From a virus (lineage: Duplodnaviria; Caudoviricetes), in the IMG/VR virus record IMGVR_UViG_3300034021_000250, positions 1 to 57,086 of that record: DNA of 57,086 nt, one strand, 5' to 3'. The position numbers and the translations under genes are program-made. This document shows positions 1 to 57,086 of this stretch, in pieces (position 1 is the stretch's first letter; each line of letters opens with the position of its first letter). The notes below the pieces were generated by a model, which made no database searches, was not told the DNA's origin, and saw nothing but the letters and a program-made list of their open reading frames with translations.

Positions 1-99
1 TGGCGGTGGTGGTGGTGGTGGCGGAGCATTAGGTGCAGCAGGAGGGTCTTCAACATGGGGCGGTGGAGCTGCTGGAGCAGCAACTTCCGGGAATGCGAA
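1..99 (+). repeat. Terminal direct repeat, copy 1 (assembly overlap of a circular contig)
   Basis: 1-99 is identical to 56988-57086 and lies inside one continuous ORF. Confidence 0.95.
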
Positions 100-145
100 A
101 ATAACATGGGTTACAGCCGGTACAAGGCTTGGCGCGTTAAACTAA
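1..145 (+). CDS. 3' end of gp38-like Gly-rich adhesin spanning the circular junction (starts 56374)
   Basis: Frame continues through the overlap: ...GGGAAGAATSGNAKITWVTAGTRLGALN, TAA at 143-145. Confidence 0.85.
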   Translation, partial: GGGGGGGGALGAAGGSSTWGGGAAGAATSGNAKITWVTAGTRLGALN

Positions 146-166
146 TCTAGAATAAGGAAATAAAAA

Positions 167-1156
167 ATGGCTAACATAAATGTCAAAATTATGGGTACTG
201 ACCCGTTCAATAAACTAGTACTTGTAGCTTGTGCCACAGAAGGCAGCGTAAAACCGCTAGAAGAGCAACCGTTATCTGCATACCCATTTGACTTTGGCGG
301 CGCTACTAACGTTGATGAGTTTTTAGCTAACATCCAAGACTCTTGCCGAGAGAAAGCTTTCGCACAAGACCAAGTTTCTTCAGCTGAATATACCGCAGAT
401 AATTGGGTAGGCGCTACAAGCACATTCACACCAGTTCCAGTAGATACTTCAGAATTTACATTCCAAGCTCGAAAAGACGCTATTTACGCAACATACCCAG
501 CGGCTAATATGGACGCTGTAAATGCATTGTGCAATAGGAAGTGGAATCAGATGCAGCTTGCTCCATTACGTAGAGACGTTGACGCTACTATCGTTGGTGT
601 ATATGTAAATGGCTACGGTGGTATGAACGCAGCGGATGCAGCGATTGCACTTCGTTCTATCAAAGAGGCGACTAATGAGTGTGTAGCATTAGGTATCCCG
701 ATGTGCGGAGGCACTACTCCCGTAGACGGTATGTCTAGAGAACGCTTTGAATCATTCCTAACAGGAATTTCGCAATACAATAAGTTTATCAATACAGTTA
801 AACAAAGCTACGTTTACCAAGACTGGAATATTGTATTTGCTAGAAACCGTAAAGCAACACTAATCAAATCAGAGTGCCAGAAGGTAATTGCAGGAGGACT
901 TAACTTCGACGAACACGTATGGGATTCTGATGCTGCTAGCAGAGCTAATATCACTAACTATTTAGTAGCTAACCCTACACTTACAACAACAGAATGGCGT
1001 ACTAAAGGTAATGAACTAGTTAGAGTAGACCTAGCGTTGTTGAGCAAAGCTTTATCGGACTTCGTAACAGCGACGTATCAGGAATCTTGGGCGCGTAAAG
1101 CAGCGCTAGCAGCACTACCACCTGAAACAACTGAGGCTGAGGTCGATGCTATCTAA
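167..1156 (+). CDS. Tail-fibre-associated protein with C-terminal DUF4376-like domain
   Basis: SD AAGGA upstream; C-terminal FDEHVWDSDAASRANIT...EWRTKGNELV resembles DUF4376; follows tail fibre and adhesin genes. Confidence 0.6.
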   Translation: MANINVKIMGTDPFNKLVLVACATEGSVKPLEEQPLSAYPFDFGGATNVDEFLANIQDSCREKAFAQDQVSSAEYTADNWVGATSTFTPVPVDTSEFTFQARKDAIYATYPAANMDAVNALCNRKWNQMQLAPLRRDVDATIVGVYVNGYGGMNAADAAIALRSIKEATNECVALGIPMCGGTTPVDGMSRERFESFLTGISQYNKFINTVKQSYVYQDWNIVFARNRKATLIKSECQKVIAGGLNFDEHVWDSDAASRANITNYLVANPTLTTTEWRTKGNELVRVDLALLSKALSDFVTATYQESWARKAALAALPPETTEAEVDAI

Positions 1157-2018
1157 TGACGCCAAAGTTAAACTTACCCAAGCATTTGTTTATTTAGTCG
1201 CAATCGCTACAGTAGTATTTGCTTGGGACGCTAAGTTATTTTTATGGAGTTTAGCCGCCGGGTGGATCATGTTCGGGATCGGTGGGAGCATATGTCTTCA
1301 CAAACTATCTTCTCACGGTTCCTTCACACCTAAGAACAGGCTAATCAAATGGGCGCTTTTGTGGTTTGGAACTATCAGTTCTTTAGGTAGTACGATTTGT
1401 TGGGCGGCTGGGCATCGTGAGCATCACCAACATGCGGACAAGAATACTGACCCTCATAGACCATACGGTTCAATGTGGCACAAAGTTAAGATGTGGTTCT
1501 ACTATTTCCCAACATGGGATATTAGTCCGCTGATTGTTCGTGATTTAACACAAGACCCAGACCACCGGTTCTTTCACCGGCACTACTACAAGATCATCAT
1601 TAGCTACGTAGTTTTGCTGTTCTTGATTAACCCTGTTTATGTCGGATACTTCTACGCTATACCGGTACTGTATACATTGTTCGGGATTAGCTGGGCTACT
1701 GTAATCGCGCATATCCCGCAGCTAGGGTATTTCTCATGGAGGACGTACAACACTCCTGACTACACGTACAACAGTAATTTCTGGAATGTACTTTTAATGG
1801 GTGAAGGCTACCACAACACGCACCACGCATGTCCTTGGCTATGGAATAACGCTTTGCACGACGGTGAGTGGGACGCTTCAGCTTGGGTGATTAAGTTGAT
1901 TGGTATACCTAATGATTTTCCTGCGAAACCGCATAAACCACCAAGAACAGGTAAGGCTTTACGCGCTGAGTTGATGGAAGTAAGGCGCAAACTTCAGGAA
2001 GGCGGACATGAGTCTTAA
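1146..2018 (+). CDS. Membrane fatty acid desaturase 1 (delta-9/DesC-like)
   Basis: Three His boxes HKLSSH, HREHH, HNTHH; DPH motif; GEGYHN; several hydrophobic helices. Confidence 0.92.
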   Translation: MLSNDAKVKLTQAFVYLVAIATVVFAWDAKLFLWSLAAGWIMFGIGGSICLHKLSSHGSFTPKNRLIKWALLWFGTISSLGSTICWAAGHREHHQHADKNTDPHRPYGSMWHKVKMWFYYFPTWDISPLIVRDLTQDPDHRFFHRHYYKIIISYVVLLFLINPVYVGYFYAIPVLYTLFGISWATVIAHIPQLGYFSWRTYNTPDYTYNSNFWNVLLMGEGYHNTHHACPWLWNNALHDGEWDASAWVIKLIGIPNDFPAKPHKPPRTGKALRAELMEVRRKLQEGGHES

Positions 2019-2823
2019 ACTTACCCACTATCAGAACACTAAGTTACTTCAGGTGTTCGCTTGGGCTGGTACAGCATACTTGCTAATTTGCCATTGGAGT
2101 ACCACCCCTATCGGTTGGTTGATGTTGTTTGGGTGGTTATCTTCAGGTATTGGTTTGGGTATCTGCCACCATCGCTATGCAGCGCATAAGACGTTTGAAC
2201 CAAAGAACAGACTTATTAAGTGGTTCATTCTGTTCGTAGGCACAATCATTACTCATGGCTCTGTCATCGCTTGGACAATCACACATAGATACCACCACAG
2301 GTTCTGTGACACTCCTAGCGATCCTACTAACCCTGAAGGTAGTTGGTGGCACAAGATTAAGTGCTTCTTCTATTACTTTGGCGACATAGAAAGACCGAAC
2401 AGTAACGTGATGGTTTTAGACCTAATACGTGATGAGGATTTTCAATTTTTCCACAAATTCCACTTCCCAATTATCTTCACTTACATTGGGGTGCTAGCGC
2501 TTATTAATCCGATGCTGGTGTTGTACTTCTATTGCTTCCCAGTGTGCTACGTACTATTTACATCAGGCTGGGTGACTACGTTAGCTCACTCTCCGGCGTT
2601 AAGTATATTTGGGTATAGAAACTACGATACGCCAGACAAGACGTTTAACAGTGTCTTTTGGCAAATCTATTCAATGGGTGACGGATACCACAATAACCAC
2701 CATGCATGCCCGTGGTTGTGGAACATGGCAGTGACTAAATATGAATTTGATATATGCGGTCAGTTAGTAAAACTAATTGGGTATCCAAACGACATACCAC
2801 CAACAAAAGTTAAGGATAAGTAA
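2008..2823 (+). CDS. Membrane fatty acid desaturase 2 (delta-9/DesC-like), paralogue of 1146-2018
   Basis: His boxes HRYAAH, HRYHH, HNNHH; shares PKNRLIKW and HHACPWLWN with the upstream gene. Confidence 0.92.
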   Translation: MSLKLTHYQNTKLLQVFAWAGTAYLLICHWSTTPIGWLMLFGWLSSGIGLGICHHRYAAHKTFEPKNRLIKWFILFVGTIITHGSVIAWTITHRYHHRFCDTPSDPTNPEGSWWHKIKCFFYYFGDIERPNSNVMVLDLIRDEDFQFFHKFHFPIIFTYIGVLALINPMLVLYFYCFPVCYVLFTSGWVTTLAHSPALSIFGYRNYDTPDKTFNSVFWQIYSMGDGYHNNHHACPWLWNMAVTKYEFDICGQLVKLIGYPNDIPPTKVKDK

Positions 2824-3440
2824 TGCACTTAGCAATAACAGATTTGTTTCCTACCGCTTTAGCTTCAGTCAGATTAGGTAGAGCATTTACAGATGATGAG
2901 CTAGCTTTTATTGATAGTGAGGCTACCAACACACTTAAGTTTGACTCTCTAATGGGAAAGAACCTAAACATTCTAGATGACCCAAGATTAAGTGATATTA
3001 AGAAGTTTATTGAGGAAGCGGCTAACCAGTACCTGAAAGAAGTCATGTCTAGCAATACGGACGCGTCTTTATATGTAACTCAATCTTGGTTAAACATAGT
3101 GAGTGCTGGTAATAACCAAGGTATGCATATTCACCCTAACAGTTTCTTGACCGGAGTTATTTACATAAAGGTACCTCTAGGAATAGAAGGGTTGGTATTC
3201 CATAAGCACCTTAATTACATAGGTCTAAGAGTCGACCCTGAAGTGCGTAATAAATATAACGAAGAAGACCGTGTAGAGTTAGTACAAGAAGGGCAGGTAC
3301 TTATATTCCCATCAAATTTAATGCACGGAACGCTTACACACGCATCAGTTGATACACCAAGAGTAGCAATTGCCTTTAATACTTTTATACGTGGGACTGT
3401 AGGCAGTATGTACGGGTATAACGAACTAACACTAAGCTAA
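2823..3440 (+). CDS. 2OG-Fe(II) oxygenase (TIGR02466-like)
   Basis: QSWLN...HIHPNSFLTGVIYI...IFPSNLMH...RVAIAFN pattern; TAATG coupling to desaturase 2. Confidence 0.85.
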   Translation: MHLAITDLFPTALASVRLGRAFTDDELAFIDSEATNTLKFDSLMGKNLNILDDPRLSDIKKFIEEAANQYLKEVMSSNTDASLYVTQSWLNIVSAGNNQGMHIHPNSFLTGVIYIKVPLGIEGLVFHKHLNYIGLRVDPEVRNKYNEEDRVELVQEGQVLIFPSNLMHGTLTHASVDTPRVAIAFNTFIRGTVGSMYGYNELTLS

Positions 3441-3446
3441 GGAAAA

Positions 3447-3686
3447 ATGATGGAACAACTTGTAAAACAGATGATTGCCAACAGATTAGATATTGACATT
3501 AGTTTGGTGACTAACGAGGCTAGACTTGTGAAAGACCTTAAAGCAGACTCTCTGGACACAGTCGAGCTTTTGATGGAAATCGAGAGAATGTTAAAGCTAA
3601 GGATTGATGACAGCAGCCTAGGTGATATTTCTACTGTACAGAACATTATTGATCTGGCGGTTAAGCTTCAAGCAACTACAGTTTAG
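3447..3686 (+). CDS. acpP: Acyl carrier protein
   Basis: 79 aa; DLKADSLDTVELLMEIE phosphopantetheine-site motif; ISTVQNIID C-terminal helix. Confidence 0.9.
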   Translation: MMEQLVKQMIANRLDIDISLVTNEARLVKDLKADSLDTVELLMEIERMLKLRIDDSSLGDISTVQNIIDLAVKLQATTV

Positions 3687-3698
3687 TTAGGGGTTTCT

Positions 3699-6600
3699 AT
3701 GCCAGCACAAAGAATAAAGCAGTTTTCAGGAGTTATACCTAGAGTCGACCCACGGGATATTCCTGAGAATGCTGCACAAGACGCGACTAACGTCTTCCTA
3801 ACGTCTGGTCGTATAGACCCGATGCTGCAACCTACAACTGTAGCCACGACGCGGTCAAGTTTAGTTCAGACCATCTACCGATTGTTTAACGGTACTTCTT
3901 CCTACTGGTTAAACTGGTTAGAGCAAGTTGATGTAGCAGAGTCGCCAGTATATGTCTCTAATAACGCAAGGATTGCTTTTACATCACATAGTTTTGAGCC
4001 AAGACAAACCGACCTTACGCTTGCATCAGCATCGCTACCTTATCCAGCTCAGTGGTATGTGCTAGGCGTAACGCCACCCATTACAGAGGCAACGTGTTCT
4101 TCAATCGTAGGCGGTTCTGGAACAGTAGAGAGTCGTTCATATGTATATACATATGTTACACAGTGGGGCGAAGAATCCGCACCGTCTCCTGCGTCTGTTG
4201 TCACAATCCCAGCTGCGACTATTACTGGTTCGATTGCAGATACTACTTTGACAGTATCAGCCATTACATCAGGCTCACTTTCTTTCTCAGGTCAGACTCT
4301 ATCTGGCACCGGAGTCACTTCAGGGACTAAGCTATTAAGCCAACTTACATCAAGTGAAGCAGCGGTAGCTTCAAGATCCTATGCAGTAGGTACACCAGCA
4401 GGGTCAAAATCGCTAACACTAGCTACATTTACAGGTATATCTTACGGTATGTTTGTGACAGGAACTGGTATCCCAAGTAACACTATAGTCACCAACACGC
4501 ACGATAATACTGTTGAGATATCTAGGGCGACTACGGCACAAGCTTCAGGTACGTATAAATTCTGGACAGCTAAGACTAGTTCTAACTTCGCTTACGGCGG
4601 AGTTTCTGGCGCTACTACTATTGCTTTAAGTTATATGAATAACATTGCAATCGGGCAACTTGTATTAGGTACAGGTATCCCAGCAGGGGCTACAGTAACA
4701 GCACTATCAGGAAATATCGCGCAGAGCTTTGCAAGTGGCGGCGCTTATAACACTTCTAGCATTGTATTCGGTTCTGTATCAGGGATTGCCGTAAACCAAT
4801 TTGTAACTGGCGCTGGTATTACAACGGGTACAATCGTAACAGCTATCGACGTCCCAAATAAAACGGTTTCTATATCGCGCCCATTGTCTGTTCAAGCTGT
4901 TGGCGGGTACTCGTTCAATGCCCAGACAATTACAATTTCTGCAGCGCTTACCGAACAAGCAACAGGTACATATGTATTCTTAGATTCAGTGACAAGCAGT
5001 ACATTCCAAGGCGGCGGTAACGCTGGCGCAACATCTTTTGATCTGTTGAATATATCGTCAGTAGCTGTAGGACAATTAGTATCAGGAACTGGTGTACCAG
5101 CTGGAACAACGGTAACAGACGTATCCAGCACTAATAAGATCAGTATTTCGAACGCGTTAACTGCTCAAGCAGTAGGGGCATACGCGTTTTACAACCAAGG
5201 TGGATTAGGTACGTACGAAGTAGATACTTCTCAAACCGCTGCAAGCACTACAATTTCTACTGCTACAAGTGCAGGTTACAGCAACGCAACATGGAACATT
5301 AATATTCCTGATGTAGCGCCAGCTAACACATACACAATCTCTGCAGCGACGTATGCAGATGGAGTACTTACCCTTACGCTTAATACAACCTTTGGTCTTA
5401 GAGCCTTAGAGTTTCTGAACTTTGTAAACGTAGGCGGTATTACAGACTTAAACTACAAGTCATACCAAGTACAGTCAGTTAATGCAGCGTCTAAGCAAAT
5501 CACTATTAATATAACTACAACGCAGTCTTACGTATCAGGCGGCACCGCTACACGGGATGCTCCGCACAACACAGATAAAATGATGAAGCGCGTTTACCGG
5601 ACTGTTACTACAGCTACGGGTACTAACTTCTATCAGGTAGGCGCAGACTTACCAGTAGCAACAACTACGTTCGCAGATAATTACGTAGCTATTGGTGGAC
5701 AACTTGTGACTAGTGGCTGGGTAATGCCTCCAGCTAACCTTCAAGGTGTAGTAACGCATCCTTCAGGGGCTTTAGTTGGGTTTGTAGGTAATACGATATA
5801 TATGTCACAACCCTACAGCATTTACGCTTGGCCTATAACACAAACTAACACGTTAGATTATACGGTCGTAGGGCTAGGAATTACAGGGCAGTCAGTTGTA
5901 GTAGGTACTGAGGGTAGACCATACGTTCTTACATTTACAGACCCTGCTGCTGCGTCAGCACAAAAGCTAGATAACAACTGGCCTTGTTTAGCTAAGAAAG
6001 GTATCACTACCCTAGAGAACGGCGTGCATTACCCATCAACTCTTGGGCTAGTTTATATCGGGGCATCAGGTGCTTCGCTTATATCTGAGAAGTTCTACGC
6101 ACAAAGAGATTGGGCGGCACTTAACCCTAGCTCATTTATCGCGGCGCACTATGACAGTAGATACTACGCGTTCCACGACGACGGTGAAAACCCTCAGATA
6201 CTTATGTTCTCAGGAAGCACTGGTATCTCGTATATCAACTACCAGCCTACAGCAATGTACACAGACCGTAAGAGCGGCGAGATTTATGTAGCATCTAATG
6301 GTTTCGTGCAGCAACTAAACTCTGGTACAGGTTTGTTCATGCAATACAGCTGGAGAAGTAAAGAGTTTGTCAATCCAAACCCAGTTAACTTAGGCGCATG
6401 TAAAGTAGACTTTGAAGGTGCAGTTACAGCCAGTGATGCGGCAGCGATTGAGGCAGCTAATAACGCGATTAAAGAAGCGAACGTATCTTTGCTAGCCAGC
6501 CCTTTAGGTGTGTTGAATGTAGCTCCACTTAACATGTACCGTGTAGACGGGTCGAACTTAGCCGACTTGTATGTACCAGCAGCTAGCGCATCTTACGTAT

Positions 6601-6776
6601 CAATCTCGTTGTACGCTAACGGGAAACTACAGTTCACAAAAGTGGTAAACGATACAAAAGTTTGGCGTTTCCCAGCAGGACTTAAATACGACAATTACTC
6701 AATCGGGATTACTGGTACAGCCCCTGTTAAAGCAGTGGTTCTAGGCGGTACTCCTATGGACTTGAAAGCAGTATAA
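3699..6776 (+). CDS. Tail nozzle / tail tubular protein B-like with inserted repeat domains
   Basis: Podovirus nozzle motifs (FSGVIPR, YVYTYVTQWGEESAPSP, SQPYSIYAWP, YSWRSKEF); lies just before the ejection genes. Confidence 0.75.
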   Translation: MPAQRIKQFSGVIPRVDPRDIPENAAQDATNVFLTSGRIDPMLQPTTVATTRSSLVQTIYRLFNGTSSYWLNWLEQVDVAESPVYVSNNARIAFTSHSFEPRQTDLTLASASLPYPAQWYVLGVTPPITEATCSSIVGGSGTVESRSYVYTYVTQWGEESAPSPASVVTIPAATITGSIADTTLTVSAITSGSLSFSGQTLSGTGVTSGTKLLSQLTSSEAAVASRSYAVGTPAGSKSLTLATFTGISYGMFVTGTGIPSNTIVTNTHDNTVEISRATTAQASGTYKFWTAKTSSNFAYGGVSGATTIALSYMNNIAIGQLVLGTGIPAGATVTALSGNIAQSFASGGAYNTSSIVFGSVSGIAVNQFVTGAGITTGTIVTAIDVPNKTVSISRPLSVQAVGGYSFNAQTITISAALTEQATGTYVFLDSVTSSTFQGGGNAGATSFDLLNISSVAVGQLVSGTGVPAGTTVTDVSSTNKISISNALTAQAVGAYAFYNQGGLGTYEVDTSQTAASTTISTATSAGYSNATWNINIPDVAPANTYTISAATYADGVLTLTLNTTFGLRALEFLNFVNVGGITDLNYKSYQVQSVNAASKQITINITTTQSYVSGGTATRDAPHNTDKMMKRVYRTVTTATGTNFYQVGADLPVATTTFADNYVAIGGQLVTSGWVMPPANLQGVVTHPSGALVGFVGNTIYMSQPYSIYAWPITQTNTLDYTVVGLGITGQSVVVGTEGRPYVLTFTDPAAASAQKLDNNWPCLAKKGITTLENGVHYPSTLGLVYIGASGASLISEKFYAQRDWAALNPSSFIAAHYDSRYYAFHDDGENPQILMFSGSTGISYINYQPTAMYTDRKSGEIYVASNGFVQQLNSGTGLFMQYSWRSKEFVNPNPVNLGACKVDFEGAVTASDAAAIEAANNAIKEANVSLLASPLGVLNVAPLNMYRVDGSNLADLYVPAASASYVSISLYANGKLQFTKVVNDTKVWRFPAGLKYDNYSIGITGTAPVKAVVLGGTPMDLKAV

Positions 6777-6964
6777 TGAAGAAACCTACCATACCAGCAA
6801 TACCATTCGGAACTCCGCAATCTGAGCATCTAAGCGCTATTAAGCAGAATATCGAAATGCTTACTGGTAAGGTAGGCGGAACTATTGAGAACTTAGGAAC
6901 ACAAGCTTCGCTACTCGATGTAATCATCAAACTAAACGAGGTTATAAACAAGCTGCAATCTTAA
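6776..6964 (+). CDS. Small tail-region protein
   Basis: TAATG-coupled to nozzle gene; KPTIPAIP...AIKQNIEMLTG. Confidence 0.65.
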   Translation: MKKPTIPAIPFGTPQSEHLSAIKQNIEMLTGKVGGTIENLGTQASLLDVIIKLNEVINKLQS

Positions 6965-6965
6965 C

Positions 6966-6994
6966 TTGCTTACATGTTAACAATATGGTATAAG
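6966..6994 (+). promoter_or_regulatory. Sigma70-like promoter with overlapping palindromic operator; leaderless start at 7000
   Basis: TTGCTT-17bp-TATAAG with TG extension; TGCTTACATGTTAACA at 6967-6982. Confidence 0.65.
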
Positions 6995-6999
6995 GCAGT

Positions 7000-7422
7000 A
7001 TGACAAAACGCATCCTTTGCACCGAGTCCGATAAGGTTCGCGTAGGCGAATGGGTGTTTGCTCGCACAGGCGGAAAATTCCTTCCAGAGATAGCACAGGC
7101 AATAGGTTTAGAGAAAGACGGCGAGCTTATTGCAGGGGCCGTTTTTGAGAGCTGGAACGGAGCTGTTGTGTACGGTCATTTAGCAATTGCTAATAAGTAC
7201 GGCATGAATCGCGAGTTCCTAAAGTTCAACTTCCAATATGTTTTTAACCAACTAAAAGCTAACAAGTTAGTAGGTATGGTAGCAAGCACAAATACAGACG
7301 CTATCAAACTAGATGAAAACTTTGGGTATGTATTAGAAGCAACTATTAAAGATGGTGTACCAAATGGCGACATGCTTATTTACACGATGACTAAAGAGCA
7401 GTGCCGATTTTTGAAGGACTAG
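7000..7422 (+). CDS. GNAT-fold acetyltransferase-like protein
   Basis: AIGLEKDGELIAGAVF...NTDAIKLDENFGYVLEATIK; usual position before podovirus ejection proteins. Confidence 0.75.
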   Translation: MTKRILCTESDKVRVGEWVFARTGGKFLPEIAQAIGLEKDGELIAGAVFESWNGAVVYGHLAIANKYGMNREFLKFNFQYVFNQLKANKLVGMVASTNTDAIKLDENFGYVLEATIKDGVPNGDMLIYTMTKEQCRFLKD

Positions 7423-7425
7423 AAC

Positions 7426-8658
7426 ATGAGATACGATCACTTTTCAATGCTGCCTACACGGGCATTCCAACCAATCGGCAAACGAATGACGCTAGAAGGC
7501 GGCAAAGGTGATGCTCCTCCACCCCCAGATTATTCACCTATTGCAGCATCAAACGAAGCAGCAGCAAAAATTGCAGCGCAGTCAGCGGCGGACGATTTAG
7601 CTTTCCGTAAGAGCGTCTATGCAGATTCACAGCCACGTCAGCAACAGTTATATGACTTAGCTAGCCAAATCGCAGGTCGTCATGTAACGATGATGGATCA
7701 GAACCAAAAGATTGCTGCCGATAATAACAACTATTACAACAATACATTCCAGCCAATCGAAGCACAGACTGCTATGGATTCAATGGGTTCTCAATATCTA
7801 AGCAAGGCTGATCGTTCGCGACTAGCCAATGTTATGAGTGGTACTTCGGGTTTGACTGGGAGCAATCGTACTTTAGCTATTGATGAAATCGCACGTAATG
7901 CACAGAGTGGCGCTGCAGACCAAGCGCAACAACAAGCAATGGCGCAAAGCAATGGCGCTTACACGCAACAGTCGCAAAACTTAGCCCGTATGGGTCTTGA
8001 CCCTTCACGTTTAGCTGCAGCTGCAGCAAGTCTTGCACAGAACCAAACGTCAAACCAAATCAATTCCGCTAACCAAGCGCGTACAAATATCTTTAACCAA
8101 CAAGCCGGTCTTCGTACCGGTGTAGCTAACTTCGGTCGCAACATGCCTAACACTGCAACACAAGCATACGCAACTGCTGGCAACATGGGTAACAGCGCAG
8201 TCAACAATCAAAACACAGGCTTTCAGTCAGGTCTTCCGTACGCTAACTACGTATCTGGTTCAGTACCTAACTCAATCAATGCAGCAAATACTCAAGTACA
8301 AGGCAACCTAGGTTTAGGCCAACTAATGAACGGCTCTTACGCTACACAAATGCAAGGCTACAACAGTGGTGGCGATATGCTTGGTGGCTTAATGGGCTTA
8401 GGCAGTTCTTTAGGCAGTGCTTACATTATGAGAGGCTCTGATAGAAACATTAAAGAAAATATCAAACGCCTTGGTGAGCTTGATAACGGTCTTGTTATTT
8501 ACGAATTTGAATATAAAGAACCGTACAAAAATGTATGGGGGCATGGGCGCAAGATTGGTGTCATGGCTGACGAAGTTGAGTCAGTTCTTCCAGCTGCCGT
8601 TTCTGTGCATCCGGATGGGTATAAGGTAGTTGATTACAGCATGATTGGAGCAGCGTAA
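7426..8658 (+). CDS. DNA ejection/pilot protein with C-terminal S74-type intramolecular chaperone domain
   Basis: Q/N/A-rich helical body, Gly-rich hydrophobic segment, then GSDRNIKENI...GVMADEVE...VDY. Confidence 0.7.
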   Translation: MRYDHFSMLPTRAFQPIGKRMTLEGGKGDAPPPPDYSPIAASNEAAAKIAAQSAADDLAFRKSVYADSQPRQQQLYDLASQIAGRHVTMMDQNQKIAADNNNYYNNTFQPIEAQTAMDSMGSQYLSKADRSRLANVMSGTSGLTGSNRTLAIDEIARNAQSGAADQAQQQAMAQSNGAYTQQSQNLARMGLDPSRLAAAAASLAQNQTSNQINSANQARTNIFNQQAGLRTGVANFGRNMPNTATQAYATAGNMGNSAVNNQNTGFQSGLPYANYVSGSVPNSINAANTQVQGNLGLGQLMNGSYATQMQGYNSGGDMLGGLMGLGSSLGSAYIMRGSDRNIKENIKRLGELDNGLVIYEFEYKEPYKNVWGHGRKIGVMADEVESVLPAAVSVHPDGYKVVDYSMIGAA

Positions 8659-10325
8659 TGGGTAACTTTTGGAGAAGCTTTAGTGAAGGCGTCACAATGG
8701 GTGACAGGATTAACGATAAATTAGATAAGTATCGTATCGGTAAAGAACTACGTGCTATCAACAGTGAGTCGCCTACACGTGAATACTCAAATGAAGGTCT
8801 TACAGAGATCAACAACTCAGACCCTAATTCAGGTAAAGAATGGGTATCAACAAACAGCGAAGATAATCCACTAGGCATTGGTGGAGGTAGCGGTTATTGG
8901 AAAGACTCAGCCGGTAATCAGTTTGCTCCACAAGATACACCTACTGTTGACGATAGAGGTAACTACACATTAGCTAATGGTAAAACAGTCGGCCTTAGCC
9001 AGTATCGTCTTGGAGACCAAGTTCAAGAAAAGGAGTTCTCAAAGCACCAACTCCAAGCATATCGCTTAGAAAAAGCAGCACAAGTAATGGACTCTATGGG
9101 TGAACCAGAAAAAGCGCAACAGTATCGCGCTCAAGGTTTACAAACACAAATGCTTGGTGAGCAACTCCAAACAATGCGTGACCAGTCTGACGAAAAAAAT
9201 CAGTTCAAAGAAGGTTTCAAGAACGCACAAAAGATAACACTAGGTTGGGATCAGGCTAAACAACAAGCACAGGATTTATATGCCGCAGGTGATGTTGAAG
9301 GCGCTGGTAAAGTGTTAATCAACTTCTACAACAAGCAAGTACCTGATGGTACTAATGCCTACATGGATGACTCAGGCCACCTACACTATTCACAGGGTGA
9401 CAAGTTAACGTCTGCTCAAGCAAACATCTATAACCCAGACACATTCAAGAAAATGGTTCAAGCTGGCGACTCTCAAGTTCAAGCGCACATTAAGTCTTTA
9501 ATCCCTGTTCAAAGTTTTGAGCAAATGATGACAATGCGCACAGCAGACAACCAAGACCGCGGATTTAACGAAGGCGTGCGTCAGTTTGGTATTACAAGCG
9601 GTCAACGCGACGCAGAACTTACTGATAACCGTAACTACCGTCAAGGTACCCTAGATAATGCTGCTGCAGAATTGAAAATGAAACAACCGTACTACGCTTC
9701 AGAAGCCGCTAAAAATAAAGCAGAAGCAACTTGGTATGGTCGTCGTTCTGGTGGTGGTGAACACGCATCAGTATGGGCGCCTGTTGGACAAGATAAAGAC
9801 GGCACAATTGTTTCATTTGATAGAACAACAAACCGCCTAGCTCGTACTGATGGTAAACCTGTACAAGACCAAAGCTTATTCAGAAAAGTTACTGGTGAAA
9901 AATCTACTAGAGAAATGACTCCAGACGACCTAGTTAAAATTAGGTCTATCGCGTCAGAAACACCGGGCTGGGATGATATGCCAGCAGGTAAGCAACAAGA
10001 AGTTATTAGTGGGATTATGCAGCAATTTAACTTTGCTCCGTCATCTGATAAATCAAGCGATCCAATGAGTGTTACTCCTCCTGATGGGTCTCCTAGAAAA
10101 GGTAAACCTTCTGGTGCAAGCCTTAATCTCAGAGGCCCAATGGGGCAAGACTTAGGATTTACTCAAGCGGATTTAGATTCTGTTAGACGCAGGAACGGTA
10201 CTGTAACGTTGTCATCAAACAAAGAACCAACGCGTGCTGAGATTGAAGAAGCTAGAAAGCACGCACAAAATAAACCAGCACTAGGATTAAATACCAGCAA
10301 CACGTTTAGCCCATTTGCTTTGTAA
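8658..10325 (+). CDS. Internal virion (ejection) protein
   Basis: TAATG-coupled; hydrophilic helical composition; sits between pilot and giant protein. Confidence 0.6.
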   Translation: MGNFWRSFSEGVTMGDRINDKLDKYRIGKELRAINSESPTREYSNEGLTEINNSDPNSGKEWVSTNSEDNPLGIGGGSGYWKDSAGNQFAPQDTPTVDDRGNYTLANGKTVGLSQYRLGDQVQEKEFSKHQLQAYRLEKAAQVMDSMGEPEKAQQYRAQGLQTQMLGEQLQTMRDQSDEKNQFKEGFKNAQKITLGWDQAKQQAQDLYAAGDVEGAGKVLINFYNKQVPDGTNAYMDDSGHLHYSQGDKLTSAQANIYNPDTFKKMVQAGDSQVQAHIKSLIPVQSFEQMMTMRTADNQDRGFNEGVRQFGITSGQRDAELTDNRNYRQGTLDNAAAELKMKQPYYASEAAKNKAEATWYGRRSGGGEHASVWAPVGQDKDGTIVSFDRTTNRLARTDGKPVQDQSLFRKVTGEKSTREMTPDDLVKIRSIASETPGWDDMPAGKQQEVISGIMQQFNFAPSSDKSSDPMSVTPPDGSPRKGKPSGASLNLRGPMGQDLGFTQADLDSVRRRNGTVTLSSNKEPTRAEIEEARKHAQNKPALGLNTSNTFSPFAL

Positions 10326-10344
10326 CATAGAGTTGGAGTAATAC

Positions 10345-13300
10345 ATGGCTTTAATTGATGACATCCGTAAGAAATATGCTGGTACCGCTTATGACAAAAT
10401 GTCAGACTTTGATATCGCTAAACATATCGCTGACAGCTCGGGCAGGAAAGTTGATGCAGTCGCTTACGATTTAGGTATCGACCTATCGCTTCCGAAGTCT
10501 GACATAGGTAAAGAAATTCATGCCGGTGGTAATAACTACGCCGCTGGCATGCGTCATATCCAGCACGCGTTAACAGGAAATAATGAGTATCTTGTAAAAG
10601 CACTTAATGATTCTGATCGCGCTGAGTTCTTACAAAGCCAATCTAAGGCTCCACACTCTTGGGATGAAGTAAAACTAGGTGATAGTGATAAAGGTCTTAC
10701 TAACTATCTAGGTCAAGGTTTTGCTAGTTCACTCCCTTATATGGCTGAAGCAGCTGTGTATGGTTTAGCAGACTACTTTTCAGGTGGCGCATTAACTCCA
10801 GCTATTGTTGAACGCTATGCAGGACAAGCCGCTTTAAAAGCAGGTGCTAGAGAATCAGTCGCTAAGAACATCGGAAATTCAGCTGCTAAAACAGCTGGTA
10901 TGACAGCAGCTACATACCCTTCAGCGCTTGGCGACGTTCTATCTAACCAGTACAACCAATCTGGTGAATATAACATGGGCTACGCTCTTCCAGCCGCCCT
11001 ACCATATGCAGCACTTAATTCACTTGGTCTTGAAGGTGCTTTAGCACGCAGGTCTATCACACGTGGATTAGTCGAACCAACTACTAGCCGTCTTGCTAAT
11101 GCTGCTATCGGCTTTGGTCGTACAGGTATCGAAGAAGCTATTGGTGAAACTGGTCAAGAAGTCGTTAACCAGTACGGTCGTCGTTCAGTTGATAGTTCAT
11201 ACGACCCTATGGGTGCGCAAGCAATGGCTGCGTATAAAGAATCAGCTATCCTTGGCGGATTGATGGGCGGCTTGCCGGGTGGTATTCACGGTGCATTCCA
11301 AAAAGGTACTATCGACCACAGCGACCCAACAGATTTGTTAGGTAAACGCACTACACACGAAGACCAAGCATACTACCAAGCACTTCAAGGCGCTAATAAC
11401 TTTAAGGCGCCTGACTATTTAACGCCTAACGTTAATCAAGGTGCTGGAGTTGGTACGCAAGAGTGGATTAACCAACAAACAGGCGTAGGCGCATCATCTA
11501 ACGTGTCTCGTAAAGACGTAGCCGCAGCATTCAACGAAAAGCTAGATACCCCGCAAATTGTTCTTGATGCTAAAGGTACTCCGTATACAACGGATAGTGC
11601 AGCTGATGTATTTGAGTTTGAACAGTTTGGTCGTACGTCTAAGAACGCTACTAAGGCTCAAAAAGCTGCTGCGCAAGCGCAACAAAACACACAGAATACT
11701 ACACAAAATAATACACAAGATACTGCAAAAGAAGAGGCAGCTTGGGACTATGTGCATCCAGAAACAGGCGAGGCAATCCCTAAAGCAGCTGAACTTGGTA
11801 TCAAGTCTATCAAGAAACAACAAGCATACGAGATGGTTGCATCAGCATTACACGATGGCACTATTGACCAAGCAGAGTTTGAGGCTCAAGTTAATGCTAT
11901 TCAAACAACACAAAAAATTGGCTCACTAACTACACGAATCGAAAAAGAACTACGTGCTGCACGTGATGTTAAAACAACAGGTAGTAACGTTTCTACAGCT
12001 GACTCACAAGCACTAGGTACTGTTCTAAAGAGCATGGTGACACCTGAGCAATTGAAATGGTGGGAAGCTAGACAAGACCCATTAAACGAAAATAAATCAG
12101 ATGCAACTATCGCTAAAGAACTAGGCTTCACTCGTCAGAACGGTAGTAAGCTTGCTAAGAACTCACGTAAAGTTGTTGCACAGAAAGTTGCTAATGCCTT
12201 CGGTATTACACCAGAAGAAGCTGACGCACGCATCGTAGAACACTTAAAAGCTACAGCGCCTAAAGCAGTTGCTGCAGAAAACAACGTTGGTATGTCACCA
12301 GAGTCACAACAGTCAGTCATTGATAAAACAGACCTAACCTCAAACGACGAGAGTGGCAGCGTACAAAGCATGGGTGTTATCAACAGTGTCGGTGGCTCTC
12401 AACGTGGAAACATGTCTGTAGGTAAAACAGAACTACCACCAAACTATGTAGAGACAGTTAACCCTAGCAACAATGCTAGGGCCGCTGCAAACGTAGCACG
12501 TGAACAGCATATACATGATATGTTAAATGACCCTGAGCATAAGAATGCTGCTAACGATTGGAACGACTTTAAGTCTGAAGGCACACCAGAATTTCACGAG
12601 CTTTCACCAGAAGTACGCGCAGATTTTATTTCAGACTACATTGAAATTATCAACGCAAAAGAGGAATATGACTGGACTGACGGTGAAGAACTTCGTCAGA
12701 TCGAACTTGCGCAACGTGAAGCAGAACAATTACTAGGGAGCAGCGATGTCAGAGATAGCCAAAGCACTGGAAAAGTGGAAGGAAATTCCACCGGAAGTAC
12801 GCAAACAGATGGTAGAAAAAAATCCGAAGTACGCGCCATTGGAAAGAATGGTAGCGCTGATGGAAGCACAAACACCGCAACCACAGACGACGAACTCGCA
12901 AGATTAATTGCTTCACAAGAAGAAGACGTTCAATCTGAAAATATTGATGACAACGAAACCGAAGATGGTGGCGCAAGACGTTCAGAATCCGGCGCTACTA
13001 CTGGCACATCAGTTGTTAACATCAAAGCAACTTTAAAAGCTTTATTCCTATCCCCAGCTAAGTTTGACCAGCTAGTTAAAATCGTACAGTCAGTTAAAGA
13101 TATTCCTGAAAACGTACGCGCTAACGCACAACTATCTGACTCAGACAGAACTACTCAAGGTTTTGCTTGGGAAGGTAAAGTGTATTTGATCGCTGACAAT
13201 ATCGCTGAGAAATCTACCCTTGCTGTGTTCTTACATGAACTCGGCGTACACGTTGGGTTAGAAAAACTTCTTGGTGAAGATAACTTCAGAAACCTAGCAG

Positions 13301-16300
13301 CTCAAATTTCAGAATGGTCTGCTCGTACAGATAATTCATTAGAAGCTCGTCTAGCACGTAAGGCTATGGAACGAGTTGAGTCCGCAGCAAACAGCGCTGA
13401 TAAGCGCGGTCAATCATTTGAAGATGGTGATTATCTACACGAGATGATTGCGTACTTTGTAGAAGAAGCCGTACTTGCTGGTGTAGACCCTACTGCAGTG
13501 ACACATATTAAATCAGCTGGCCTACGTGAATGGTTCCGTAAATTCACCGCTGCTATGAAACTAGGTCTACGTAAACTTAGCCTAGGTCGTTTTGATTTGC
13601 TTACAGCACAGAACATCGTTGATATGACCTTCGGTGCAGCTGACCTAGAACTTAACGGTACATGGCATGGCACAGCAGCGGACTTCCGAAACTTCGACCA
13701 CAAGTACATGGGGTCTGGTGAAGGCGCTCAAGCGTTTGGATGGGGTTCGTACTTTGCTCAACGTAAAGGCATTGCTAACGACTACCTAGATCAAGACGTC
13801 AGAAGAAAATCTAGCCGTGCTTCGCACTGGGTTAACGAGAAACGCAGTGAGATTACTAAGTTTGCAAATGTGATCAAAGCCAAGTATGCAGAAAAAATAG
13901 CTGAGATTCTAAGTAAAGAAGGCGCTCAATCAGGCCACTTAAAACTTGCCAAGCTACTAGGCTTTATCGACATGCAACGGTTTAACATGAACTCTTACGC
14001 TGAGTTCCTTGAAGCAATAGGCCAAGAAATTGCTAACGAAAACTTTACCAGAGCTTTTGGTGGTATGCGTATAAATAGCCCCATCATTGGTGATGAAAAT
14101 TCTAAAATAGCTGCCGTTTCGCCAGCAATGGTTAATGAAGCAATTGATAAACTGCTCAAGTCTAAACCTATCGAAGGTTCAATGATGCGTGTTCGTCCTT
14201 TAGTGGCAGAAAACGAGCTGCTTGACTGGGATGCACCTTTAGATGAGCAATCACCGCAAGTACAAAAAGTAATAGACAAAATTAGCGATGATATTAAAGA
14301 ACGCGCTGACGACTTATCTCGCCATGGTAATGCTACAGGTGAAACGCTATACCGTGCTATCCATGAAGCTGCTGATGAAGGTATGTTCTGGAAAGAAGCT
14401 GGTGTTGAAGATACTGGCAGACGTCAAGATGCACAGAAGGTCGCAAGTCTATACTTAGATAAACTAGGTATTCCGGGTCTTAAGTTCTTAGACCATCCTA
14501 GCCGTAATAAGAAAGATTTGGACGCTGCTCAAAGTGCGACACGTAATATCGTTGTGTTTAACGACAAGAACATCTCACGCGCAGCAACACAAATTGGTGG
14601 TGATTCAAACCGTGTACGCTTCTCACAAACAGACGAAGAAGTACCTGAAGAGCAATCTACTGTACGCAATCCATTAGGTGATAAACGTAAAGCAGCTATG
14701 ACAGACATCGGTGCAGCATTTGCTACGGTGACACCTAAGCTTCTAACAAACTACCAACTAGTAGACCAGTTCGGTAAGAAATTAAAAGCCTTGGTTGAAT
14801 ACATGAACTTGAACGACAAGATGACTGTGCTTCAACAAAAGCTAGTTCGTTCTTCACATGACATCCTTGAGAGCTGGAACAAACTATCACGTACTTCACC
14901 TAAGATGGCATGGCGTTTATCAGGTGTAATGCATGACGCTACACTCGAAGGTATCCACCCTGACTTGGCATTTGATGATGAACTTAACTCTCACCTAGAT
15001 AAAGTTAAAGACCGTGAGAAGTATGACGCATTGAAGTTACGCTATAACGCGTTAACAACAGAAGCTAAAGAAACCTATCAGGCAGTTAAGGCTACGCTTG
15101 CAAACAACTGGAAACTACGTAAAGAAATTTACGCTGACGTTGTACGTATGGCATATGCCAAACAACTTGAGTTAGCTAAAGCAAACAAAGACCAAAAAGA
15201 AATCGACCGCATTGAAGCTAAGATTGCTAAGGAAATCGAAAACCACGCTGACCAAATCAAATCAATCCGTGGCCCTTACTTCCCACTCATGCGTTTCGGT
15301 GACTTCTTAGTTATTGCTGAATCTAATGAGTTGCAAGCAGCACGTGAAGAGTTGCAAACTGCAACCGGTGATCGCTTCAAAGAAGTTAAGAAGCGCGTTG
15401 TAGCTATGGAGAAAGACGCTAAACATTATCAAGTGCATTCATTTGATAAAGCATCTGAACAAAAAGCTATGGCAGCGAAGCTAGAGAACACGCACGAAGT
15501 ACGTCTAACCAAAGGTGAAGACTACCAACGTGAATTACGCCCATCAACATTCGGTCAACTAGAACAACTAGACAACGTACTTGGTACAGAGTTTGGTTCT
15601 AGAGCTAGTGGTATCTCAGCTAAGATTCGTGACGCGGTTACTGAAATGTACTTAAGCTCTATGCCTGAGCATTCAGCACTCCAACGTCAAATTAAACGTC
15701 ATGGTATCCAAGGTGCTTCACAAGACATGATGCGCTCATTTGCTGAGTTGATGGAACGCGATTCGTTCTACTTATCACGCATGCGCTTTATGCCAGAAAT
15801 CACATCTAGCTTGTACAAGATGAAAGACGAGTCTCGTGCTAGCAACGAACTACGTGATGTATACAACAACGTTAAATCTCGTATGGCTATGGACTTCTCA
15901 TACACCAGAGCGCCTGTAGCAGCGTTTTTATCTAGACTAAGTTCTATCTGGCACTTAGGTGTTGCACCATCATACTTACTAATCAACGGTACACAGCCTT
16001 GGACTATTACCATGCCGCAACTAGCTGGTAAGTTTGGCGGAGCAAAAGCATTTGGTGCTATGCGTTCTGCTTGGGCTGATTCAGTACGAATTATTAAAGG
16101 GGGTCGAAATGGCGAATTCTTTAGTCTATCTAACGCTGATTTGTCTAAGACGCTTGCTGGCGATGAGCTACGTATGGCTACAGAACTTCAAGACTTGGGT
16201 AAATTGGACATCGCTCAAAACATTGACACTGAAGTGTACGCTTCAGGCACTGACCCTAAATGGATTCGCGCTCAACGTGTATTTAACTGGGCTTCTCATA

Positions 16301-17451
16301 ACATCGAGTTAACCAACCGTTTGTCTACAGCTTTAGCAACTTACCGCCTAGAACGTAGTCGCGGTGCAACACACGAAGACGCAACATCTAAAGCACGTGA
16401 AGCAATCGAGCTTACACAACTTACATACGATGACACTAACGCAGCGTACTTTATGAAGTCTGGTCACTTAGGTGGTTGGAACCGTATGCCTATGCAATTC
16501 CGTAAGTATCAACAAGGCATGATTTACTTGCTAGTACGTAACGCTAAAGAATCGTTCAAAGGCGACAAAGAATCTCAGCGTGCATTAGGTTATTTGTTAA
16601 TGATGCAGTTAGCCACGGCTGGTGCAGCAGGTATTCCACTAGCATTCCCACTAGCGGTAGTCGGTAGTTTGTTTGGTGATGATGACGATGAAAAAGGCGA
16701 TTACGCTACGCAAGTACGTAACTACCTAGCTGACATGCTAGGCCCCACTGCAGCACGCGCTTTATGGAAAGGCTTACCGACACTTCTAGGTTTAGACATC
16801 TCACGAAATATCGGTATGGGCGACTTGTTTAACCCGCTTCCAATGATGCGTTGGAGTGATGTGACAAATGCTAAGACAGGTAAAGACGCAGTAGCAACAC
16901 TTCTGCTAAATGCAGCTGGCGCACCTTTCGGGACTGTAGCTGATTTGTTTGAAGGTATCCAGAGGTTTAGCCATGGCGAGATTGAACGCGGTATTGAGAA
17001 GATGCTACCTAAATTCTTGGCGTCTCCAGTTAAAGCAGTTCGATATGCAACCGATGGTTTGACTTCACGCAGCGGTAACGTTGCGGTTGAACCAGATAAG
17101 TTTGATGGTTGGGACTTGGCATACAAAGCACTAGGCTTTAGCCCAGTAGTTGAGTCAGAACACTATGCAGCACAAAACTCTAAAGAAGATGTAGCCCAAG
17201 CAATCAATGCTCGCCGTAAAGAAATTTATAGCCAGTACGCTCAAGCTCGTTTATCTGGTGGGAATGCTAGTGATGTTCGTGAAGCAGTTGCGAAGTTTAA
17301 CTCAGATCATCCAAAACAACGTATCACCCAAGAGCAGTTACTTCAATCATTGCAACAACGTCGTAGTAGTAAGAAAGAATACGACGAAGCTGGTGTTCGA
17401 TTCAGCAAGCGTGACAAGTCACTCAAAGGCGTTGATAGATACGCATACTAG
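10345..17451 (+). CDS. Large polyvalent internal virion protein (HTH-like, zincin metallopeptidase, ART-like, PLxRFG domains)
   Basis: HELGVH plus downstream EMIAY; WHGT...GSGEGAQAFGWGSYFA; PYFPLMRFG; hydrophobic C-terminal segments. Confidence 0.8.
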   Translation: MALIDDIRKKYAGTAYDKMSDFDIAKHIADSSGRKVDAVAYDLGIDLSLPKSDIGKEIHAGGNNYAAGMRHIQHALTGNNEYLVKALNDSDRAEFLQSQSKAPHSWDEVKLGDSDKGLTNYLGQGFASSLPYMAEAAVYGLADYFSGGALTPAIVERYAGQAALKAGARESVAKNIGNSAAKTAGMTAATYPSALGDVLSNQYNQSGEYNMGYALPAALPYAALNSLGLEGALARRSITRGLVEPTTSRLANAAIGFGRTGIEEAIGETGQEVVNQYGRRSVDSSYDPMGAQAMAAYKESAILGGLMGGLPGGIHGAFQKGTIDHSDPTDLLGKRTTHEDQAYYQALQGANNFKAPDYLTPNVNQGAGVGTQEWINQQTGVGASSNVSRKDVAAAFNEKLDTPQIVLDAKGTPYTTDSAADVFEFEQFGRTSKNATKAQKAAAQAQQNTQNTTQNNTQDTAKEEAAWDYVHPETGEAIPKAAELGIKSIKKQQAYEMVASALHDGTIDQAEFEAQVNAIQTTQKIGSLTTRIEKELRAARDVKTTGSNVSTADSQALGTVLKSMVTPEQLKWWEARQDPLNENKSDATIAKELGFTRQNGSKLAKNSRKVVAQKVANAFGITPEEADARIVEHLKATAPKAVAAENNVGMSPESQQSVIDKTDLTSNDESGSVQSMGVINSVGGSQRGNMSVGKTELPPNYVETVNPSNNARAAANVAREQHIHDMLNDPEHKNAANDWNDFKSEGTPEFHELSPEVRADFISDYIEIINAKEEYDWTDGEELRQIELAQREAEQLLGSSDVRDSQSTGKVEGNSTGSTQTDGRKKSEVRAIGKNGSADGSTNTATTDDELARLIASQEEDVQSENIDDNETEDGGARRSESGATTGTSVVNIKATLKALFLSPAKFDQLVKIVQSVKDIPENVRANAQLSDSDRTTQGFAWEGKVYLIADNIAEKSTLAVFLHELGVHVGLEKLLGEDNFRNLAAQISEWSARTDNSLEARLARKAMERVESAANSADKRGQSFEDGDYLHEMIAYFVEEAVLAGVDPTAVTHIKSAGLREWFRKFTAAMKLGLRKLSLGRFDLLTAQNIVDMTFGAADLELNGTWHGTAADFRNFDHKYMGSGEGAQAFGWGSYFAQRKGIANDYLDQDVRRKSSRASHWVNEKRSEITKFANVIKAKYAEKIAEILSKEGAQSGHLKLAKLLGFIDMQRFNMNSYAEFLEAIGQEIANENFTRAFGGMRINSPIIGDENSKIAAVSPAMVNEAIDKLLKSKPIEGSMMRVRPLVAENELLDWDAPLDEQSPQVQKVIDKISDDIKERADDLSRHGNATGETLYRAIHEAADEGMFWKEAGVEDTGRRQDAQKVASLYLDKLGIPGLKFLDHPSRNKKDLDAAQSATRNIVVFNDKNISRAATQIGGDSNRVRFSQTDEEVPEEQSTVRNPLGDKRKAAMTDIGAAFATVTPKLLTNYQLVDQFGKKLKALVEYMNLNDKMTVLQQKLVRSSHDILESWNKLSRTSPKMAWRLSGVMHDATLEGIHPDLAFDDELNSHLDKVKDREKYDALKLRYNALTTEAKETYQAVKATLANNWKLRKEIYADVVRMAYAKQLELAKANKDQKEIDRIEAKIAKEIENHADQIKSIRGPYFPLMRFGDFLVIAESNELQAAREELQTATGDRFKEVKKRVVAMEKDAKHYQVHSFDKASEQKAMAAKLENTHEVRLTKGEDYQRELRPSTFGQLEQLDNVLGTEFGSRASGISAKIRDAVTEMYLSSMPEHSALQRQIKRHGIQGASQDMMRSFAELMERDSFYLSRMRFMPEITSSLYKMKDESRASNELRDVYNNVKSRMAMDFSYTRAPVAAFLSRLSSIWHLGVAPSYLLINGTQPWTITMPQLAGKFGGAKAFGAMRSAWADSVRIIKGGRNGEFFSLSNADLSKTLAGDELRMATELQDLGKLDIAQNIDTEVYASGTDPKWIRAQRVFNWASHNIELTNRLSTALATYRLERSRGATHEDATSKAREAIELTQLTYDDTNAAYFMKSGHLGGWNRMPMQFRKYQQGMIYLLVRNAKESFKGDKESQRALGYLLMMQLATAGAAGIPLAFPLAVVGSLFGDDDDEKGDYATQVRNYLADMLGPTAARALWKGLPTLLGLDISRNIGMGDLFNPLPMMRWSDVTNAKTGKDAVATLLLNAAGAPFGTVADLFEGIQRFSHGEIERGIEKMLPKFLASPVKAVRYATDGLTSRSGNVAVEPDKFDGWDLAYKALGFSPVVESEHYAAQNSKEDVAQAINARRKEIYSQYAQARLSGGNASDVREAVAKFNSDHPKQRITQEQLLQSLQQRRSSKKEYDEAGVRFSKRDKSLKGVDRYAY

Positions 17452-17459
17452 AGTAAACG

Positions 17460-17957
17460 CTGATTAGTCACCCGACCCACATAACCGGCAGAGCAGCCGA
17501 GGCGTACGTTAGATATGATTTATCAAAGCGTGGCTATGTTGTCTGTGCTGGATTTGAAGGTGCGCCATATGACCTACTTGTAGACGTCGGTAAAAAGTTT
17601 ATCCGCATACAGGTAAAGGGTACGGAGAAGGTATCTCAAAAGAAATCAGGTGCGCACTACACGCCAACGTACAAATTTAGTACGGCTGGAATGAAACCAG
17701 AATGTGATGTTGTTGCTTTGGTTGCGTTGGATATTGAAAAGATTTGGTACGCTGATCTAGCAGACTGCCTATATAAAGACAAGGTTTGGGTACCAACTAA
17801 GCGGATGGTTCTTGGGTCTGATGCCGCACTTCTCGCCGCAATCCAGCTAGGTATGCACCCCATAACCTCCATGCCGCCTTGCGCTCTGGTAAATACTCCG
17901 CATGATTGTAAACAGCCATCACACCTTCCATCGTGTGATTCAGCATTTTCTCTGTAA
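17460..17957 (+). CDS. PD-(D/E)XK endonuclease (group I intron-associated type), non-canonical start
   Basis: Frame of ORF 17691 is open back to TAA 17454-56 and encodes GRAAEAYV...PYDLLVD...RIQVKG...CDVVALV; first codons ACG CTG ATT. Confidence 0.7.
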   Translation: MISHPTHITGRAAEAYVRYDLSKRGYVVCAGFEGAPYDLLVDVGKKFIRIQVKGTEKVSQKKSGAHYTPTYKFSTAGMKPECDVVALVALDIEKIWYADLADCLYKDKVWVPTKRMVLGSDAALLAAIQLGMHPITSMPPCALVNTPHDCKQPSHLPSCDSAFSL

Positions 17958-18888
17958 CGTGTGGCATTACACCTTTATCGTTTAGGTGGGTAGTAATCGT
18001 TCTACGGAAATCATGGGGCGTGTAACTAACGCCTCTTCGTTTTATTGCCCGTGCCATTACTCGATGGTCTCCAACGTAAGGTGGTGGAACAATTTTAAGA
18101 ACCATTCTGGCTTGAGGTGAGAGGTATACTTTATGCAGCTTTTTATTCTTGTTACCTTTTTGATCGGTGGGGATGTGCCACCAGCAACCGTTGATCTGTG
18201 CTTTACAAATCCCAAGTACCTCACTGGCTCGTTGACCTGTAAGTAACGCAAGTGCCAAAGCAGCACGAGTTCGATAATCCATTCGTGGTGTGCGTAGTTC
18301 GATTAGTAGGTTTTTAATTTCTTCTACCGACAAAACTTTGGTACGTGGCTTCTCTTTACCACCAACAGCTTTTTTAGTTAGCGGCAGCAGAACATTATTT
18401 TCTATGTCACCGCGTTCAACAGCAAAACCAAATATAAGTTTGATGTCAGTTAGCACCCTATTCGCCATGATGGGTGAACCGCGTTCTACAATCTTTTCTA
18501 AAAGCTTCGCAACCTCTGCCCTTTTAACCGTTCTGATGTCTCTAGAGCCTAGTACGGGCTTAATTTCTTTTTCGTACTTGTACATAAACTGCTCAGGATT
18601 TACGTACCTTCTCTTAACATGTTTGTAGAAGGCTGTGAACACTTTATCCACGGTTGGAATATCTTCTGCGATACCTTCAGGGGTATGAACAAAGTTTGTT
18701 GCAAGCTTTCTTGCGTCAGCTAGTCCCAAATTGGGATAGTCGCCTAACTTAATCCATTTACTTTTGTGACGGTACAAAAACTCTTTACGTCCAGATGTGT
18801 GAACTCTAAGGTATAATTTTTTACCAGCCAATATAAACTGGTCTTTGTCAGTAGGCTTTAAGCCTTTTAATTCTTTATCGGTCAACAT
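17797..18888 (-). CDS. int: Tyrosine integrase, P4-like with N-terminal arm-binding domain
   Basis: LTDKELK...LYLRV...GRKEF N-terminus; catalytic TGQRASE, HDFRRT, LNH, VYNHAEY. Confidence 0.95.
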   Translation of the reverse strand: MLTDKELKGLKPTDKDQFILAGKKLYLRVHTSGRKEFLYRHKSKWIKLGDYPNLGLADARKLATNFVHTPEGIAEDIPTVDKVFTAFYKHVKRRYVNPEQFMYKYEKEIKPVLGSRDIRTVKRAEVAKLLEKIVERGSPIMANRVLTDIKLIFGFAVERGDIENNVLLPLTKKAVGGKEKPRTKVLSVEEIKNLLIELRTPRMDYRTRAALALALLTGQRASEVLGICKAQINGCWWHIPTDQKGNKNKKLHKVYLSPQARMVLKIVPPPYVGDHRVMARAIKRRGVSYTPHDFRRTITTHLNDKGVMPHVTEKMLNHTMEGVMAVYNHAEYLPERKAAWRLWGAYLAGLRREVRHQTQEPSA

Positions 18889-18895
18889 GTAAAGA

Positions 18896-18924
18896 AGTTT
18901 ACAGTATTATGGAATCTGTGACAA
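18896..18924 (-). promoter_or_regulatory. Integrase promoter (near-leaderless), -35 overlapping an arm-type repeat
   Basis: Minus strand TTGTCA-17bp-TAAACT ending 7 nt before ATG 18888; no SD. Confidence 0.55.
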
Positions 18925-18935
18925 TTTCTGTGACA
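18916..18935 (+). repeat. Putative integrase arm-binding sites, left arm
   Basis: CTGTGACA-ATTT-CTGTGACA, 12-bp period, matched on the other side of the att core. Confidence 0.7.
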
Positions 18936-18980
18936 CTTTGGAAAATGCTTGGGGGTATTACGGGGTGGGGTATTTGACAT

Positions 18981-18993
18981 TAAGTGCTTGATT
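18981..18993 (-). promoter_or_regulatory. IHF site in attP left arm
   Basis: Minus strand AATCAAGCACTTA fits WATCAANNNNTTR. Confidence 0.6.
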
Positions 18994-19044
18994 TACAAAG
19001 CAACAGACACCTTATGCAAAATCATGTTTCTACCCCTTTTTTGC

Positions 19045-19089
19045 CTACGAACCAAGGGGTCAGGAGTTCGAATCTCTTCGGGCGCACCA
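19045..19089 (+). mobile_element. attP: attP core: 3' half of tRNA-Arg(ACG)
   Basis: CTACGAA anticodon loop, CCAAG, T-arm AGGAG-TTCGAAT-CTCTT, acceptor strand and CCA; no 5' half; adjacent to int. Confidence 0.9.
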
Positions 19090-19093
19090 TATA

Positions 19094-19106
19094 AATCAAG
19101 GGGTTA
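19094..19106 (+). promoter_or_regulatory. IHF site in attP right arm
   Basis: AATCAAGGGGTTA fits WATCAANNNNTTR. Confidence 0.6.
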
Positions 19107-19128
19107 GCATCACTGCTAGCCCCTTTTT
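19098..19128 (+). terminator. Rho-independent terminator for the reconstituted tRNA
   Basis: AAGGGGTTAGCA-TCAC-TGCTAGCCCCTT followed by a T run. Confidence 0.8.
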
Positions 19129-19136
19129 ACATCCAA

Positions 19137-19156
19137 CTGTGACACTTTCTGTGACA
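19137..19156 (+). repeat. Putative integrase arm-binding sites, right arm
   Basis: CTGTGACA-CTTT-CTGTGACA. Confidence 0.7.
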
Positions 19157-19159
19157 GTT

Positions 19160-22057
19160 TTATTTTTGCTTAAATTTCCTTACGGCTACAGCCTCATCAA
19201 AATCAATAGTCTCGCCAGATGTAGCAACTACGCCGCTTCCAGACAATTTATGGATATCAAACTCAAGTGCATACACTGGCGGCAGCTGAACTGTAGTGCC
19301 TGTACCTAGACGAACCATCTTACCTGTGACACATATAGGCGCACCTTGTTTCGGGTTCTCCATGATGTAGCCATAAGATTTCAAGTCGTTAGTCATCCAA
19401 CCAACATCAACGTCGCTATCACGGCACCAATCTGCAAGTGCCTTACGTTCAACGATTAGTCTTGGTCTAGCTTTATCGAGTACACGCCTTGCTACCGGTG
19501 GCGCTCTTAGTTCTGCTTGAGGATGTTCTAGTGCGCTACGTGAATCACCAAATGAATCTGTGACAATCGTACGATTGATTAACCAACCTAAGAACGAAGC
19601 TAAGTATTCTGATGCTGAGAATGTTGCTTGTGAACGTTTGTTACGTAACGACATGATATGTTCTTCAGCCCAATCTTGCACGGCTTTCAAATCAAAATCA
19701 TGTAAGCCCATCATCTTGGATAACTTACCAGCGAACATAACGGTACCAACTAGACGACGGTAGTAACGCTCATTCTCTTCGCCGCCTTCAGGTGCATAAC
19801 GCATCACATACTTGTTGCACTTCTCGCCGATCTCATCAGACTTATTGATAAGCGCCGTTAACCAGATACGACCAACTGTACCGTACTGCGTGTTCAATAA
19901 TGTCTCAGCTGCTTCTTGGTCACGTACAAACTTCCAACCTTTATCAGAGTCTGTATTGATGCTGAAACAACGTAACGATGTAGCTTCATGCACTTCACGA
20001 CGAACACCATTAAGCACTTGTTCGAACGGGCTTTGACACGTAATAAAGTTTAGGGAATTCCAATACAGCTTCGATAGCACACTAAGTTCGCCGTTTTGTT
20101 TGAGACGAATCTTATTCTTACCGGCTTGTATTGAGTAGAACAGTGCTGCTAGTTCATGTGGTGGGATACCTGTAATCTCGTCGAATACAAAAGGTAAATT
20201 CTTAACACGTCCTAGTACTTGAATACGTGCGTTTGATGTTGTACCTTCACCGTTAGCTTGCATCTCAAGAGACCCAGCTGGGCCATACATAGAGCATGCT
20301 ACGTTTGCAACCTTAGTCTTACCATTACCACCACGACCTGATAGACCGATCGGAATACCATGCCAACCTTCCAGACCCATGATCTGAATTAGAGGTGATG
20401 CAAAACCGGCTAGGATACAAAACTGCGCAGCTTCAGCGCCTTTATGGTTGTACAGATGATTTACTTGCGCTGTCCATTCAGCTGCAGTGCCGCTGGTATC
20501 GTTGAGACTCTTGCCGTGTGTCTTACCAGTAATACCTTCGATGTCTTTCACAATATCAATATGCAGTTCACTGTTCTTAGTGATAGCAACGTTACCAATA
20601 ACAAATCGAGAGTTACCTTCGTGCCACCCATATGAATCGTAGATTGCTGTCTCAATTTTGTTTGTACGTAAATTTTCTAAATGTGATTTCACATAGTCTT
20701 GTAGCATATCGAGTCCGTACCTACCTATCGTATAAATCTCATGGGCTGCAAACGCTGCGCCAAGTAAGTTCTTCTGAGCAATAAGTGATGTTTCAAATTC
20801 GAACGTACGCCATTCGTTCTGATAGACCTGACGTGATACACGTGCAACCATCACACCTTCCACGTTTCTAATACGCATGGTGATAATGAATAACTGTGTA
20901 GTAAATGGTACGTATTCAACAACGCCGTCTTTATTGACCTTGGCTTGCTTCAAGAAGTAACCATCCCACTCAAACCCTTTAGGGAGTTTGAACGTATCAA
21001 TCACTGCTGTTTCTTCTGTGACACTTTCTGTGACATCTGCAACGACTTCAATTTCTTGTTCCTCATCGTTTACAATCATGCCAAGCTGTATAGGCGACTT
21101 TACTTTTTCCGCGTGTTTACAACCATTGCATTTCTCAGACAGTTCACTGAAGTGCTGACACGTAGCTGGGCCTGAAGTCCAGCCATCAATCTTTTTCTGT
21201 GTAGCATCGTGTGAATATCTTGGGTCGCCTTTACTCCACTCGTGAGCAAGCTCGTCACCTTCAGTACAATTCTTAACCACGCCAAGCATCGCACGCCATA
21301 ATGGTTCTGGTACGTCACCTTTCTTTTCAGCTACCTCTGCCAACGTTGGGCAGAACTTGATTACTTGGTATGCTGATGATGGTGGATACTCAACTGGTGC
21401 GCCTAAATCGTTAGATAATTCAAACAATGAACTAAACTTAGGTTTCTCAGGTGTAGCGAACTTAGCTACGATTGAATCAAATATGGCAACGTTTACTTCT
21501 GGTGCATCACGTAGAACCTTAACAGCTCTCTCACCGTTCTTACGCCATGTAGACCCCACTGGACGCAGTACACTTGATGCATCTTTAGTACGGCTTGGGT
21601 CATGCTTGAAACCAATTTCGTTTAGTGCTGTAGCAAAAGCCGATACGATCGGCTTCCATTGTTCTTTTGTTAAGTCAGTATCTAATACCCAGTAGCAATG
21701 TAATCCCATACCTGATTGAACAAGCATAGGCACTGGTAAACTGTATGTCTTACACATCTCAACAACAGCAGCTGCGGCTTCTTTGATAGTGCCATAGCTC
21801 TTATTCTTGTCAGCTTTACCTACGTCAATATCTAACCAGATGCTACGCATCCAGCCAGCGTTATCAGCCTTACGGCTACCTTTTTCTTTGTACGAGGCAC
21901 AAGCATGGTATGCGTCAAATAACTTACTGTCGTATTGCTTGATGTCTTCTCTAAGCTTTTCTACTGTTTCGTAGAACTTATTGAATGTTTTACCTTCCTT
22001 AATGAAGGTACCCACGTATATACCGCAACGTGGGAGTATTTTGGATAAAAATTCCAT
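19160..22057 (-). CDS. Primase-helicase (RepB/AEP primase, PriCT-like, DUF927 helicase)
   Basis: IWLDID and SGMGLHCYW primase motifs; WRAMLG/EWSKG PriCT-like segment; Walker A GRGGNGKT and Walker B FVFDE. Confidence 0.85.
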   Translation of the reverse strand: MEFLSKILPRCGIYVGTFIKEGKTFNKFYETVEKLREDIKQYDSKLFDAYHACASYKEKGSRKADNAGWMRSIWLDIDVGKADKNKSYGTIKEAAAAVVEMCKTYSLPVPMLVQSGMGLHCYWVLDTDLTKEQWKPIVSAFATALNEIGFKHDPSRTKDASSVLRPVGSTWRKNGERAVKVLRDAPEVNVAIFDSIVAKFATPEKPKFSSLFELSNDLGAPVEYPPSSAYQVIKFCPTLAEVAEKKGDVPEPLWRAMLGVVKNCTEGDELAHEWSKGDPRYSHDATQKKIDGWTSGPATCQHFSELSEKCNGCKHAEKVKSPIQLGMIVNDEEQEIEVVADVTESVTEETAVIDTFKLPKGFEWDGYFLKQAKVNKDGVVEYVPFTTQLFIITMRIRNVEGVMVARVSRQVYQNEWRTFEFETSLIAQKNLLGAAFAAHEIYTIGRYGLDMLQDYVKSHLENLRTNKIETAIYDSYGWHEGNSRFVIGNVAITKNSELHIDIVKDIEGITGKTHGKSLNDTSGTAAEWTAQVNHLYNHKGAEAAQFCILAGFASPLIQIMGLEGWHGIPIGLSGRGGNGKTKVANVACSMYGPAGSLEMQANGEGTTSNARIQVLGRVKNLPFVFDEITGIPPHELAALFYSIQAGKNKIRLKQNGELSVLSKLYWNSLNFITCQSPFEQVLNGVRREVHEATSLRCFSINTDSDKGWKFVRDQEAAETLLNTQYGTVGRIWLTALINKSDEIGEKCNKYVMRYAPEGGEENERYYRRLVGTVMFAGKLSKMMGLHDFDLKAVQDWAEEHIMSLRNKRSQATFSASEYLASFLGWLINRTIVTDSFGDSRSALEHPQAELRAPPVARRVLDKARPRLIVERKALADWCRDSDVDVGWMTNDLKSYGYIMENPKQGAPICVTGKMVRLGTGTTVQLPPVYALEFDIHKLSGSGVVATSGETIDFDEAVAVRKFKQK

Positions 22058-22078
22058 GCTCTAAATCCCCCCGGTGAG

Positions 22079-22113
22079 CGAACTAGTTTATATGTAAACA
22101 ACTACACAATCAA
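22079..22113 (-). promoter_or_regulatory. Primase promoter with operator-like site
   Basis: Minus strand TTGATT-17bp-TAAACT; AGTTTATATGTAAACA at 22085-22100. Confidence 0.5.
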
Positions 22114-22367
22114 AGACATTCTTTAATTACTGCAGAAAGTTCAGTCGCACGATCTCCACTACGAGCTGAAACATCTAATGGTAACTTCTTCTTTGAAAGT
22201 GCTGTTCGCACAGCGGTTGAGATTAACTTAACACGTTTCTGAATCAACGAATGAATGGTAGTGCCATTGTGCCAGTTATGCACTGTAGTACGGCTAACAC
22301 CAAACAAACGGGATATATCGGACTTACTCAGGCCGGCGTCGTTATATAGTTCAACGTCAAATTGCAT
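22110..22367 (-). CDS. Small HTH DNA-binding protein (Cro/XRE-like)
   Basis: GLSKSDISRLFGVSRTTVHNWHNG helix-turn-helix. Confidence 0.8.
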   Translation of the reverse strand: MQFDVELYNDAGLSKSDISRLFGVSRTTVHNWHNGTTIHSLIQKRVKLISTAVRTALSKKKLPLDVSARSGDRATELSAVIKECL

Positions 22368-22437
22368 AAATATTCCTTTTGTTGTTAGTACCGGTTACGG
22401 TTCCGGTGTTGCATAAGCAACCGGTTGCGGGGGGGTT

Positions 22438-22716
22438 TTATACTTCTATCGCTGACGCACTCATACCTTTTGATACGTACGCCGCTTTTACGGTTGACTC
22501 GATGTGTTGGCATGCAATCTTAATTAACTCCTGATGCCCAAGAGATGTTACGTCTTGGGCTGCGATTGCACGACCTACTACTTCAGCAAAACCGATAATA
22601 GCTTCGAGTGGATGTAGCTCACGAACATTACTTGCTGTTGCATGAGTAGCGACTTGAACTACAGCTTTAACTCGATTCCTATTGATTTCGATTTTGTTAC
22701 GCATCGTCATCACCAA
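22438..22716 (-). CDS. Hypothetical protein
   Basis: ORF in the replication operon overlapping the ssb end. Confidence 0.6.
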   Translation of the reverse strand: MVMTMRNKIEINRNRVKAVVQVATHATASNVRELHPLEAIIGFAEVVGRAIAAQDVTSLGHQELIKIACQHIESTVKAAYVSKGMSASAIEV

Positions 22717-23680
22717 GCATGTTGTCTAACTCAGCTAACATACCATCGTAGCTATCTACTTCAACTACTGGTGCAGCTTTCTTAGCAACTGGTGCCGGTG
22801 CAGCTTCTACTGGTTCAGCTTCTTCTACAGCAACTTTAGATGTCGATGTTGCCTTAGCTAATACTGCATCAAGCGCTGACTTAGGTTTTGCCGCCGCCGC
22901 TGGTTTAGGTGCTGGTGCTTCTGCCTTTGGAGCAGGTGCTTCATACTCGTCAGCTGGTAATGCTGCAAACGAATTAGATTGACCAAGACCAGTGATGTTA
23001 GCCACTACTTCAGCTTCCATTGTCTGAGCTACCACTGCTGCTGTTGCATCATCAATAAAACCAACTGGTTTGAACGTCAATGCTGGGTGAGCTACTGAAT
23101 AATCAAAACCAATCTTTGTAACTACGGCTTGGTATGGAACACCACGTTTAACTAATGACTCGTTGTACTCACGTAATGTCTTCAATGAAGCTGCTGGAAC
23201 ACGCAACAACATCGGGTCATTCACTTGGCTTACTGGAGCAATAGCGATACGGCGTGAATCTGAACATGCCTTACCTTTACCACCGTTCTCAGTGATACGT
23301 GAACCGAACTGGTTGTGTACGCAAGCTGCGCACTTCTTAGCCTGTGGTTCTTGTGCATCTGCTGCTGGTGAAATACCGTCGTTAGAGTAGCAACTTGGTC
23401 GTGCTTCAGAACCTTCAGTGTAGCCACCTGTATAGAAAACCTTAGAAAGGTTTGGATTGGCTTTAACGATTACAACTTCAATAGATGCTGCTGGTTCGTC
23501 TTCACCCGGTTTTGTTACCAATGTCTTTTCATCACCACGTGTGATGTGGAACACCTTACCTTTAATTGAGATATGCGGAAAACCACCAGAACTCAAACCA
23601 GACGATAGGTCGTTAGTAATTTGGAACGCGCCAGCAATATGTGCTGGTAATTTTGCTGAATCAAATGGGATCATTTGCAT
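22697..23680 (-). CDS. Single-stranded DNA-binding protein-like
   Basis: Cys cluster (CYS, CAAC, KAC), LRVPAASL, Pro/Ala linker and acidic C-terminal tail. Confidence 0.65.
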   Translation of the reverse strand: MQMIPFDSAKLPAHIAGAFQITNDLSSGLSSGGFPHISIKGKVFHITRGDEKTLVTKPGEDEPAASIEVVIVKANPNLSKVFYTGGYTEGSEARPSCYSNDGISPAADAQEPQAKKCAACVHNQFGSRITENGGKGKACSDSRRIAIAPVSQVNDPMLLRVPAASLKTLREYNESLVKRGVPYQAVVTKIGFDYSVAHPALTFKPVGFIDDATAAVVAQTMEAEVVANITGLGQSNSFAALPADEYEAPAPKAEAPAPKPAAAAKPKSALDAVLAKATSTSKVAVEEAEPVEAAPAPVAKKAAPVVEVDSYDGMLAELDNMLGDDDA

Positions 23681-23695
23681 TTTATTTTCCTTAAA

Positions 23696-24079
23696 TTAAG
23701 AACGTCTAATGTTAACTAGACGTGTTTCAACGTAATTCACACCCGGTGGTATATCACCGTTTTCTTCCTTGTACTGCTCAACCGCTGTCTTGCTGGCACG
23801 TCGTTCTAAAAACTCCCAAGACTTATTAGGAATAACGAACTCGCTTAGGAATAAATCCCAATCAGCAATAGGCACTGAAACACGTGTCGTTGTATACGCT
23901 GTACCGTTTGGTGTCTTTACGCTGCTTACACCAGTTTCTTCAAACTGTTTTAGTAGAATCGCTTCTACCTTATCAAGCATGTTGTCGATGTCTGCTACCT
24001 TTGCATCATACTCAGCTTTGAATACCGCCTTCTTGTCACGAAGCTTAATGTACTTCGCAACAATCTCATCAAGTTTCAT
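23696..24079 (-). CDS. Conserved phage replication-region protein
   Basis: Start MKLDEIV behind SD AAGGAG; coiled coil then SVKTPNGT...DWD...IPPGV. Confidence 0.65.
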   Translation of the reverse strand: MKLDEIVAKYIKLRDKKAVFKAEYDAKVADIDNMLDKVEAILLKQFEETGVSSVKTPNGTAYTTTRVSVPIADWDLFLSEFVIPNKSWEFLERRASKTAVEQYKEENGDIPPGVNYVETRLVNIRRS

Positions 24080-24269
24080 TATGTGTATCACTCCTTTGTT
24101 GTAAATGTGTAAACAACCATTTATCAATTTCTTCTTCTAACCATGCCGTATATCTACTGGATAACTTCAGCGGCTTTGGAAATGTTTTATCGTTCTTAGC
24201 TAGTCTAAACACGCTAACCTTATGCATGTCTAGCTTTTCAGCTACAGAAGCTGCTCTAAGAAGTTTCAT
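24069..24269 (-). CDS. AlpA-family excisionase/regulator
   Basis: LLRAASVAEKL...FPKPLKLSSRYTAWLEEEIDKW. Confidence 0.85.
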   Translation of the reverse strand: MKLLRAASVAEKLDMHKVSVFRLAKNDKTFPKPLKLSSRYTAWLEEEIDKWLFTHLQQRSDTHNET

Positions 24270-24275
24270 GCTTTA

Positions 24276-24304
24276 ATACTATCAAGATGTTTACATGTTG
24301 TCAA
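24276..24304 (-). promoter_or_regulatory. Sigma70 promoter with operator; leaderless AlpA mRNA
   Basis: Minus strand TTGACA-17bp-TAGTAT-6nt-ATG; TGTTTACATGTTGTCA at 24288-24303. Confidence 0.7.
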
Positions 24305-25866
24305 ATTACGTTCTCCTCTTGTACTAGGTCTAGCAACGATCCCTGAAGCTTTTGCTTGTTCTTCAGGCGCTCATAAATCCTACGTTCTACTGGTGTGCCT
24401 TCAAGCATTACGATGAACTGGTTGTTCTTCTGACCCGGTCTTGTGATACGTCCGTTAGCTTGCTCAAACGTTTCATTTGATGTCACCGGTGCAAACCATA
24501 TAATCGTGTTTGCTGAAGTCAACGTCAGGCCATGTGACATAGCAGCTGGCTGCGCTACTAGTACACGCATATCATCTTGTGTCATAAACGACCTGAACGT
24601 TTCATCACGTACGTTCTTACTAACCCCGCCATGGATAACACCTACTCGGTGTCCCTGTGCTTCAAGGTTATTTACTACTAAAGTAACTGAAGACCTAAAC
24701 GGTACAAATATAATTACCTTCGCTTCGCTGGCTTCAATGACTTCATTCATTACCTCAAGGCGATGTTCAGCCCCGATACAAACTTCTTCACCTTGTGTGT
24801 CATAAGCAACGCCACATGCAATCTGCACTAACTTAGAAAGCTTTACTGCTTCGTTTACAGCTAGTACCTGACCACCAGCAATCTCTGTCTTAAGCGACTT
24901 AAGCATCTCTGCATATGCTACTTTTTGTTTGTCTGATAACTGAACTTCACGTGTCTCAAACATACAAGGCGGTAGGTCAATACATTCGTCACGAGTAAAC
25001 CTAATTGCTGGCTGCATAACACGTTGTACTGTGTCTACTGCATTCGGTCTTGCTATCCATGTAAACGGCCCAGCTTGTCGCATCACCATATCTTTGAACT
25101 TGTTAAAGTACGGCGGCACGTTGTCTGGAGCTAATAGTTTGCACTGCGCCCATGCATCTGTAGGCGCGTTTGGAGTAGGTGTACCAGTTAACCCCCAAGC
25201 GATACGTGAAATCTTCTTATCGTTTACAACCGAGTTAAGCGTCTTCCATCTAGTAGTACTAGCATTACGTCCACACTGCGCAATCTCATCAACAATAACA
25301 ATGTCAATGTCGTCACGCTTTGCTAGCTCATCTTTAATAACGCCCAGACCATCGTGATTGATGATGTACACGTCATGTGGGATAGCTAACAACTTCTTAC
25401 GTTTTTTTGCATCACCGTGTAATACAGCGTAGGTTAGATGCGTAAAGTTCCTGAATACTTCGTCTGCCCAAGTACGTTCAAGTGTTGATAACGGCGATAC
25501 AACTAACAGTTTATTTACTTTGCCGCGTTCTCTTAGGTAGTCATACGCCCAAAGCGTAGCTAACGTTTTACCTGTTCCAAGTGAGTTAAGAACAAAAGCT
25601 CTGCGATGCATAGTAAGAAACGATGATGTCTCACGCTGTGCCATGAAAGGCTTGTTTCTACCCGGATAAGCGTAGTAATAAGCGATCGGTGATGGTGCTT
25701 GTACACCAAGGTTACGTAACACTTTTACTTCGTCTAACCGATGCGGTACGGCAATTAAGTCCGTACCTTTCATACGCATGTGCTTTGCTGTAGGCATAAC
25801 TGTCGTGTACTTCTCAGGCGATTTAGTCTTAATAACTAATGCCTTCCTATCTTTAACGACAATCAT
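24301..25866 (-). CDS. SNF2-family helicase
   Basis: LGTGKT, IVDE, LTGTP, HGLTL, QANGRITRPGQ motifs. Confidence 0.92.
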   Translation of the reverse strand: MIVVKDRKALVIKTKSPEKYTTVMPTAKHMRMKGTDLIAVPHRLDEVKVLRNLGVQAPSPIAYYYAYPGRNKPFMAQRETSSFLTMHRRAFVLNSLGTGKTLATLWAYDYLRERGKVNKLLVVSPLSTLERTWADEVFRNFTHLTYAVLHGDAKKRKKLLAIPHDVYIINHDGLGVIKDELAKRDDIDIVIVDEIAQCGRNASTTRWKTLNSVVNDKKISRIAWGLTGTPTPNAPTDAWAQCKLLAPDNVPPYFNKFKDMVMRQAGPFTWIARPNAVDTVQRVMQPAIRFTRDECIDLPPCMFETREVQLSDKQKVAYAEMLKSLKTEIAGGQVLAVNEAVKLSKLVQIACGVAYDTQGEEVCIGAEHRLEVMNEVIEASEAKVIIFVPFRSSVTLVVNNLEAQGHRVGVIHGGVSKNVRDETFRSFMTQDDMRVLVAQPAAMSHGLTLTSANTIIWFAPVTSNETFEQANGRITRPGQKNNQFIVMLEGTPVERRIYERLKNKQKLQGSLLDLVQEENVI

Positions 25867-26165
25867 TACTTACCTTTCTTCTCCCGTTTGGAGGTCTGTG
25901 ATTTCAAGCTACCATCAGAGTTACGTGCAAAACTTCTGTTAGCTGCCGGCGTTACTTCACGCGCATTAGATAACGCGTTCTTACCTCCTTTTGATAGTGG
26001 GTCGATATGGTCTAAATCCATACCATCATTGACAGATGCCTTACCAGATTTAACAGCTTCACGTCGTAACTTGTGACGCTCTGCATCACCTTTATTCTCG
26101 CCGCGGTTAGCTGCAGTTTTGGCCTCTTGTTTGTAATCACGTTTATAGTTTTTGCTGCTTGGCAT
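25866..26165 (-). CDS. HNH endonuclease-like protein
   Basis: DLDHIDPLSKGGKNALSN...ANRS. Confidence 0.75.
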   Translation of the reverse strand: MPSSKNYKRDYKQEAKTAANRGENKGDAERHKLRREAVKSGKASVNDGMDLDHIDPLSKGGKNALSNAREVTPAANRSFARNSDGSLKSQTSKREKKGK

Positions 26166-26175
26166 AAGCGTCTCC

Positions 26176-26406
26176 TTAAAGTTTCATAGCCATTCTATGT
26201 ATGTAACGGTTGAACCAGCGACGTATTGTGTAACTCCGTGCTACCGATATAACCGTGAAAATTAATCCCATGTTGAAGGCTTGTATGCCTGTTACATGAA
26301 ACCCAAACAAGGGCAGTATCAAAAGATTAGCTACCCAATTAATTGCGAACCCAATTGCTACGTTTACTAGTGCTTCTACAAAACTACCTACCCTACTTTG
26401 AGTCAT
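26176..26406 (-). CDS. Small two-TM membrane protein
   Basis: Two hydrophobic helices; QSRVGSFVEA...RSYTIRRWFN. Confidence 0.7.
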   Translation of the reverse strand: MTQSRVGSFVEALVNVAIGFAINWVANLLILPLFGFHVTGIQAFNMGLIFTVISVARSYTIRRWFNRYIHRMAMKL

Positions 26407-26558
26407 TGATGCTCTCCCAAAATGCCACCGCCCATAGGTACACTAAACATACTGGCGCCCATATAGGTGATAGAAGTATCAACACAACTAACTTGGTTCT
26501 CATACTCAATTAGGTAAGCTCCATAAATTTATCGGTGGTAGCACCAAATCGTGCCACG

Positions 26559-26993
26559 TTACTTTTTTATGGTTAACCACTCAGTAGGACGGTCATCACC
26601 TTCTGGGTACGTCGTGCTGTAAAGTGTCAACATACGTAAATTACACATAGCATGTGCTAAGTGAGGTAGCCCACTCTCAGGGTCATTCTCTTCACCGCGC
26701 TGCCAAGCAGCCATATGTCGCATAGCACAAGCAAAAGGCACAGACCAATCCATACCCTTAGCCCAGTTCCATGCTGCGTACTTTCTCTTACCGTATTCCC
26801 ACACCCTAGCTTCATCAGCTAACGTACACATTGGGATTAACGACATGTCAGGCTTGCCACCGTTATAGCGTGCGCCACTACCTTTTTCTGTGCTGTTTAC
26901 ATCACCTACTGAATACATCGTGTTAGCCATTGGGTCGTACATTTCTGCGGATTTCTTACCTGTTTTATCTAGCAATGCGTCCAAAGCGTCCAT
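26559..26993 (-). CDS. dATP/dGTP diphosphohydrolase (DUF5664-like)
   Basis: RYNGGKPDMSLIP...GKRKYAAWNWAKG...RH...DPESGLPHLAHA. Confidence 0.85.
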   Translation of the reverse strand: MDALDALLDKTGKKSAEMYDPMANTMYSVGDVNSTEKGSGARYNGGKPDMSLIPMCTLADEARVWEYGKRKYAAWNWAKGMDWSVPFACAMRHMAAWQRGEENDPESGLPHLAHAMCNLRMLTLYSTTYPEGDDRPTEWLTIKK

Positions 26994-27739
26994 TATTCCT
27001 CCCCGTACATTTTGGGGTTGAACGGGCATCTAGGTTTAGACTCTTTTGCCTTAAGCTTTTTAGTACGTTCTTTATACATGTTGGTAAACGAAAACTGAGA
27101 TGGCTGTATCTTAGCTAACTCCTCAGCACTTATTAGGTGGTGTCTGAGTTCAACTTCTTTTTCAGTAATAGGTACGATATGTGCTAATGGCTGTCCATGA
27201 GGCACCAAGAAAGTCGCATCGTCTCTAAGTGAAATAAGTGCGTTCACGTTTGTAGAATGTTGGTACTTATAGTTAACTGTACCGTTCAAGAATGTCAGTG
27301 GTGTACCCATTGGATAGTTCCATGTGGGTGATAAGAACATAAACTTAATGTCTGATTTAGTCTTTAACCACCACGGTGAATTTAGTTTGATATGTCCGAA
27401 CTGGGTTGGGTCTGCATAGGTTTCCCATTGCTGCTTACCATGCACCTCAATCTCACTTACTCTATCGCTGAACTGCCACTGGTAAGAACCTTCTTTAACC
27501 TCAATAGCTAGGTCACTCCAGTTTGGTAGGATGAACCCTTGCTTATATAGCTCAATGAAGCCTGAGCATTGCTTAATCGTTGACGCCTTATAGAACTTCT
27601 CATCGTAGCGACTTGGTGTTTCCTTCCACCAACGTGGTAAGAACTCGATAGCTTTCTCAATCTTAAAGAATTCGTGGGCAGAATTGTTTACCGTCATACA
27701 ATCTACAACTATCTTCGGTTTCTTAAATAAAAATATCAT
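26993..27739 (-). CDS. Hypothetical protein, possibly dUTPase-like beta-clip fold
   Basis: TIKQCSG...GFILP...KLNSPW...GQPLAHIVP; SD GGAGG. Confidence 0.5.
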   Translation of the reverse strand: MIFLFKKPKIVVDCMTVNNSAHEFFKIEKAIEFLPRWWKETPSRYDEKFYKASTIKQCSGFIELYKQGFILPNWSDLAIEVKEGSYQWQFSDRVSEIEVHGKQQWETYADPTQFGHIKLNSPWWLKTKSDIKFMFLSPTWNYPMGTPLTFLNGTVNYKYQHSTNVNALISLRDDATFLVPHGQPLAHIVPITEKEVELRHHLISAEELAKIQPSQFSFTNMYKERTKKLKAKESKPRCPFNPKMYGEE

Positions 27740-27772
27740 TGCTGTGCCTCCAAGCCACTTCCATTAACATGT

Positions 27773-28078
27773 TTACGCATTAACAAGTACCTCCCATAGT
27801 TCTTCTAACTGTTTAACATCATCCACCACAATAGCTATACCCCTTGCAGTCTGAATCTCGTGGATTCTAGCTTGCTGATTAGGTGTAAGGTTACTACGCT
27901 TACCGGGGGCTTTCGTTTCTATTGCTAGGAACTTCCCTGACGGTGGAACGCAGCATAAGAAGTCTGGCGTACCAACAACTCCCATGCCGTTCTGTACTGG
28001 GCAGAACCAGTAAATCCCTTTGGATTTTAGCCAATTCTTTACCTTTGCCTTTACTTTTGCTTCTGGTGTCGCAGCCAA
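27773..28078 (-). CDS. VRR-NUC nuclease (probable resolvase)
   Basis: TPEAKVK...GTPDFLC...AIETKAP...TPNQ; TTG start after AAGGAGG. Confidence 0.88.
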   Translation of the reverse strand: MAATPEAKVKAKVKNWLKSKGIYWFCPVQNGMGVVGTPDFLCCVPPSGKFLAIETKAPGKRSNLTPNQQARIHEIQTARGIAIVVDDVKQLEELWEVLVNA

Positions 28079-28092
28079 TTAATCCTCCTTGC

Positions 28093-28254
28093 TCACAGGG
28101 ACGCTTGCCACGTGTCGAACTGATCCATCAACTGTTCCATTCGCAATGCTAGTTCAAGCTCTAAATCGTTCGTATCAACTCTATTAAAAACTATTCGAAT
28201 TAGTTCTTCGTTGGTGTAGTTTATGTAGTTAGTCACTACTTGCGGAGTAGGCAT
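28093..28254 (-). CDS. Small hypothetical protein (53 aa, not in the ORF track)
   Basis: MPTPQVVTNY...DTWQASL fills the gap; TAATG coupling. Confidence 0.55.
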   Translation of the reverse strand: MPTPQVVTNYINYTNEELIRIVFNRVDTNDLELELALRMEQLMDQFDTWQASL

Positions 28255-28463
28255 TACTTGGTATCCTTTTTAAGTTTGTAGCCAGAGGCAATTGCCTTCT
28301 CTAGGCTGGTTTCGAAGTCACAGAGGTCTCCCCGCAGCTTCACTGATTGAGTTGCTTTGTTAAACTTCAACACTTTGAACTCTTTGTAAGTAAGTATATT
28401 TCCAGCTTCATCAGCTGTTGTTTTGGACAGTGTATATCTAGCTCTTGCCACTTCTTCTCCCAT
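28254..28463 (-). CDS. Hypothetical protein
   Basis: Likely start at MGEEV within track ORF 28254-28667. Confidence 0.5.
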   Translation of the reverse strand: MGEEVARARYTLSKTTADEAGNILTYKEFKVLKFNKATQSVKLRGDLCDFETSLEKAIASGYKLKKDTK

Positions 28464-29106
28464 TAAACTCGCATCCTGTACAAGGACACCATGCCTTACA
28501 TAAGCCAGAAGGTTTAGGCTCCCACCTGTCTTTTGAATAAGCGTTTTCCATGCGTTGAACTCTTGGTAAAAAGTCCATCCACAGGAGGGGTATTTGTTTA
28601 CGTGTGAACACCTCTTGGTCGATTTTGTTATCTTTAAGCCATACGAAACCCGTTTTAACTTCTTCAACCCACGGGTACGTATGCATCGCCAATAAACCCA
28701 TCAACTTCAACTGGTCACTATCAGCTTTACGCTTACCAGTTTTCCAGTCAAATAAGTATGCTTTCTTAGTATCGACCATACCCAAGTCGACAATACCTCT
28801 AGCCCACGACTTACCCCATTCGGTAGGCGCAAAGTTACTATCAATCGACATCTTTTCTTCGACTAGACGACGACCTTCTCTTGCAATAATCTTATCAACC
28901 AGTGGCTCATAAGACTTAATAGCATCAGGTAATGGCTGCCCACTTTTAGCTCTGTTTTCTAGCGCTTGGTGGACGGTGTTTCCCCAAATTGTAGCCTCTG
29001 TCTGAGGCTCTTTAATTTCACGTGTTACCTTAGTCTGGTAGTAACGACGTGGACATGTTTCAAACGATGTTAAAGTACTATGACTCCACGGGGGCATTAT
29101 AGCCAT
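28438..29106 (-). CDS. PD-(D/E)XK exonuclease (Cas4/RecB-like)
   Basis: WSHS...CPRRY, GNTVH, RGIVDL...DWKTG, QL, C-terminal CxxxCxxxxC. Confidence 0.88.
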   Translation of the reverse strand: MAIMPPWSHSTLTSFETCPRRYYQTKVTREIKEPQTEATIWGNTVHQALENRAKSGQPLPDAIKSYEPLVDKIIAREGRRLVEEKMSIDSNFAPTEWGKSWARGIVDLGMVDTKKAYLFDWKTGKRKADSDQLKLMGLLAMHTYPWVEEVKTGFVWLKDNKIDQEVFTRKQIPLLWMDFLPRVQRMENAYSKDRWEPKPSGLCKAWCPCTGCEFNGRRSGKS

Positions 29107-29623
29107 TAGGTAATTCTCCATTGGATATGCGTTCATCAACCATCTGCCAGAACTCTAGCAAGACTTCATTACGCTCATCCGTTGTCAGCCTTTGCTTACC
29201 ATACCTATACTTCTTCATGTATTCCAGCCGCTCTTTTGCCCAAGCTTGTTCAAGAAACTTAAGGTACCCAAGGCGATCAACAACTTTACCGTTAGCCGCT
29301 TCATATACCCATAGAGCGCGGTTCATGCGCTCACGTCTGCTTGATTGCATGTCGCGTGTTAGCAGCGTTCTATATACCGCATGCACGTCAACTTTCGCCT
29401 GACCACCTAGAGAATCTCTAATCGCTTTTGTGTACTCCACAAATGTAGCGGAGTCGTCAACGAACGCCTCTAGTGCGCCTTTCAGCTTCGCATGTTGCTT
29501 GGGTAAAACAAAAGTGCTACTTCCAACTTTCTTGTACGTCTGGATATATGCATCAGTAAGGTTAAGCCATTTTGCTGGGCTTTCTTGCTCCAATAACCAG
29601 TCGGTAAACTCTTTCAGGGCCAT
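29078..29623 (-). CDS. Hypothetical helical protein with its own promoter
   Basis: SD AAGGAGG; upstream TTTACA-17bp-TAGATT and operator-like site 29708-29723. Confidence 0.7.
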   Translation of the reverse strand: MALKEFTDWLLEQESPAKWLNLTDAYIQTYKKVGSSTFVLPKQHAKLKGALEAFVDDSATFVEYTKAIRDSLGGQAKVDVHAVYRTLLTRDMQSSRRERMNRALWVYEAANGKVVDRLGYLKFLEQAWAKERLEYMKKYRYGKQRLTTDERNEVLLEFWQMVDERISNGELPNGYNAPVES

Positions 29624-29726
29624 TTGATGACCTCCTTATAATATGTCAATTAAAAGTAAACTCGCATATTATTATTATCTAGCAAATCTATCATAAAATG
29701 TTCATGTTGTAAACATCTTAACACGT

Positions 29727-31538
29727 TTACTTTGCGTCTGCGTATGATTTTCCAAAGTTGGCTTCTGCTGCTAACGGAATTTCAGGCCACCATTCTGGCG
29801 ACGTTGACATCACCTTGACCATCCATTCAGCTGCTTCTTCGGCCTCATTCTCTGGAACTAGTGCGACGACTTCATCATGCACTTGTAACTTAACCTCGTA
29901 TTTCTTAGCAATCTCCATCCATTGTTCAGCAATGATGTTTCTCGCTAGATGTTGGCAAATGTTCTCAACGATTTTACCCCCATAAACTTTCACAGGCTCA
30001 ACAGTCTTGAACTTCTTAGTATCGTACACCCAACCTTCAGATGTCCTTCTTAGGTTTGGATAATAGATTTGGTTTTGTGGTGGAGTGACCAACCCCTTCT
30101 TATTAGTGTGAATCATGTTACCGATCGTGTAGTCGGCACCGGTTGAGATTGCAGCTAGTGCTTTGTCTGCGCTCTTCCATAGCTGTGGTATCGCATAGTA
30201 CGTATCACGCCATAAGTTAACGATGCGCTCTGCTTCATCGTCTGGTACATCTTTACCTTTTGATAGTAGTCGTACAGTCTCTTTGAACTTACGCCATGAC
30301 ATGCCATACCCTAGACCTAAGTGGGCAACCTTACCCATGAAACGTTCGTCTTTATCTTCTTTGGTAATCTCACGACCGTACAACATAGATGCAAACTGAC
30401 AGTACAAGTCTTCACCTCTACGTAATGCTTCAATAGATTCCTGTTGACCTGCTAAGGTGTGGTTCACACGAAGCTCGATGTTAGAACTATCGCATGCTAC
30501 TAATACAAATCCTTCCGGTGCTTTAATCGCTCTTCGTATGTTTCCGCCCCTAGGCAGATTCTGAAGATTAACCTTGTCGGCTCCAGACCACCGCATAGTA
30601 GTGACAGCGCCAGCGTAATTGAGCGGTACAGGCATCGGGCCTCGCTTCGCCATGCCAAGGAACATTTCCGTACGGGTTTCTTCGATAGTAGATTTAACGC
30701 CCAGTCTCGCCGCAACTGCTGCTTGGACGCTAGGGTTCTTGTGTTCGAGTAGTGCAGTAAATGCTTTGTCAGTTTTTCCAAACGCATAGGTGTCCTTACC
30801 TGTTGCAGCTGATACTTTAAGTGGTGGTTCAACACCTAGGTTACGTAGTACCTCAGCAAATTTAGGGTTAGACATAATCTCGTCCTTACCAAAATCAACG
30901 CTGCCTAATAGCTCTTCTTTCTTAGTGCGTACCTCATTAAGGTGGTTCTCAAGGATGTCTGCATCCAGCTCTAGTTTAGGCTCAGTAAACATGCGAACTG
31001 TTAAATCAATTAACTTCATCTCACGCGCTGGTGTTAGCGGGTATAGGCGCTTGAAAAGCTGGTACGTTAGCTCTACGTCGTTCTTACAATACTCACCGTA
31101 CTTAGCAAGTTCTTCAGGTGTGAAGTCTTCAAGGCGTTTACCTAACGCATCTAGAACCTCAGTACCTTTTTGACCAATACCAAAGTGTTCGGCTAATGCT
31201 TTGAGTGAACCGCCTACATGGGTTCCAAAATGCGGACGTGCCATAGACAATGTATCAACAATAAGTGCCGGCTTAAGACCTAGTCTCCACTGCACGATTG
31301 CCAAATCAAATATAGCGTTATGCGCTATGACAGTGTTACCGTTAACGTATGGTGCTAAGGCTTCTGCATAATCCAAATCGTTATCGAATGAGAACCAAAC
31401 AGTTTCGTTGTTACCTTCTTTAACAGCACACCCAATGATTTGAAAGTTGTCGTCACGGATGTACTGCTCTGTTGTATGCGAACGAAACCCCAAGTCTTTA
31501 CTGTAGTAGGTTTCAAAGTCGATCACGACTGGCTTCAT
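29727..31538 (-). CDS. polA: Family A DNA polymerase with 3'-5' exonuclease
   Basis: IDFETY, HNAIFD, NLQNLP, DSSNIELRV, RFMGKVAHLGLGYG, QVHDE. Confidence 0.95.
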   Translation of the reverse strand: MKPVVIDFETYYSKDLGFRSHTTEQYIRDDNFQIIGCAVKEGNNETVWFSFDNDLDYAEALAPYVNGNTVIAHNAIFDLAIVQWRLGLKPALIVDTLSMARPHFGTHVGGSLKALAEHFGIGQKGTEVLDALGKRLEDFTPEELAKYGEYCKNDVELTYQLFKRLYPLTPAREMKLIDLTVRMFTEPKLELDADILENHLNEVRTKKEELLGSVDFGKDEIMSNPKFAEVLRNLGVEPPLKVSAATGKDTYAFGKTDKAFTALLEHKNPSVQAAVAARLGVKSTIEETRTEMFLGMAKRGPMPVPLNYAGAVTTMRWSGADKVNLQNLPRGGNIRRAIKAPEGFVLVACDSSNIELRVNHTLAGQQESIEALRRGEDLYCQFASMLYGREITKEDKDERFMGKVAHLGLGYGMSWRKFKETVRLLSKGKDVPDDEAERIVNLWRDTYYAIPQLWKSADKALAAISTGADYTIGNMIHTNKKGLVTPPQNQIYYPNLRRTSEGWVYDTKKFKTVEPVKVYGGKIVENICQHLARNIIAEQWMEIAKKYEVKLQVHDEVVALVPENEAEEAAEWMVKVMSTSPEWWPEIPLAAEANFGKSYADAK

Positions 31539-31540
31539 GT

Positions 31541-31879
31541 TTATCCCTTATCAAGTTGTGACAGAACCATTGAACTAACGAACTTTGTTTTAAGTTCTTC
31601 AACATCTTTTGCAATGAATTTTTTAGTACGTTGGTTTGATTTAGATACATGTAATACGTACCCGTCTTCAGTCTTTTCAACGCGCATGTCCCAGAAGTCT
31701 GGCATTGGTGTTGCGTGTGATGCTGCATATGGGTTAGCTTGCATAGCCTGTGCTTGTGCGTACTGGTTAGCTATTGCGGTAGATACTGCCATGTTCGATG
31801 CTCCATATGGTGGTGGCGGAGGTGGAATCATTACTTTGCCTATCATCAGTTTTTCCTTGATATTCTTTAGCCATTTCAC
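31541..31879 (-). CDS. Hypothetical protein
   Basis: In-operon ORF. Confidence 0.6.
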   Translation of the reverse strand: MKWLKNIKEKLMIGKVMIPPPPPPYGASNMAVSTAIANQYAQAQAMQANPYAASHATPMPDFWDMRVEKTEDGYVLHVSKSNQRTKKFIAKDVEELKTKFVSSMVLSQLDKG

Positions 31880-32025
31880 TGCGTTACCCTCAAGTCGTTC
31901 ATTTCGATTTCACGTTGTGTGTCGTCTGGTAGCTGCACGATTACCGTGTCAGGAAAATGCCCACGCTTAAGCACTTCAACAACGCACTCTAACGAGTTAC
32001 TCCAGCACCACTTAGGTATCTTCAT
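31876..32025 (-). CDS. Small hypothetical protein
   Basis: Likely start MKIPKW downstream of GAGGAG-like sequence; beta-rich. Confidence 0.5.
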   Translation of the reverse strand: MKIPKWCWSNSLECVVEVLKRGHFPDTVIVQLPDDTQREIEMNDLRVTQ

Positions 32026-32026
32026 A

Positions 32027-32221
32027 CTATTTGCCACGCCGCCTCTCCTCTTCCCAGCTACGGGTGCATGTGGCATCACACCAACGACGTCCCAGTACTG
32101 GCTCATCACAATATAAACACCTTCCAGTTTCTTCAGCCTCTGGTGTCAAATTTATTTGACTAAGGCTACTCTGCAAGGCAGCTTCAGCAAGGTCATTAGC
32201 TAAATCTACTTCATCACTCAC
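32027..32221 (-). CDS. TraR/DksA-like C4 zinc-finger protein
   Basis: MSDEVDLANDLAE...CLYC...WCDATC. Confidence 0.65.
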   Translation of the reverse strand: MSDEVDLANDLAEAALQSSLSQINLTPEAEETGRCLYCDEPVLGRRWCDATCTRSWEEERRRGK

Positions 32222-32427
32222 GTCTAAGACCTTTCTTGTTGTTTCTGTTATTTTTTCTAGTGACGCTACTAATGAACATCCCGAACATAACGCCGTATAA
32301 AAATGCTACGGAGTAGCACATTACGTACTCAAAAATTTTATGCATCATAAGAATCACCAGTGATGTACTACGTTAATGATTAGAACTATGTCAGCGATTG
32401 CAGCCAACCCTAGGATTATCCAATCTC

Positions 32428-32571
32428 TCATTTCTTGTTCTTTTTGCTAGTTAAACTAAATCCTGATGTACGTGTAAAACATCCGTCACATAAATGTTTG
32501 ATTCGACCTAACGTATCTTTCTTAGTACGCGTAGCTACAGCGCTTCTACATGATTGGCAATACTTAACCAT
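32428..32571 (-). CDS. Small zinc-ribbon protein
   Basis: CQSC...CDGC; SD GGAGG. Confidence 0.5.
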   Translation of the reverse strand: MVKYCQSCRSAVATRTKKDTLGRIKHLCDGCFTRTSGFSLTSKKNKK

Positions 32572-33220
32572 TCGATACCTCCATAACAGCTTGCCAGCAC
32601 ACAGGTAGTTCACGTGTTAACACGTCGCTGATTTGTTGTGCGATTAGACGGTGTTCTTTCTGTGTTGACGCATCCATACGCACTTGGCAGTAATGCATCC
32701 AGCTGCGAATAGAACCTTTCATGTACATGCGAGTAGTGGTCAAACCTTCTGGCAACACGGAACGAGCAACCTCTTTAGCGATACCCAAGTCTAACGCACG
32801 TTGATATGCGCCATTAGTAATGCTAACCACGATAGCTTGTAGCTCGTTGAACTCGGCTGCTAGTAACTCGTCATCAGTCACGATACTGTTCTGACGGTTC
32901 TTAGTGTCTTGAAGACGTGCTTCACGTAACTGACTAGCCGGCAACTGTTCTACCTTTTGGTAGCGTTGGCTAAACTCTTGGAATGAGAACGAACGATGTC
33001 GCAACATCTGACGAGCAATATCACGTGTCGTAGTGATTTCAAAACATGCGTCTACCATCTCAAAAGGCGACCAATGTTTGTGGTCAACCATGTACTTGAT
33101 AATCTTACCGCCTGTATCATGGCTCTCTTGGTTGGCTGGGTTAGATACACGTGCCATGTAAGCAATTAACTTCTCTGCTTTAGGCGTTATCCACACTAGT
33201 TTTACGTTCTTTTCTTCCAC
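32564..33220 (-). CDS. thyX: FAD-dependent thymidylate synthase
   Basis: HWSPFE, RHRSFSFQEFSQRY, EVARSVLP, QKEHR. Confidence 0.96.
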   Translation of the reverse strand: MEEKNVKLVWITPKAEKLIAYMARVSNPANQESHDTGGKIIKYMVDHKHWSPFEMVDACFEITTTRDIARQMLRHRSFSFQEFSQRYQKVEQLPASQLREARLQDTKNRQNSIVTDDELLAAEFNELQAIVVSITNGAYQRALDLGIAKEVARSVLPEGLTTTRMYMKGSIRSWMHYCQVRMDASTQKEHRLIAQQISDVLTRELPVCWQAVMEVSNG

Positions 33221-33420
33221 ATTTCTTCCTTAATGAATTCGTTGTATTGTGCCTGTAGTGCTTCCGCATTTACGTTTAGTTTTTTTGCTGTGAACGCTAA
33301 CATGCACCCACTAAAACCTTTAAGGAATTTAACTTCCTGACTTAACTTATAAGCGCCGCGGATCAATATCGCAATAACACCAATTGATAAGATGTTAAGA
33401 CCTATTAAGTATGTTTCCAT
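33202..33420 (-). CDS. Small membrane-anchored protein
   Basis: N-terminal TM helix; SD AAGGAG. Confidence 0.6.
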   Translation of the reverse strand: METYLIGLNILSIGVIAILIRGAYKLSQEVKFLKGFSGCMLAFTAKKLNVNAEALQAQYNEFIKEEMWKKRT

Positions 33421-33640
33421 GTCTGCTCCTTTAGGGCGTCTTCAGCTGCTTTTTTAACAGCTTCCTTATCCGCTATGTCTTGCAGTTCTTGTTCGTGCCT
33501 CCACATATCTTTACCAACGGCATCCCACCAATCGTCGCCTCGTTTAGACACGTCTCCACCCTCCTGTAAGTACGGCGTGCCTACCTGTTGTGTACAAGTA
33601 AACAGATGTACGTAACCATTGTTTCTGCATGTGAAAAGAC

Positions 33641-34006
33641 TCAGGATAAAACGTCTTCGCTTTCGTCTTCAACTGCCACAAATCTATGTTTCCCATTTTT
33701 ATTCGCTCCTATAGTTCGCCAGTTCTTATGCAACCCGTTTAACACTCGATCAGGTGCAAATCCCAAGACGTCACATATCCAAATAAAAGACCCTATCTTA
33801 GTAGAGTCGTCATAAAACCAGCGTTTTGCGCTGGCGCCAATGTGATAATTTTCGTTCATTACAGCTGGCTTTCTACCGCCATTTGCTCTGAGATAGTATG
33901 CGTAATCATTCAAATGAATCATTAGTTTTGCTGCCCACAACCTACGTACAGCTCTAACATCAGCACCCGTCTGTTCGTCGTAGTAGTTATCTTCTAGCTG
34001 AAGCAT
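33641..34006 (-). CDS. Conserved hypothetical protein, possible regulator
   Basis: RRLWAA...AKRWF...SFIWICDVLG; own promoter and SD GGGAGG. Confidence 0.65.
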   Translation of the reverse strand: MLQLEDNYYDEQTGADVRAVRRLWAAKLMIHLNDYAYYLRANGGRKPAVMNENYHIGASAKRWFYDDSTKIGSFIWICDVLGFAPDRVLNGLHKNWRTIGANKNGKHRFVAVEDESEDVLS

Positions 34007-34024
34007 AAAATACTATCCCTCCCT

Positions 34025-34051
34025 TGTCAACATGTTAACAACATTATATCA
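34025..34051 (-). promoter_or_regulatory. Extended -10 promoter with operator over +1
   Basis: Minus strand TGATATAAT (34043-34051); TGTCAACATGTTAACA at 34025-34040. Confidence 0.65.
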
Positions 34052-34380
34052 GTTATTGTTTTGAAATTGCTGCTGGTTAACACGTTCACGTGCGTCACGT
34101 TCAGCTTCCCGATGGATACGCTCGTAGGCTTTGACAATGTCCCGTCCTAATTCTTCGTTGCTTAACTTCAAAAGGTTCGAGGCATTTACATACCTACCAA
34201 GCATCTCGTAGTGTTTACGTTCCATCATGGATTACCCCCCTAATCTCGTGGATGTTCCCATACCGGTCTTTCAAACTTGCAACGCATTCTTTGGCTTGTG
34301 GCTTTTGACCTTGGATTATCACCAGAATAAAACATGCGACAAGTATTCCGCAGAATACAGCGGTAACATTTACGTTACTA

Positions 34381-34695
34381 TCATTCATTTTTTATCTCCA
34401 TAACGTGTTGGTACGACCTTAACACTTGTTCGGCTTGACCCTTGACTATTACAGTGCGAGGTAAATGATTACCTGTTGTACCGTCCCAATCAGCAAACTC
34501 TTTGTCGTAATAATTTATTTTGCATAACTTAGGAAAGTTGCTCTGTAATAGTTCAAGTTCGTTAGCCCACTCTTGCCATTGGTCGTCAGAAATTATTGGT
34601 TGATCGCTCTCATAATAAAGGTACGAATGCACGAGCATCTGCGCTCTACGTCGTCTAATCAGCGCTTTGATGTCAGCTTCGCTAACTTTATTCAT
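34381..34695 (-). CDS. Stand-alone NAD-dependent DNA ligase subdomain Ia-like protein
   Basis: HSYLYYESDQPIISDDQWQ matches the LigA N-terminal YY..D.P.ISD pattern. Confidence 0.7.
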   Translation of the reverse strand: MNKVSEADIKALIRRRRAQMLVHSYLYYESDQPIISDDQWQEWANELELLQSNFPKLCKINYYDKEFADWDGTTGNHLPRTVIVKGQAEQVLRSYQHVMEIKNE

Positions 34696-35054
34696 GCTAG
34701 GCGCATAACTTCGACTACAGTATGGTCTTTGTTCACTGTTGTAGTGGCTGCCTCAGCACCCCATACACGATTAGTCCAACCACACAATGCGCTACGTAAT
34801 GACTCGGCTTTGAAGTCACCGGCTGGGATAGCGGCAACATCACCTACTTCCATGTCTTTAACGTATGTTTCTAAGTGTGCTGTCAACGCGCCATGAGGAT
34901 ACGCTGAAGGTGCGCGAGTATGTTTACCACCAGTTACTACCTTGCCATCTTGGAACGTTACCTTATAGGTAGCATCTAGACTGTTTAGTAGTTTGATAGC
35001 GTTTTCTGCTGCGATTTTTTGTAACTTCTCGTTTTGTTGAAGAGTTGCATTCAT
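34692..35054 (-). CDS. Hypothetical protein
   Basis: In-operon ORF with SD AAGGAG. Confidence 0.65.
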   Translation of the reverse strand: MNATLQQNEKLQKIAAENAIKLLNSLDATYKVTFQDGKVVTGGKHTRAPSAYPHGALTAHLETYVKDMEVGDVAAIPAGDFKAESLRSALCGWTNRVWGAEAATTTVNKDHTVVEVMRLA

Positions 35055-35066
35055 TCTTACTGCTCC

Positions 35067-35408
35067 TTAGATAGTGAGTCCTGAGACTTTTTCTTTAATA
35101 AAACCTACTACACCTACATGCTCGATGCGTAGCATCTGAGCGGTATTCAACCATGTGATTGAATTCTTATCGGTCGGCATTAGTTGAGACTTATGTTTAG
35201 ACGTTGTTCTGCTATACCTATCGTCGTTGCCATACCATTGTTTTGTTTCTCTAGACCAAATGTATAGTGGGAAGTGTCTGCCGTACGAATACACTCCGTA
35301 ATCGCTTTTTTCTTCCTCACCAATCCACATACCTTTAGTGTTAGAGCCTTGAAATTCCTTTCGCCACATGACGTGGCTGCGTGCATCTTTGTTAGCTACC
35401 CTTAACAT
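35067..35408 (-). CDS. Hypothetical early protein
   Basis: YGVYSYG.HFP...YSRTTSKH; SD AGGAG. Confidence 0.7.
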   Translation of the reverse strand: MLRVANKDARSHVMWRKEFQGSNTKGMWIGEEEKSDYGVYSYGRHFPLYIWSRETKQWYGNDDRYSRTTSKHKSQLMPTDKNSITWLNTAQMLRIEHVGVVGFIKEKVSGLTI

Positions 35409-35416
35409 GTTAACTC

Positions 35417-36100
35417 CTAAACAACTTCAACATAAGGCACATCAAAAACTACACGTCCAGCACTCACACCATTACGTGCAATACGAGCGCGGGCATATTC
35501 ATTAAGCTCACCAAATGCCTGAGCTGCCGACTTACCATCAGCTACAAGGGTAAGTAAATCTTTGTAGTCGAATTGATAGTTGTCCCAGCATTGGTTGTTC
35601 TTGTCATTTAACTTAACGAACACGGTGCATAGCTTACGTAGGTCACGTATCCATTTACGTTCTGTTGCATCTAGTTTACGTGGCTCGGAAATAACAATAG
35701 GCGCTGTACCTTGAGGCTTAGACTTTGCACTGTTAAACCATGCTACTGCACGACGTAAGTGGTCTGGTCGTTCCTCAGCTTTACCCCATTTACGTGCAAG
35801 ATTGACGGTGTGCTTAGTATCTAGGTCAACCAATAAATTAGGTGAACCGTTAGCCATTAGCCAAGCCTTTGGTACGATACGTCCATCAGGTAACATGTAT
35901 TTGTACTTAACATCACGCGGTGTGAATACTTCTAAGTTCAATTCGCTGTAAACCATTCGATCGCTAGGTGTCCAACGAGTATTAGTAGTCATCAGTTCGC
36001 CTGTTTCGAACTGCACAAAGTTATTGTGTCCAACGTGTGTGTGAAATGCGTTGTAACTATCCCAACGACGATATGCTTTGCTAAAGTCAGTAAGTTTCAT
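35417..36100 (-). CDS. Hypothetical early protein
   Basis: 227-aa in-operon ORF. Confidence 0.7.
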   Translation of the reverse strand: MKLTDFSKAYRRWDSYNAFHTHVGHNNFVQFETGELMTTNTRWTPSDRMVYSELNLEVFTPRDVKYKYMLPDGRIVPKAWLMANGSPNLLVDLDTKHTVNLARKWGKAEERPDHLRRAVAWFNSAKSKPQGTAPIVISEPRKLDATERKWIRDLRKLCTVFVKLNDKNNQCWDNYQFDYKDLLTLVADGKSAAQAFGELNEYARARIARNGVSAGRVVFDVPYVEVV

Positions 36101-36112
36101 GTCAGTAATTCC

Positions 36113-36298
36113 TTATTCAATAAGTGCTAAATCGTATATGCTTGACTGTGGTTCAATAGATTCGAATTCTGTAAATGCACCGCTTCTGCAAATGTGTTGT
36201 GCCTGTGCATAGGCGTCTTCGTAATCGTCGGCTTCTACTTCAATCTCATAAAACAATCTGCTCTCAACAGTTAGTTTGTAGCGTTGCGTCATACCCAC
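36113..36298 (-). CDS. Small acidic protein (DpnD/PcfM-like)
   Basis: YEIEVEADDYEDAYAQA. Confidence 0.55.
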   Translation of the reverse strand: MGMTQRYKLTVESRLFYEIEVEADDYEDAYAQAQHICRSGAFTEFESIEPQSSIYDLALIE

Positions 36299-36301
36299 CC
36301 C

Positions 36302-36439
36302 CTACTTAATGTCGTCATCGCCATAACGTGTATTCAAATCCATACGCAGATACAGCATCAGTTGTACGATACGAGTTTCCAAGCGTGTAATACGCTCTAA
36401 TAATTCTTGTGCTAATTGCTTATCTGTTTTTCCAAACAT
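36302..36439 (-). CDS. Small hypothetical protein (45 aa, not in the ORF track)
   Basis: MFGKTDKQLAQELLERITRLETR...; SD AGGAG. Confidence 0.5.
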   Translation of the reverse strand: MFGKTDKQLAQELLERITRLETRIVQLMLYLRMDLNTRYGDDDIK

Positions 36440-36448
36440 GTTGCTCTC

Positions 36449-36841
36449 CTAAAATTCGTTACCGATTGATTGATTAACGTGTAAAAAATAATTCACATCG
36501 TCACCGCCAGTTTCTTCTTCTATATCACCGTTTTCTTCACCAATACGAATGAACTCGTACGATAAACCGCTTTCTTCAGCGTCAGCTAACAGTGCATGCC
36601 ATGCCTTAACATCGTCATAGTCTTCGTACCATTTCCATGAGTCGTCACCGCTGTCTAAGTGAATGAACTTAATTACCTCTGTACTTGATGTGACGTCTTT
36701 CCAATCCTTTTCAAAGATATGTAAGTGTTCTTTGAACTCATCAAACACGGGGTTGCCTACTACCTTGTGCTTAACTAAGAATGCGTTTACCTTAGCAACT
36801 TCACCATAGATAACGCTTTGTACTTGGCTTCTGTATCCCAT
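36449..36841 (-). CDS. Conserved phage early protein
   Basis: MGYRSQV...WKWY...FIRIGEE.GD.E pattern. Confidence 0.7.
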   Translation of the reverse strand: MGYRSQVQSVIYGEVAKVNAFLVKHKVVGNPVFDEFKEHLHIFEKDWKDVTSSTEVIKFIHLDSGDDSWKWYEDYDDVKAWHALLADAEESGLSYEFIRIGEENGDIEEETGGDDVNYFLHVNQSIGNEF

Positions 36842-36850
36842 GATGACTCC

Positions 36851-37372
36851 TTAGAACATCCAATTACGTGAGCCGTGTTTAGTAATATCTAGCTCAACTT
36901 CATTAACATCACCAGACTCGATACCATTAGCTAGCTCAACCAACTCTTCTGTGATTGGTATCTCAACTTCTTTAGCGATACGTTTTAGAAGCGGTGGTGG
37001 GATGTCGTAGAAGTATCCGTTTTCTTTTTTGTTCTTAACGTTTTCAATCATGCTTCGTAAATACCAATCGTCACGTTGCCCCATAGTTAACTTAGCCGCT
37101 ACTGCTGCAGACTCCATCAAGTTAAAGAAGCTATCGTCATGCATGTTTTCCCAACGGATTGAGTTGTCACTGATAGCCAAGTACGGGATGTCGTGTTTCA
37201 AGATAAGGTTCATAGCAATACGTGTTGGTACGCCATTCATACCGCCTACAGATACACCTGTACGAAGTGTCTTAACCAAACGGTTCTTTTGGATTTTGCC
37301 TAGCCTGTCGATGTCGTATGTCATCTTGATGCTTTTGGCTTTGCGAATGTGTGATACTGGAATGTTAAACAT
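36851..37372 (-). CDS. Hypothetical early protein, paralogue A
   Basis: Shares LGKIQKNRL with the next gene. Confidence 0.7.
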   Translation of the reverse strand: MFNIPVSHIRKAKSIKMTYDIDRLGKIQKNRLVKTLRTGVSVGGMNGVPTRIAMNLILKHDIPYLAISDNSIRWENMHDDSFFNLMESAAVAAKLTMGQRDDWYLRSMIENVKNKKENGYFYDIPPPLLKRIAKEVEIPITEELVELANGIESGDVNEVELDITKHGSRNWMF

Positions 37373-37393
37373 AATCTAGCTCCTGTTAGTAAG

Positions 37394-37894
37394 TTATAGT
37401 CCGTCTTCAGCGTTGATTGAAATAACACCAGCGACTCCGCTTTCTAAGTCGGCGATGATTTTGTCTAGCTTGTCGTTAGAACGAAGTGCATGTGCAGTAA
37501 AGATTGTCTTCATGGCTTTCTTAGAGAAGCCCCAGCTTTCTGCTTTTGGCATACGATATTTGATAGCGTCGAACCCTTCAGTGCGATAGCTGTTCTCGTA
37601 ACCTCTATCTAGCTTTGTAGCTACTGCCACAACATCTAGCACTTTGAAGTCCTCTTCTTTATCAAGCCCAGACCAACGTAACCCGCTGTAATACTTGTGA
37701 CGTACAACTGGTGCATCACACGTTGACCTAATACCATGCGCGATACGCGCTGGCAGACCGTCCCCATAAACACAGCCAGACTTAAGCTGTTTGATTAGTC
37801 TGTTCTTTTGAATTTTGCCTAGCTTATCGACATCAATATCAATCGTTATGCTTTTAGCTATGTTAATAAAATCTTGCGGAATGTTTAGAGCCAT
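37394..37894 (-). CDS. Hypothetical early protein, paralogue B
   Basis: Shares NIP...AKSI...LGKIQKNRL with the previous gene. Confidence 0.7.
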   Translation of the reverse strand: MALNIPQDFINIAKSITIDIDVDKLGKIQKNRLIKQLKSGCVYGDGLPARIAHGIRSTCDAPVVRHKYYSGLRWSGLDKEEDFKVLDVVAVATKLDRGYENSYRTEGFDAIKYRMPKAESWGFSKKAMKTIFTAHALRSNDKLDKIIADLESGVAGVISINAEDGL

Positions 37895-38134
37895 TTAATT
37901 TCCCCTGTTAGTAAGTTTGTATGTGACTAGTACGTACTTCTTTGCATCTTCCGAGTTACTGAAAAATGTTCCTGCCCATTTGTGGATACATACTCCACCC
38001 CAGAACTGCTTATCTGGGTCTGTCTTAAACGACTCTTCAACTACACCGCCAACGATGTTGTCGTCTTTGTCGTAAACGAAGTTCCAAATACTGTCGCCTC
38101 GGCGTTCGAACCTCCATGTCATGTCATCATGCAT
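37895..38134 (-). CDS. Hypothetical protein
   Basis: In-operon ORF. Confidence 0.55.
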   Translation of the reverse strand: MHDDMTWRFERRGDSIWNFVYDKDDNIVGGVVEESFKTDPDKQFWGGVCIHKWAGTFFSNSEDAKKYVLVTYKLTNRGN

Positions 38135-39207
38135 ACCTCACCCCATGGTGCTTTATCGTCACCGTTTGATACCCAAAGCACAGGATAGTCAGGTGGTGTA
38201 CCGAAGTCGTTGCAATACAAGTCGGTTAGGAATACGCAACACTCAGGCAACGTGTCTTTTGCGTTGATCGCCTCAATCACAGGGCTAAATGCTGTACCGC
38301 CACCGCCATGTGGTCTGATATTCAACTCGTCGTCGGGTGAATACTCTTCTTGATGACTTACAGAACTGTCGAAGTAATAAACGCTAATCTTGCTAGGGCG
38401 CATTTGGTTTTTAATGCCAGCAATCTCACTAGCAAACATGTTCAAGATTTTCTCGCTAATCGAACCCGAACAATCGACTGCAATAGCTATCTCGCCCAAT
38501 GTTTCGCCAGCTAACGAAGGCAAATACATACCTTGTGATAAGAACCTACGATTAGGTCTAGAAAATGAGCGGTCAGTGCGAACACGCTTGCTCACAAAGC
38601 GTCGTAGTAGTTCACTCCATGGCATCTTAGGTTGTACGATTTGGTCGATAAGTCGTTGCGCACCTAATGACATCTTGCCCATCATCTTGGCGGCTTGTGC
38701 CGCTTGAACCGCACGAATAGTCCACTGTTGGTCTTGGTCGTCACGTTCGCCAGCTTGGGCATCACGTAACTCGTCTTGTGGCTCGTCGTTTGATTGTTCT
38801 GGTAACAAGTTATAAACGCCGTCGGTATTCTTACCCGCTAAAACTATCTGTTGGTTGTAAAGCCAATCAGGATGTATCTCACCAACTCGGTCTGTCACTA
38901 GCATGTCGTTAATGATGTAATCGCCGGCAATGTTCCAACGCTTAGGGCTACGGCTACCTCGACGTGTAAGGTGCTTGAACACACAATGCATCACCTCATG
39001 TGCCTCAGCGAATTTAAGTTGATTAACTGTTAACGTGTTAACATATTCAGCGTTGTAATAAACGTTCTTACCATCGACTGCCAATGTAGGTATAGTGTCG
39101 TCCTCAACGAATGGTAGGTTGCATAGCAGTGCCGCATAGAACGGTTGCTCTACGATTAGCTGTGCCTTAGCCTTAGATAGCTTATAAACGGCATCTTGAT
39201 TAGCCAT
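38119..39207 (-). CDS. Metallopeptidase-VWA protein (DUF2201-like)
   Basis: HEVMH, WNIAGDYIIN, MIDAS DCSGS, GGGGT, FLTD. Confidence 0.9.
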   Translation of the reverse strand: MANQDAVYKLSKAKAQLIVEQPFYAALLCNLPFVEDDTIPTLAVDGKNVYYNAEYVNTLTVNQLKFAEAHEVMHCVFKHLTRRGSRSPKRWNIAGDYIINDMLVTDRVGEIHPDWLYNQQIVLAGKNTDGVYNLLPEQSNDEPQDELRDAQAGERDDQDQQWTIRAVQAAQAAKMMGKMSLGAQRLIDQIVQPKMPWSELLRRFVSKRVRTDRSFSRPNRRFLSQGMYLPSLAGETLGEIAIAVDCSGSISEKILNMFASEIAGIKNQMRPSKISVYYFDSSVSHQEEYSPDDELNIRPHGGGGTAFSPVIEAINAKDTLPECCVFLTDLYCNDFGTPPDYPVLWVSNGDDKAPWGEVCMMT

Positions 39208-39239
39208 AATGTTTACTCCTGTTAGTAAGTAGGTAGGTG

Positions 39240-40070
39240 TTACGCTGTCATGTATCCTGACATCTTGCTCAGAATATCGTCTAACCCTGTTACGGTTTTC
39301 TCTCGAACGTTTGGTAACTGACGTAGTGCTTCGGGTGCTTGTCCACATAGAACAGACTCAACCTCACGACGCATAGCTTCTAATTGTGGGTCATCAGTAA
39401 AGTTTAGTCGTGGCAACATATCGCACAGCTCAACCGCATTTTCTACAAGGCTGTCACGGAATACACCATCGGGGTCACGTAAGCGGTCAGCCGCTTTCTT
39501 AGCTACGTCATACAAGCGTTCCCATAAGTCTTTGTTAGCCTCACGTTCAGCCGATACGATACTGTCTTTGAACTTAGCCATCTCGTCCTGTGCTAACTGA
39601 ATACGGAAGTCGCCCTCTTGTGGTACAGGCATGAACGATACATCGAAGTCAAACTTGGTACGCACGTCGGTCGGGTAGTCGCTCTCGTTGTATAAACCAT
39701 TTAACGTAAGCTGTGCTTGTGACTTAAGGTGTGGGTATTGACGTACAAACTCGTTAACGTGTGTTTCCCATTCAGACTTAAGCGCACGCATCTCGGTCGT
39801 GAATTCTAAGTAATTCCTATTAGGTAACACCCGCGCCCCATCCATAGCCCAAGGTAAAGTGTTGGCATAGTAGAACGTACGTGCTGCACCTGTTGATTTC
39901 GTAATTGCCTCAAGTTCGTACGCTGCTGGCAAGATTGATTTGTGATACGAACCCACGCTTGAATTTACGCCATGATTGATCGCCACTTCTTTAGTAGCTT
40001 TCTTATCTAGCTTACGTGCAGTCCACTGAGATACGTTTAGTGATACTAGCAGTGCATTTTCTGCAAACAT
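39240..40070 (-). CDS. DUF3150-like protein
   Basis: LLVSLNVSQWTARKLD...TLPW...DYP; lies between MoxR and VWA genes. Confidence 0.7.
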   Translation of the reverse strand: MFAENALLVSLNVSQWTARKLDKKATKEVAINHGVNSSVGSYHKSILPAAYELEAITKSTGAARTFYYANTLPWAMDGARVLPNRNYLEFTTEMRALKSEWETHVNEFVRQYPHLKSQAQLTLNGLYNESDYPTDVRTKFDFDVSFMPVPQEGDFRIQLAQDEMAKFKDSIVSAEREANKDLWERLYDVAKKAADRLRDPDGVFRDSLVENAVELCDMLPRLNFTDDPQLEAMRREVESVLCGQAPEALRQLPNVREKTVTGLDDILSKMSGYMTA

Positions 40071-40078
40071 GTTACCTC

Positions 40079-40276
40079 CTATATTTGTGTAACTTCCGTT
40101 GATACGATTTCGTTGTCGGAAAAGATTTCCCAATCCGCACCATCAATGCATGTCGGGCAGTCTTTGTGTTCATTGGTATTTACTTTAATCAAGGCTTGCA
40201 CGAATGACTCAGCCTCAACCTCATGCCATACATGAACGTCGCATTTAACTATTTGACTAACTCGCCACCTAGCCAT
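40079..40276 (-). CDS. Hypothetical protein
   Basis: EVEAESFVQA motif; in operon. Confidence 0.55.
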   Translation of the reverse strand: MARWRVSQIVKCDVHVWHEVEAESFVQALIKVNTNEHKDCPTCIDGADWEIFSDNEIVSTEVTQI

Positions 40277-40285
40277 GTCATACCC

Positions 40286-40480
40286 CTATTGTTTAGATAG
40301 TGCATCTGTGTCGGTCAGTGCAAGGTCAACCCGTTGCAAGATTTCGAAAATATGTTCGTAGTTTCTGTCGTGTTCTTCATCCTTCCAGTTTTCTTCGAAG
40401 TGACGTTTCTCTTCATCCCACATGTAGTTGATGATTGCCTTGATGTCGTTAATTGTTGCTTTGGTAATGTGTATCGCCAT
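40286..40480 (-). CDS. Hypothetical protein
   Basis: In-operon ORF. Confidence 0.55.
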   Translation of the reverse strand: MAIHITKATINDIKAIINYMWDEEKRHFEENWKDEEHDRNYEHIFEILQRVDLALTDTDALSKQ

Positions 40481-40519
40481 ACGCGCCTCGTCGTAGTAGT
40501 CGGGGGTCGCCCCCCTTTG

Positions 40520-41518
40520 TTATAGAAGTACGTCTGCACCTTCGTTAGACGCCCAATCTGTAAACGCTTGTGTAGCCGCTAACGCTGGGTCACGTGTCAC
40601 CGCATCACGAACAACCAATGCAGTAAACTCAGGGGGCATACGCTTACTGAATGTCATAACACGTGCAAAGTTGTTATCAGTAGCACGTTGAGCAATAGCA
40701 CCGCTTAACGCATAAAGTACGCTACCCTCAGTCGGCACAGCATGTGTGTCGGGTGACATCAATACAGCATCAGGGTTAGGTAACTTACGATACATGTCAT
40801 GGAACGATTTGAACTCGATAGCCGCGCCCTCACCGATACGACCTTTATATAGCTCTAACTCAGCTTCGGCTGGCACGCTACCAATGAGAGGGTTGATACC
40901 TTCTACCCATGAACGTGGCGTTGGGTTCTTATCGCGGTTAGGGTCAAAGTCATGCAACATGCTAGGTTTGAAACGCCAGAACGCTACGATAATCGGTGAT
41001 ACACCATGACTTAACGCCCACTTACATGAGTCATCAAGGTTACTTTCTAATTCAATCTCAACCTCACGGTCGCTAAGGTGTGACAAGATACGATTTGCAC
41101 CTGCTCTATCTTTAGTACGATTACCCGTACTGATAACACTCCACCCGTCAGCTAGTGGCACGCCATGTAATTGTCTAGCCTGTTGGATGTTCGCTAATAC
41201 TTTCTGTAAGTCTTGGTTGGCTTGGTTACGGTCATCAAACAATAAGATACCTTTATCAGGTAGCCCAGCCTTACCCTCGAACGGATACCAATCGGGCATA
41301 CGATATGAGAACGTTGTTGTGTTGTTATCCATGTACGGAATACCAAAGTCCTCAACCAACATAGTCGGTAAGTGTTTTTCGATAAGCCCAATACCTAACG
41401 AGCCAGCGATTTGATGTACCACAGATGTCTTACCACCGCCCGGCGCACCAACGATTGTCGTACTCATACGCTTTTCAATGAGGGTAGGTAGAATGTTTGC
41501 AATTAAACTAGGTTTCAT
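40520..41518 (-). CDS. MoxR-type AAA+ ATPase
   Basis: Walker A GAPGGGKT, ILLFDD, TGNR, PTPRSW. Confidence 0.9.
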   Translation of the reverse strand: MKPSLIANILPTLIEKRMSTTIVGAPGGGKTSVVHQIAGSLGIGLIEKHLPTMLVEDFGIPYMDNNTTTFSYRMPDWYPFEGKAGLPDKGILLFDDRNQANQDLQKVLANIQQARQLHGVPLADGWSVISTGNRTKDRAGANRILSHLSDREVEIELESNLDDSCKWALSHGVSPIIVAFWRFKPSMLHDFDPNRDKNPTPRSWVEGINPLIGSVPAEAELELYKGRIGEGAAIEFKSFHDMYRKLPNPDAVLMSPDTHAVPTEGSVLYALSGAIAQRATDNNFARVMTFSKRMPPEFTALVVRDAVTRDPALAATQAFTDWASNEGADVLL

Positions 41519-41754
41519 AAGAGTGTTACCTTTCTGTTAGTAAGTTGGTGTGTTGTTACGGATTAAACGAACGCAAGTGCAATAGCTACACCGAATATCA
41601 CGGCATAGATAAACAGCATTAGGTTTGCGGCTTCGTTGGTGAATTGTCTGTTACGCATGTCATACCCCTTATATTGATAGTGAATACAGTTGATAAATAA
41701 GTACCCATACAGCTACAAGTAGGATGATGTTCAGTGTTACCCATTCAAAACGGC

Positions 41755-41940
41755 TCATAGTGATATGCCTTCCATTGGTAAGGTGAGTTGTTCGTACATA
41801 GCCATGTGAGCTTGGTACGTTTTGTTTTTGTCGCGGTTTAATAGCGTTACGGGTCTATCGTTTGTGATAGCTTCCACATATGCTTTTACCCAACGTGCGG
41901 AATACACATGTCGGGTTTCGGGTTTTCTACTACGTTGCAT
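41755..41940 (-). CDS. Hypothetical protein
   Basis: Start MQRSRK behind GAGG. Confidence 0.4.
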   Translation of the reverse strand: MQRSRKPETRHVYSARWVKAYVEAITNDRPVTLLNRDKNKTYQAHMAMYEQLTLPMEGISL

Positions 41941-41960
41941 GATGTCAACCTCACAGTTTT

Positions 41961-42440
41961 TGTTCACATGTGAACAAGTTGTGTTGAATTATTTTCGATG
42001 GATTGCGTCCATGATGATTGCGATAACAGAATAAATACCTATAACTATCATTACGAATGTCATGGTTTGACCCTTTTTACGTTAAGATGTTTACAGTCCA
42101 TTGTATGTTCACATGTGAACATTGTAGCAAAGTTTGTATTATTTGTACCTCTGTAACCCATTGATTTAACAGTAGTGTATGAATGTATGAAAGTTTTGGA
42201 GGATATACGCAAGTTTACACATATATAAGATAAATGTAAACATGTTAACAATGTTACCATGCCCCAAGCGTTTCACACATACCACAGATAGAATTTTTTT
42301 CTAAAGGGTATATATATTTTGTTCATACATTCATACATTCATACAAAGTATATAGTCTAACCCGCATAAAACCTAGAAAGTGATGTTTGTATGAAGTCAG
42401 ATTGTCGATAATACAATGCTACAAAGTAAACATGTTTACA
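41961..42440. other. Largely non-coding control region / candidate replication origin
   Basis: Five operator-like 16-mers, TTCATACA repeats in both orientations, IHF-like site, AT-rich tract. Confidence 0.5.
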
Positions 42441-42971
42441 CTAAGCCGCTAAAAGTTCGTCGTTTGATGCATTTTCGGCTTCGATGGATAAGTGGTAACG
42501 GATTAAAGCTGTTTTGATGTAGCCCGCAAGTTCTTCATTACGTACTTCACGCTTGCCTTCGTCTTTAATCGTGTCCAATTGTTTGAGTAAGCTGTTTACA
42601 CGTGTTTCAATGTCAAATGCACTGTTAAGGTCTTTCGTTTGGCGTGCATAGTCGTACCAACGTGCTACGGCTTCAGAGTTCAAATAGTCCTCATCGAATA
42701 CCATGCTGTCACGTTTTTTCTTGTTAATGCCGAATTGCGCCTTAGTTTTGTCCCATTTAACGCAACCCATGTCCTCGAAGTATGTTACGAGTGCTTGGCG
42801 GTCTAAACCACGACCCATAGCATCAATCAAATTGGTAGCGAGAGTCGCGTCACCATGTTCCCATGAGTGACCGATGATTGATACTGCAACCACGTGGATT
42901 TGTTCACGTAGTTTTACGTTTTTACCCTTGATACTACGGATTTGAGAGTTAATCTGTTTAAGTGTTAGCAT
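42441..42971 (-). CDS. First early-arm protein, hypothetical
   Basis: 176 aa; HSWEHGD...WYD; SD AAGGGG. Confidence 0.7.
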   Translation of the reverse strand: MLTLKQINSQIRSIKGKNVKLREQIHVVAVSIIGHSWEHGDATLATNLIDAMGRGLDRQALVTYFEDMGCVKWDKTKAQFGINKKKRDSMVFDEDYLNSEAVARWYDYARQTKDLNSAFDIETRVNSLLKQLDTIKDEGKREVRNEELAGYIKTALIRYHLSIEAENASNDELLAA

Positions 42972-43532
42972 TTTAAGCCCCTTGTGAGTAAGTAAATTTA
43001 TGAAACAGCACCCTAAAATTAACTGTTAAGATACTGTCAGATAAATGCCAATGTTGTCGATACGTCATGGCGTCCTTTCGTCAGGCGGATATTATCCCCT
43101 GATAGGATTTTCTCAACCAAATCGAGAAGAAGATGATATGTCGCGTAGCGTACACATTCGAGGTGGTTAGCCCCTGAAACCCAGCGAGCAATTAAGCCCT
43201 TAGCCGAGTTCACCCGAACCCTGTTATAGTCCCTTAGCGTGCAGTCACCGAGTTCCAACTGATTTTACAGTTAAGCCGTCCACACCTTATGAAGCCCCGT
43301 ACCTATGCTTGGGCGTACACAAAAATCCGCGCACGCTTGCACAAAAAGTTCACTTCACTAAGTCAACTGTAGCTATTATTTCTCGCATCGCCTTACGGCT
43401 TCGTCAGCTACACCTGTGGCAACATGTCAACCTGCAAGGGAGGGGAGGGGTGGGACACGTGATATGCATGCCCCCCCGCTGGCTTATGGGTTTGCCGTAC
43501 AACAGACCTCATTTTTTCAACCTGTAAACATC

Positions 43533-43562
43533 TTTACACCCATACCACCCGTCAAGTACAAT
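43533..43562 (+). promoter_or_regulatory. Promoter with operator; leaderless start at 43569
   Basis: TTTACA-18bp-TACAAT-6nt-ATG; TGTAAACATCTTTACA at 43523-43538. Confidence 0.55.
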
Positions 43563-43568
43563 CCATCC

Positions 43569-43781
43569 ATGGACTACTCAGACCTCATTCAACTCATAGA
43601 TCGCGCAAAAGCGTTACATGAACTTACCAAAGACAACCTCCTCCCTAGCGCAATAAGCTTACTGACCCCATACATGTCAGCAGAAGACCCCGACAATATC
43701 GAACTTGTTGGGCAAGCAAGGTATGCAGCAAATTGCATAGAGGCCATGTGGGACGCTCGTAACACGCTTTTCGGTGTATAA
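43569..43781 (+). CDS. Hypothetical protein (70 aa)
   Basis: MDYSDLIQLIDRAK part of track ORF 43416-43781. Confidence 0.55.
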   Translation: MDYSDLIQLIDRAKALHELTKDNLLPSAISLLTPYMSAEDPDNIELVGQARYAANCIEAMWDARNTLFGV

Positions 43782-43834
43782 CCAAAAAATTCCAGAATCT
43801 TGACAACTAGTAGCAAACATGTTTACATGTCAAC

Positions 43835-44206
43835 ATGGACGACCAAAACCCTGCCGTACAAAAAAAGATAAATATTTCTCCACAGTTACTGGAAGCAGTT
43901 GCTGAGGACTCTGCTGCTGCGCAGCCGGTATTAAGAGCGCAAGCGTTTATGATGGCAGACGAGATGTTTAGAACGCGTCACCAGATGTCTCTCCCACAAC
44001 GCATATCACTCATGGAATCGTTTGCAAAGATGGGGAACTTAAACCCTAAAGCAATTGATGTAGGTGGCGCTGCTGGAAGTGGGTTCAGTATTAACATCAC
44101 CCTGCCGGGGCATCAAAAAACACAGTCTGTGACTATCGAAGCTGTTCCAACGGAAAAAGTAATAGAGGCCGAAGAAGCACCTGTATCGGAAGAAGCTGAT
44201 GAGTAG
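43835..44206 (+). CDS. terS: Terminase small subunit (putative)
   Basis: Overlaps terL start; GFSINITL C-terminal strand; operator 43820-43835 ends on the A of ATG. Confidence 0.65.
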   Translation: MDDQNPAVQKKINISPQLLEAVAEDSAAAQPVLRAQAFMMADEMFRTRHQMSLPQRISLMESFAKMGNLNPKAIDVGGAAGSGFSINITLPGHQKTQSVTIEAVPTEKVIEAEEAPVSEEADE

Positions 44207-45683
44207 CTTTGTAGCAACCCCTACCATGGAAGATTTTATGCTGTCTAAAGCGTTCGTACGCGTATTAGGCGGGCCGATTGGTGGCGGTAAATCCGTATGC
44301 TGCTTACATGATCTGTTCTTGTGGGCGTCGGAACAGGCGGCGAATGAAAAGGGTGAACGGAAAACACGGTTCCTGATTATTCGTAACACGGCAGACCAAC
44401 TACGTTCAACGGTTCAAAAGTCGTTACATGATTGGTTCCCACCGGGACAAGCTGGTACGTGGAAAGCGTCAGAGAAAACGATGTACTTCGACCTACCACT
44501 TGCTGATGGCACCCGTATGAAATCCGAATGGATGCTGATCGCGTTAGATACACCAGATGACGTCCGTAAAGCGTTGTCACTAGAAGCCACGGGTATTTGG
44601 GGTAACGAGGCACGAGAATTGCACCCCGAAGTTGTTGAAGCCCTCCTAGGTCGTGTAGACCGTTATCCATCCATGAAAGACGGCGGTGCAACACGTGCAG
44701 GAGCAATATTCGATACCAACATGCCAGACGTCGATACTTGGTGGCATGAGAAAATGGAGAACGCTCCAACGAACTGGTCAGTACATGTGCAGCCACCTGC
44801 CATCATATCAATGGATCAGTACCTAGATAAATACCGTGAAGAGCCAGAAGAAGAGCGTACAGCCGTAGCATTCGATGGAACAGAGTATGTATCTAACCCT
44901 GAAGCTGATAACTACGATCACCTAAGCAAAACGTACTACGCCAACAACATACCGGGTAAGTCAGCGGACTTTATTGACGTGTTCTTACGTTGCCGATATG
45001 GTCGTGCGCTTAACGGTACTCCAGTGTATGACGGAACATTCATACCAGAATTTCACATAACAGATCACCTGACACCCATCAAAGCAGAGAACTATCCGAT
45101 AACGATAGGCTTGGACTTTGGGCGCACACCCGCAGCTATATTTGGTCAGTTAGACCATCGTGGTCGTATCATGGTGTTTGACGAGTTAATTTCTGAGAAC
45201 ATGGGTCTTGAGAAGTTCATCACAACAAAACTTAAGCCACTTATCTACGAGAAATACGCTGGGTACCCGATAATCATTGCACCCGATCCAGCTGGATGGG
45301 CAAAAACACAGGTAACTGAAACCTCCCCTGTCGACGTACTAAAGCGCGAAGGGTTTAAAGTTGTAGGTCGTGAACGCTTAACAAACAATGTAGAGCCGCG
45401 TATTCAGTCGGTAGAACGCATGCTAACACGTCAGGTGGATGGTAAAGCCGGCTTTTTAATATCAGCAAACTGCTCGTCACTTATCAAAGGGTTCAAATAC
45501 GGATATCGCTGGAAAGTCGACAAAAAAGGCAATATTCAGGATAAATCTCCTGACAAAAACGAATTCTCTCACCCACATGATGCTCTTCAGTATCTAGCTC
45601 AAATTGTTGATTCCGGCGTATCCGGCACCAGTATGGGCAGACGACGTGAGATTCAACCGGCGCCAATTCGCTGGGCTATTTGA
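44199..45683 (+). CDS. terL: Terminase large subunit
   Basis: Walker A GPIGGGKS, GNEARE, DTN, GLDFG, DPAG, SHPHDALQY. Confidence 0.95.
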   Translation: MSSFVATPTMEDFMLSKAFVRVLGGPIGGGKSVCCLHDLFLWASEQAANEKGERKTRFLIIRNTADQLRSTVQKSLHDWFPPGQAGTWKASEKTMYFDLPLADGTRMKSEWMLIALDTPDDVRKALSLEATGIWGNEARELHPEVVEALLGRVDRYPSMKDGGATRAGAIFDTNMPDVDTWWHEKMENAPTNWSVHVQPPAIISMDQYLDKYREEPEEERTAVAFDGTEYVSNPEADNYDHLSKTYYANNIPGKSADFIDVFLRCRYGRALNGTPVYDGTFIPEFHITDHLTPIKAENYPITIGLDFGRTPAAIFGQLDHRGRIMVFDELISENMGLEKFITTKLKPLIYEKYAGYPIIIAPDPAGWAKTQVTETSPVDVLKREGFKVVGRERLTNNVEPRIQSVERMLTRQVDGKAGFLISANCSSLIKGFKYGYRWKVDKKGNIQDKSPDKNEFSHPHDALQYLAQIVDSGVSGTSMGRRREIQPAPIRWAI

Positions 45684-45713
45684 CAGTTGTTTACATGTAT
45701 GCTTAAATAATCG

Positions 45714-45774
45714 TACTCATCTCCTCCAAAGTGGGTAAACTCCTTAAACCCCGTTAAATCGGGGTTCTTTTTTT
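45714..45774 (+). ncRNA. Candidate about 60-nt small RNA with CU-rich loop
   Basis: Hairpin TACTCAT/GTGGGTA with loop CTCCTCCAAA, then CTCCTT, then a terminator; TTGACA at 45680 upstream. Confidence 0.35.
45747..45774 (+). terminator. Rho-independent terminator after terL
   Basis: AACCCCG-TTAAAT-CGGGGTT-C-T7. Confidence 0.85.
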
Positions 45775-45777
45775 ACT

Positions 45778-45808
45778 AGTTGACATGTAAACAACATTCA
45801 TGTATAAG
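45778..45808 (+). promoter_or_regulatory. Portal promoter with operator; leaderless start at 45815
   Basis: TTGACA-17bp-TATAAG-6nt-ATG; AGTTGACATGTAAACA at 45778-45793. Confidence 0.7.
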
Positions 45809-45814
45809 ACTAGT

Positions 45815-47953
45815 ATGAATTCATATGGTCTACAAACTCCTGTCTCTGGCAACATTGGTGGAATTTTACCAGTGCAGAATAATGCTGCGTTAAACGCGGC
45901 TGAAGACGCTCGCCGTCAAGCAGAGCGAGAAAACAACCAGCCAATAATTCAATCACTAGCTGCACACGTGCGTAAATGCTGGACTCAAGCGTACACAGCA
46001 AAACAACAAACAGTTGAACCACGTATGTTGCAGTCAGTTCGTCAACGTAGAGGCGAATACGACCCAGAAACTCTAGGCGAGATCAGAAAAACTGGCGGTT
46101 CAGAAATCTACATGATGTTGACTTCGAATAAATGCCGCGCTGCTAGCTCATGGTTACGTGATGTTCTAACAGGCACCGGCAACGACAAGCCTTGGGGCAT
46201 CGACCCTACTCCAGTACCAACGCTAAACCCTACTGATATGGAAGGTGTAGCTGCAGAGGCTTCACAAGAAGCTATGGCAATTGAACAAGCCATGGGCGCA
46301 CAGATTACTACTCCATACCAGATGAAAGAGATCGTTAACCGCATCTCAGATCGCAAGACAGCAGAAGCAATGACCGACGCGAGAATGTATGCATCTCGCA
46401 TGGAAAACAAAATGGAAGACCAGTTAGACCAAGGCAACTTTATGGATGCCCTATCTGACTTCACAGACGACCTAACAACATTCCCATCAGCAATCCTTAA
46501 AGGCCCAGTTGTACGTAACAAACCACGTATGCAATGGGTACAAAATGGCAAGGATTGGACACCAGATGTTAAGAACGAAATCGTTCTTGAGTGGGAGCGT
46601 GTTGATCCATTTATGATTTACCCTGCTCCACATGCAACGGATATTAATGACGGGTACTTAATTGAGCGTCACCGTTTAAATCGTTCTGATCTTGTAGACC
46701 TTATTGGGGTTGACGGATATTCTGAGAACGCAATTCGTGCAGTGCTAGAGCAATACAATAAAGGCGGCCTACATGAGTGGCTGCGAGTAGATACGCAAAA
46801 AGCACTTGCTGAAGGTAAATCAACTTCAGCTATCAGCCAAAATGACGAACGTATTGATGCCCTTCAATATTGGGGTTCAGTACAAGGACGCTGGCTAGTT
46901 GAGTGGGGTATGGACAAAAAAGACGTTCCAGACCTTGATAAAGAATACAACTGCGAAATCTGGCTAATCGGTCAATGGATTATTAAAGCAACGCTTAACT
47001 ATGATCCGTTCGGTCGTAAACCGTACTACAAAACATCATACGAAGAGATTCCCGGCGTTTTCTGGGGTAACTCAGTAGCTGACTTAGTACGTGACTGCCA
47101 AAACGTCTGTAACAGCGCTGCACGCGCTTTAGTGAACAACATGGGCATATCATCCGGCCCTCAAGTTTCTGTGAACGTAGACCGCATTCCTGCAGGTGAA
47201 GACGTCACACAAATGTACCCATGGAAAATCTGGCAAACAGTTAACGATCCGTTCGGTAGCTCTGCGCAGCCAGTGTCATTCTTCCAACCATCATCTCTAG
47301 CACAAGAGTTAATGGTAATTCACAACACATTCTCTGGTCTAGCTGACGAATACTCAGGTGTTCCTCGTTATATGACCGGTGATAGCCCTGCAGGTGGAGC
47401 CGGACGTACAGCTTCTGGTATGTCTATGTTGATGAATAACGCAAGCAAGGCAATGAAACAGGTTGTAAATAACATTGACCAGTTCATCATGCGTCCGCTT
47501 ATTGAGCGTTTGTATTACTACAACATGAAGTATGGTAAAGACCCAGAACTTAAAGGCGACGTGAATATTATTGCTCGCGGTACAAACGCAATGATTCAAA
47601 AAGAAGGCGCTCAACAACGTCGTAACGAGTTCTTACAGATCGTTGCTAGCAACCCTACATTCAGCCAATTGGTTGGTATGCAAGGTATTGCAGCATTACT
47701 TCGTGAGACAGCAAAAACACTTGATATGGATACTGACAAGCTAGTTCCTTCAGATGAAGCAATTCGCGCTATGCAGTTCCAACAAAGCCAACAAGCAATG
47801 ATTCAACAAGGTTTAGCAGCACAGCAAGGTCAACAGCCTCAGCAAATTCCACAACCGCAGCAACCACATGGGCCAATTGCTCAAAATGGGCAGACCCTTA
47901 TGAATGGGCAACCAATAACAGACAATTTCCAACCAAACAGACAACCGGGGTAG
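45815..47953 (+). CDS. Portal protein
   Basis: About 710 aa after terL; RVDPFMIYP, FWGNSV, RTASGMSMLM, Q-rich tail; track start at 45800 lies inside the promoter. Confidence 0.9.
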   Translation: MNSYGLQTPVSGNIGGILPVQNNAALNAAEDARRQAERENNQPIIQSLAAHVRKCWTQAYTAKQQTVEPRMLQSVRQRRGEYDPETLGEIRKTGGSEIYMMLTSNKCRAASSWLRDVLTGTGNDKPWGIDPTPVPTLNPTDMEGVAAEASQEAMAIEQAMGAQITTPYQMKEIVNRISDRKTAEAMTDARMYASRMENKMEDQLDQGNFMDALSDFTDDLTTFPSAILKGPVVRNKPRMQWVQNGKDWTPDVKNEIVLEWERVDPFMIYPAPHATDINDGYLIERHRLNRSDLVDLIGVDGYSENAIRAVLEQYNKGGLHEWLRVDTQKALAEGKSTSAISQNDERIDALQYWGSVQGRWLVEWGMDKKDVPDLDKEYNCEIWLIGQWIIKATLNYDPFGRKPYYKTSYEEIPGVFWGNSVADLVRDCQNVCNSAARALVNNMGISSGPQVSVNVDRIPAGEDVTQMYPWKIWQTVNDPFGSSAQPVSFFQPSSLAQELMVIHNTFSGLADEYSGVPRYMTGDSPAGGAGRTASGMSMLMNNASKAMKQVVNNIDQFIMRPLIERLYYYNMKYGKDPELKGDVNIIARGTNAMIQKEGAQQRRNEFLQIVASNPTFSQLVGMQGIAALLRETAKTLDMDTDKLVPSDEAIRAMQFQQSQQAMIQQGLAAQQGQQPQQIPQPQQPHGPIAQNGQTLMNGQPITDNFQPNRQPG

Positions 47954-47959
47954 TTTTCC

Positions 47960-48172
47960 ATGAGTGACGAAATCCACGAAAGAGTCGCCGTACTCGAAGC
48001 AAACTACGAGTCTACAGTCAAAAAGTTGGACGAAGCCATTTCTAAGCTAGATGGTATTAATACGCAGCTGAGTAAATACCACGGATTTATTGGCGCAGTT
48101 GCATTCATTGTCACAGGCGTTGGTATAGCTTGGAATATTTTTGGCGGTTGGGTTAAGACACACTGGCAATGA
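47960..48172 (+). CDS. Holin-like protein (coiled coil plus one TM)
   Basis: ERVAVLE coiled coil and C-terminal TM helix, ahead of the endolysin. Confidence 0.55.
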   Translation: MSDEIHERVAVLEANYESTVKKLDEAISKLDGINTQLSKYHGFIGAVAFIVTGVGIAWNIFGGWVKTHWQ

Positions 48173-48354
48173 AGCAAAGCGTAATAAACAAAGTCAATCA
48201 ATGTAAGAAGTGCTTATCGTATTACACGGAAGGCGTTGAAGGTGACGACGGTGTTTGCGATGCATGTTTTGATGCTGACGTAGACCCAATAGTCGATGAA
48301 GACGAAGTTATAGAAGAAGCAGACCCACCGGACGTAAACATTCAAAATGATTAA
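48169..48354 (+). CDS. Small acidic Cys4 protein
   Basis: CKKC...CDAC; overlaps both neighbours. Confidence 0.5.
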   Translation: MKQSVINKVNQCKKCLSYYTEGVEGDDGVCDACFDADVDPIVDEDEVIEEADPPDVNIQND

Positions 48355-48760
48355 TAGCCGCGACCCAAACGCACTACACCCCAAAGTAAAAGAACTATGT
48401 GTCGATTTTATCGAAAAATGTAAACACGAAGGTATTGACGTGATTATTACATCGACATACCGTGATCCAGAGTCACAAAATGCGTTATACGCACAAGGTC
48501 GAACAACACCCGGAAAAATTGTTACAAACGCAAAAGCTGGAGATAGCTTCCACAACTGGAAAGTAGCATTCGATTTTTGCCCTATCGTAAACGGTAAAGC
48601 TCAATGGAATGACGGAGAGTTATTTGAGCGCTGCGGAAAGATTGGTGAATCTTTAGGGCTGGAGTGGGCTGGTCGTTGGGTTAAGTTTAAAGAACTCGCA
48701 CATTTTCAGTTTACTTATGGATTATCACTTGCTGACTTCAAAGCGGGTAAAACATTTTGA
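48347..48760 (+). CDS. Endolysin, peptidase M15 (L-Ala-D-Glu type)
   Basis: STYRD..SQNALYAQGR, SFHNWKVAFD, LEWAG.W, ELAHFQ. Confidence 0.92.
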   Translation: MINSRDPNALHPKVKELCVDFIEKCKHEGIDVIITSTYRDPESQNALYAQGRTTPGKIVTNAKAGDSFHNWKVAFDFCPIVNGKAQWNDGELFERCGKIGESLGLEWAGRWVKFKELAHFQFTYGLSLADFKAGKTF

Positions 48761-48951
48761 ACAACAAAGCTTGGTACAAAAGTAAAACTATCTGGTTTAA
48801 CGTCCTTGCAGCCATGGGAGCAGCTCTTGAGGCATCTCTCAGTGTTATTCAAGGTGAGATTAACCAAAACGCTTACTTAGCTCTGGTCGTTATAGTAGCC
48901 GGCGGTAACGTTATTCTGAGATTTATATCAGCACAGGGCATAGGAAAATAA
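48757..48951 (+). CDS. Holin (two TM)
   Basis: KAWYKSKTIWFN...NVILRFIS; TTG start. Confidence 0.7.
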   Translation: MNNKAWYKSKTIWFNVLAAMGAALEASLSVIQGEINQNAYLALVVIVAGGNVILRFISAQGIGK

Positions 48952-49475
48952 TGTGGGCAAACATAATACCGATGTTCAACCAGTATCGTGCGGCCTTCAT
49001 TGCAGGGCTTCTGGCTGTTCTACTCATGGGTGCCTTTATCGCAGGATGGAAAGTAGAGTCTTGGCGGTGGGCAGCAGCAGAAGAGAAGAGAATGGAGCAA
49101 GCAATAGTACTTCAACTGGAGACACAAAAGAAAACACTAGCGCTTCAAGCAGTAGCCGATAACACACAACAGGGAGCCGTTAACGCGGTTAAAAGTGTAT
49201 ATGAATACTATTCGAGCCACCCTACTATTAAGTACCTTGGTAATGACTGCATGCAGCAGTACAACACTGATAAAACCTTGTCCAGTATTACCGAAACCAC
49301 CAACGGCAATAACACAGCTTCCGCCAACAATGGACACGCTACCATTGAAGTTACAGAAACAATACAAGTAATACAACCAAACCTACTAGAGCGCTGTGCT
49401 GAAACGACAGTTCAAGCACTCCAATGTAGGCAATACGTACTAGACCTTACTAAGGAAACTAACAATGCCAACTAA
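48951..49475 (+). CDS. Inner-membrane spanin (Rz-like)
   Basis: N-terminal TM, GWKVESWR, coiled coil, cysteines. Confidence 0.75.
   Translation: MWANIIPMFNQYRAAFIAGLLAVLLMGAFIAGWKVESWRWAAAEEKRMEQAIVLQLETQKKTLALQAVADNTQQGAVNAVKSVYEYYSSHPTIKYLGNDCMQQYNTDKTLSSITETTNGNNTASANNGHATIEVTETIQVIQPNLLERCAETTVQALQCRQYVLDLTKETNNAN
49201..49371 (+). CDS. Outer-membrane spanin lipoprotein (Rz1-like), embedded in the +1 frame
   Basis: MNTIRATLLLSTLVMTA-C lipobox then Pro-rich KPCPVLPKPP; 56 aa; not in the ORF track. Confidence 0.8.
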   Translation: MNTIRATLLLSTLVMTACSSTTLIKPCPVLPKPPTAITQLPPTMDTLPLKLQKQYK

Positions 49476-49489
49476 GAAATGCTAATACT

Positions 49490-49520
49490 TGTTGACATGT
49501 TAACAAGAAAGTAGTATAAG
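49490..49520 (+). promoter_or_regulatory. Head-operon promoter with operator
   Basis: TTGACA-17bp-TATAAG-7nt-ATG; TGTTGACATGTTAACA at 49490-49505. Confidence 0.7.
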
Positions 49521-49527
49521 GCAGGTA

Positions 49528-49764
49528 ATGAATAACGAAATTGCTCTTTATAGAAGCTTGATGATTATCCGAAATTCGGACGAGTTCAAGGCTTATCGAG
49601 AATGGCTAGAAGACCAGCGTGAGAAATCACGAGATCGGCTCGAAACCACTACCGAAGAGATTGTGCTTAGACAAGAACAAGGCGCATCACGAGTCTATAA
49701 GACACTAATTGGGAAAATCGAGGACGCCCCAAAGACCCTCGAAAAACTCGTAGACCGTAAATAA
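49528..49764 (+). CDS. Small head-module protein (Bbp19-like)
   Basis: RQEQGA motif; precedes the scaffold. Confidence 0.6.
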   Translation: MNNEIALYRSLMIIRNSDEFKAYREWLEDQREKSRDRLETTTEEIVLRQEQGASRVYKTLIGKIEDAPKTLEKLVDRK

Positions 49765-49822
49765 GCTGAACACTTCTAACGAAACTCAGTAGATATAGCC
49801 GGCACGAAAAGGAGAATAGACA

Positions 49823-50785
49823 ATGGATCAGGACTTGCCAAAGGCAATTCAGAACGAGCTTGCACAAGCTGAAGCGATTGAGAAACAACTGGCAGATGAA
49901 GCGGCTTCCAAAGAAGGAAATACCGAACCAGCACCAGAACCAACGCCAACTGAACCCACGGAAGTACCCTCTGAACCAAAACCAGCTGAAGAACCTAAGC
50001 CAGCTGTGGATGCGGAATGGAAACAGCGTTATGACATCCTTCAAGGGAAGTACAACGCAGAAGTACCAAGGTTACATGACCAACTGAAATCTCAAGGTGA
50101 TGTCTTGCAGCAACTTCAGCATGAGCTAGAAGCACTTAAAAACAAACCAGCAGAGCCACAACAGCCTAAAGAATCACTGGTAACTGACAAAGATGAAGAA
50201 ACATTCGGATCAGATTTAGTTGACCTTGCAAGACGCGTCTCACGAGACGAAGCTTCGCAAACGCTTCAACGAATCAACATGATTGAAAATGCGATTCAAC
50301 AGTTAATGCAGCTTTCACAGAAAGTAACCGCAGTTGAAACTAACCAAGTACAAACAGCGCAAGATAAGTTTTGGACTTCGATAGCAACAGCAGTGCCAGA
50401 TTGGAAAGAAATTAACCACGAAGCGCAATGGTTATCATGGCTAGCTGAGTATGACATTGTAGCTGGCAAGACACGACAAGAAAGCCTAGACGAAGCTTCA
50501 CAACGTTTAGATGCAGACCGAGTCGCTGGATTGTTCAAACTATGGAAAACTCAATTCAGACCTGCAGAACCAGCTAAATCAAATACCGATGCAGAACTCT
50601 CTCGTCAGGTGGCTCCACCTAAACAAGGTGCCTCCTCTGTGCCGACACAACAGAAAATTTGGACAGGTGCAGAATATGAACGAGCGTACGACCCACGCTT
50701 AATGACACAGATGTCAGCCGATGAAGTTGATAGTCTACAAGCCGAGGCCGAACGTGCAGTCCAAGAAGGACGAGTTCGTTGGTAA
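49823..50785 (+). CDS. Capsid scaffolding protein
   Basis: Acidic, PE-rich, LQGKYNAEVPRL, C-terminal AVQEGRV; directly before the MCP. Confidence 0.8.
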   Translation: MDQDLPKAIQNELAQAEAIEKQLADEAASKEGNTEPAPEPTPTEPTEVPSEPKPAEEPKPAVDAEWKQRYDILQGKYNAEVPRLHDQLKSQGDVLQQLQHELEALKNKPAEPQQPKESLVTDKDEETFGSDLVDLARRVSRDEASQTLQRINMIENAIQQLMQLSQKVTAVETNQVQTAQDKFWTSIATAVPDWKEINHEAQWLSWLAEYDIVAGKTRQESLDEASQRLDADRVAGLFKLWKTQFRPAEPAKSNTDAELSRQVAPPKQGASSVPTQQKIWTGAEYERAYDPRLMTQMSADEVDSLQAEAERAVQEGRVRW

Positions 50786-50845
50786 TTAGGTTGGAGCCAT
50801 AATAAATCATTTTGAGTTGTTAACACGTAAACTAGGAGAATTATT

Positions 50846-51826
50846 ATGGCAGCAACATTTCCAGTAGTATCACCATTTAATACAAACCCATCTTACTCAG
50901 GTGCGTTTATCCCGACCCTATGGTCTGCTAAATTGAACGCTAAGTTCTACAAAGCAACCGTATTCGGCGAAATCGCTAACACAAACTGGGAAGGTGAAAT
51001 CAAGGGCATGGGTGACAAGATCGTCATCAACAACATCCCAACATTGACAATCAACAGCTATAGCTCTGGTACAGCGTTATCATACGAAGTTCCAGCACCA
51101 AGCACATTGACTATGAACATCGACAAAGGTAAATACTTTGCGTTCCAAGTGAATGATGTATTGGCTTACCAATCAGAAATCAAATTGATGGATACGTTCT
51201 CAAACGATGCATCTATGCAAATGAAGATTTCTATTGATAGCACTGTATTGTTCAACACATTCAGCGGCGCAGCAGCAGCAAACAAAGGCGCTAACGCAGG
51301 TGTTCAATCTGGCGGCTACAACTTAGGTACTGATGCAAGCCCAATCGCTTTGTCAGCAACTAACGTTCTTTCAACAATCACATCATTGTCTTCAGTATTG
51401 GATGAGCAAAACATCCCTGAAACAGATCGTTTCTTGTTGATTGACCCAGCTACTCGTCAATTGTTACTAAGCTCTAACTTGGCACAAGCTCAATTCATGG
51501 GTGACAGTCAATCTGTATTGCGTAACGGTCGTATCGGTACTATTGACCGCTTCACAGTATATGTATCAAACAACTTGCCACGCGGCGCTGCTGCTAAAAC
51601 ATGGGCATCTGGTGACGGTACAGAAGGTAATGCAACAGGTACTACAGAAGCTAAACGTCGTGCAATCGTTGCTGGTCACAAATCAGGTCTCAGCTTCGCT
51701 TCACAAATGACTAAGGTTGAAACTGTTCGCAACCCATCAGACTTCGGTGATTACATCCGTGGCTTGAATGTGTTCGGTTACACAGTAACTAAACCAGAAG
51801 CATTAGCTTACGCTGTTGTAGCTTAG
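50846..51826 (+). CDS. Major capsid protein
   Basis: FIPTLWSAKL, WEGEI..GD.I.I, FGDYIRGLNVFG; biased codon use; followed by a terminator. Confidence 0.92.
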   Translation: MAATFPVVSPFNTNPSYSGAFIPTLWSAKLNAKFYKATVFGEIANTNWEGEIKGMGDKIVINNIPTLTINSYSSGTALSYEVPAPSTLTMNIDKGKYFAFQVNDVLAYQSEIKLMDTFSNDASMQMKISIDSTVLFNTFSGAAAANKGANAGVQSGGYNLGTDASPIALSATNVLSTITSLSSVLDEQNIPETDRFLLIDPATRQLLLSSNLAQAQFMGDSQSVLRNGRIGTIDRFTVYVSNNLPRGAAAKTWASGDGTEGNATGTTEAKRRAIVAGHKSGLSFASQMTKVETVRNPSDFGDYIRGLNVFGYTVTKPEALAYAVVA

Positions 51827-51840
51827 TTGTAAGAAAGAAC

Positions 51841-51865
51841 GGGTGGGGGTTCTCCCCACCCTTTT
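51841..51865 (+). terminator. Rho-independent terminator after the MCP
   Basis: GGGTGGGG-GTTCT-CCCCACCC-TTTT. Confidence 0.85.
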
Positions 51866-51884
51866 ACCAATCAGGAGAATTTAA

Positions 51885-52160
51885 ATGGCACAAACTTTAG
51901 AGTCCGTACTTAAACAACTTGGCGAAGATGCAAGTTTAACTGGCGGGCGAATCATTGTTTACCGTGATGGCAAACACACAGACGTAGGTGGTCTAGGACT
52001 ACATGACGGCGTGTTTAATTTGACAGAGCAAGGTGTTGCATTGCTAGGTGAAGCTCCAGCGGAAGAGCCTAAGAGTTCAGGCAAAGGTAAGAAAGCAGTA
52101 GAGAAGGTCGTTGAAACACAAGAAGAAACACTAGCTGAAAAGCTAGATGCCTTGGAGTAA
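51885..52160 (+). CDS. Hypothetical protein
   Basis: SD AGGAG; in operon. Confidence 0.7.
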   Translation: MAQTLESVLKQLGEDASLTGGRIIVYRDGKHTDVGGLGLHDGVFNLTEQGVALLGEAPAEEPKSSGKGKKAVEKVVETQEETLAEKLDALE

Positions 52161-52163
52161 TAC

Positions 52164-52493
52164 ATGTCATACACCATGCAAAACGTAGTTGATAAAGCTC
52201 GAATCCCGTTGAATGACGCGGCTAAAGACCGTTATACCGACGTTGCTTTGCTTGGGTATGCAAACGATGCAGTTCTGGTTCTGCGTAAACGTAGACCAGA
52301 TTTATTTCTAGGTCGTTGGGCAGTTTTGCCGAACGCTTTAGCGCTCACAGACGCGTTCCCTGTAGCAGATGAGTATGTGCCAATCATGGCTGACTACATC
52401 GCCGGTCGCGCAGAGCTTGTTGACGATGAGAACATAGACAACTCTCGCGCATCATCGCTTATTAACTCATTTATTACTGGGATTACAACCTAA
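52164..52493 (+). CDS. Head-tail adaptor-like protein
   Basis: ARIPLND...RYTD..LL.Y.ND...RPD. Confidence 0.7.
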   Translation: MSYTMQNVVDKARIPLNDAAKDRYTDVALLGYANDAVLVLRKRRPDLFLGRWAVLPNALALTDAFPVADEYVPIMADYIAGRAELVDDENIDNSRASSLINSFITGITT

Positions 52494-53131
52494 TGAAACT
52501 ATGGGCCGACTTTTTTGATTATGTGATAGCGGAACTTCCGGGAGTACCGCAAGACGTCGCTACGCTTCACATTCGAAACGCAGCTATAGATTTCTGTGAC
52601 CAAACTGGTATCTACGTATATAGCGCTGACCCAGTTGATATTCAAGCTGGCGTTGCAGAGTACGATTTAGACCCACCTTCAAGTAACTATGATGTTGCAC
52701 GAGTTGGATCAGCTTGGGTTGAGACGAACGAGCTAGCCCCAATGAGCGAGGATATGCTTCGTTCAAAAATGATTAACTGGACAGAGCAAGAAGGTTATCC
52801 ACAAGGCTTCATGCACTCTAACCCAAGCGAAATGCGCTTAGTACCTATCCCTGATCTTGATATTAGTGAGGGTCTAAAAATTCGTTTGGTACTTCGTCCA
52901 GCACGAACAGGGCGTGGCGTAGAAGATTGGATTTTTAACAAGTACGTGGAGACGATTGCATCAGGCGCAAAATACCGTCTTGCGTCAATGCCACAGAAAC
53001 CATGGACTAGTTCCGACGTAGCTACTTACCACGGAAAAATGTATCAAGCTGGTATAGAAGCTGCGGCTACAGAAGCAACTAAGAGTTACACCCGCGCAAA
53101 ACTTCAAGTGTATTTAACTAGGATTGTATGA
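52493..53131 (+). CDS. Adaptor / tail tubular protein A-like
   Basis: AAIDFC, GVAEYDL, LVPIPD, GAKYRL..MP.KPW. Confidence 0.7.
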   Translation: MKLWADFFDYVIAELPGVPQDVATLHIRNAAIDFCDQTGIYVYSADPVDIQAGVAEYDLDPPSSNYDVARVGSAWVETNELAPMSEDMLRSKMINWTEQEGYPQGFMHSNPSEMRLVPIPDLDISEGLKIRLVLRPARTGRGVEDWIFNKYVETIASGAKYRLASMPQKPWTSSDVATYHGKMYQAGIEAAATEATKSYTRAKLQVYLTRIV

Positions 53132-53289
53132 GCGAATTTAAATTAGGTAGTGAACCAAAGTCTATGCGAATCGAAGCAGTTGTTATTCGTGCTAACGGTA
53201 AACGCGAAGATTTAGGTGTTATTTCATACTGGAATAGGAATCCTCTATTACGGGCATGGTTTTGGGTAAGAAATATTTTTAGGAGATAG
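53128..53289 (+). CDS. Small protein (53 aa, not in the ORF track)
   Basis: ATGA overlap; IEAVVIRANGKREDLG..SYW.RNPL. Confidence 0.65.
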   Translation: MSEFKLGSEPKSMRIEAVVIRANGKREDLGVISYWNRNPLLRAWFWVRNIFRR

Positions 53290-53291
53290 AT

Positions 53292-53681
53292 ATGGCAACA
53301 GTATTTGCAAATGCCGGTAAAGCGATCGTATCCGGACGATTAATTGGTGCAACGCCTTCACAGGCCGAACCAAAATATTTAGCTTGGGGTACAGGTGCAG
53401 GTACATCAGCAGTAGCTGATACTACTTTGTTTACTGAGACAGCTCAGGAAGCTCGTACAACATGTACAACCACTCAAGTAACTACAACTTTGACTAATGA
53501 TACATTCCAAGCTGTAGGTACTATCACAGTTGCAACAGCAGCTAAGACAATTACTAACGCAGGTTTGTTTGATGTTACAACAGCCAGTGCAGGTAATATG
53601 TTAATGAAAACAGACTTCACAGGTATCGCATTGAACGTGGGTGACTCTATCCAGTTCACAATGAAACTACAATTTACGTAA
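53292..53681 (+). CDS. Virion structural protein
   Basis: WGTG...DTTL..E...ITNAGLF...GDSIQFT; SD AGGAG. Confidence 0.7.
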   Translation: MATVFANAGKAIVSGRLIGATPSQAEPKYLAWGTGAGTSAVADTTLFTETAQEARTTCTTTQVTTTLTNDTFQAVGTITVATAAKTITNAGLFDVTTASAGNMLMKTDFTGIALNVGDSIQFTMKLQFT

Positions 53682-53689
53682 GAAGCTAG

Positions 53690-55171
53690 ATGCTTAATAG
53701 CTACCCAGTAAACGCTGCCTATCTAAACGGTTCTGGTGGTACAGGGCAACAAGTAATCGCCTTTGTAACAGCAGGGAGCCAAGCTATATATGGTAGGTTG
53801 TGCAGAGCGTTTATAAGCGTTATTACGCGAACCGGCATTGTTGCAGGTAATAACGCTGGGATAGTTAACCCAGTAAACGGGTCTGCGGTTAACTGGATAG
53901 TAATGAATGGTGGAGTGGCATTTAGTAAAGAGCAGAAAACCATTCTAGGGATAATAGCCCTAGCAGTGACAGCAGGGATAGCTTCGTTAAAACGACTAGT
54001 AGTAATCCGCCCATTGCAGGTAGTCTCAGCAGGTTTAGTGCGCGCCCCAGCAAAACGAATACTGTCTATAGTTACGAAAAGTTGTACTGGTTTCGTAAAC
54101 ACTATTAGGGGGGTTAGGCTTATTAAGTTGTCAGTAGCCTCAGACGTACTCTCAGTAACTAGGTTTGTATTAGTAAAAGTAGCAGTAGTTATCGTTGGCA
54201 GCATAGTGAACACCCCAAGGAAGCTGATATATAGAAGGGTAGTAACAGCAAGTAATATATCACTCCGAGTAGTACGAGCGCTGTCGAGGTATACCAACTA
54301 TGCCACAGCCATACAGGTGAACGTACGTAGAGCAGTTAGTAGAATTTGGAACGTAGTAAGTTTTAGCGCAGCAGGTAACGCACGCGAGCTTATAAATCTG
54401 ATTGGTGGTGCCGTAGTTAACATGTTCGCTATAAACGGTGGCATTCCTCCTACTATCGAGCAACGAACCATATGGGGAAAAATAGTAACGGCTGTATCTA
54501 GCGCAACAGTAAATTCGGTTAAGCGAGTTTTAAAACCAGCGCTAGCAATAGGCAGCAACATACTTAAGGTAGTTAGACGTATATCGCTAATAGAGCGTGC
54601 CATTTCTACCGAGGTAGGCGCAGTAGTTAGATACGTGCGAGTGATTCTAGTAGCAGCGGTTTCAGGAGTTGTAACTACAACCAAAGCTGTGCGAGTATTT
54701 GTAGCTAAGGTTATAAGTTCAGTGGCACCGAAAAGAGTCCTATTTGTAGCGAAGAAATTTAACGCGGTTACAAACAATACTGTAAGCATATTCGTAAGAG
54801 GAGTCAGAAGAAGACTACTGGCTACTTCAAGTAGTTTACAGTCATATAGTAAACGCGTTGGTAAACCGATAATAACTATCGCAACAGGACTTAGTAGCGC
54901 TTTCAAACTAAGGGTTGTTTTAGCCAATGTAATAACTATAGTGCGCGGAACAAACTTTAAGCGCTTGTGGAACTACTCATCAGTATCTACAGCAGTAAAA
55001 GCCTCAAGAATCAGATTGGCATTCTTGGTCGGAGTAAGAGTGTTAAGCCAATGGATTATCGGATTGTTTAAGTCGAATACAACCTATGTATGTGTTAACA
55101 TGTCAACAATATATGTGGTAGACAAATACGATCCGATCGTTGTACCACCAGAAGATACGGAGATTGTGTAA
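53690..55171 (+). CDS. Very basic Val/Ile/Arg-rich repetitive protein, probable fibre/tail component
   Basis: 493-aa ORF, TAATG-coupled downstream; LN..P.N...LNG-type motif three times. Confidence 0.6.
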   Translation: MLNSYPVNAAYLNGSGGTGQQVIAFVTAGSQAIYGRLCRAFISVITRTGIVAGNNAGIVNPVNGSAVNWIVMNGGVAFSKEQKTILGIIALAVTAGIASLKRLVVIRPLQVVSAGLVRAPAKRILSIVTKSCTGFVNTIRGVRLIKLSVASDVLSVTRFVLVKVAVVIVGSIVNTPRKLIYRRVVTASNISLRVVRALSRYTNYATAIQVNVRRAVSRIWNVVSFSAAGNARELINLIGGAVVNMFAINGGIPPTIEQRTIWGKIVTAVSSATVNSVKRVLKPALAIGSNILKVVRRISLIERAISTEVGAVVRYVRVILVAAVSGVVTTTKAVRVFVAKVISSVAPKRVLFVAKKFNAVTNNTVSIFVRGVRRRLLATSSSLQSYSKRVGKPIITIATGLSSAFKLRVVLANVITIVRGTNFKRLWNYSSVSTAVKASRIRLAFLVGVRVLSQWIIGLFKSNTTYVCVNMSTIYVVDKYDPIVVPPEDTEIV

Positions 55172-55458
55172 TGGACATTTTTGAAAAACAACCTGCAGAT
55201 GTAGTCGATATAAATATCGACCTTTCTCAGTATCTACCTTCCACAGACTCTATCGTTAATGCTGTACCAACTTTCGAAGGTACAAATGATGGAAGTCTAG
55301 TGTTAGGTACAACCGCTATCAACAACACAACCAAAGTTGTTACACAGTGGGTTTCAGGCGGTACAGACGGTAAAAGTTACCATGTTGCAGTTACTATCAC
55401 TTCGGCTGCGGGGCGAGTAAAGCAAGTGGATTTCAAAGTTAAAGTGAAGGAGGTTTAA
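55171..55458 (+). CDS. Fibre-tail adaptor-like protein
   Basis: KQPADVVD..ID...WVSGGTDG.SY.V...T..GR. Confidence 0.65.
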   Translation: MDIFEKQPADVVDINIDLSQYLPSTDSIVNAVPTFEGTNDGSLVLGTTAINNTTKVVTQWVSGGTDGKSYHVAVTITSAAGRVKQVDFKVKVKEV

Positions 55459-55459
55459 T

Positions 55460-56374
55460 ATGCCAGCATTAGTCACCAACAATGCTTCAGCGACACTAGC
55501 AACAGGTATTACGGCGGTAGCCACAACGATTACATTAGGTACTGGGCAAGGTGCTTTGTTCCCTTCCCCACTAGGCACATCAATTTTCTATGCAACACTA
55601 GTTAACTCTAGTAACCAAGCTGAAGTTGTTAAAGTAACAGCACGAGCAACGGATACGTTAACTGTGGTTCGTGGACAAGATAGCACAACAGCTCGTGCTT
55701 ATAGTACAGGCGATAAGCTTGAACTTCGTCCTACAGCTGCATTATTTAACGCCAAGCTTGACGCTGATACAGCGGCGCTTACATATGCTCCCCTAGGCGG
55801 TACTGGTGCTTCAGGTACTTGGCCTATTTCAGTGACTGGTAACGCTGCCACATCTTCTTCATGTACTGGTAACGCTGCTACATCTTCTTCATGTTCTGGT
55901 AACTCTACGACAGCAACAACCGCATCTGCGCTAAATACAGCCAATAACTACCAAGGTAACTCCTTTGGTGTTGGTACTGCAGCGTCAGGTACGGCTGGTG
56001 AAATTCGCGCAACAAACAACATTACAGCTTATTACTCAGACGAACGTCTTAAAGATGTCCTAGGCCCTATCGTAGACGCGCTAGCAGCAGTTAACACGTT
56101 AAGCGGTGTTCGATACAAGGCAAACGCTGTAGCAGGTTCTTTCGGCTATAACACAGAGCGTGTTGAAGTTGGTGTCTTAGCACAAGAAGTTGCAGCAGTT
56201 CTTCCTGAAGTAGTAGTTCCAGCTCCATTCGATATTGCTCAGGCCGATGATGGTACTGAGTTCAGTTTGAGTGGTCAGGGTTACTTAACAGTGCATTACG
56301 AGCGAATTGTTCCGCTGCTTATTGAAGCTATTAAGGAGCTGTCAGCTAAAGTTGCTGTATTGGAGAATAAATAA
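55460..56374 (+). CDS. Tail fibre with C-terminal S74 intramolecular chaperone
   Basis: NNASATLA...EVVKVT...TVVRGQD anchor; YSDERLKD...GVLAQEV..VLPE...YERIVPLLIEAIKEL. Confidence 0.88.
   Translation: MPALVTNNASATLATGITAVATTITLGTGQGALFPSPLGTSIFYATLVNSSNQAEVVKVTARATDTLTVVRGQDSTTARAYSTGDKLELRPTAALFNAKLDADTAALTYAPLGGTGASGTWPISVTGNAATSSSCTGNAATSSSCSGNSTTATTASALNTANNYQGNSFGVGTAASGTAGEIRATNNITAYYSDERLKDVLGPIVDALAAVNTLSGVRYKANAVAGSFGYNTERVEVGVLAQEVAAVLPEVVVPAPFDIAQADDGTEFSLSGQGYLTVHYERIVPLLIEAIKELSAKVAVLENK
55835..55903 (+). repeat. 30-bp in-frame tandem repeat (TGNAATSSSC x2 plus partial)
   Basis: 55835-55864 and 55865-55894 differ at one base. Confidence 0.85.
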
Positions 56375-57086
56375 TGACTCTTCCAGCTTCAGGTGCTATC
56401 TCTACAAACAATATTAACGTAGAACTCAGGTTCGCGGCAACAGCTGTAATAACGCTGAATGATGCGCCACTTCGTTCGTTAGCTGGCAAACCATCCGGGA
56501 GTATCGCACTAGGTAACTTCTACAGCTTACAGTCTAGGTTGCCTTTATCGAAAGTTATTTCAGCTAATACGAATAACTACACATTCTCACCAGCGTCTGT
56601 CGCCGGATATATTGCAGGTATTACAGACGCGACACTGACTATTGGTAGCGGCGTTGTCGTGGGGTCTGCTTCTACAGGATCGTTCGGACTAACCATTTCA
56701 GGGTGGGCAGCTGGTGACAGGGTTTACCTTGTAAATAACGGATATATCGTAGGCGCAGGTGGTAATGGTAACGGCGGTGCAGGTGGGCCAGCGCTATCAA
56801 CGTCAATTGCGACTTTCATTACAAATAACGGGACTATCGGCGGCGGCGGCGGTGCAGGTGGTGGTTCACAGGCTTATTCATATTCAGGTGGTGGACACCC
56901 TCCATCAACTGTCTATGTTGCGGCGGTAACAGGTGGTGGTGGTGCTGGCTCTGTCGCAGGTTCGCCCGGAGGCACTTTAACTGCAGGTGGCGGTGGTGGT
57001 GGTGGTGGCGGAGCATTAGGTGCAGCAGGAGGGTCTTCAACATGGGGCGGTGGAGCTGCTGGAGCAGCAACTTCCGGGAATGCGAA
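56374..57086 (+). CDS. T-even gp38-like Gly-rich adhesin (252 aa across the junction, ends at 145)
   Basis: TAATG-coupled to the fibre; MTLPASGAIS..NINVEL; LVNNGYIVGAGGNG; ITNNGTIGGGGGAGG; poly-Gly tracts; missed by the ORF track. Confidence 0.8.
   Translation, partial: MTLPASGAISTNNINVELRFAATAVITLNDAPLRSLAGKPSGSIALGNFYSLQSRLPLSKVISANTNNYTFSPASVAGYIAGITDATLTIGSGVVVGSASTGSFGLTISGWAAGDRVYLVNNGYIVGAGGNGNGGAGGPALSTSIATFITNNGTIGGGGGAGGGSQAYSYSGGGHPPSTVYVAAVTGGGGAGSVAGSPGGTLTAGGGGGGGGGALGAAGGSSTWGGGAAGAATSGNA
56988..57086 (+). repeat. Terminal direct repeat, copy 2
   Basis: Identical to 1-99. Confidence 0.95.

Follow-up and report, generated by a model that had tools for sequence, protein, structure and literature searches.

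A putatively mobile island of desaturase and acyl carrier protein genes beside the tail-fibre gene of a freshwater podovirus

The window, that is, the whole stretch of DNA analysed (57,086 nt; IMG/VR record IMGVR_UViG_3300034021_000250), is the complete 57-kb genome of a freshwater (lake-water) podovirus with terminal repeats. Portal, terminase, integrase and polymerase genes are all present, identifying it as a bona fide virus. Four tightly packed genes occupy positions 1146-3686 of the plus strand and encode two desaturases (des1 and des2), a 2OG-Fe(II) oxygenase and an acyl carrier protein (ACP; Table 1). Consecutive reading frames overlap at the fibre/des1 (11 nt), des1/des2 (11 nt) and des2/oxygenase (1 nt) junctions, while 6 nt separate the oxygenase from the ACP and 12 nt the ACP from the virion-protein gene. 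Upstream of each island start codon lies a purine-rich sequence resembling a Shine-Dalgarno site.

Table 1 Features of the island and its surroundings (Pfam cut-offs: PF00487, 29.7 bits; PF13759, 27 bits; PF00550, 20.8 bits)
Feature	Position	Strand	Evidence or remark
DUF4376 tail-fibre-like protein, 329 aa	167..1156	+	PF14301 E 1.9e-14; PHROG tail / tail-fibre families
des1, SCD1-like di-iron membrane fatty-acid desaturase (predicted), 290 aa	1146..2018	+	PF00487 60.1 bits
des2, paralogous desaturase (predicted), 271 aa	2008..2823	+	PF00487 52.5 bits
2OG-Fe(II) oxygenase, PF13759 / TIGR02466 type, 205 aa	2823..3440	+	PF13759 68.5 bits; phrog_81 E 5.2e-35
AcpP-like acyl carrier protein, 79 aa	3447..3686	+	PF00550 33.3 bits
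1025-aa virion protein, outside the lipid set	3699..6776	+	phrog_511 'internal virion protein' E 5.7e-117
GNAT-like gene	7000-7422		near the island, late structural block

The preliminary description of this DNA had reported overlapping or abutting genes at this place, with no evident promoter or terminator. The reading frames match its coordinates exactly, all on the plus strand, and a scan of positions 1-9000 agreed on the signals, returning no sigma-70-like promoter (16.1 ± 3.6 in shuffled sequences) and seven terminator-like sites, no excess over the 6.9 ± 2.8 of the shuffles. Because the frames overlap or abut and such signals are absent, the island is probably co-transcribed with the late structural genes, with translational coupling as well. 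The locus appeared in none of the RNA runs; late expression is predicted from gene layout. Other lake-metagenome contigs bridge the junctions between des2, oxygenase, ACP and virion-protein gene at ≥99% identity; the arrangement is thus stable in nature.

Both desaturases carry the three His boxes (HX4H, HX2HH and HNxHH) and the common string HHACPWLWN, bearing out in translations and alignment what had been read from the sequence before. Nine histidines (H52, H57, H90, H93, H94, H189, H223, H226 and H227) were invariant among 19 aligned family members and, with the exception of H223 (at least 90%), also in an alignment of 58 sequences. Searched against the PDB, the family profile retrieved acyl-CoA desaturase 1 as its best solved relative (4ymk, E 1.2e-23; 4zyo, E 6.9e-22). 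This mammalian stearoyl-CoA desaturase 1 (SCD1) shows the same His-box pattern, although the phage proteins, at 271-290 aa, are shorter than the SCD1 structures (318-339). Scores against the NCBIfam DesA equivalog model (35 and 54 bits) fell far below the cut-off of 400, so neither protein is a DesA orthologue. An AF2 model of des1 (pLDDT 95.9, pTM 0.92) contains long helices at residues 4-25, 29-56, 147-161 and 163-185; together with hydrophobic segments spanning roughly residues 6-51 and 147-190, these correspond to four transmembrane helices in two hairpins, the SCD/DesC-type arrangement. At its C terminus des1 has a basic helix (roughly residues 269-285) that des2 lacks. Taken together, des1 and des2 are predicted to be SCD1-type, four-helix, di-iron membrane desaturases with all metal ligands intact.

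des2 is 45% identical to des1 and keeps every His ligand. The earlier suggestion of duplication followed by divergence needs revising. The des2 sequences form a clade of their own (5 rows, support 98), orthologues being found in L003, L004, L006/L007 and L008, and des2 is an older paralogue; a recent tandem duplication of des1 was rejected (AU p 0.03). Comparison of des1 with its 82%-identical orthologue gave a dN/dS of 0.045 (other pairs were saturated at synonymous sites), indicating that the island genes are genuine and subject to purifying selection.

With respect to the carrier protein, NCBIfam ACP models scored 69.6 and 64.6 bits, slightly below their cut-offs. Residues D34, S35, L36, V39 and E46 were invariant in 20 phage ACPs, upholding the earlier reading of a DSL motif, whose S35 is the phosphopantetheine serine. 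A profile of these 20 proteins matched housekeeping ACPs in the PDB (1x3o, E 5.6e-25; E. coli 1acp, E 1.5e-23), and the phage ACP has a net charge of -5 and the acidic helix II of type II FAS carriers. We therefore regard it as a predicted AcpP-like carrier with its attachment serine intact, albeit one whose conservation falls well short of that of the desaturases (36-52% versus 76-84% identity to the nearest relatives). The complete genome yielded no match to a phosphopantetheinyl transferase (PPTase; PF01648) or to a JamA-type ligase (PF00501), each at E up to 0.1, nor to a thioesterase (PF00975), in line with the preliminary description, which had seen none of the three activities.

The oxygenase scored 59.6 bits against TIGR02466, below the cut-off of 62.5. 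Its metal and 2OG sites are intact, H102-x-H104...H168 and R180 being invariant in 29 sequences, with His as second metal ligand where Asp or Glu is usual; the PDB relatives, 3bvc and 2rg4, are both uncharacterised proteins. Its next-best homologue is only 38% identical, in contrast to des1 orthologues at 90, 84 and 82%, and in the two closest fetched relatives, whose des1 is 82% and 76% identical, the island is devoid of the oxygenase. Since 2OG oxygenases from several families recur in related islands, the proposal that such an enzyme belongs to the cassette holds in general terms but not for this protein as a fixed member; the gene fills a swappable accessory slot. Given that 2OG oxygenases are very common among phage genes, their presence nearby may also be a hotspot effect.

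Comparison with related loci placed the island in its genomic context. A DUF4376 fibre homologue lies immediately upstream of des1 in 24 fetched loci. The cultured Ralstonia phage Cimandef has no island; its tail-fibre gene is immediately followed by the virion-protein homologue. The direct adjacency of these two genes in Cimandef implies that the island is an accessory insertion at the fibre/virion-protein junction, and not, as previously supposed, an intrinsic part of the tail operon.

The des1 clade was sampled through 27 fetched loci, which collapsed to 17 clusters at 95% identity. Of the 17, 15 had an ACP gene no more than 6 kb downstream of des1, nine a second desaturase there and 13 a downstream 2OG oxygenase (12 by HMMs; L008/L029 by Pfam), while one further cluster had a 2OG oxygenase 2 kb upstream. 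Gene orders vary (des1-des2-ACP, des1-ACP-des2 and des1-149aa-ACP), the ACP being kept throughout; in the L009/L011 and L018 lineages, no ACP was found on their 6-12 kb contigs. Pairwise identities of des1 and ACP co-varied (Spearman 0.64, 120 pairs) more strongly than those of des1 and fibre (0.38, 105 pairs). The synteny expected by the preliminary description thus proved recurrent for desaturase and ACP, which together constitute the conserved core. This core was found on at least three phage backbones, namely podoviruses of the window type (L003, L036), T4-like myoviruses (L007, with terminase and gp20 portal; L008, with neck and gp15) and a third type marked by a phrog_1328 head plus an endolysin (L013, L030). 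The core therefore moves as a module, desaturase(s) and ACP travelling jointly across unrelated backbones, which points to horizontal mobility.

In IMG/VR, 193 relatives were identified. At least two paralogues occurred in 33 of 51 dereplicated viral clusters, arrays reached five paralogues, and four of the best 150 homologues were proteins of 528-700 aa with two PF00487 stretches, i.e. fused di-desaturases. Among the 46 viral records with family members from beyond the des1 clade, a PF00550 gene was present in only four, in one case about 200 kb away from the desaturases. As the other 42 records lack one, the desaturase family does not need a viral ACP, and ACP dependence cannot be taken as a family property. 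A word-indexed search of longer proteins, together with homologue lengths, revealed no desaturase-ACP fusion, which is weak evidence against the tailoring of ACP-bound chains. Two further linkages were found. In an unrelated virus (L069 type), a desaturase-ACP pair sits between LpxO-like PF05118 hydroxylases; in the closest cellular homologue (L084, bacterial, 34% identity), an ACP-ketoreductase-ketosynthase set adjoins the desaturase. The desaturases of both fall into one clade (support 95), and desaturase-ACP adjacency appears to have arisen independently there.

LpxO- and OlsC-type PF05118 hydroxylases act in the 2-hydroxylation of lipid A and ornithine lipid. Related viral islands pair desaturases with this type, whereas the window oxygenase belongs to PF13759. 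Among 30 long records, 11 of 16 PF05118 matches had a desaturase at most about 2 kb away, and the same pairing is present in the cultured Pelagibacter phage Mosig.

As a working model, held tentatively (probability roughly 45%), we propose that the island is expressed late and tailors acyl chains of host origin in O2-dependent reactions, with the phage ACP presenting the chains. Having no PPTase of its own, the phage would rely on host AcpS to turn the ACP into the holo form and, lacking a ligase too, on host FAS II or acyl-ACP synthetase to load it. The acidic carrier could then dock onto the desaturases at their basic cytoplasmic face, and these enzymes would insert cis double bonds into the tethered chain with O2 and electrons from host ferredoxin or flavodoxin, des1 and des2 acting at different positions or as a heteromer. 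Such cooperation is suggested by the frequency of multiple paralogues in viral clusters and by the fused di-desaturases. Where present, the 2OG oxygenase would add a further oxidation, most likely a hydroxyl. As proposed earlier, one ACP-bound chain might be both doubly desaturated and hydroxylated. Host acyl-ACP-dependent acyltransferases would build the modified chains into phospholipid or lipid A and so, late in infection, change the fluidity of the envelope or its surface lipids; the phage might gain easier lysis or, the island lying beside a receptor-binding gene, receptor masking.

As the main alternative, the genes could be independent auxiliary metabolic genes (AMGs) in a moron hotspot: ordinary acyl-lipid or acyl-CoA delta-9 desaturases fluidising the host membrane, an ACP supplementing host fatty-acid synthesis, and an oxygenase acting on something unrelated, such as protein, nucleic acid or a small metabolite. 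Viral SCD-like desaturases (FADs) are an established AMG class with a proposed role in host-membrane fluidity, according to the portions available of PMC7300359 and PMC7678222, and cyanophage FADs were shown in yeast to be delta-9 lipid desaturases (PMC5776448, in part). The viral FADs of cyanophages, of Arctic brine and sea-ice viruses and of Lake Baikal Nitrospirota viruses resemble des1 and des2 in being phage-borne, SCD/DesC-like proteins with three His boxes, and were modelled on stearoyl-CoA desaturase, a shift in host-membrane unsaturation being their proposed role (PMC5776448, PMC7300359, PMC7678222, as far as available). The nearest characterised relatives use acyl-CoA (SCD1) or, as in the accessible part of PMC5776448, acyl-lipids (cyanophage FADs), not acyl-ACP. 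The accessible part of PMC8224337 describes AcpP-like ACPs tied to fatty-acid metabolism in Rhodobacteraceae (roseobacter) prophages, alone or with fabF/fabG. Consistent with independence are also the ACP-free records outside the clade, the free swapping of the oxygenase, and the variability of the post-fibre slot, related phages carrying other AMGs such as cysH in their structural modules. Viral FADs were reported in these texts as single genes, whereas here two paralogues, an ACP and an oxygenase form a modular set in a late structural block; ACPs go unmentioned in the texts of PMC5776448, PMC7300359 and PMC7678222, whose supplementary maps might show neighbours. The prophage ACPs are linked to elongation enzymes derived from the host fab operon (PMC8224337, in part), not to desaturases. 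Joint movement of desaturase and ACP, a few genes apart, onto at least three unrelated backbones, the independently repeated adjacency in L069 and L084, and the co-varying identities all argue against mere coincidence, leaving independence a somewhat unlikely explanation.

The desaturase pair (as desaturase and acetylenase) and the oxygenase might instead turn an ACP-bound chain into an alkyne, a polyene, a polyyne-like or a hydroxylated fatty acid, released as a signal, toxin or anti-competitor. Precedents exist for ACP-dependent membrane desaturases or acetylenases, as the parts available of the respective reports indicate: JamB needs a dedicated ACP (10.1101/291195), the fatty acyl-AMP/ACP ligase JamA is encoded beside desaturase and ACP in JamABC (PMC8406139), and polyyne formation by a desaturase triad calls for several desaturases acting together and a dedicated ACP (PMC9828172). 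Like the island, JamABC and the polyyne clusters (cay, pgn, ccn) encode membrane desaturase(s) beside such an ACP, and cooperation of several desaturases would be common to both; the viral arrays and fused di-desaturases, as well as the ketosynthase and ketoreductase in L084, fit this picture. Yet gene content rules out membership in a JamABC or polyyne cassette: ligase, thioesterase and rubredoxin (PF00301) are all absent from the complete genome, polyyne core clusters have three desaturases where this genome has two, no release enzyme is evident, and the ACP is closest to housekeeping AcpP. The island may thus resemble these systems in its working without belonging to them, and we consider a secreted product very unlikely. 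Even less probable is that acyl-ACP from the island donates a modified chain to the fibre or an ejection protein, aided by the nearby GNAT acyltransferase. Such lipidation would suit a late structural block flanked by fibre and virion-protein genes; however, cultured Ralstonia and Burkholderia phages without a desaturase have the GNAT gene conserved in this position, the neighbours differ in T4-like and other backbones, and an acyl-ACP-dependent protein acyltransferase was not found in the island.

A bolder form of ACP-borne tailoring, which we deem improbable, would see the island as a mobile, heteromeric, di-iron multi-desaturase machine with its own AcpP-like carrier and interchangeable 2OG/LpxO-like hydroxylases, common to several aquatic phage morphotypes. 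It would make polyunsaturated, acetylenic or hydroxylated chains alien to the host. Installed in lipid A or other surface lipids, these could mask receptors or exclude superinfecting phages, in keeping with the neighbouring receptor-binding gene; otherwise they could leave the cell as a bioactive lipid.

Viral desaturases are currently viewed as single 'membrane-fluidity' AMGs. In this locus and its relatives they usually come as several diverged copies, and one lineage has acquired its own acyl carrier protein, the set hopping between unrelated phage backbones along with iron oxygenases. Were the substrate carried by the ACP, the phage would command an acyl pool of its own, orthogonal to lipid synthesis in the host. 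This would represent a novel viral route for rewriting the bacterial envelope, and lipid engineering would gain a compact set of membrane desaturases together with their matched carrier. Should the multi-desaturase machine exist, it would be the first known viral example of an ACP-thiotemplated pathway for lipid tailoring.

The four open reading frames (ORFs) of the island lie exactly where the preliminary description had placed them, with neighbours overlapping or abutting and a Shine-Dalgarno-like stretch at each. Pfam assigned the two desaturases, des1 and des2, to PF00487, the third protein, the oxygenase, to PF13759 and the fourth, the ACP, to PF00550. As had been read from the sequence, both desaturases possess all three histidine boxes (HX4H, HX2HH and HNxHH) and have HHACPWLWN in common, and the ACP retains its DSL serine (D34-S35-L36). 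Nine histidines, which bind two metals in SCD1 structures, were invariant in an alignment of 19 desaturase relatives. The desaturase family profile matched acyl-CoA desaturase 1 (4ymk; E 1.2e-23), and an AlphaFold2 model of des1, of very high confidence (pLDDT 95.9, pTM 0.92), displayed a pair of long helical hairpins together with a basic helix at the C-terminus (residues 269-285). Selection on des1 is strongly purifying (dN/dS = 0.045 relative to its orthologue in L003, one of the fetched loci bearing des1 relatives). The ACP family was most similar to housekeeping AcpP in a family-level comparison, and the oxygenase retains H102, H104, H168 and R180. GC3 amounted to 0.48 and 0.49 in des1 and des2, as opposed to 0.34-0.36 in the flanking fibre, oxygenase and virion genes. 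The suspected absence of promoters and terminators was borne out in region 1-9000, which covers the late structural block: no sigma-70-like promoter was found where 16.1 ± 3.6 were expected in shuffles, and terminators were not in excess over expectation, which together fits read-through from the structural genes.

The 57,086-bp window is a complete virus record bounded by direct terminal repeats. Its portal is nearest to that of Rhizobium phage RHph_TM3_14A (37.5% identity), with more distant relatives in Roseobacter CRP, Pelagibacter HTVC and HMO-2011-type podoviruses. The large virion protein, the GNAT and the C-terminal portion of a 2368-aa protein all have counterparts in the structural block of podoviruses of Ralstonia, Burkholderia and Sinorhizobium, among them the cultured Ralstonia phage Cimandef, where the 2368-aa protein has its counterpart at the same position. 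The GNAT was considered as an island member and rejected, as island-free podoviruses of Ralstonia, Burkholderia and Rhizobium conserve it within their structural block. The window also codes for a family A DNA polymerase, ThyX, an SNF2 helicase and an integrase; the latter is of the tyrosine type and bears an Arm DNA-binding domain, so a temperate lifestyle is possible. A further product carries the PF18909 domain, which also occurs in MazZ of phages with 2-aminoadenine genomes, and no PurZ-like gene was detected among 20 scanned window ORFs.

Freshwater and lake metagenomes contained DNA near-identical to at least part of the window (21 rows from 20 studies, three rows possibly being the source of the record itself), and none of the sequencing runs found to hold the locus was of RNA. 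Cultured phages gave no blastn match to the island region. A tblastn search with des1 returned three of their records, two of which represent one 'Acinetobacter phage' assembly with a bacterial-looking neighbourhood. In L166, from the record of Acinetobacter phage MD-2021a, the desaturase match sits amid btuB, baeSR, ugpQ and ydiU, and the region resembles a bacterial chromosome more than a phage genome.

Coordinates of the features discussed, by source sequence
Feature	Source	Position	Strand	Remarks
des1	window	1146-2018	+	
des2	window	2008-2823	+	
Oxygenase	window	2823-3440	+	
ACP	window	3447-3686	+	
GNAT-like 'acyl-CoA N-acyltransferase'	window	7000-7422	+	phrog_4470
2368-aa protein	window	10345-17451	+	residues 1422-2328 like podovirus DarB-like antirestriction/methylase/helicase proteins, about 25% identity
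Tyrosine integrase with Arm DNA-binding domain	window	17797-18888	-	
dATP/dGTP diphosphohydrolase N-terminal domain protein	window	26559-27029	-	PF18909, E 5.6e-30; adjoins unannotated ORFs
HxHPW protein	L003; L013	9620-10084; 6863-7309		16 further loci
L069 island	L069	1979-8272		two desaturases, ACP, FkbM-type methyltransferase, four ORFs matching the LpxO-like neighbour-cluster HMM
Head-to-tail arrays of five diverged desaturase paralogues	L065; L066; L083	5884-9541; 2397-6211; 5941-10081		large viral contigs, up to 228 kb
Fused two-domain desaturases	P0125, P0160, P0169, P0201			metagenomic proteins
Desaturase block of Pelagibacter phage Mosig EXVC030M	L165	54771-65325		
Desaturase match in Acinetobacter phage MD-2021a	L166	51189-59905		

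A pattern scan of IMG/VR yielded 193 stretches coding for des1 relatives, the best 80 of which were kept; ORFs called in these 80 loci were labelled by phmmer and by HMMs built from recurring neighbours. The des1 clade comprises 27 loci, corresponding to 17 clusters at 95% des1 identity, and a DUF4376 fibre-like gene directly precedes des1 in 24 fetched loci. Up to 6 kb downstream of des1, we found an ACP in 15 of the 17 clusters, a 149-aa HxHPW...FH protein in 12 and a second desaturase in nine; both ACP-less clusters, L009/L011 and L018, consist of short contigs. In 13/17 clusters, des1 is followed downstream by one or more 2OG oxygenases (12 recognized via the custom HMMs, L008/L029 via Pfam), and L006/L007 carry one 2 kb upstream. 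The HxHPW family (145-200 aa; motif HxHPW...GGYKE...PGS...FH), encoded between des1 and the ACP in these 12 lineages, matches no Pfam family, and its interpretation as a divergent 2OG oxygenase was rejected, since hhalign did not connect it to the oxygenases (probability ≤ 13%). It might be another metal enzyme.

The surroundings of the set vary. L003 and L036 share the window-type backbone, with homologues of the virion protein and the GNAT. In L007, des1-des2-ACP is immediately followed by a T4-type terminase and gp20 portal, and L008 reads des1-des2-ACP-ACP-oxygenase ahead of T4 neck and gp15 proteins. L013 and L030 possess another head gene (phrog_1328) and carry the island between fibre gene and endolysin. 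The virion-protein gene of Cimandef stands directly 3' of the tail-fibre gene. The differing backbones and the adjoining Cimandef genes thus mark the set as a mobile insertion, one that has passed from one unrelated phage to another with its desaturase(s) and ACP kept together.

The oxygenase is the variable member. Orthologues of des1 are 90, 84 and 82% identical to it, but the best homologue of the window oxygenase reaches only 38%, and its slot is filled by the 149-aa protein in L003 and empty in L004. The synteny of desaturase, ACP and oxygenase anticipated in the preliminary description holds for the first two partners but not for a fixed window-type oxygenase. Clade oxygenases fall into at least four groups, namely PF13759, two PF13640 groups and an HxD...H group without Pfam match. 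Contigs from other lakes span the junctions linking des2, oxygenase, ACP and virion gene at ≥ 99% identity, implying the present arrangement to be stable in this phage population, and the DNA contigs examined revealed neither joints nor variants of the island. PF05118 produced 16 matches in 10 of 30 long records, 11 of them within about 2 kb of a desaturase when coordinates were compared; counted as independent lineages, about 4-5 have it close to a desaturase and four at a distance. PF13640 lay beside a desaturase in only one of the four records with matches. In the cultured Pelagibacter phage Mosig, a desaturase-domain gene directly borders an Asp_Arg_Hydrox gene, and the surrounding block includes TauD-like, FMN-reductase, peroxiredoxin, aminotransferase and radical-SAM-like genes.

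A phmmer search of 1.84 billion representatives returned 3223 matches at E 1e-3, 762 at 1e-10 and 26 at 1e-30. In trees, the viral desaturases formed one large group within which only Bdellovibrionota sequences nest; homologues from Verrucomicrobiota, Bradyrhizobium, Acidobacteriota and Actinomycetota fell outside, and cellular homologues reached 34% identity at best. At least two paralogues per fetched locus were present in 33 of 51 dereplicated viral clusters (two in 18, three in 8, four in 4 and five in 3). Proteins with two desaturase domains (528-700 aa) numbered four among the best 150 homologues, and a word-indexed search among longer proteins, itself weak evidence, gave no fused relatives of des1. 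In another viral group (L037-L056), two conserved paralogues, tandem or convergent, adjoin the large and small subunits of ribonucleotide reductase, glutaredoxin and a PAAR protein.

des2 forms its own clade (support 98) inside a 28-row subfamily common to des1. With respect to the proposed duplication followed by divergence, a recent tandem event is disfavoured (AU p 0.030), whereas a common origin of des2 with the des1 clade is compatible with the data (p 0.128), the groups having in both cases been defined with the tree already in view. In loci of the L026-L035 type, the 'second desaturase' derives from a distant clade, so that pairs have been put together more than once.

Several observations argue for an ACP link beyond inherited synteny. 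Desaturase and ACP are adjacent in an unrelated virus type (L069, L072 and L074), amid PF05118 (LpxO-like) oxygenases and a methyltransferase, with PF05118 itself matching two of the four LpxO-like ORFs in L069. In the closest cellular homologue, L084 from a Pseudobdellovibrionaceae MAG, the desaturase has an ACP, a ketoreductase and a ketosynthase as neighbours, and L069-type and L084 desaturases share one clade (support 95). Furthermore, des1 and ACP identities co-vary (Spearman 0.64). Against such a link stand the scarcity of ACP genes outside the des1 clade (only 4 of 46 records), the much faster evolution of the ACP than of the desaturases, and the complete genome, which contains no loader, PPTase or thioesterase, as already suspected, and no rubredoxin. 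Weighing these points, we tentatively favour (at a probability of roughly 0.45) a tailoring of ACP-presented acyl chains that would feed host lipid assembly over its main rival, unrelated AMGs sharing a hotspot, which strikes us as less likely. Production of a small molecule trails as improbable, and lipidation of the virion appears more improbable still; the rest of the probability is given to no particular reading.

Viral FADs are described in the main text of three reports as an AMG class with a membrane-fluidity rationale (PMC7300359, PMC7678222, PMC5776448); the term 'acyl carrier' is absent from these main texts. JamABC and polyyne clusters use ACP-dependent membrane desaturases and are defined by a ligase, an ACP, desaturase(s), a thioesterase and a rubredoxin (PMC8406139, PMC9828172, 10.1101/291195). 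Compared with this set, the window is devoid of ligase, thioesterase and rubredoxin and so falls outside the alkyne/polyyne pathways mentioned in the preliminary description. Openly accessible full-text literature gave no account of a phage that combines a desaturase with an ACP in this way.

The locus is genuine, and comparison with its relatives makes it more interesting than it would be on its own. It is a mobile module of one or two desaturases plus ACP, with interchangeable iron oxygenases, set into late gene blocks in several types of aquatic phage. The island belongs with the known viral desaturase AMGs, as a variant of them, and is not a member of an alkyne/polyyne system.
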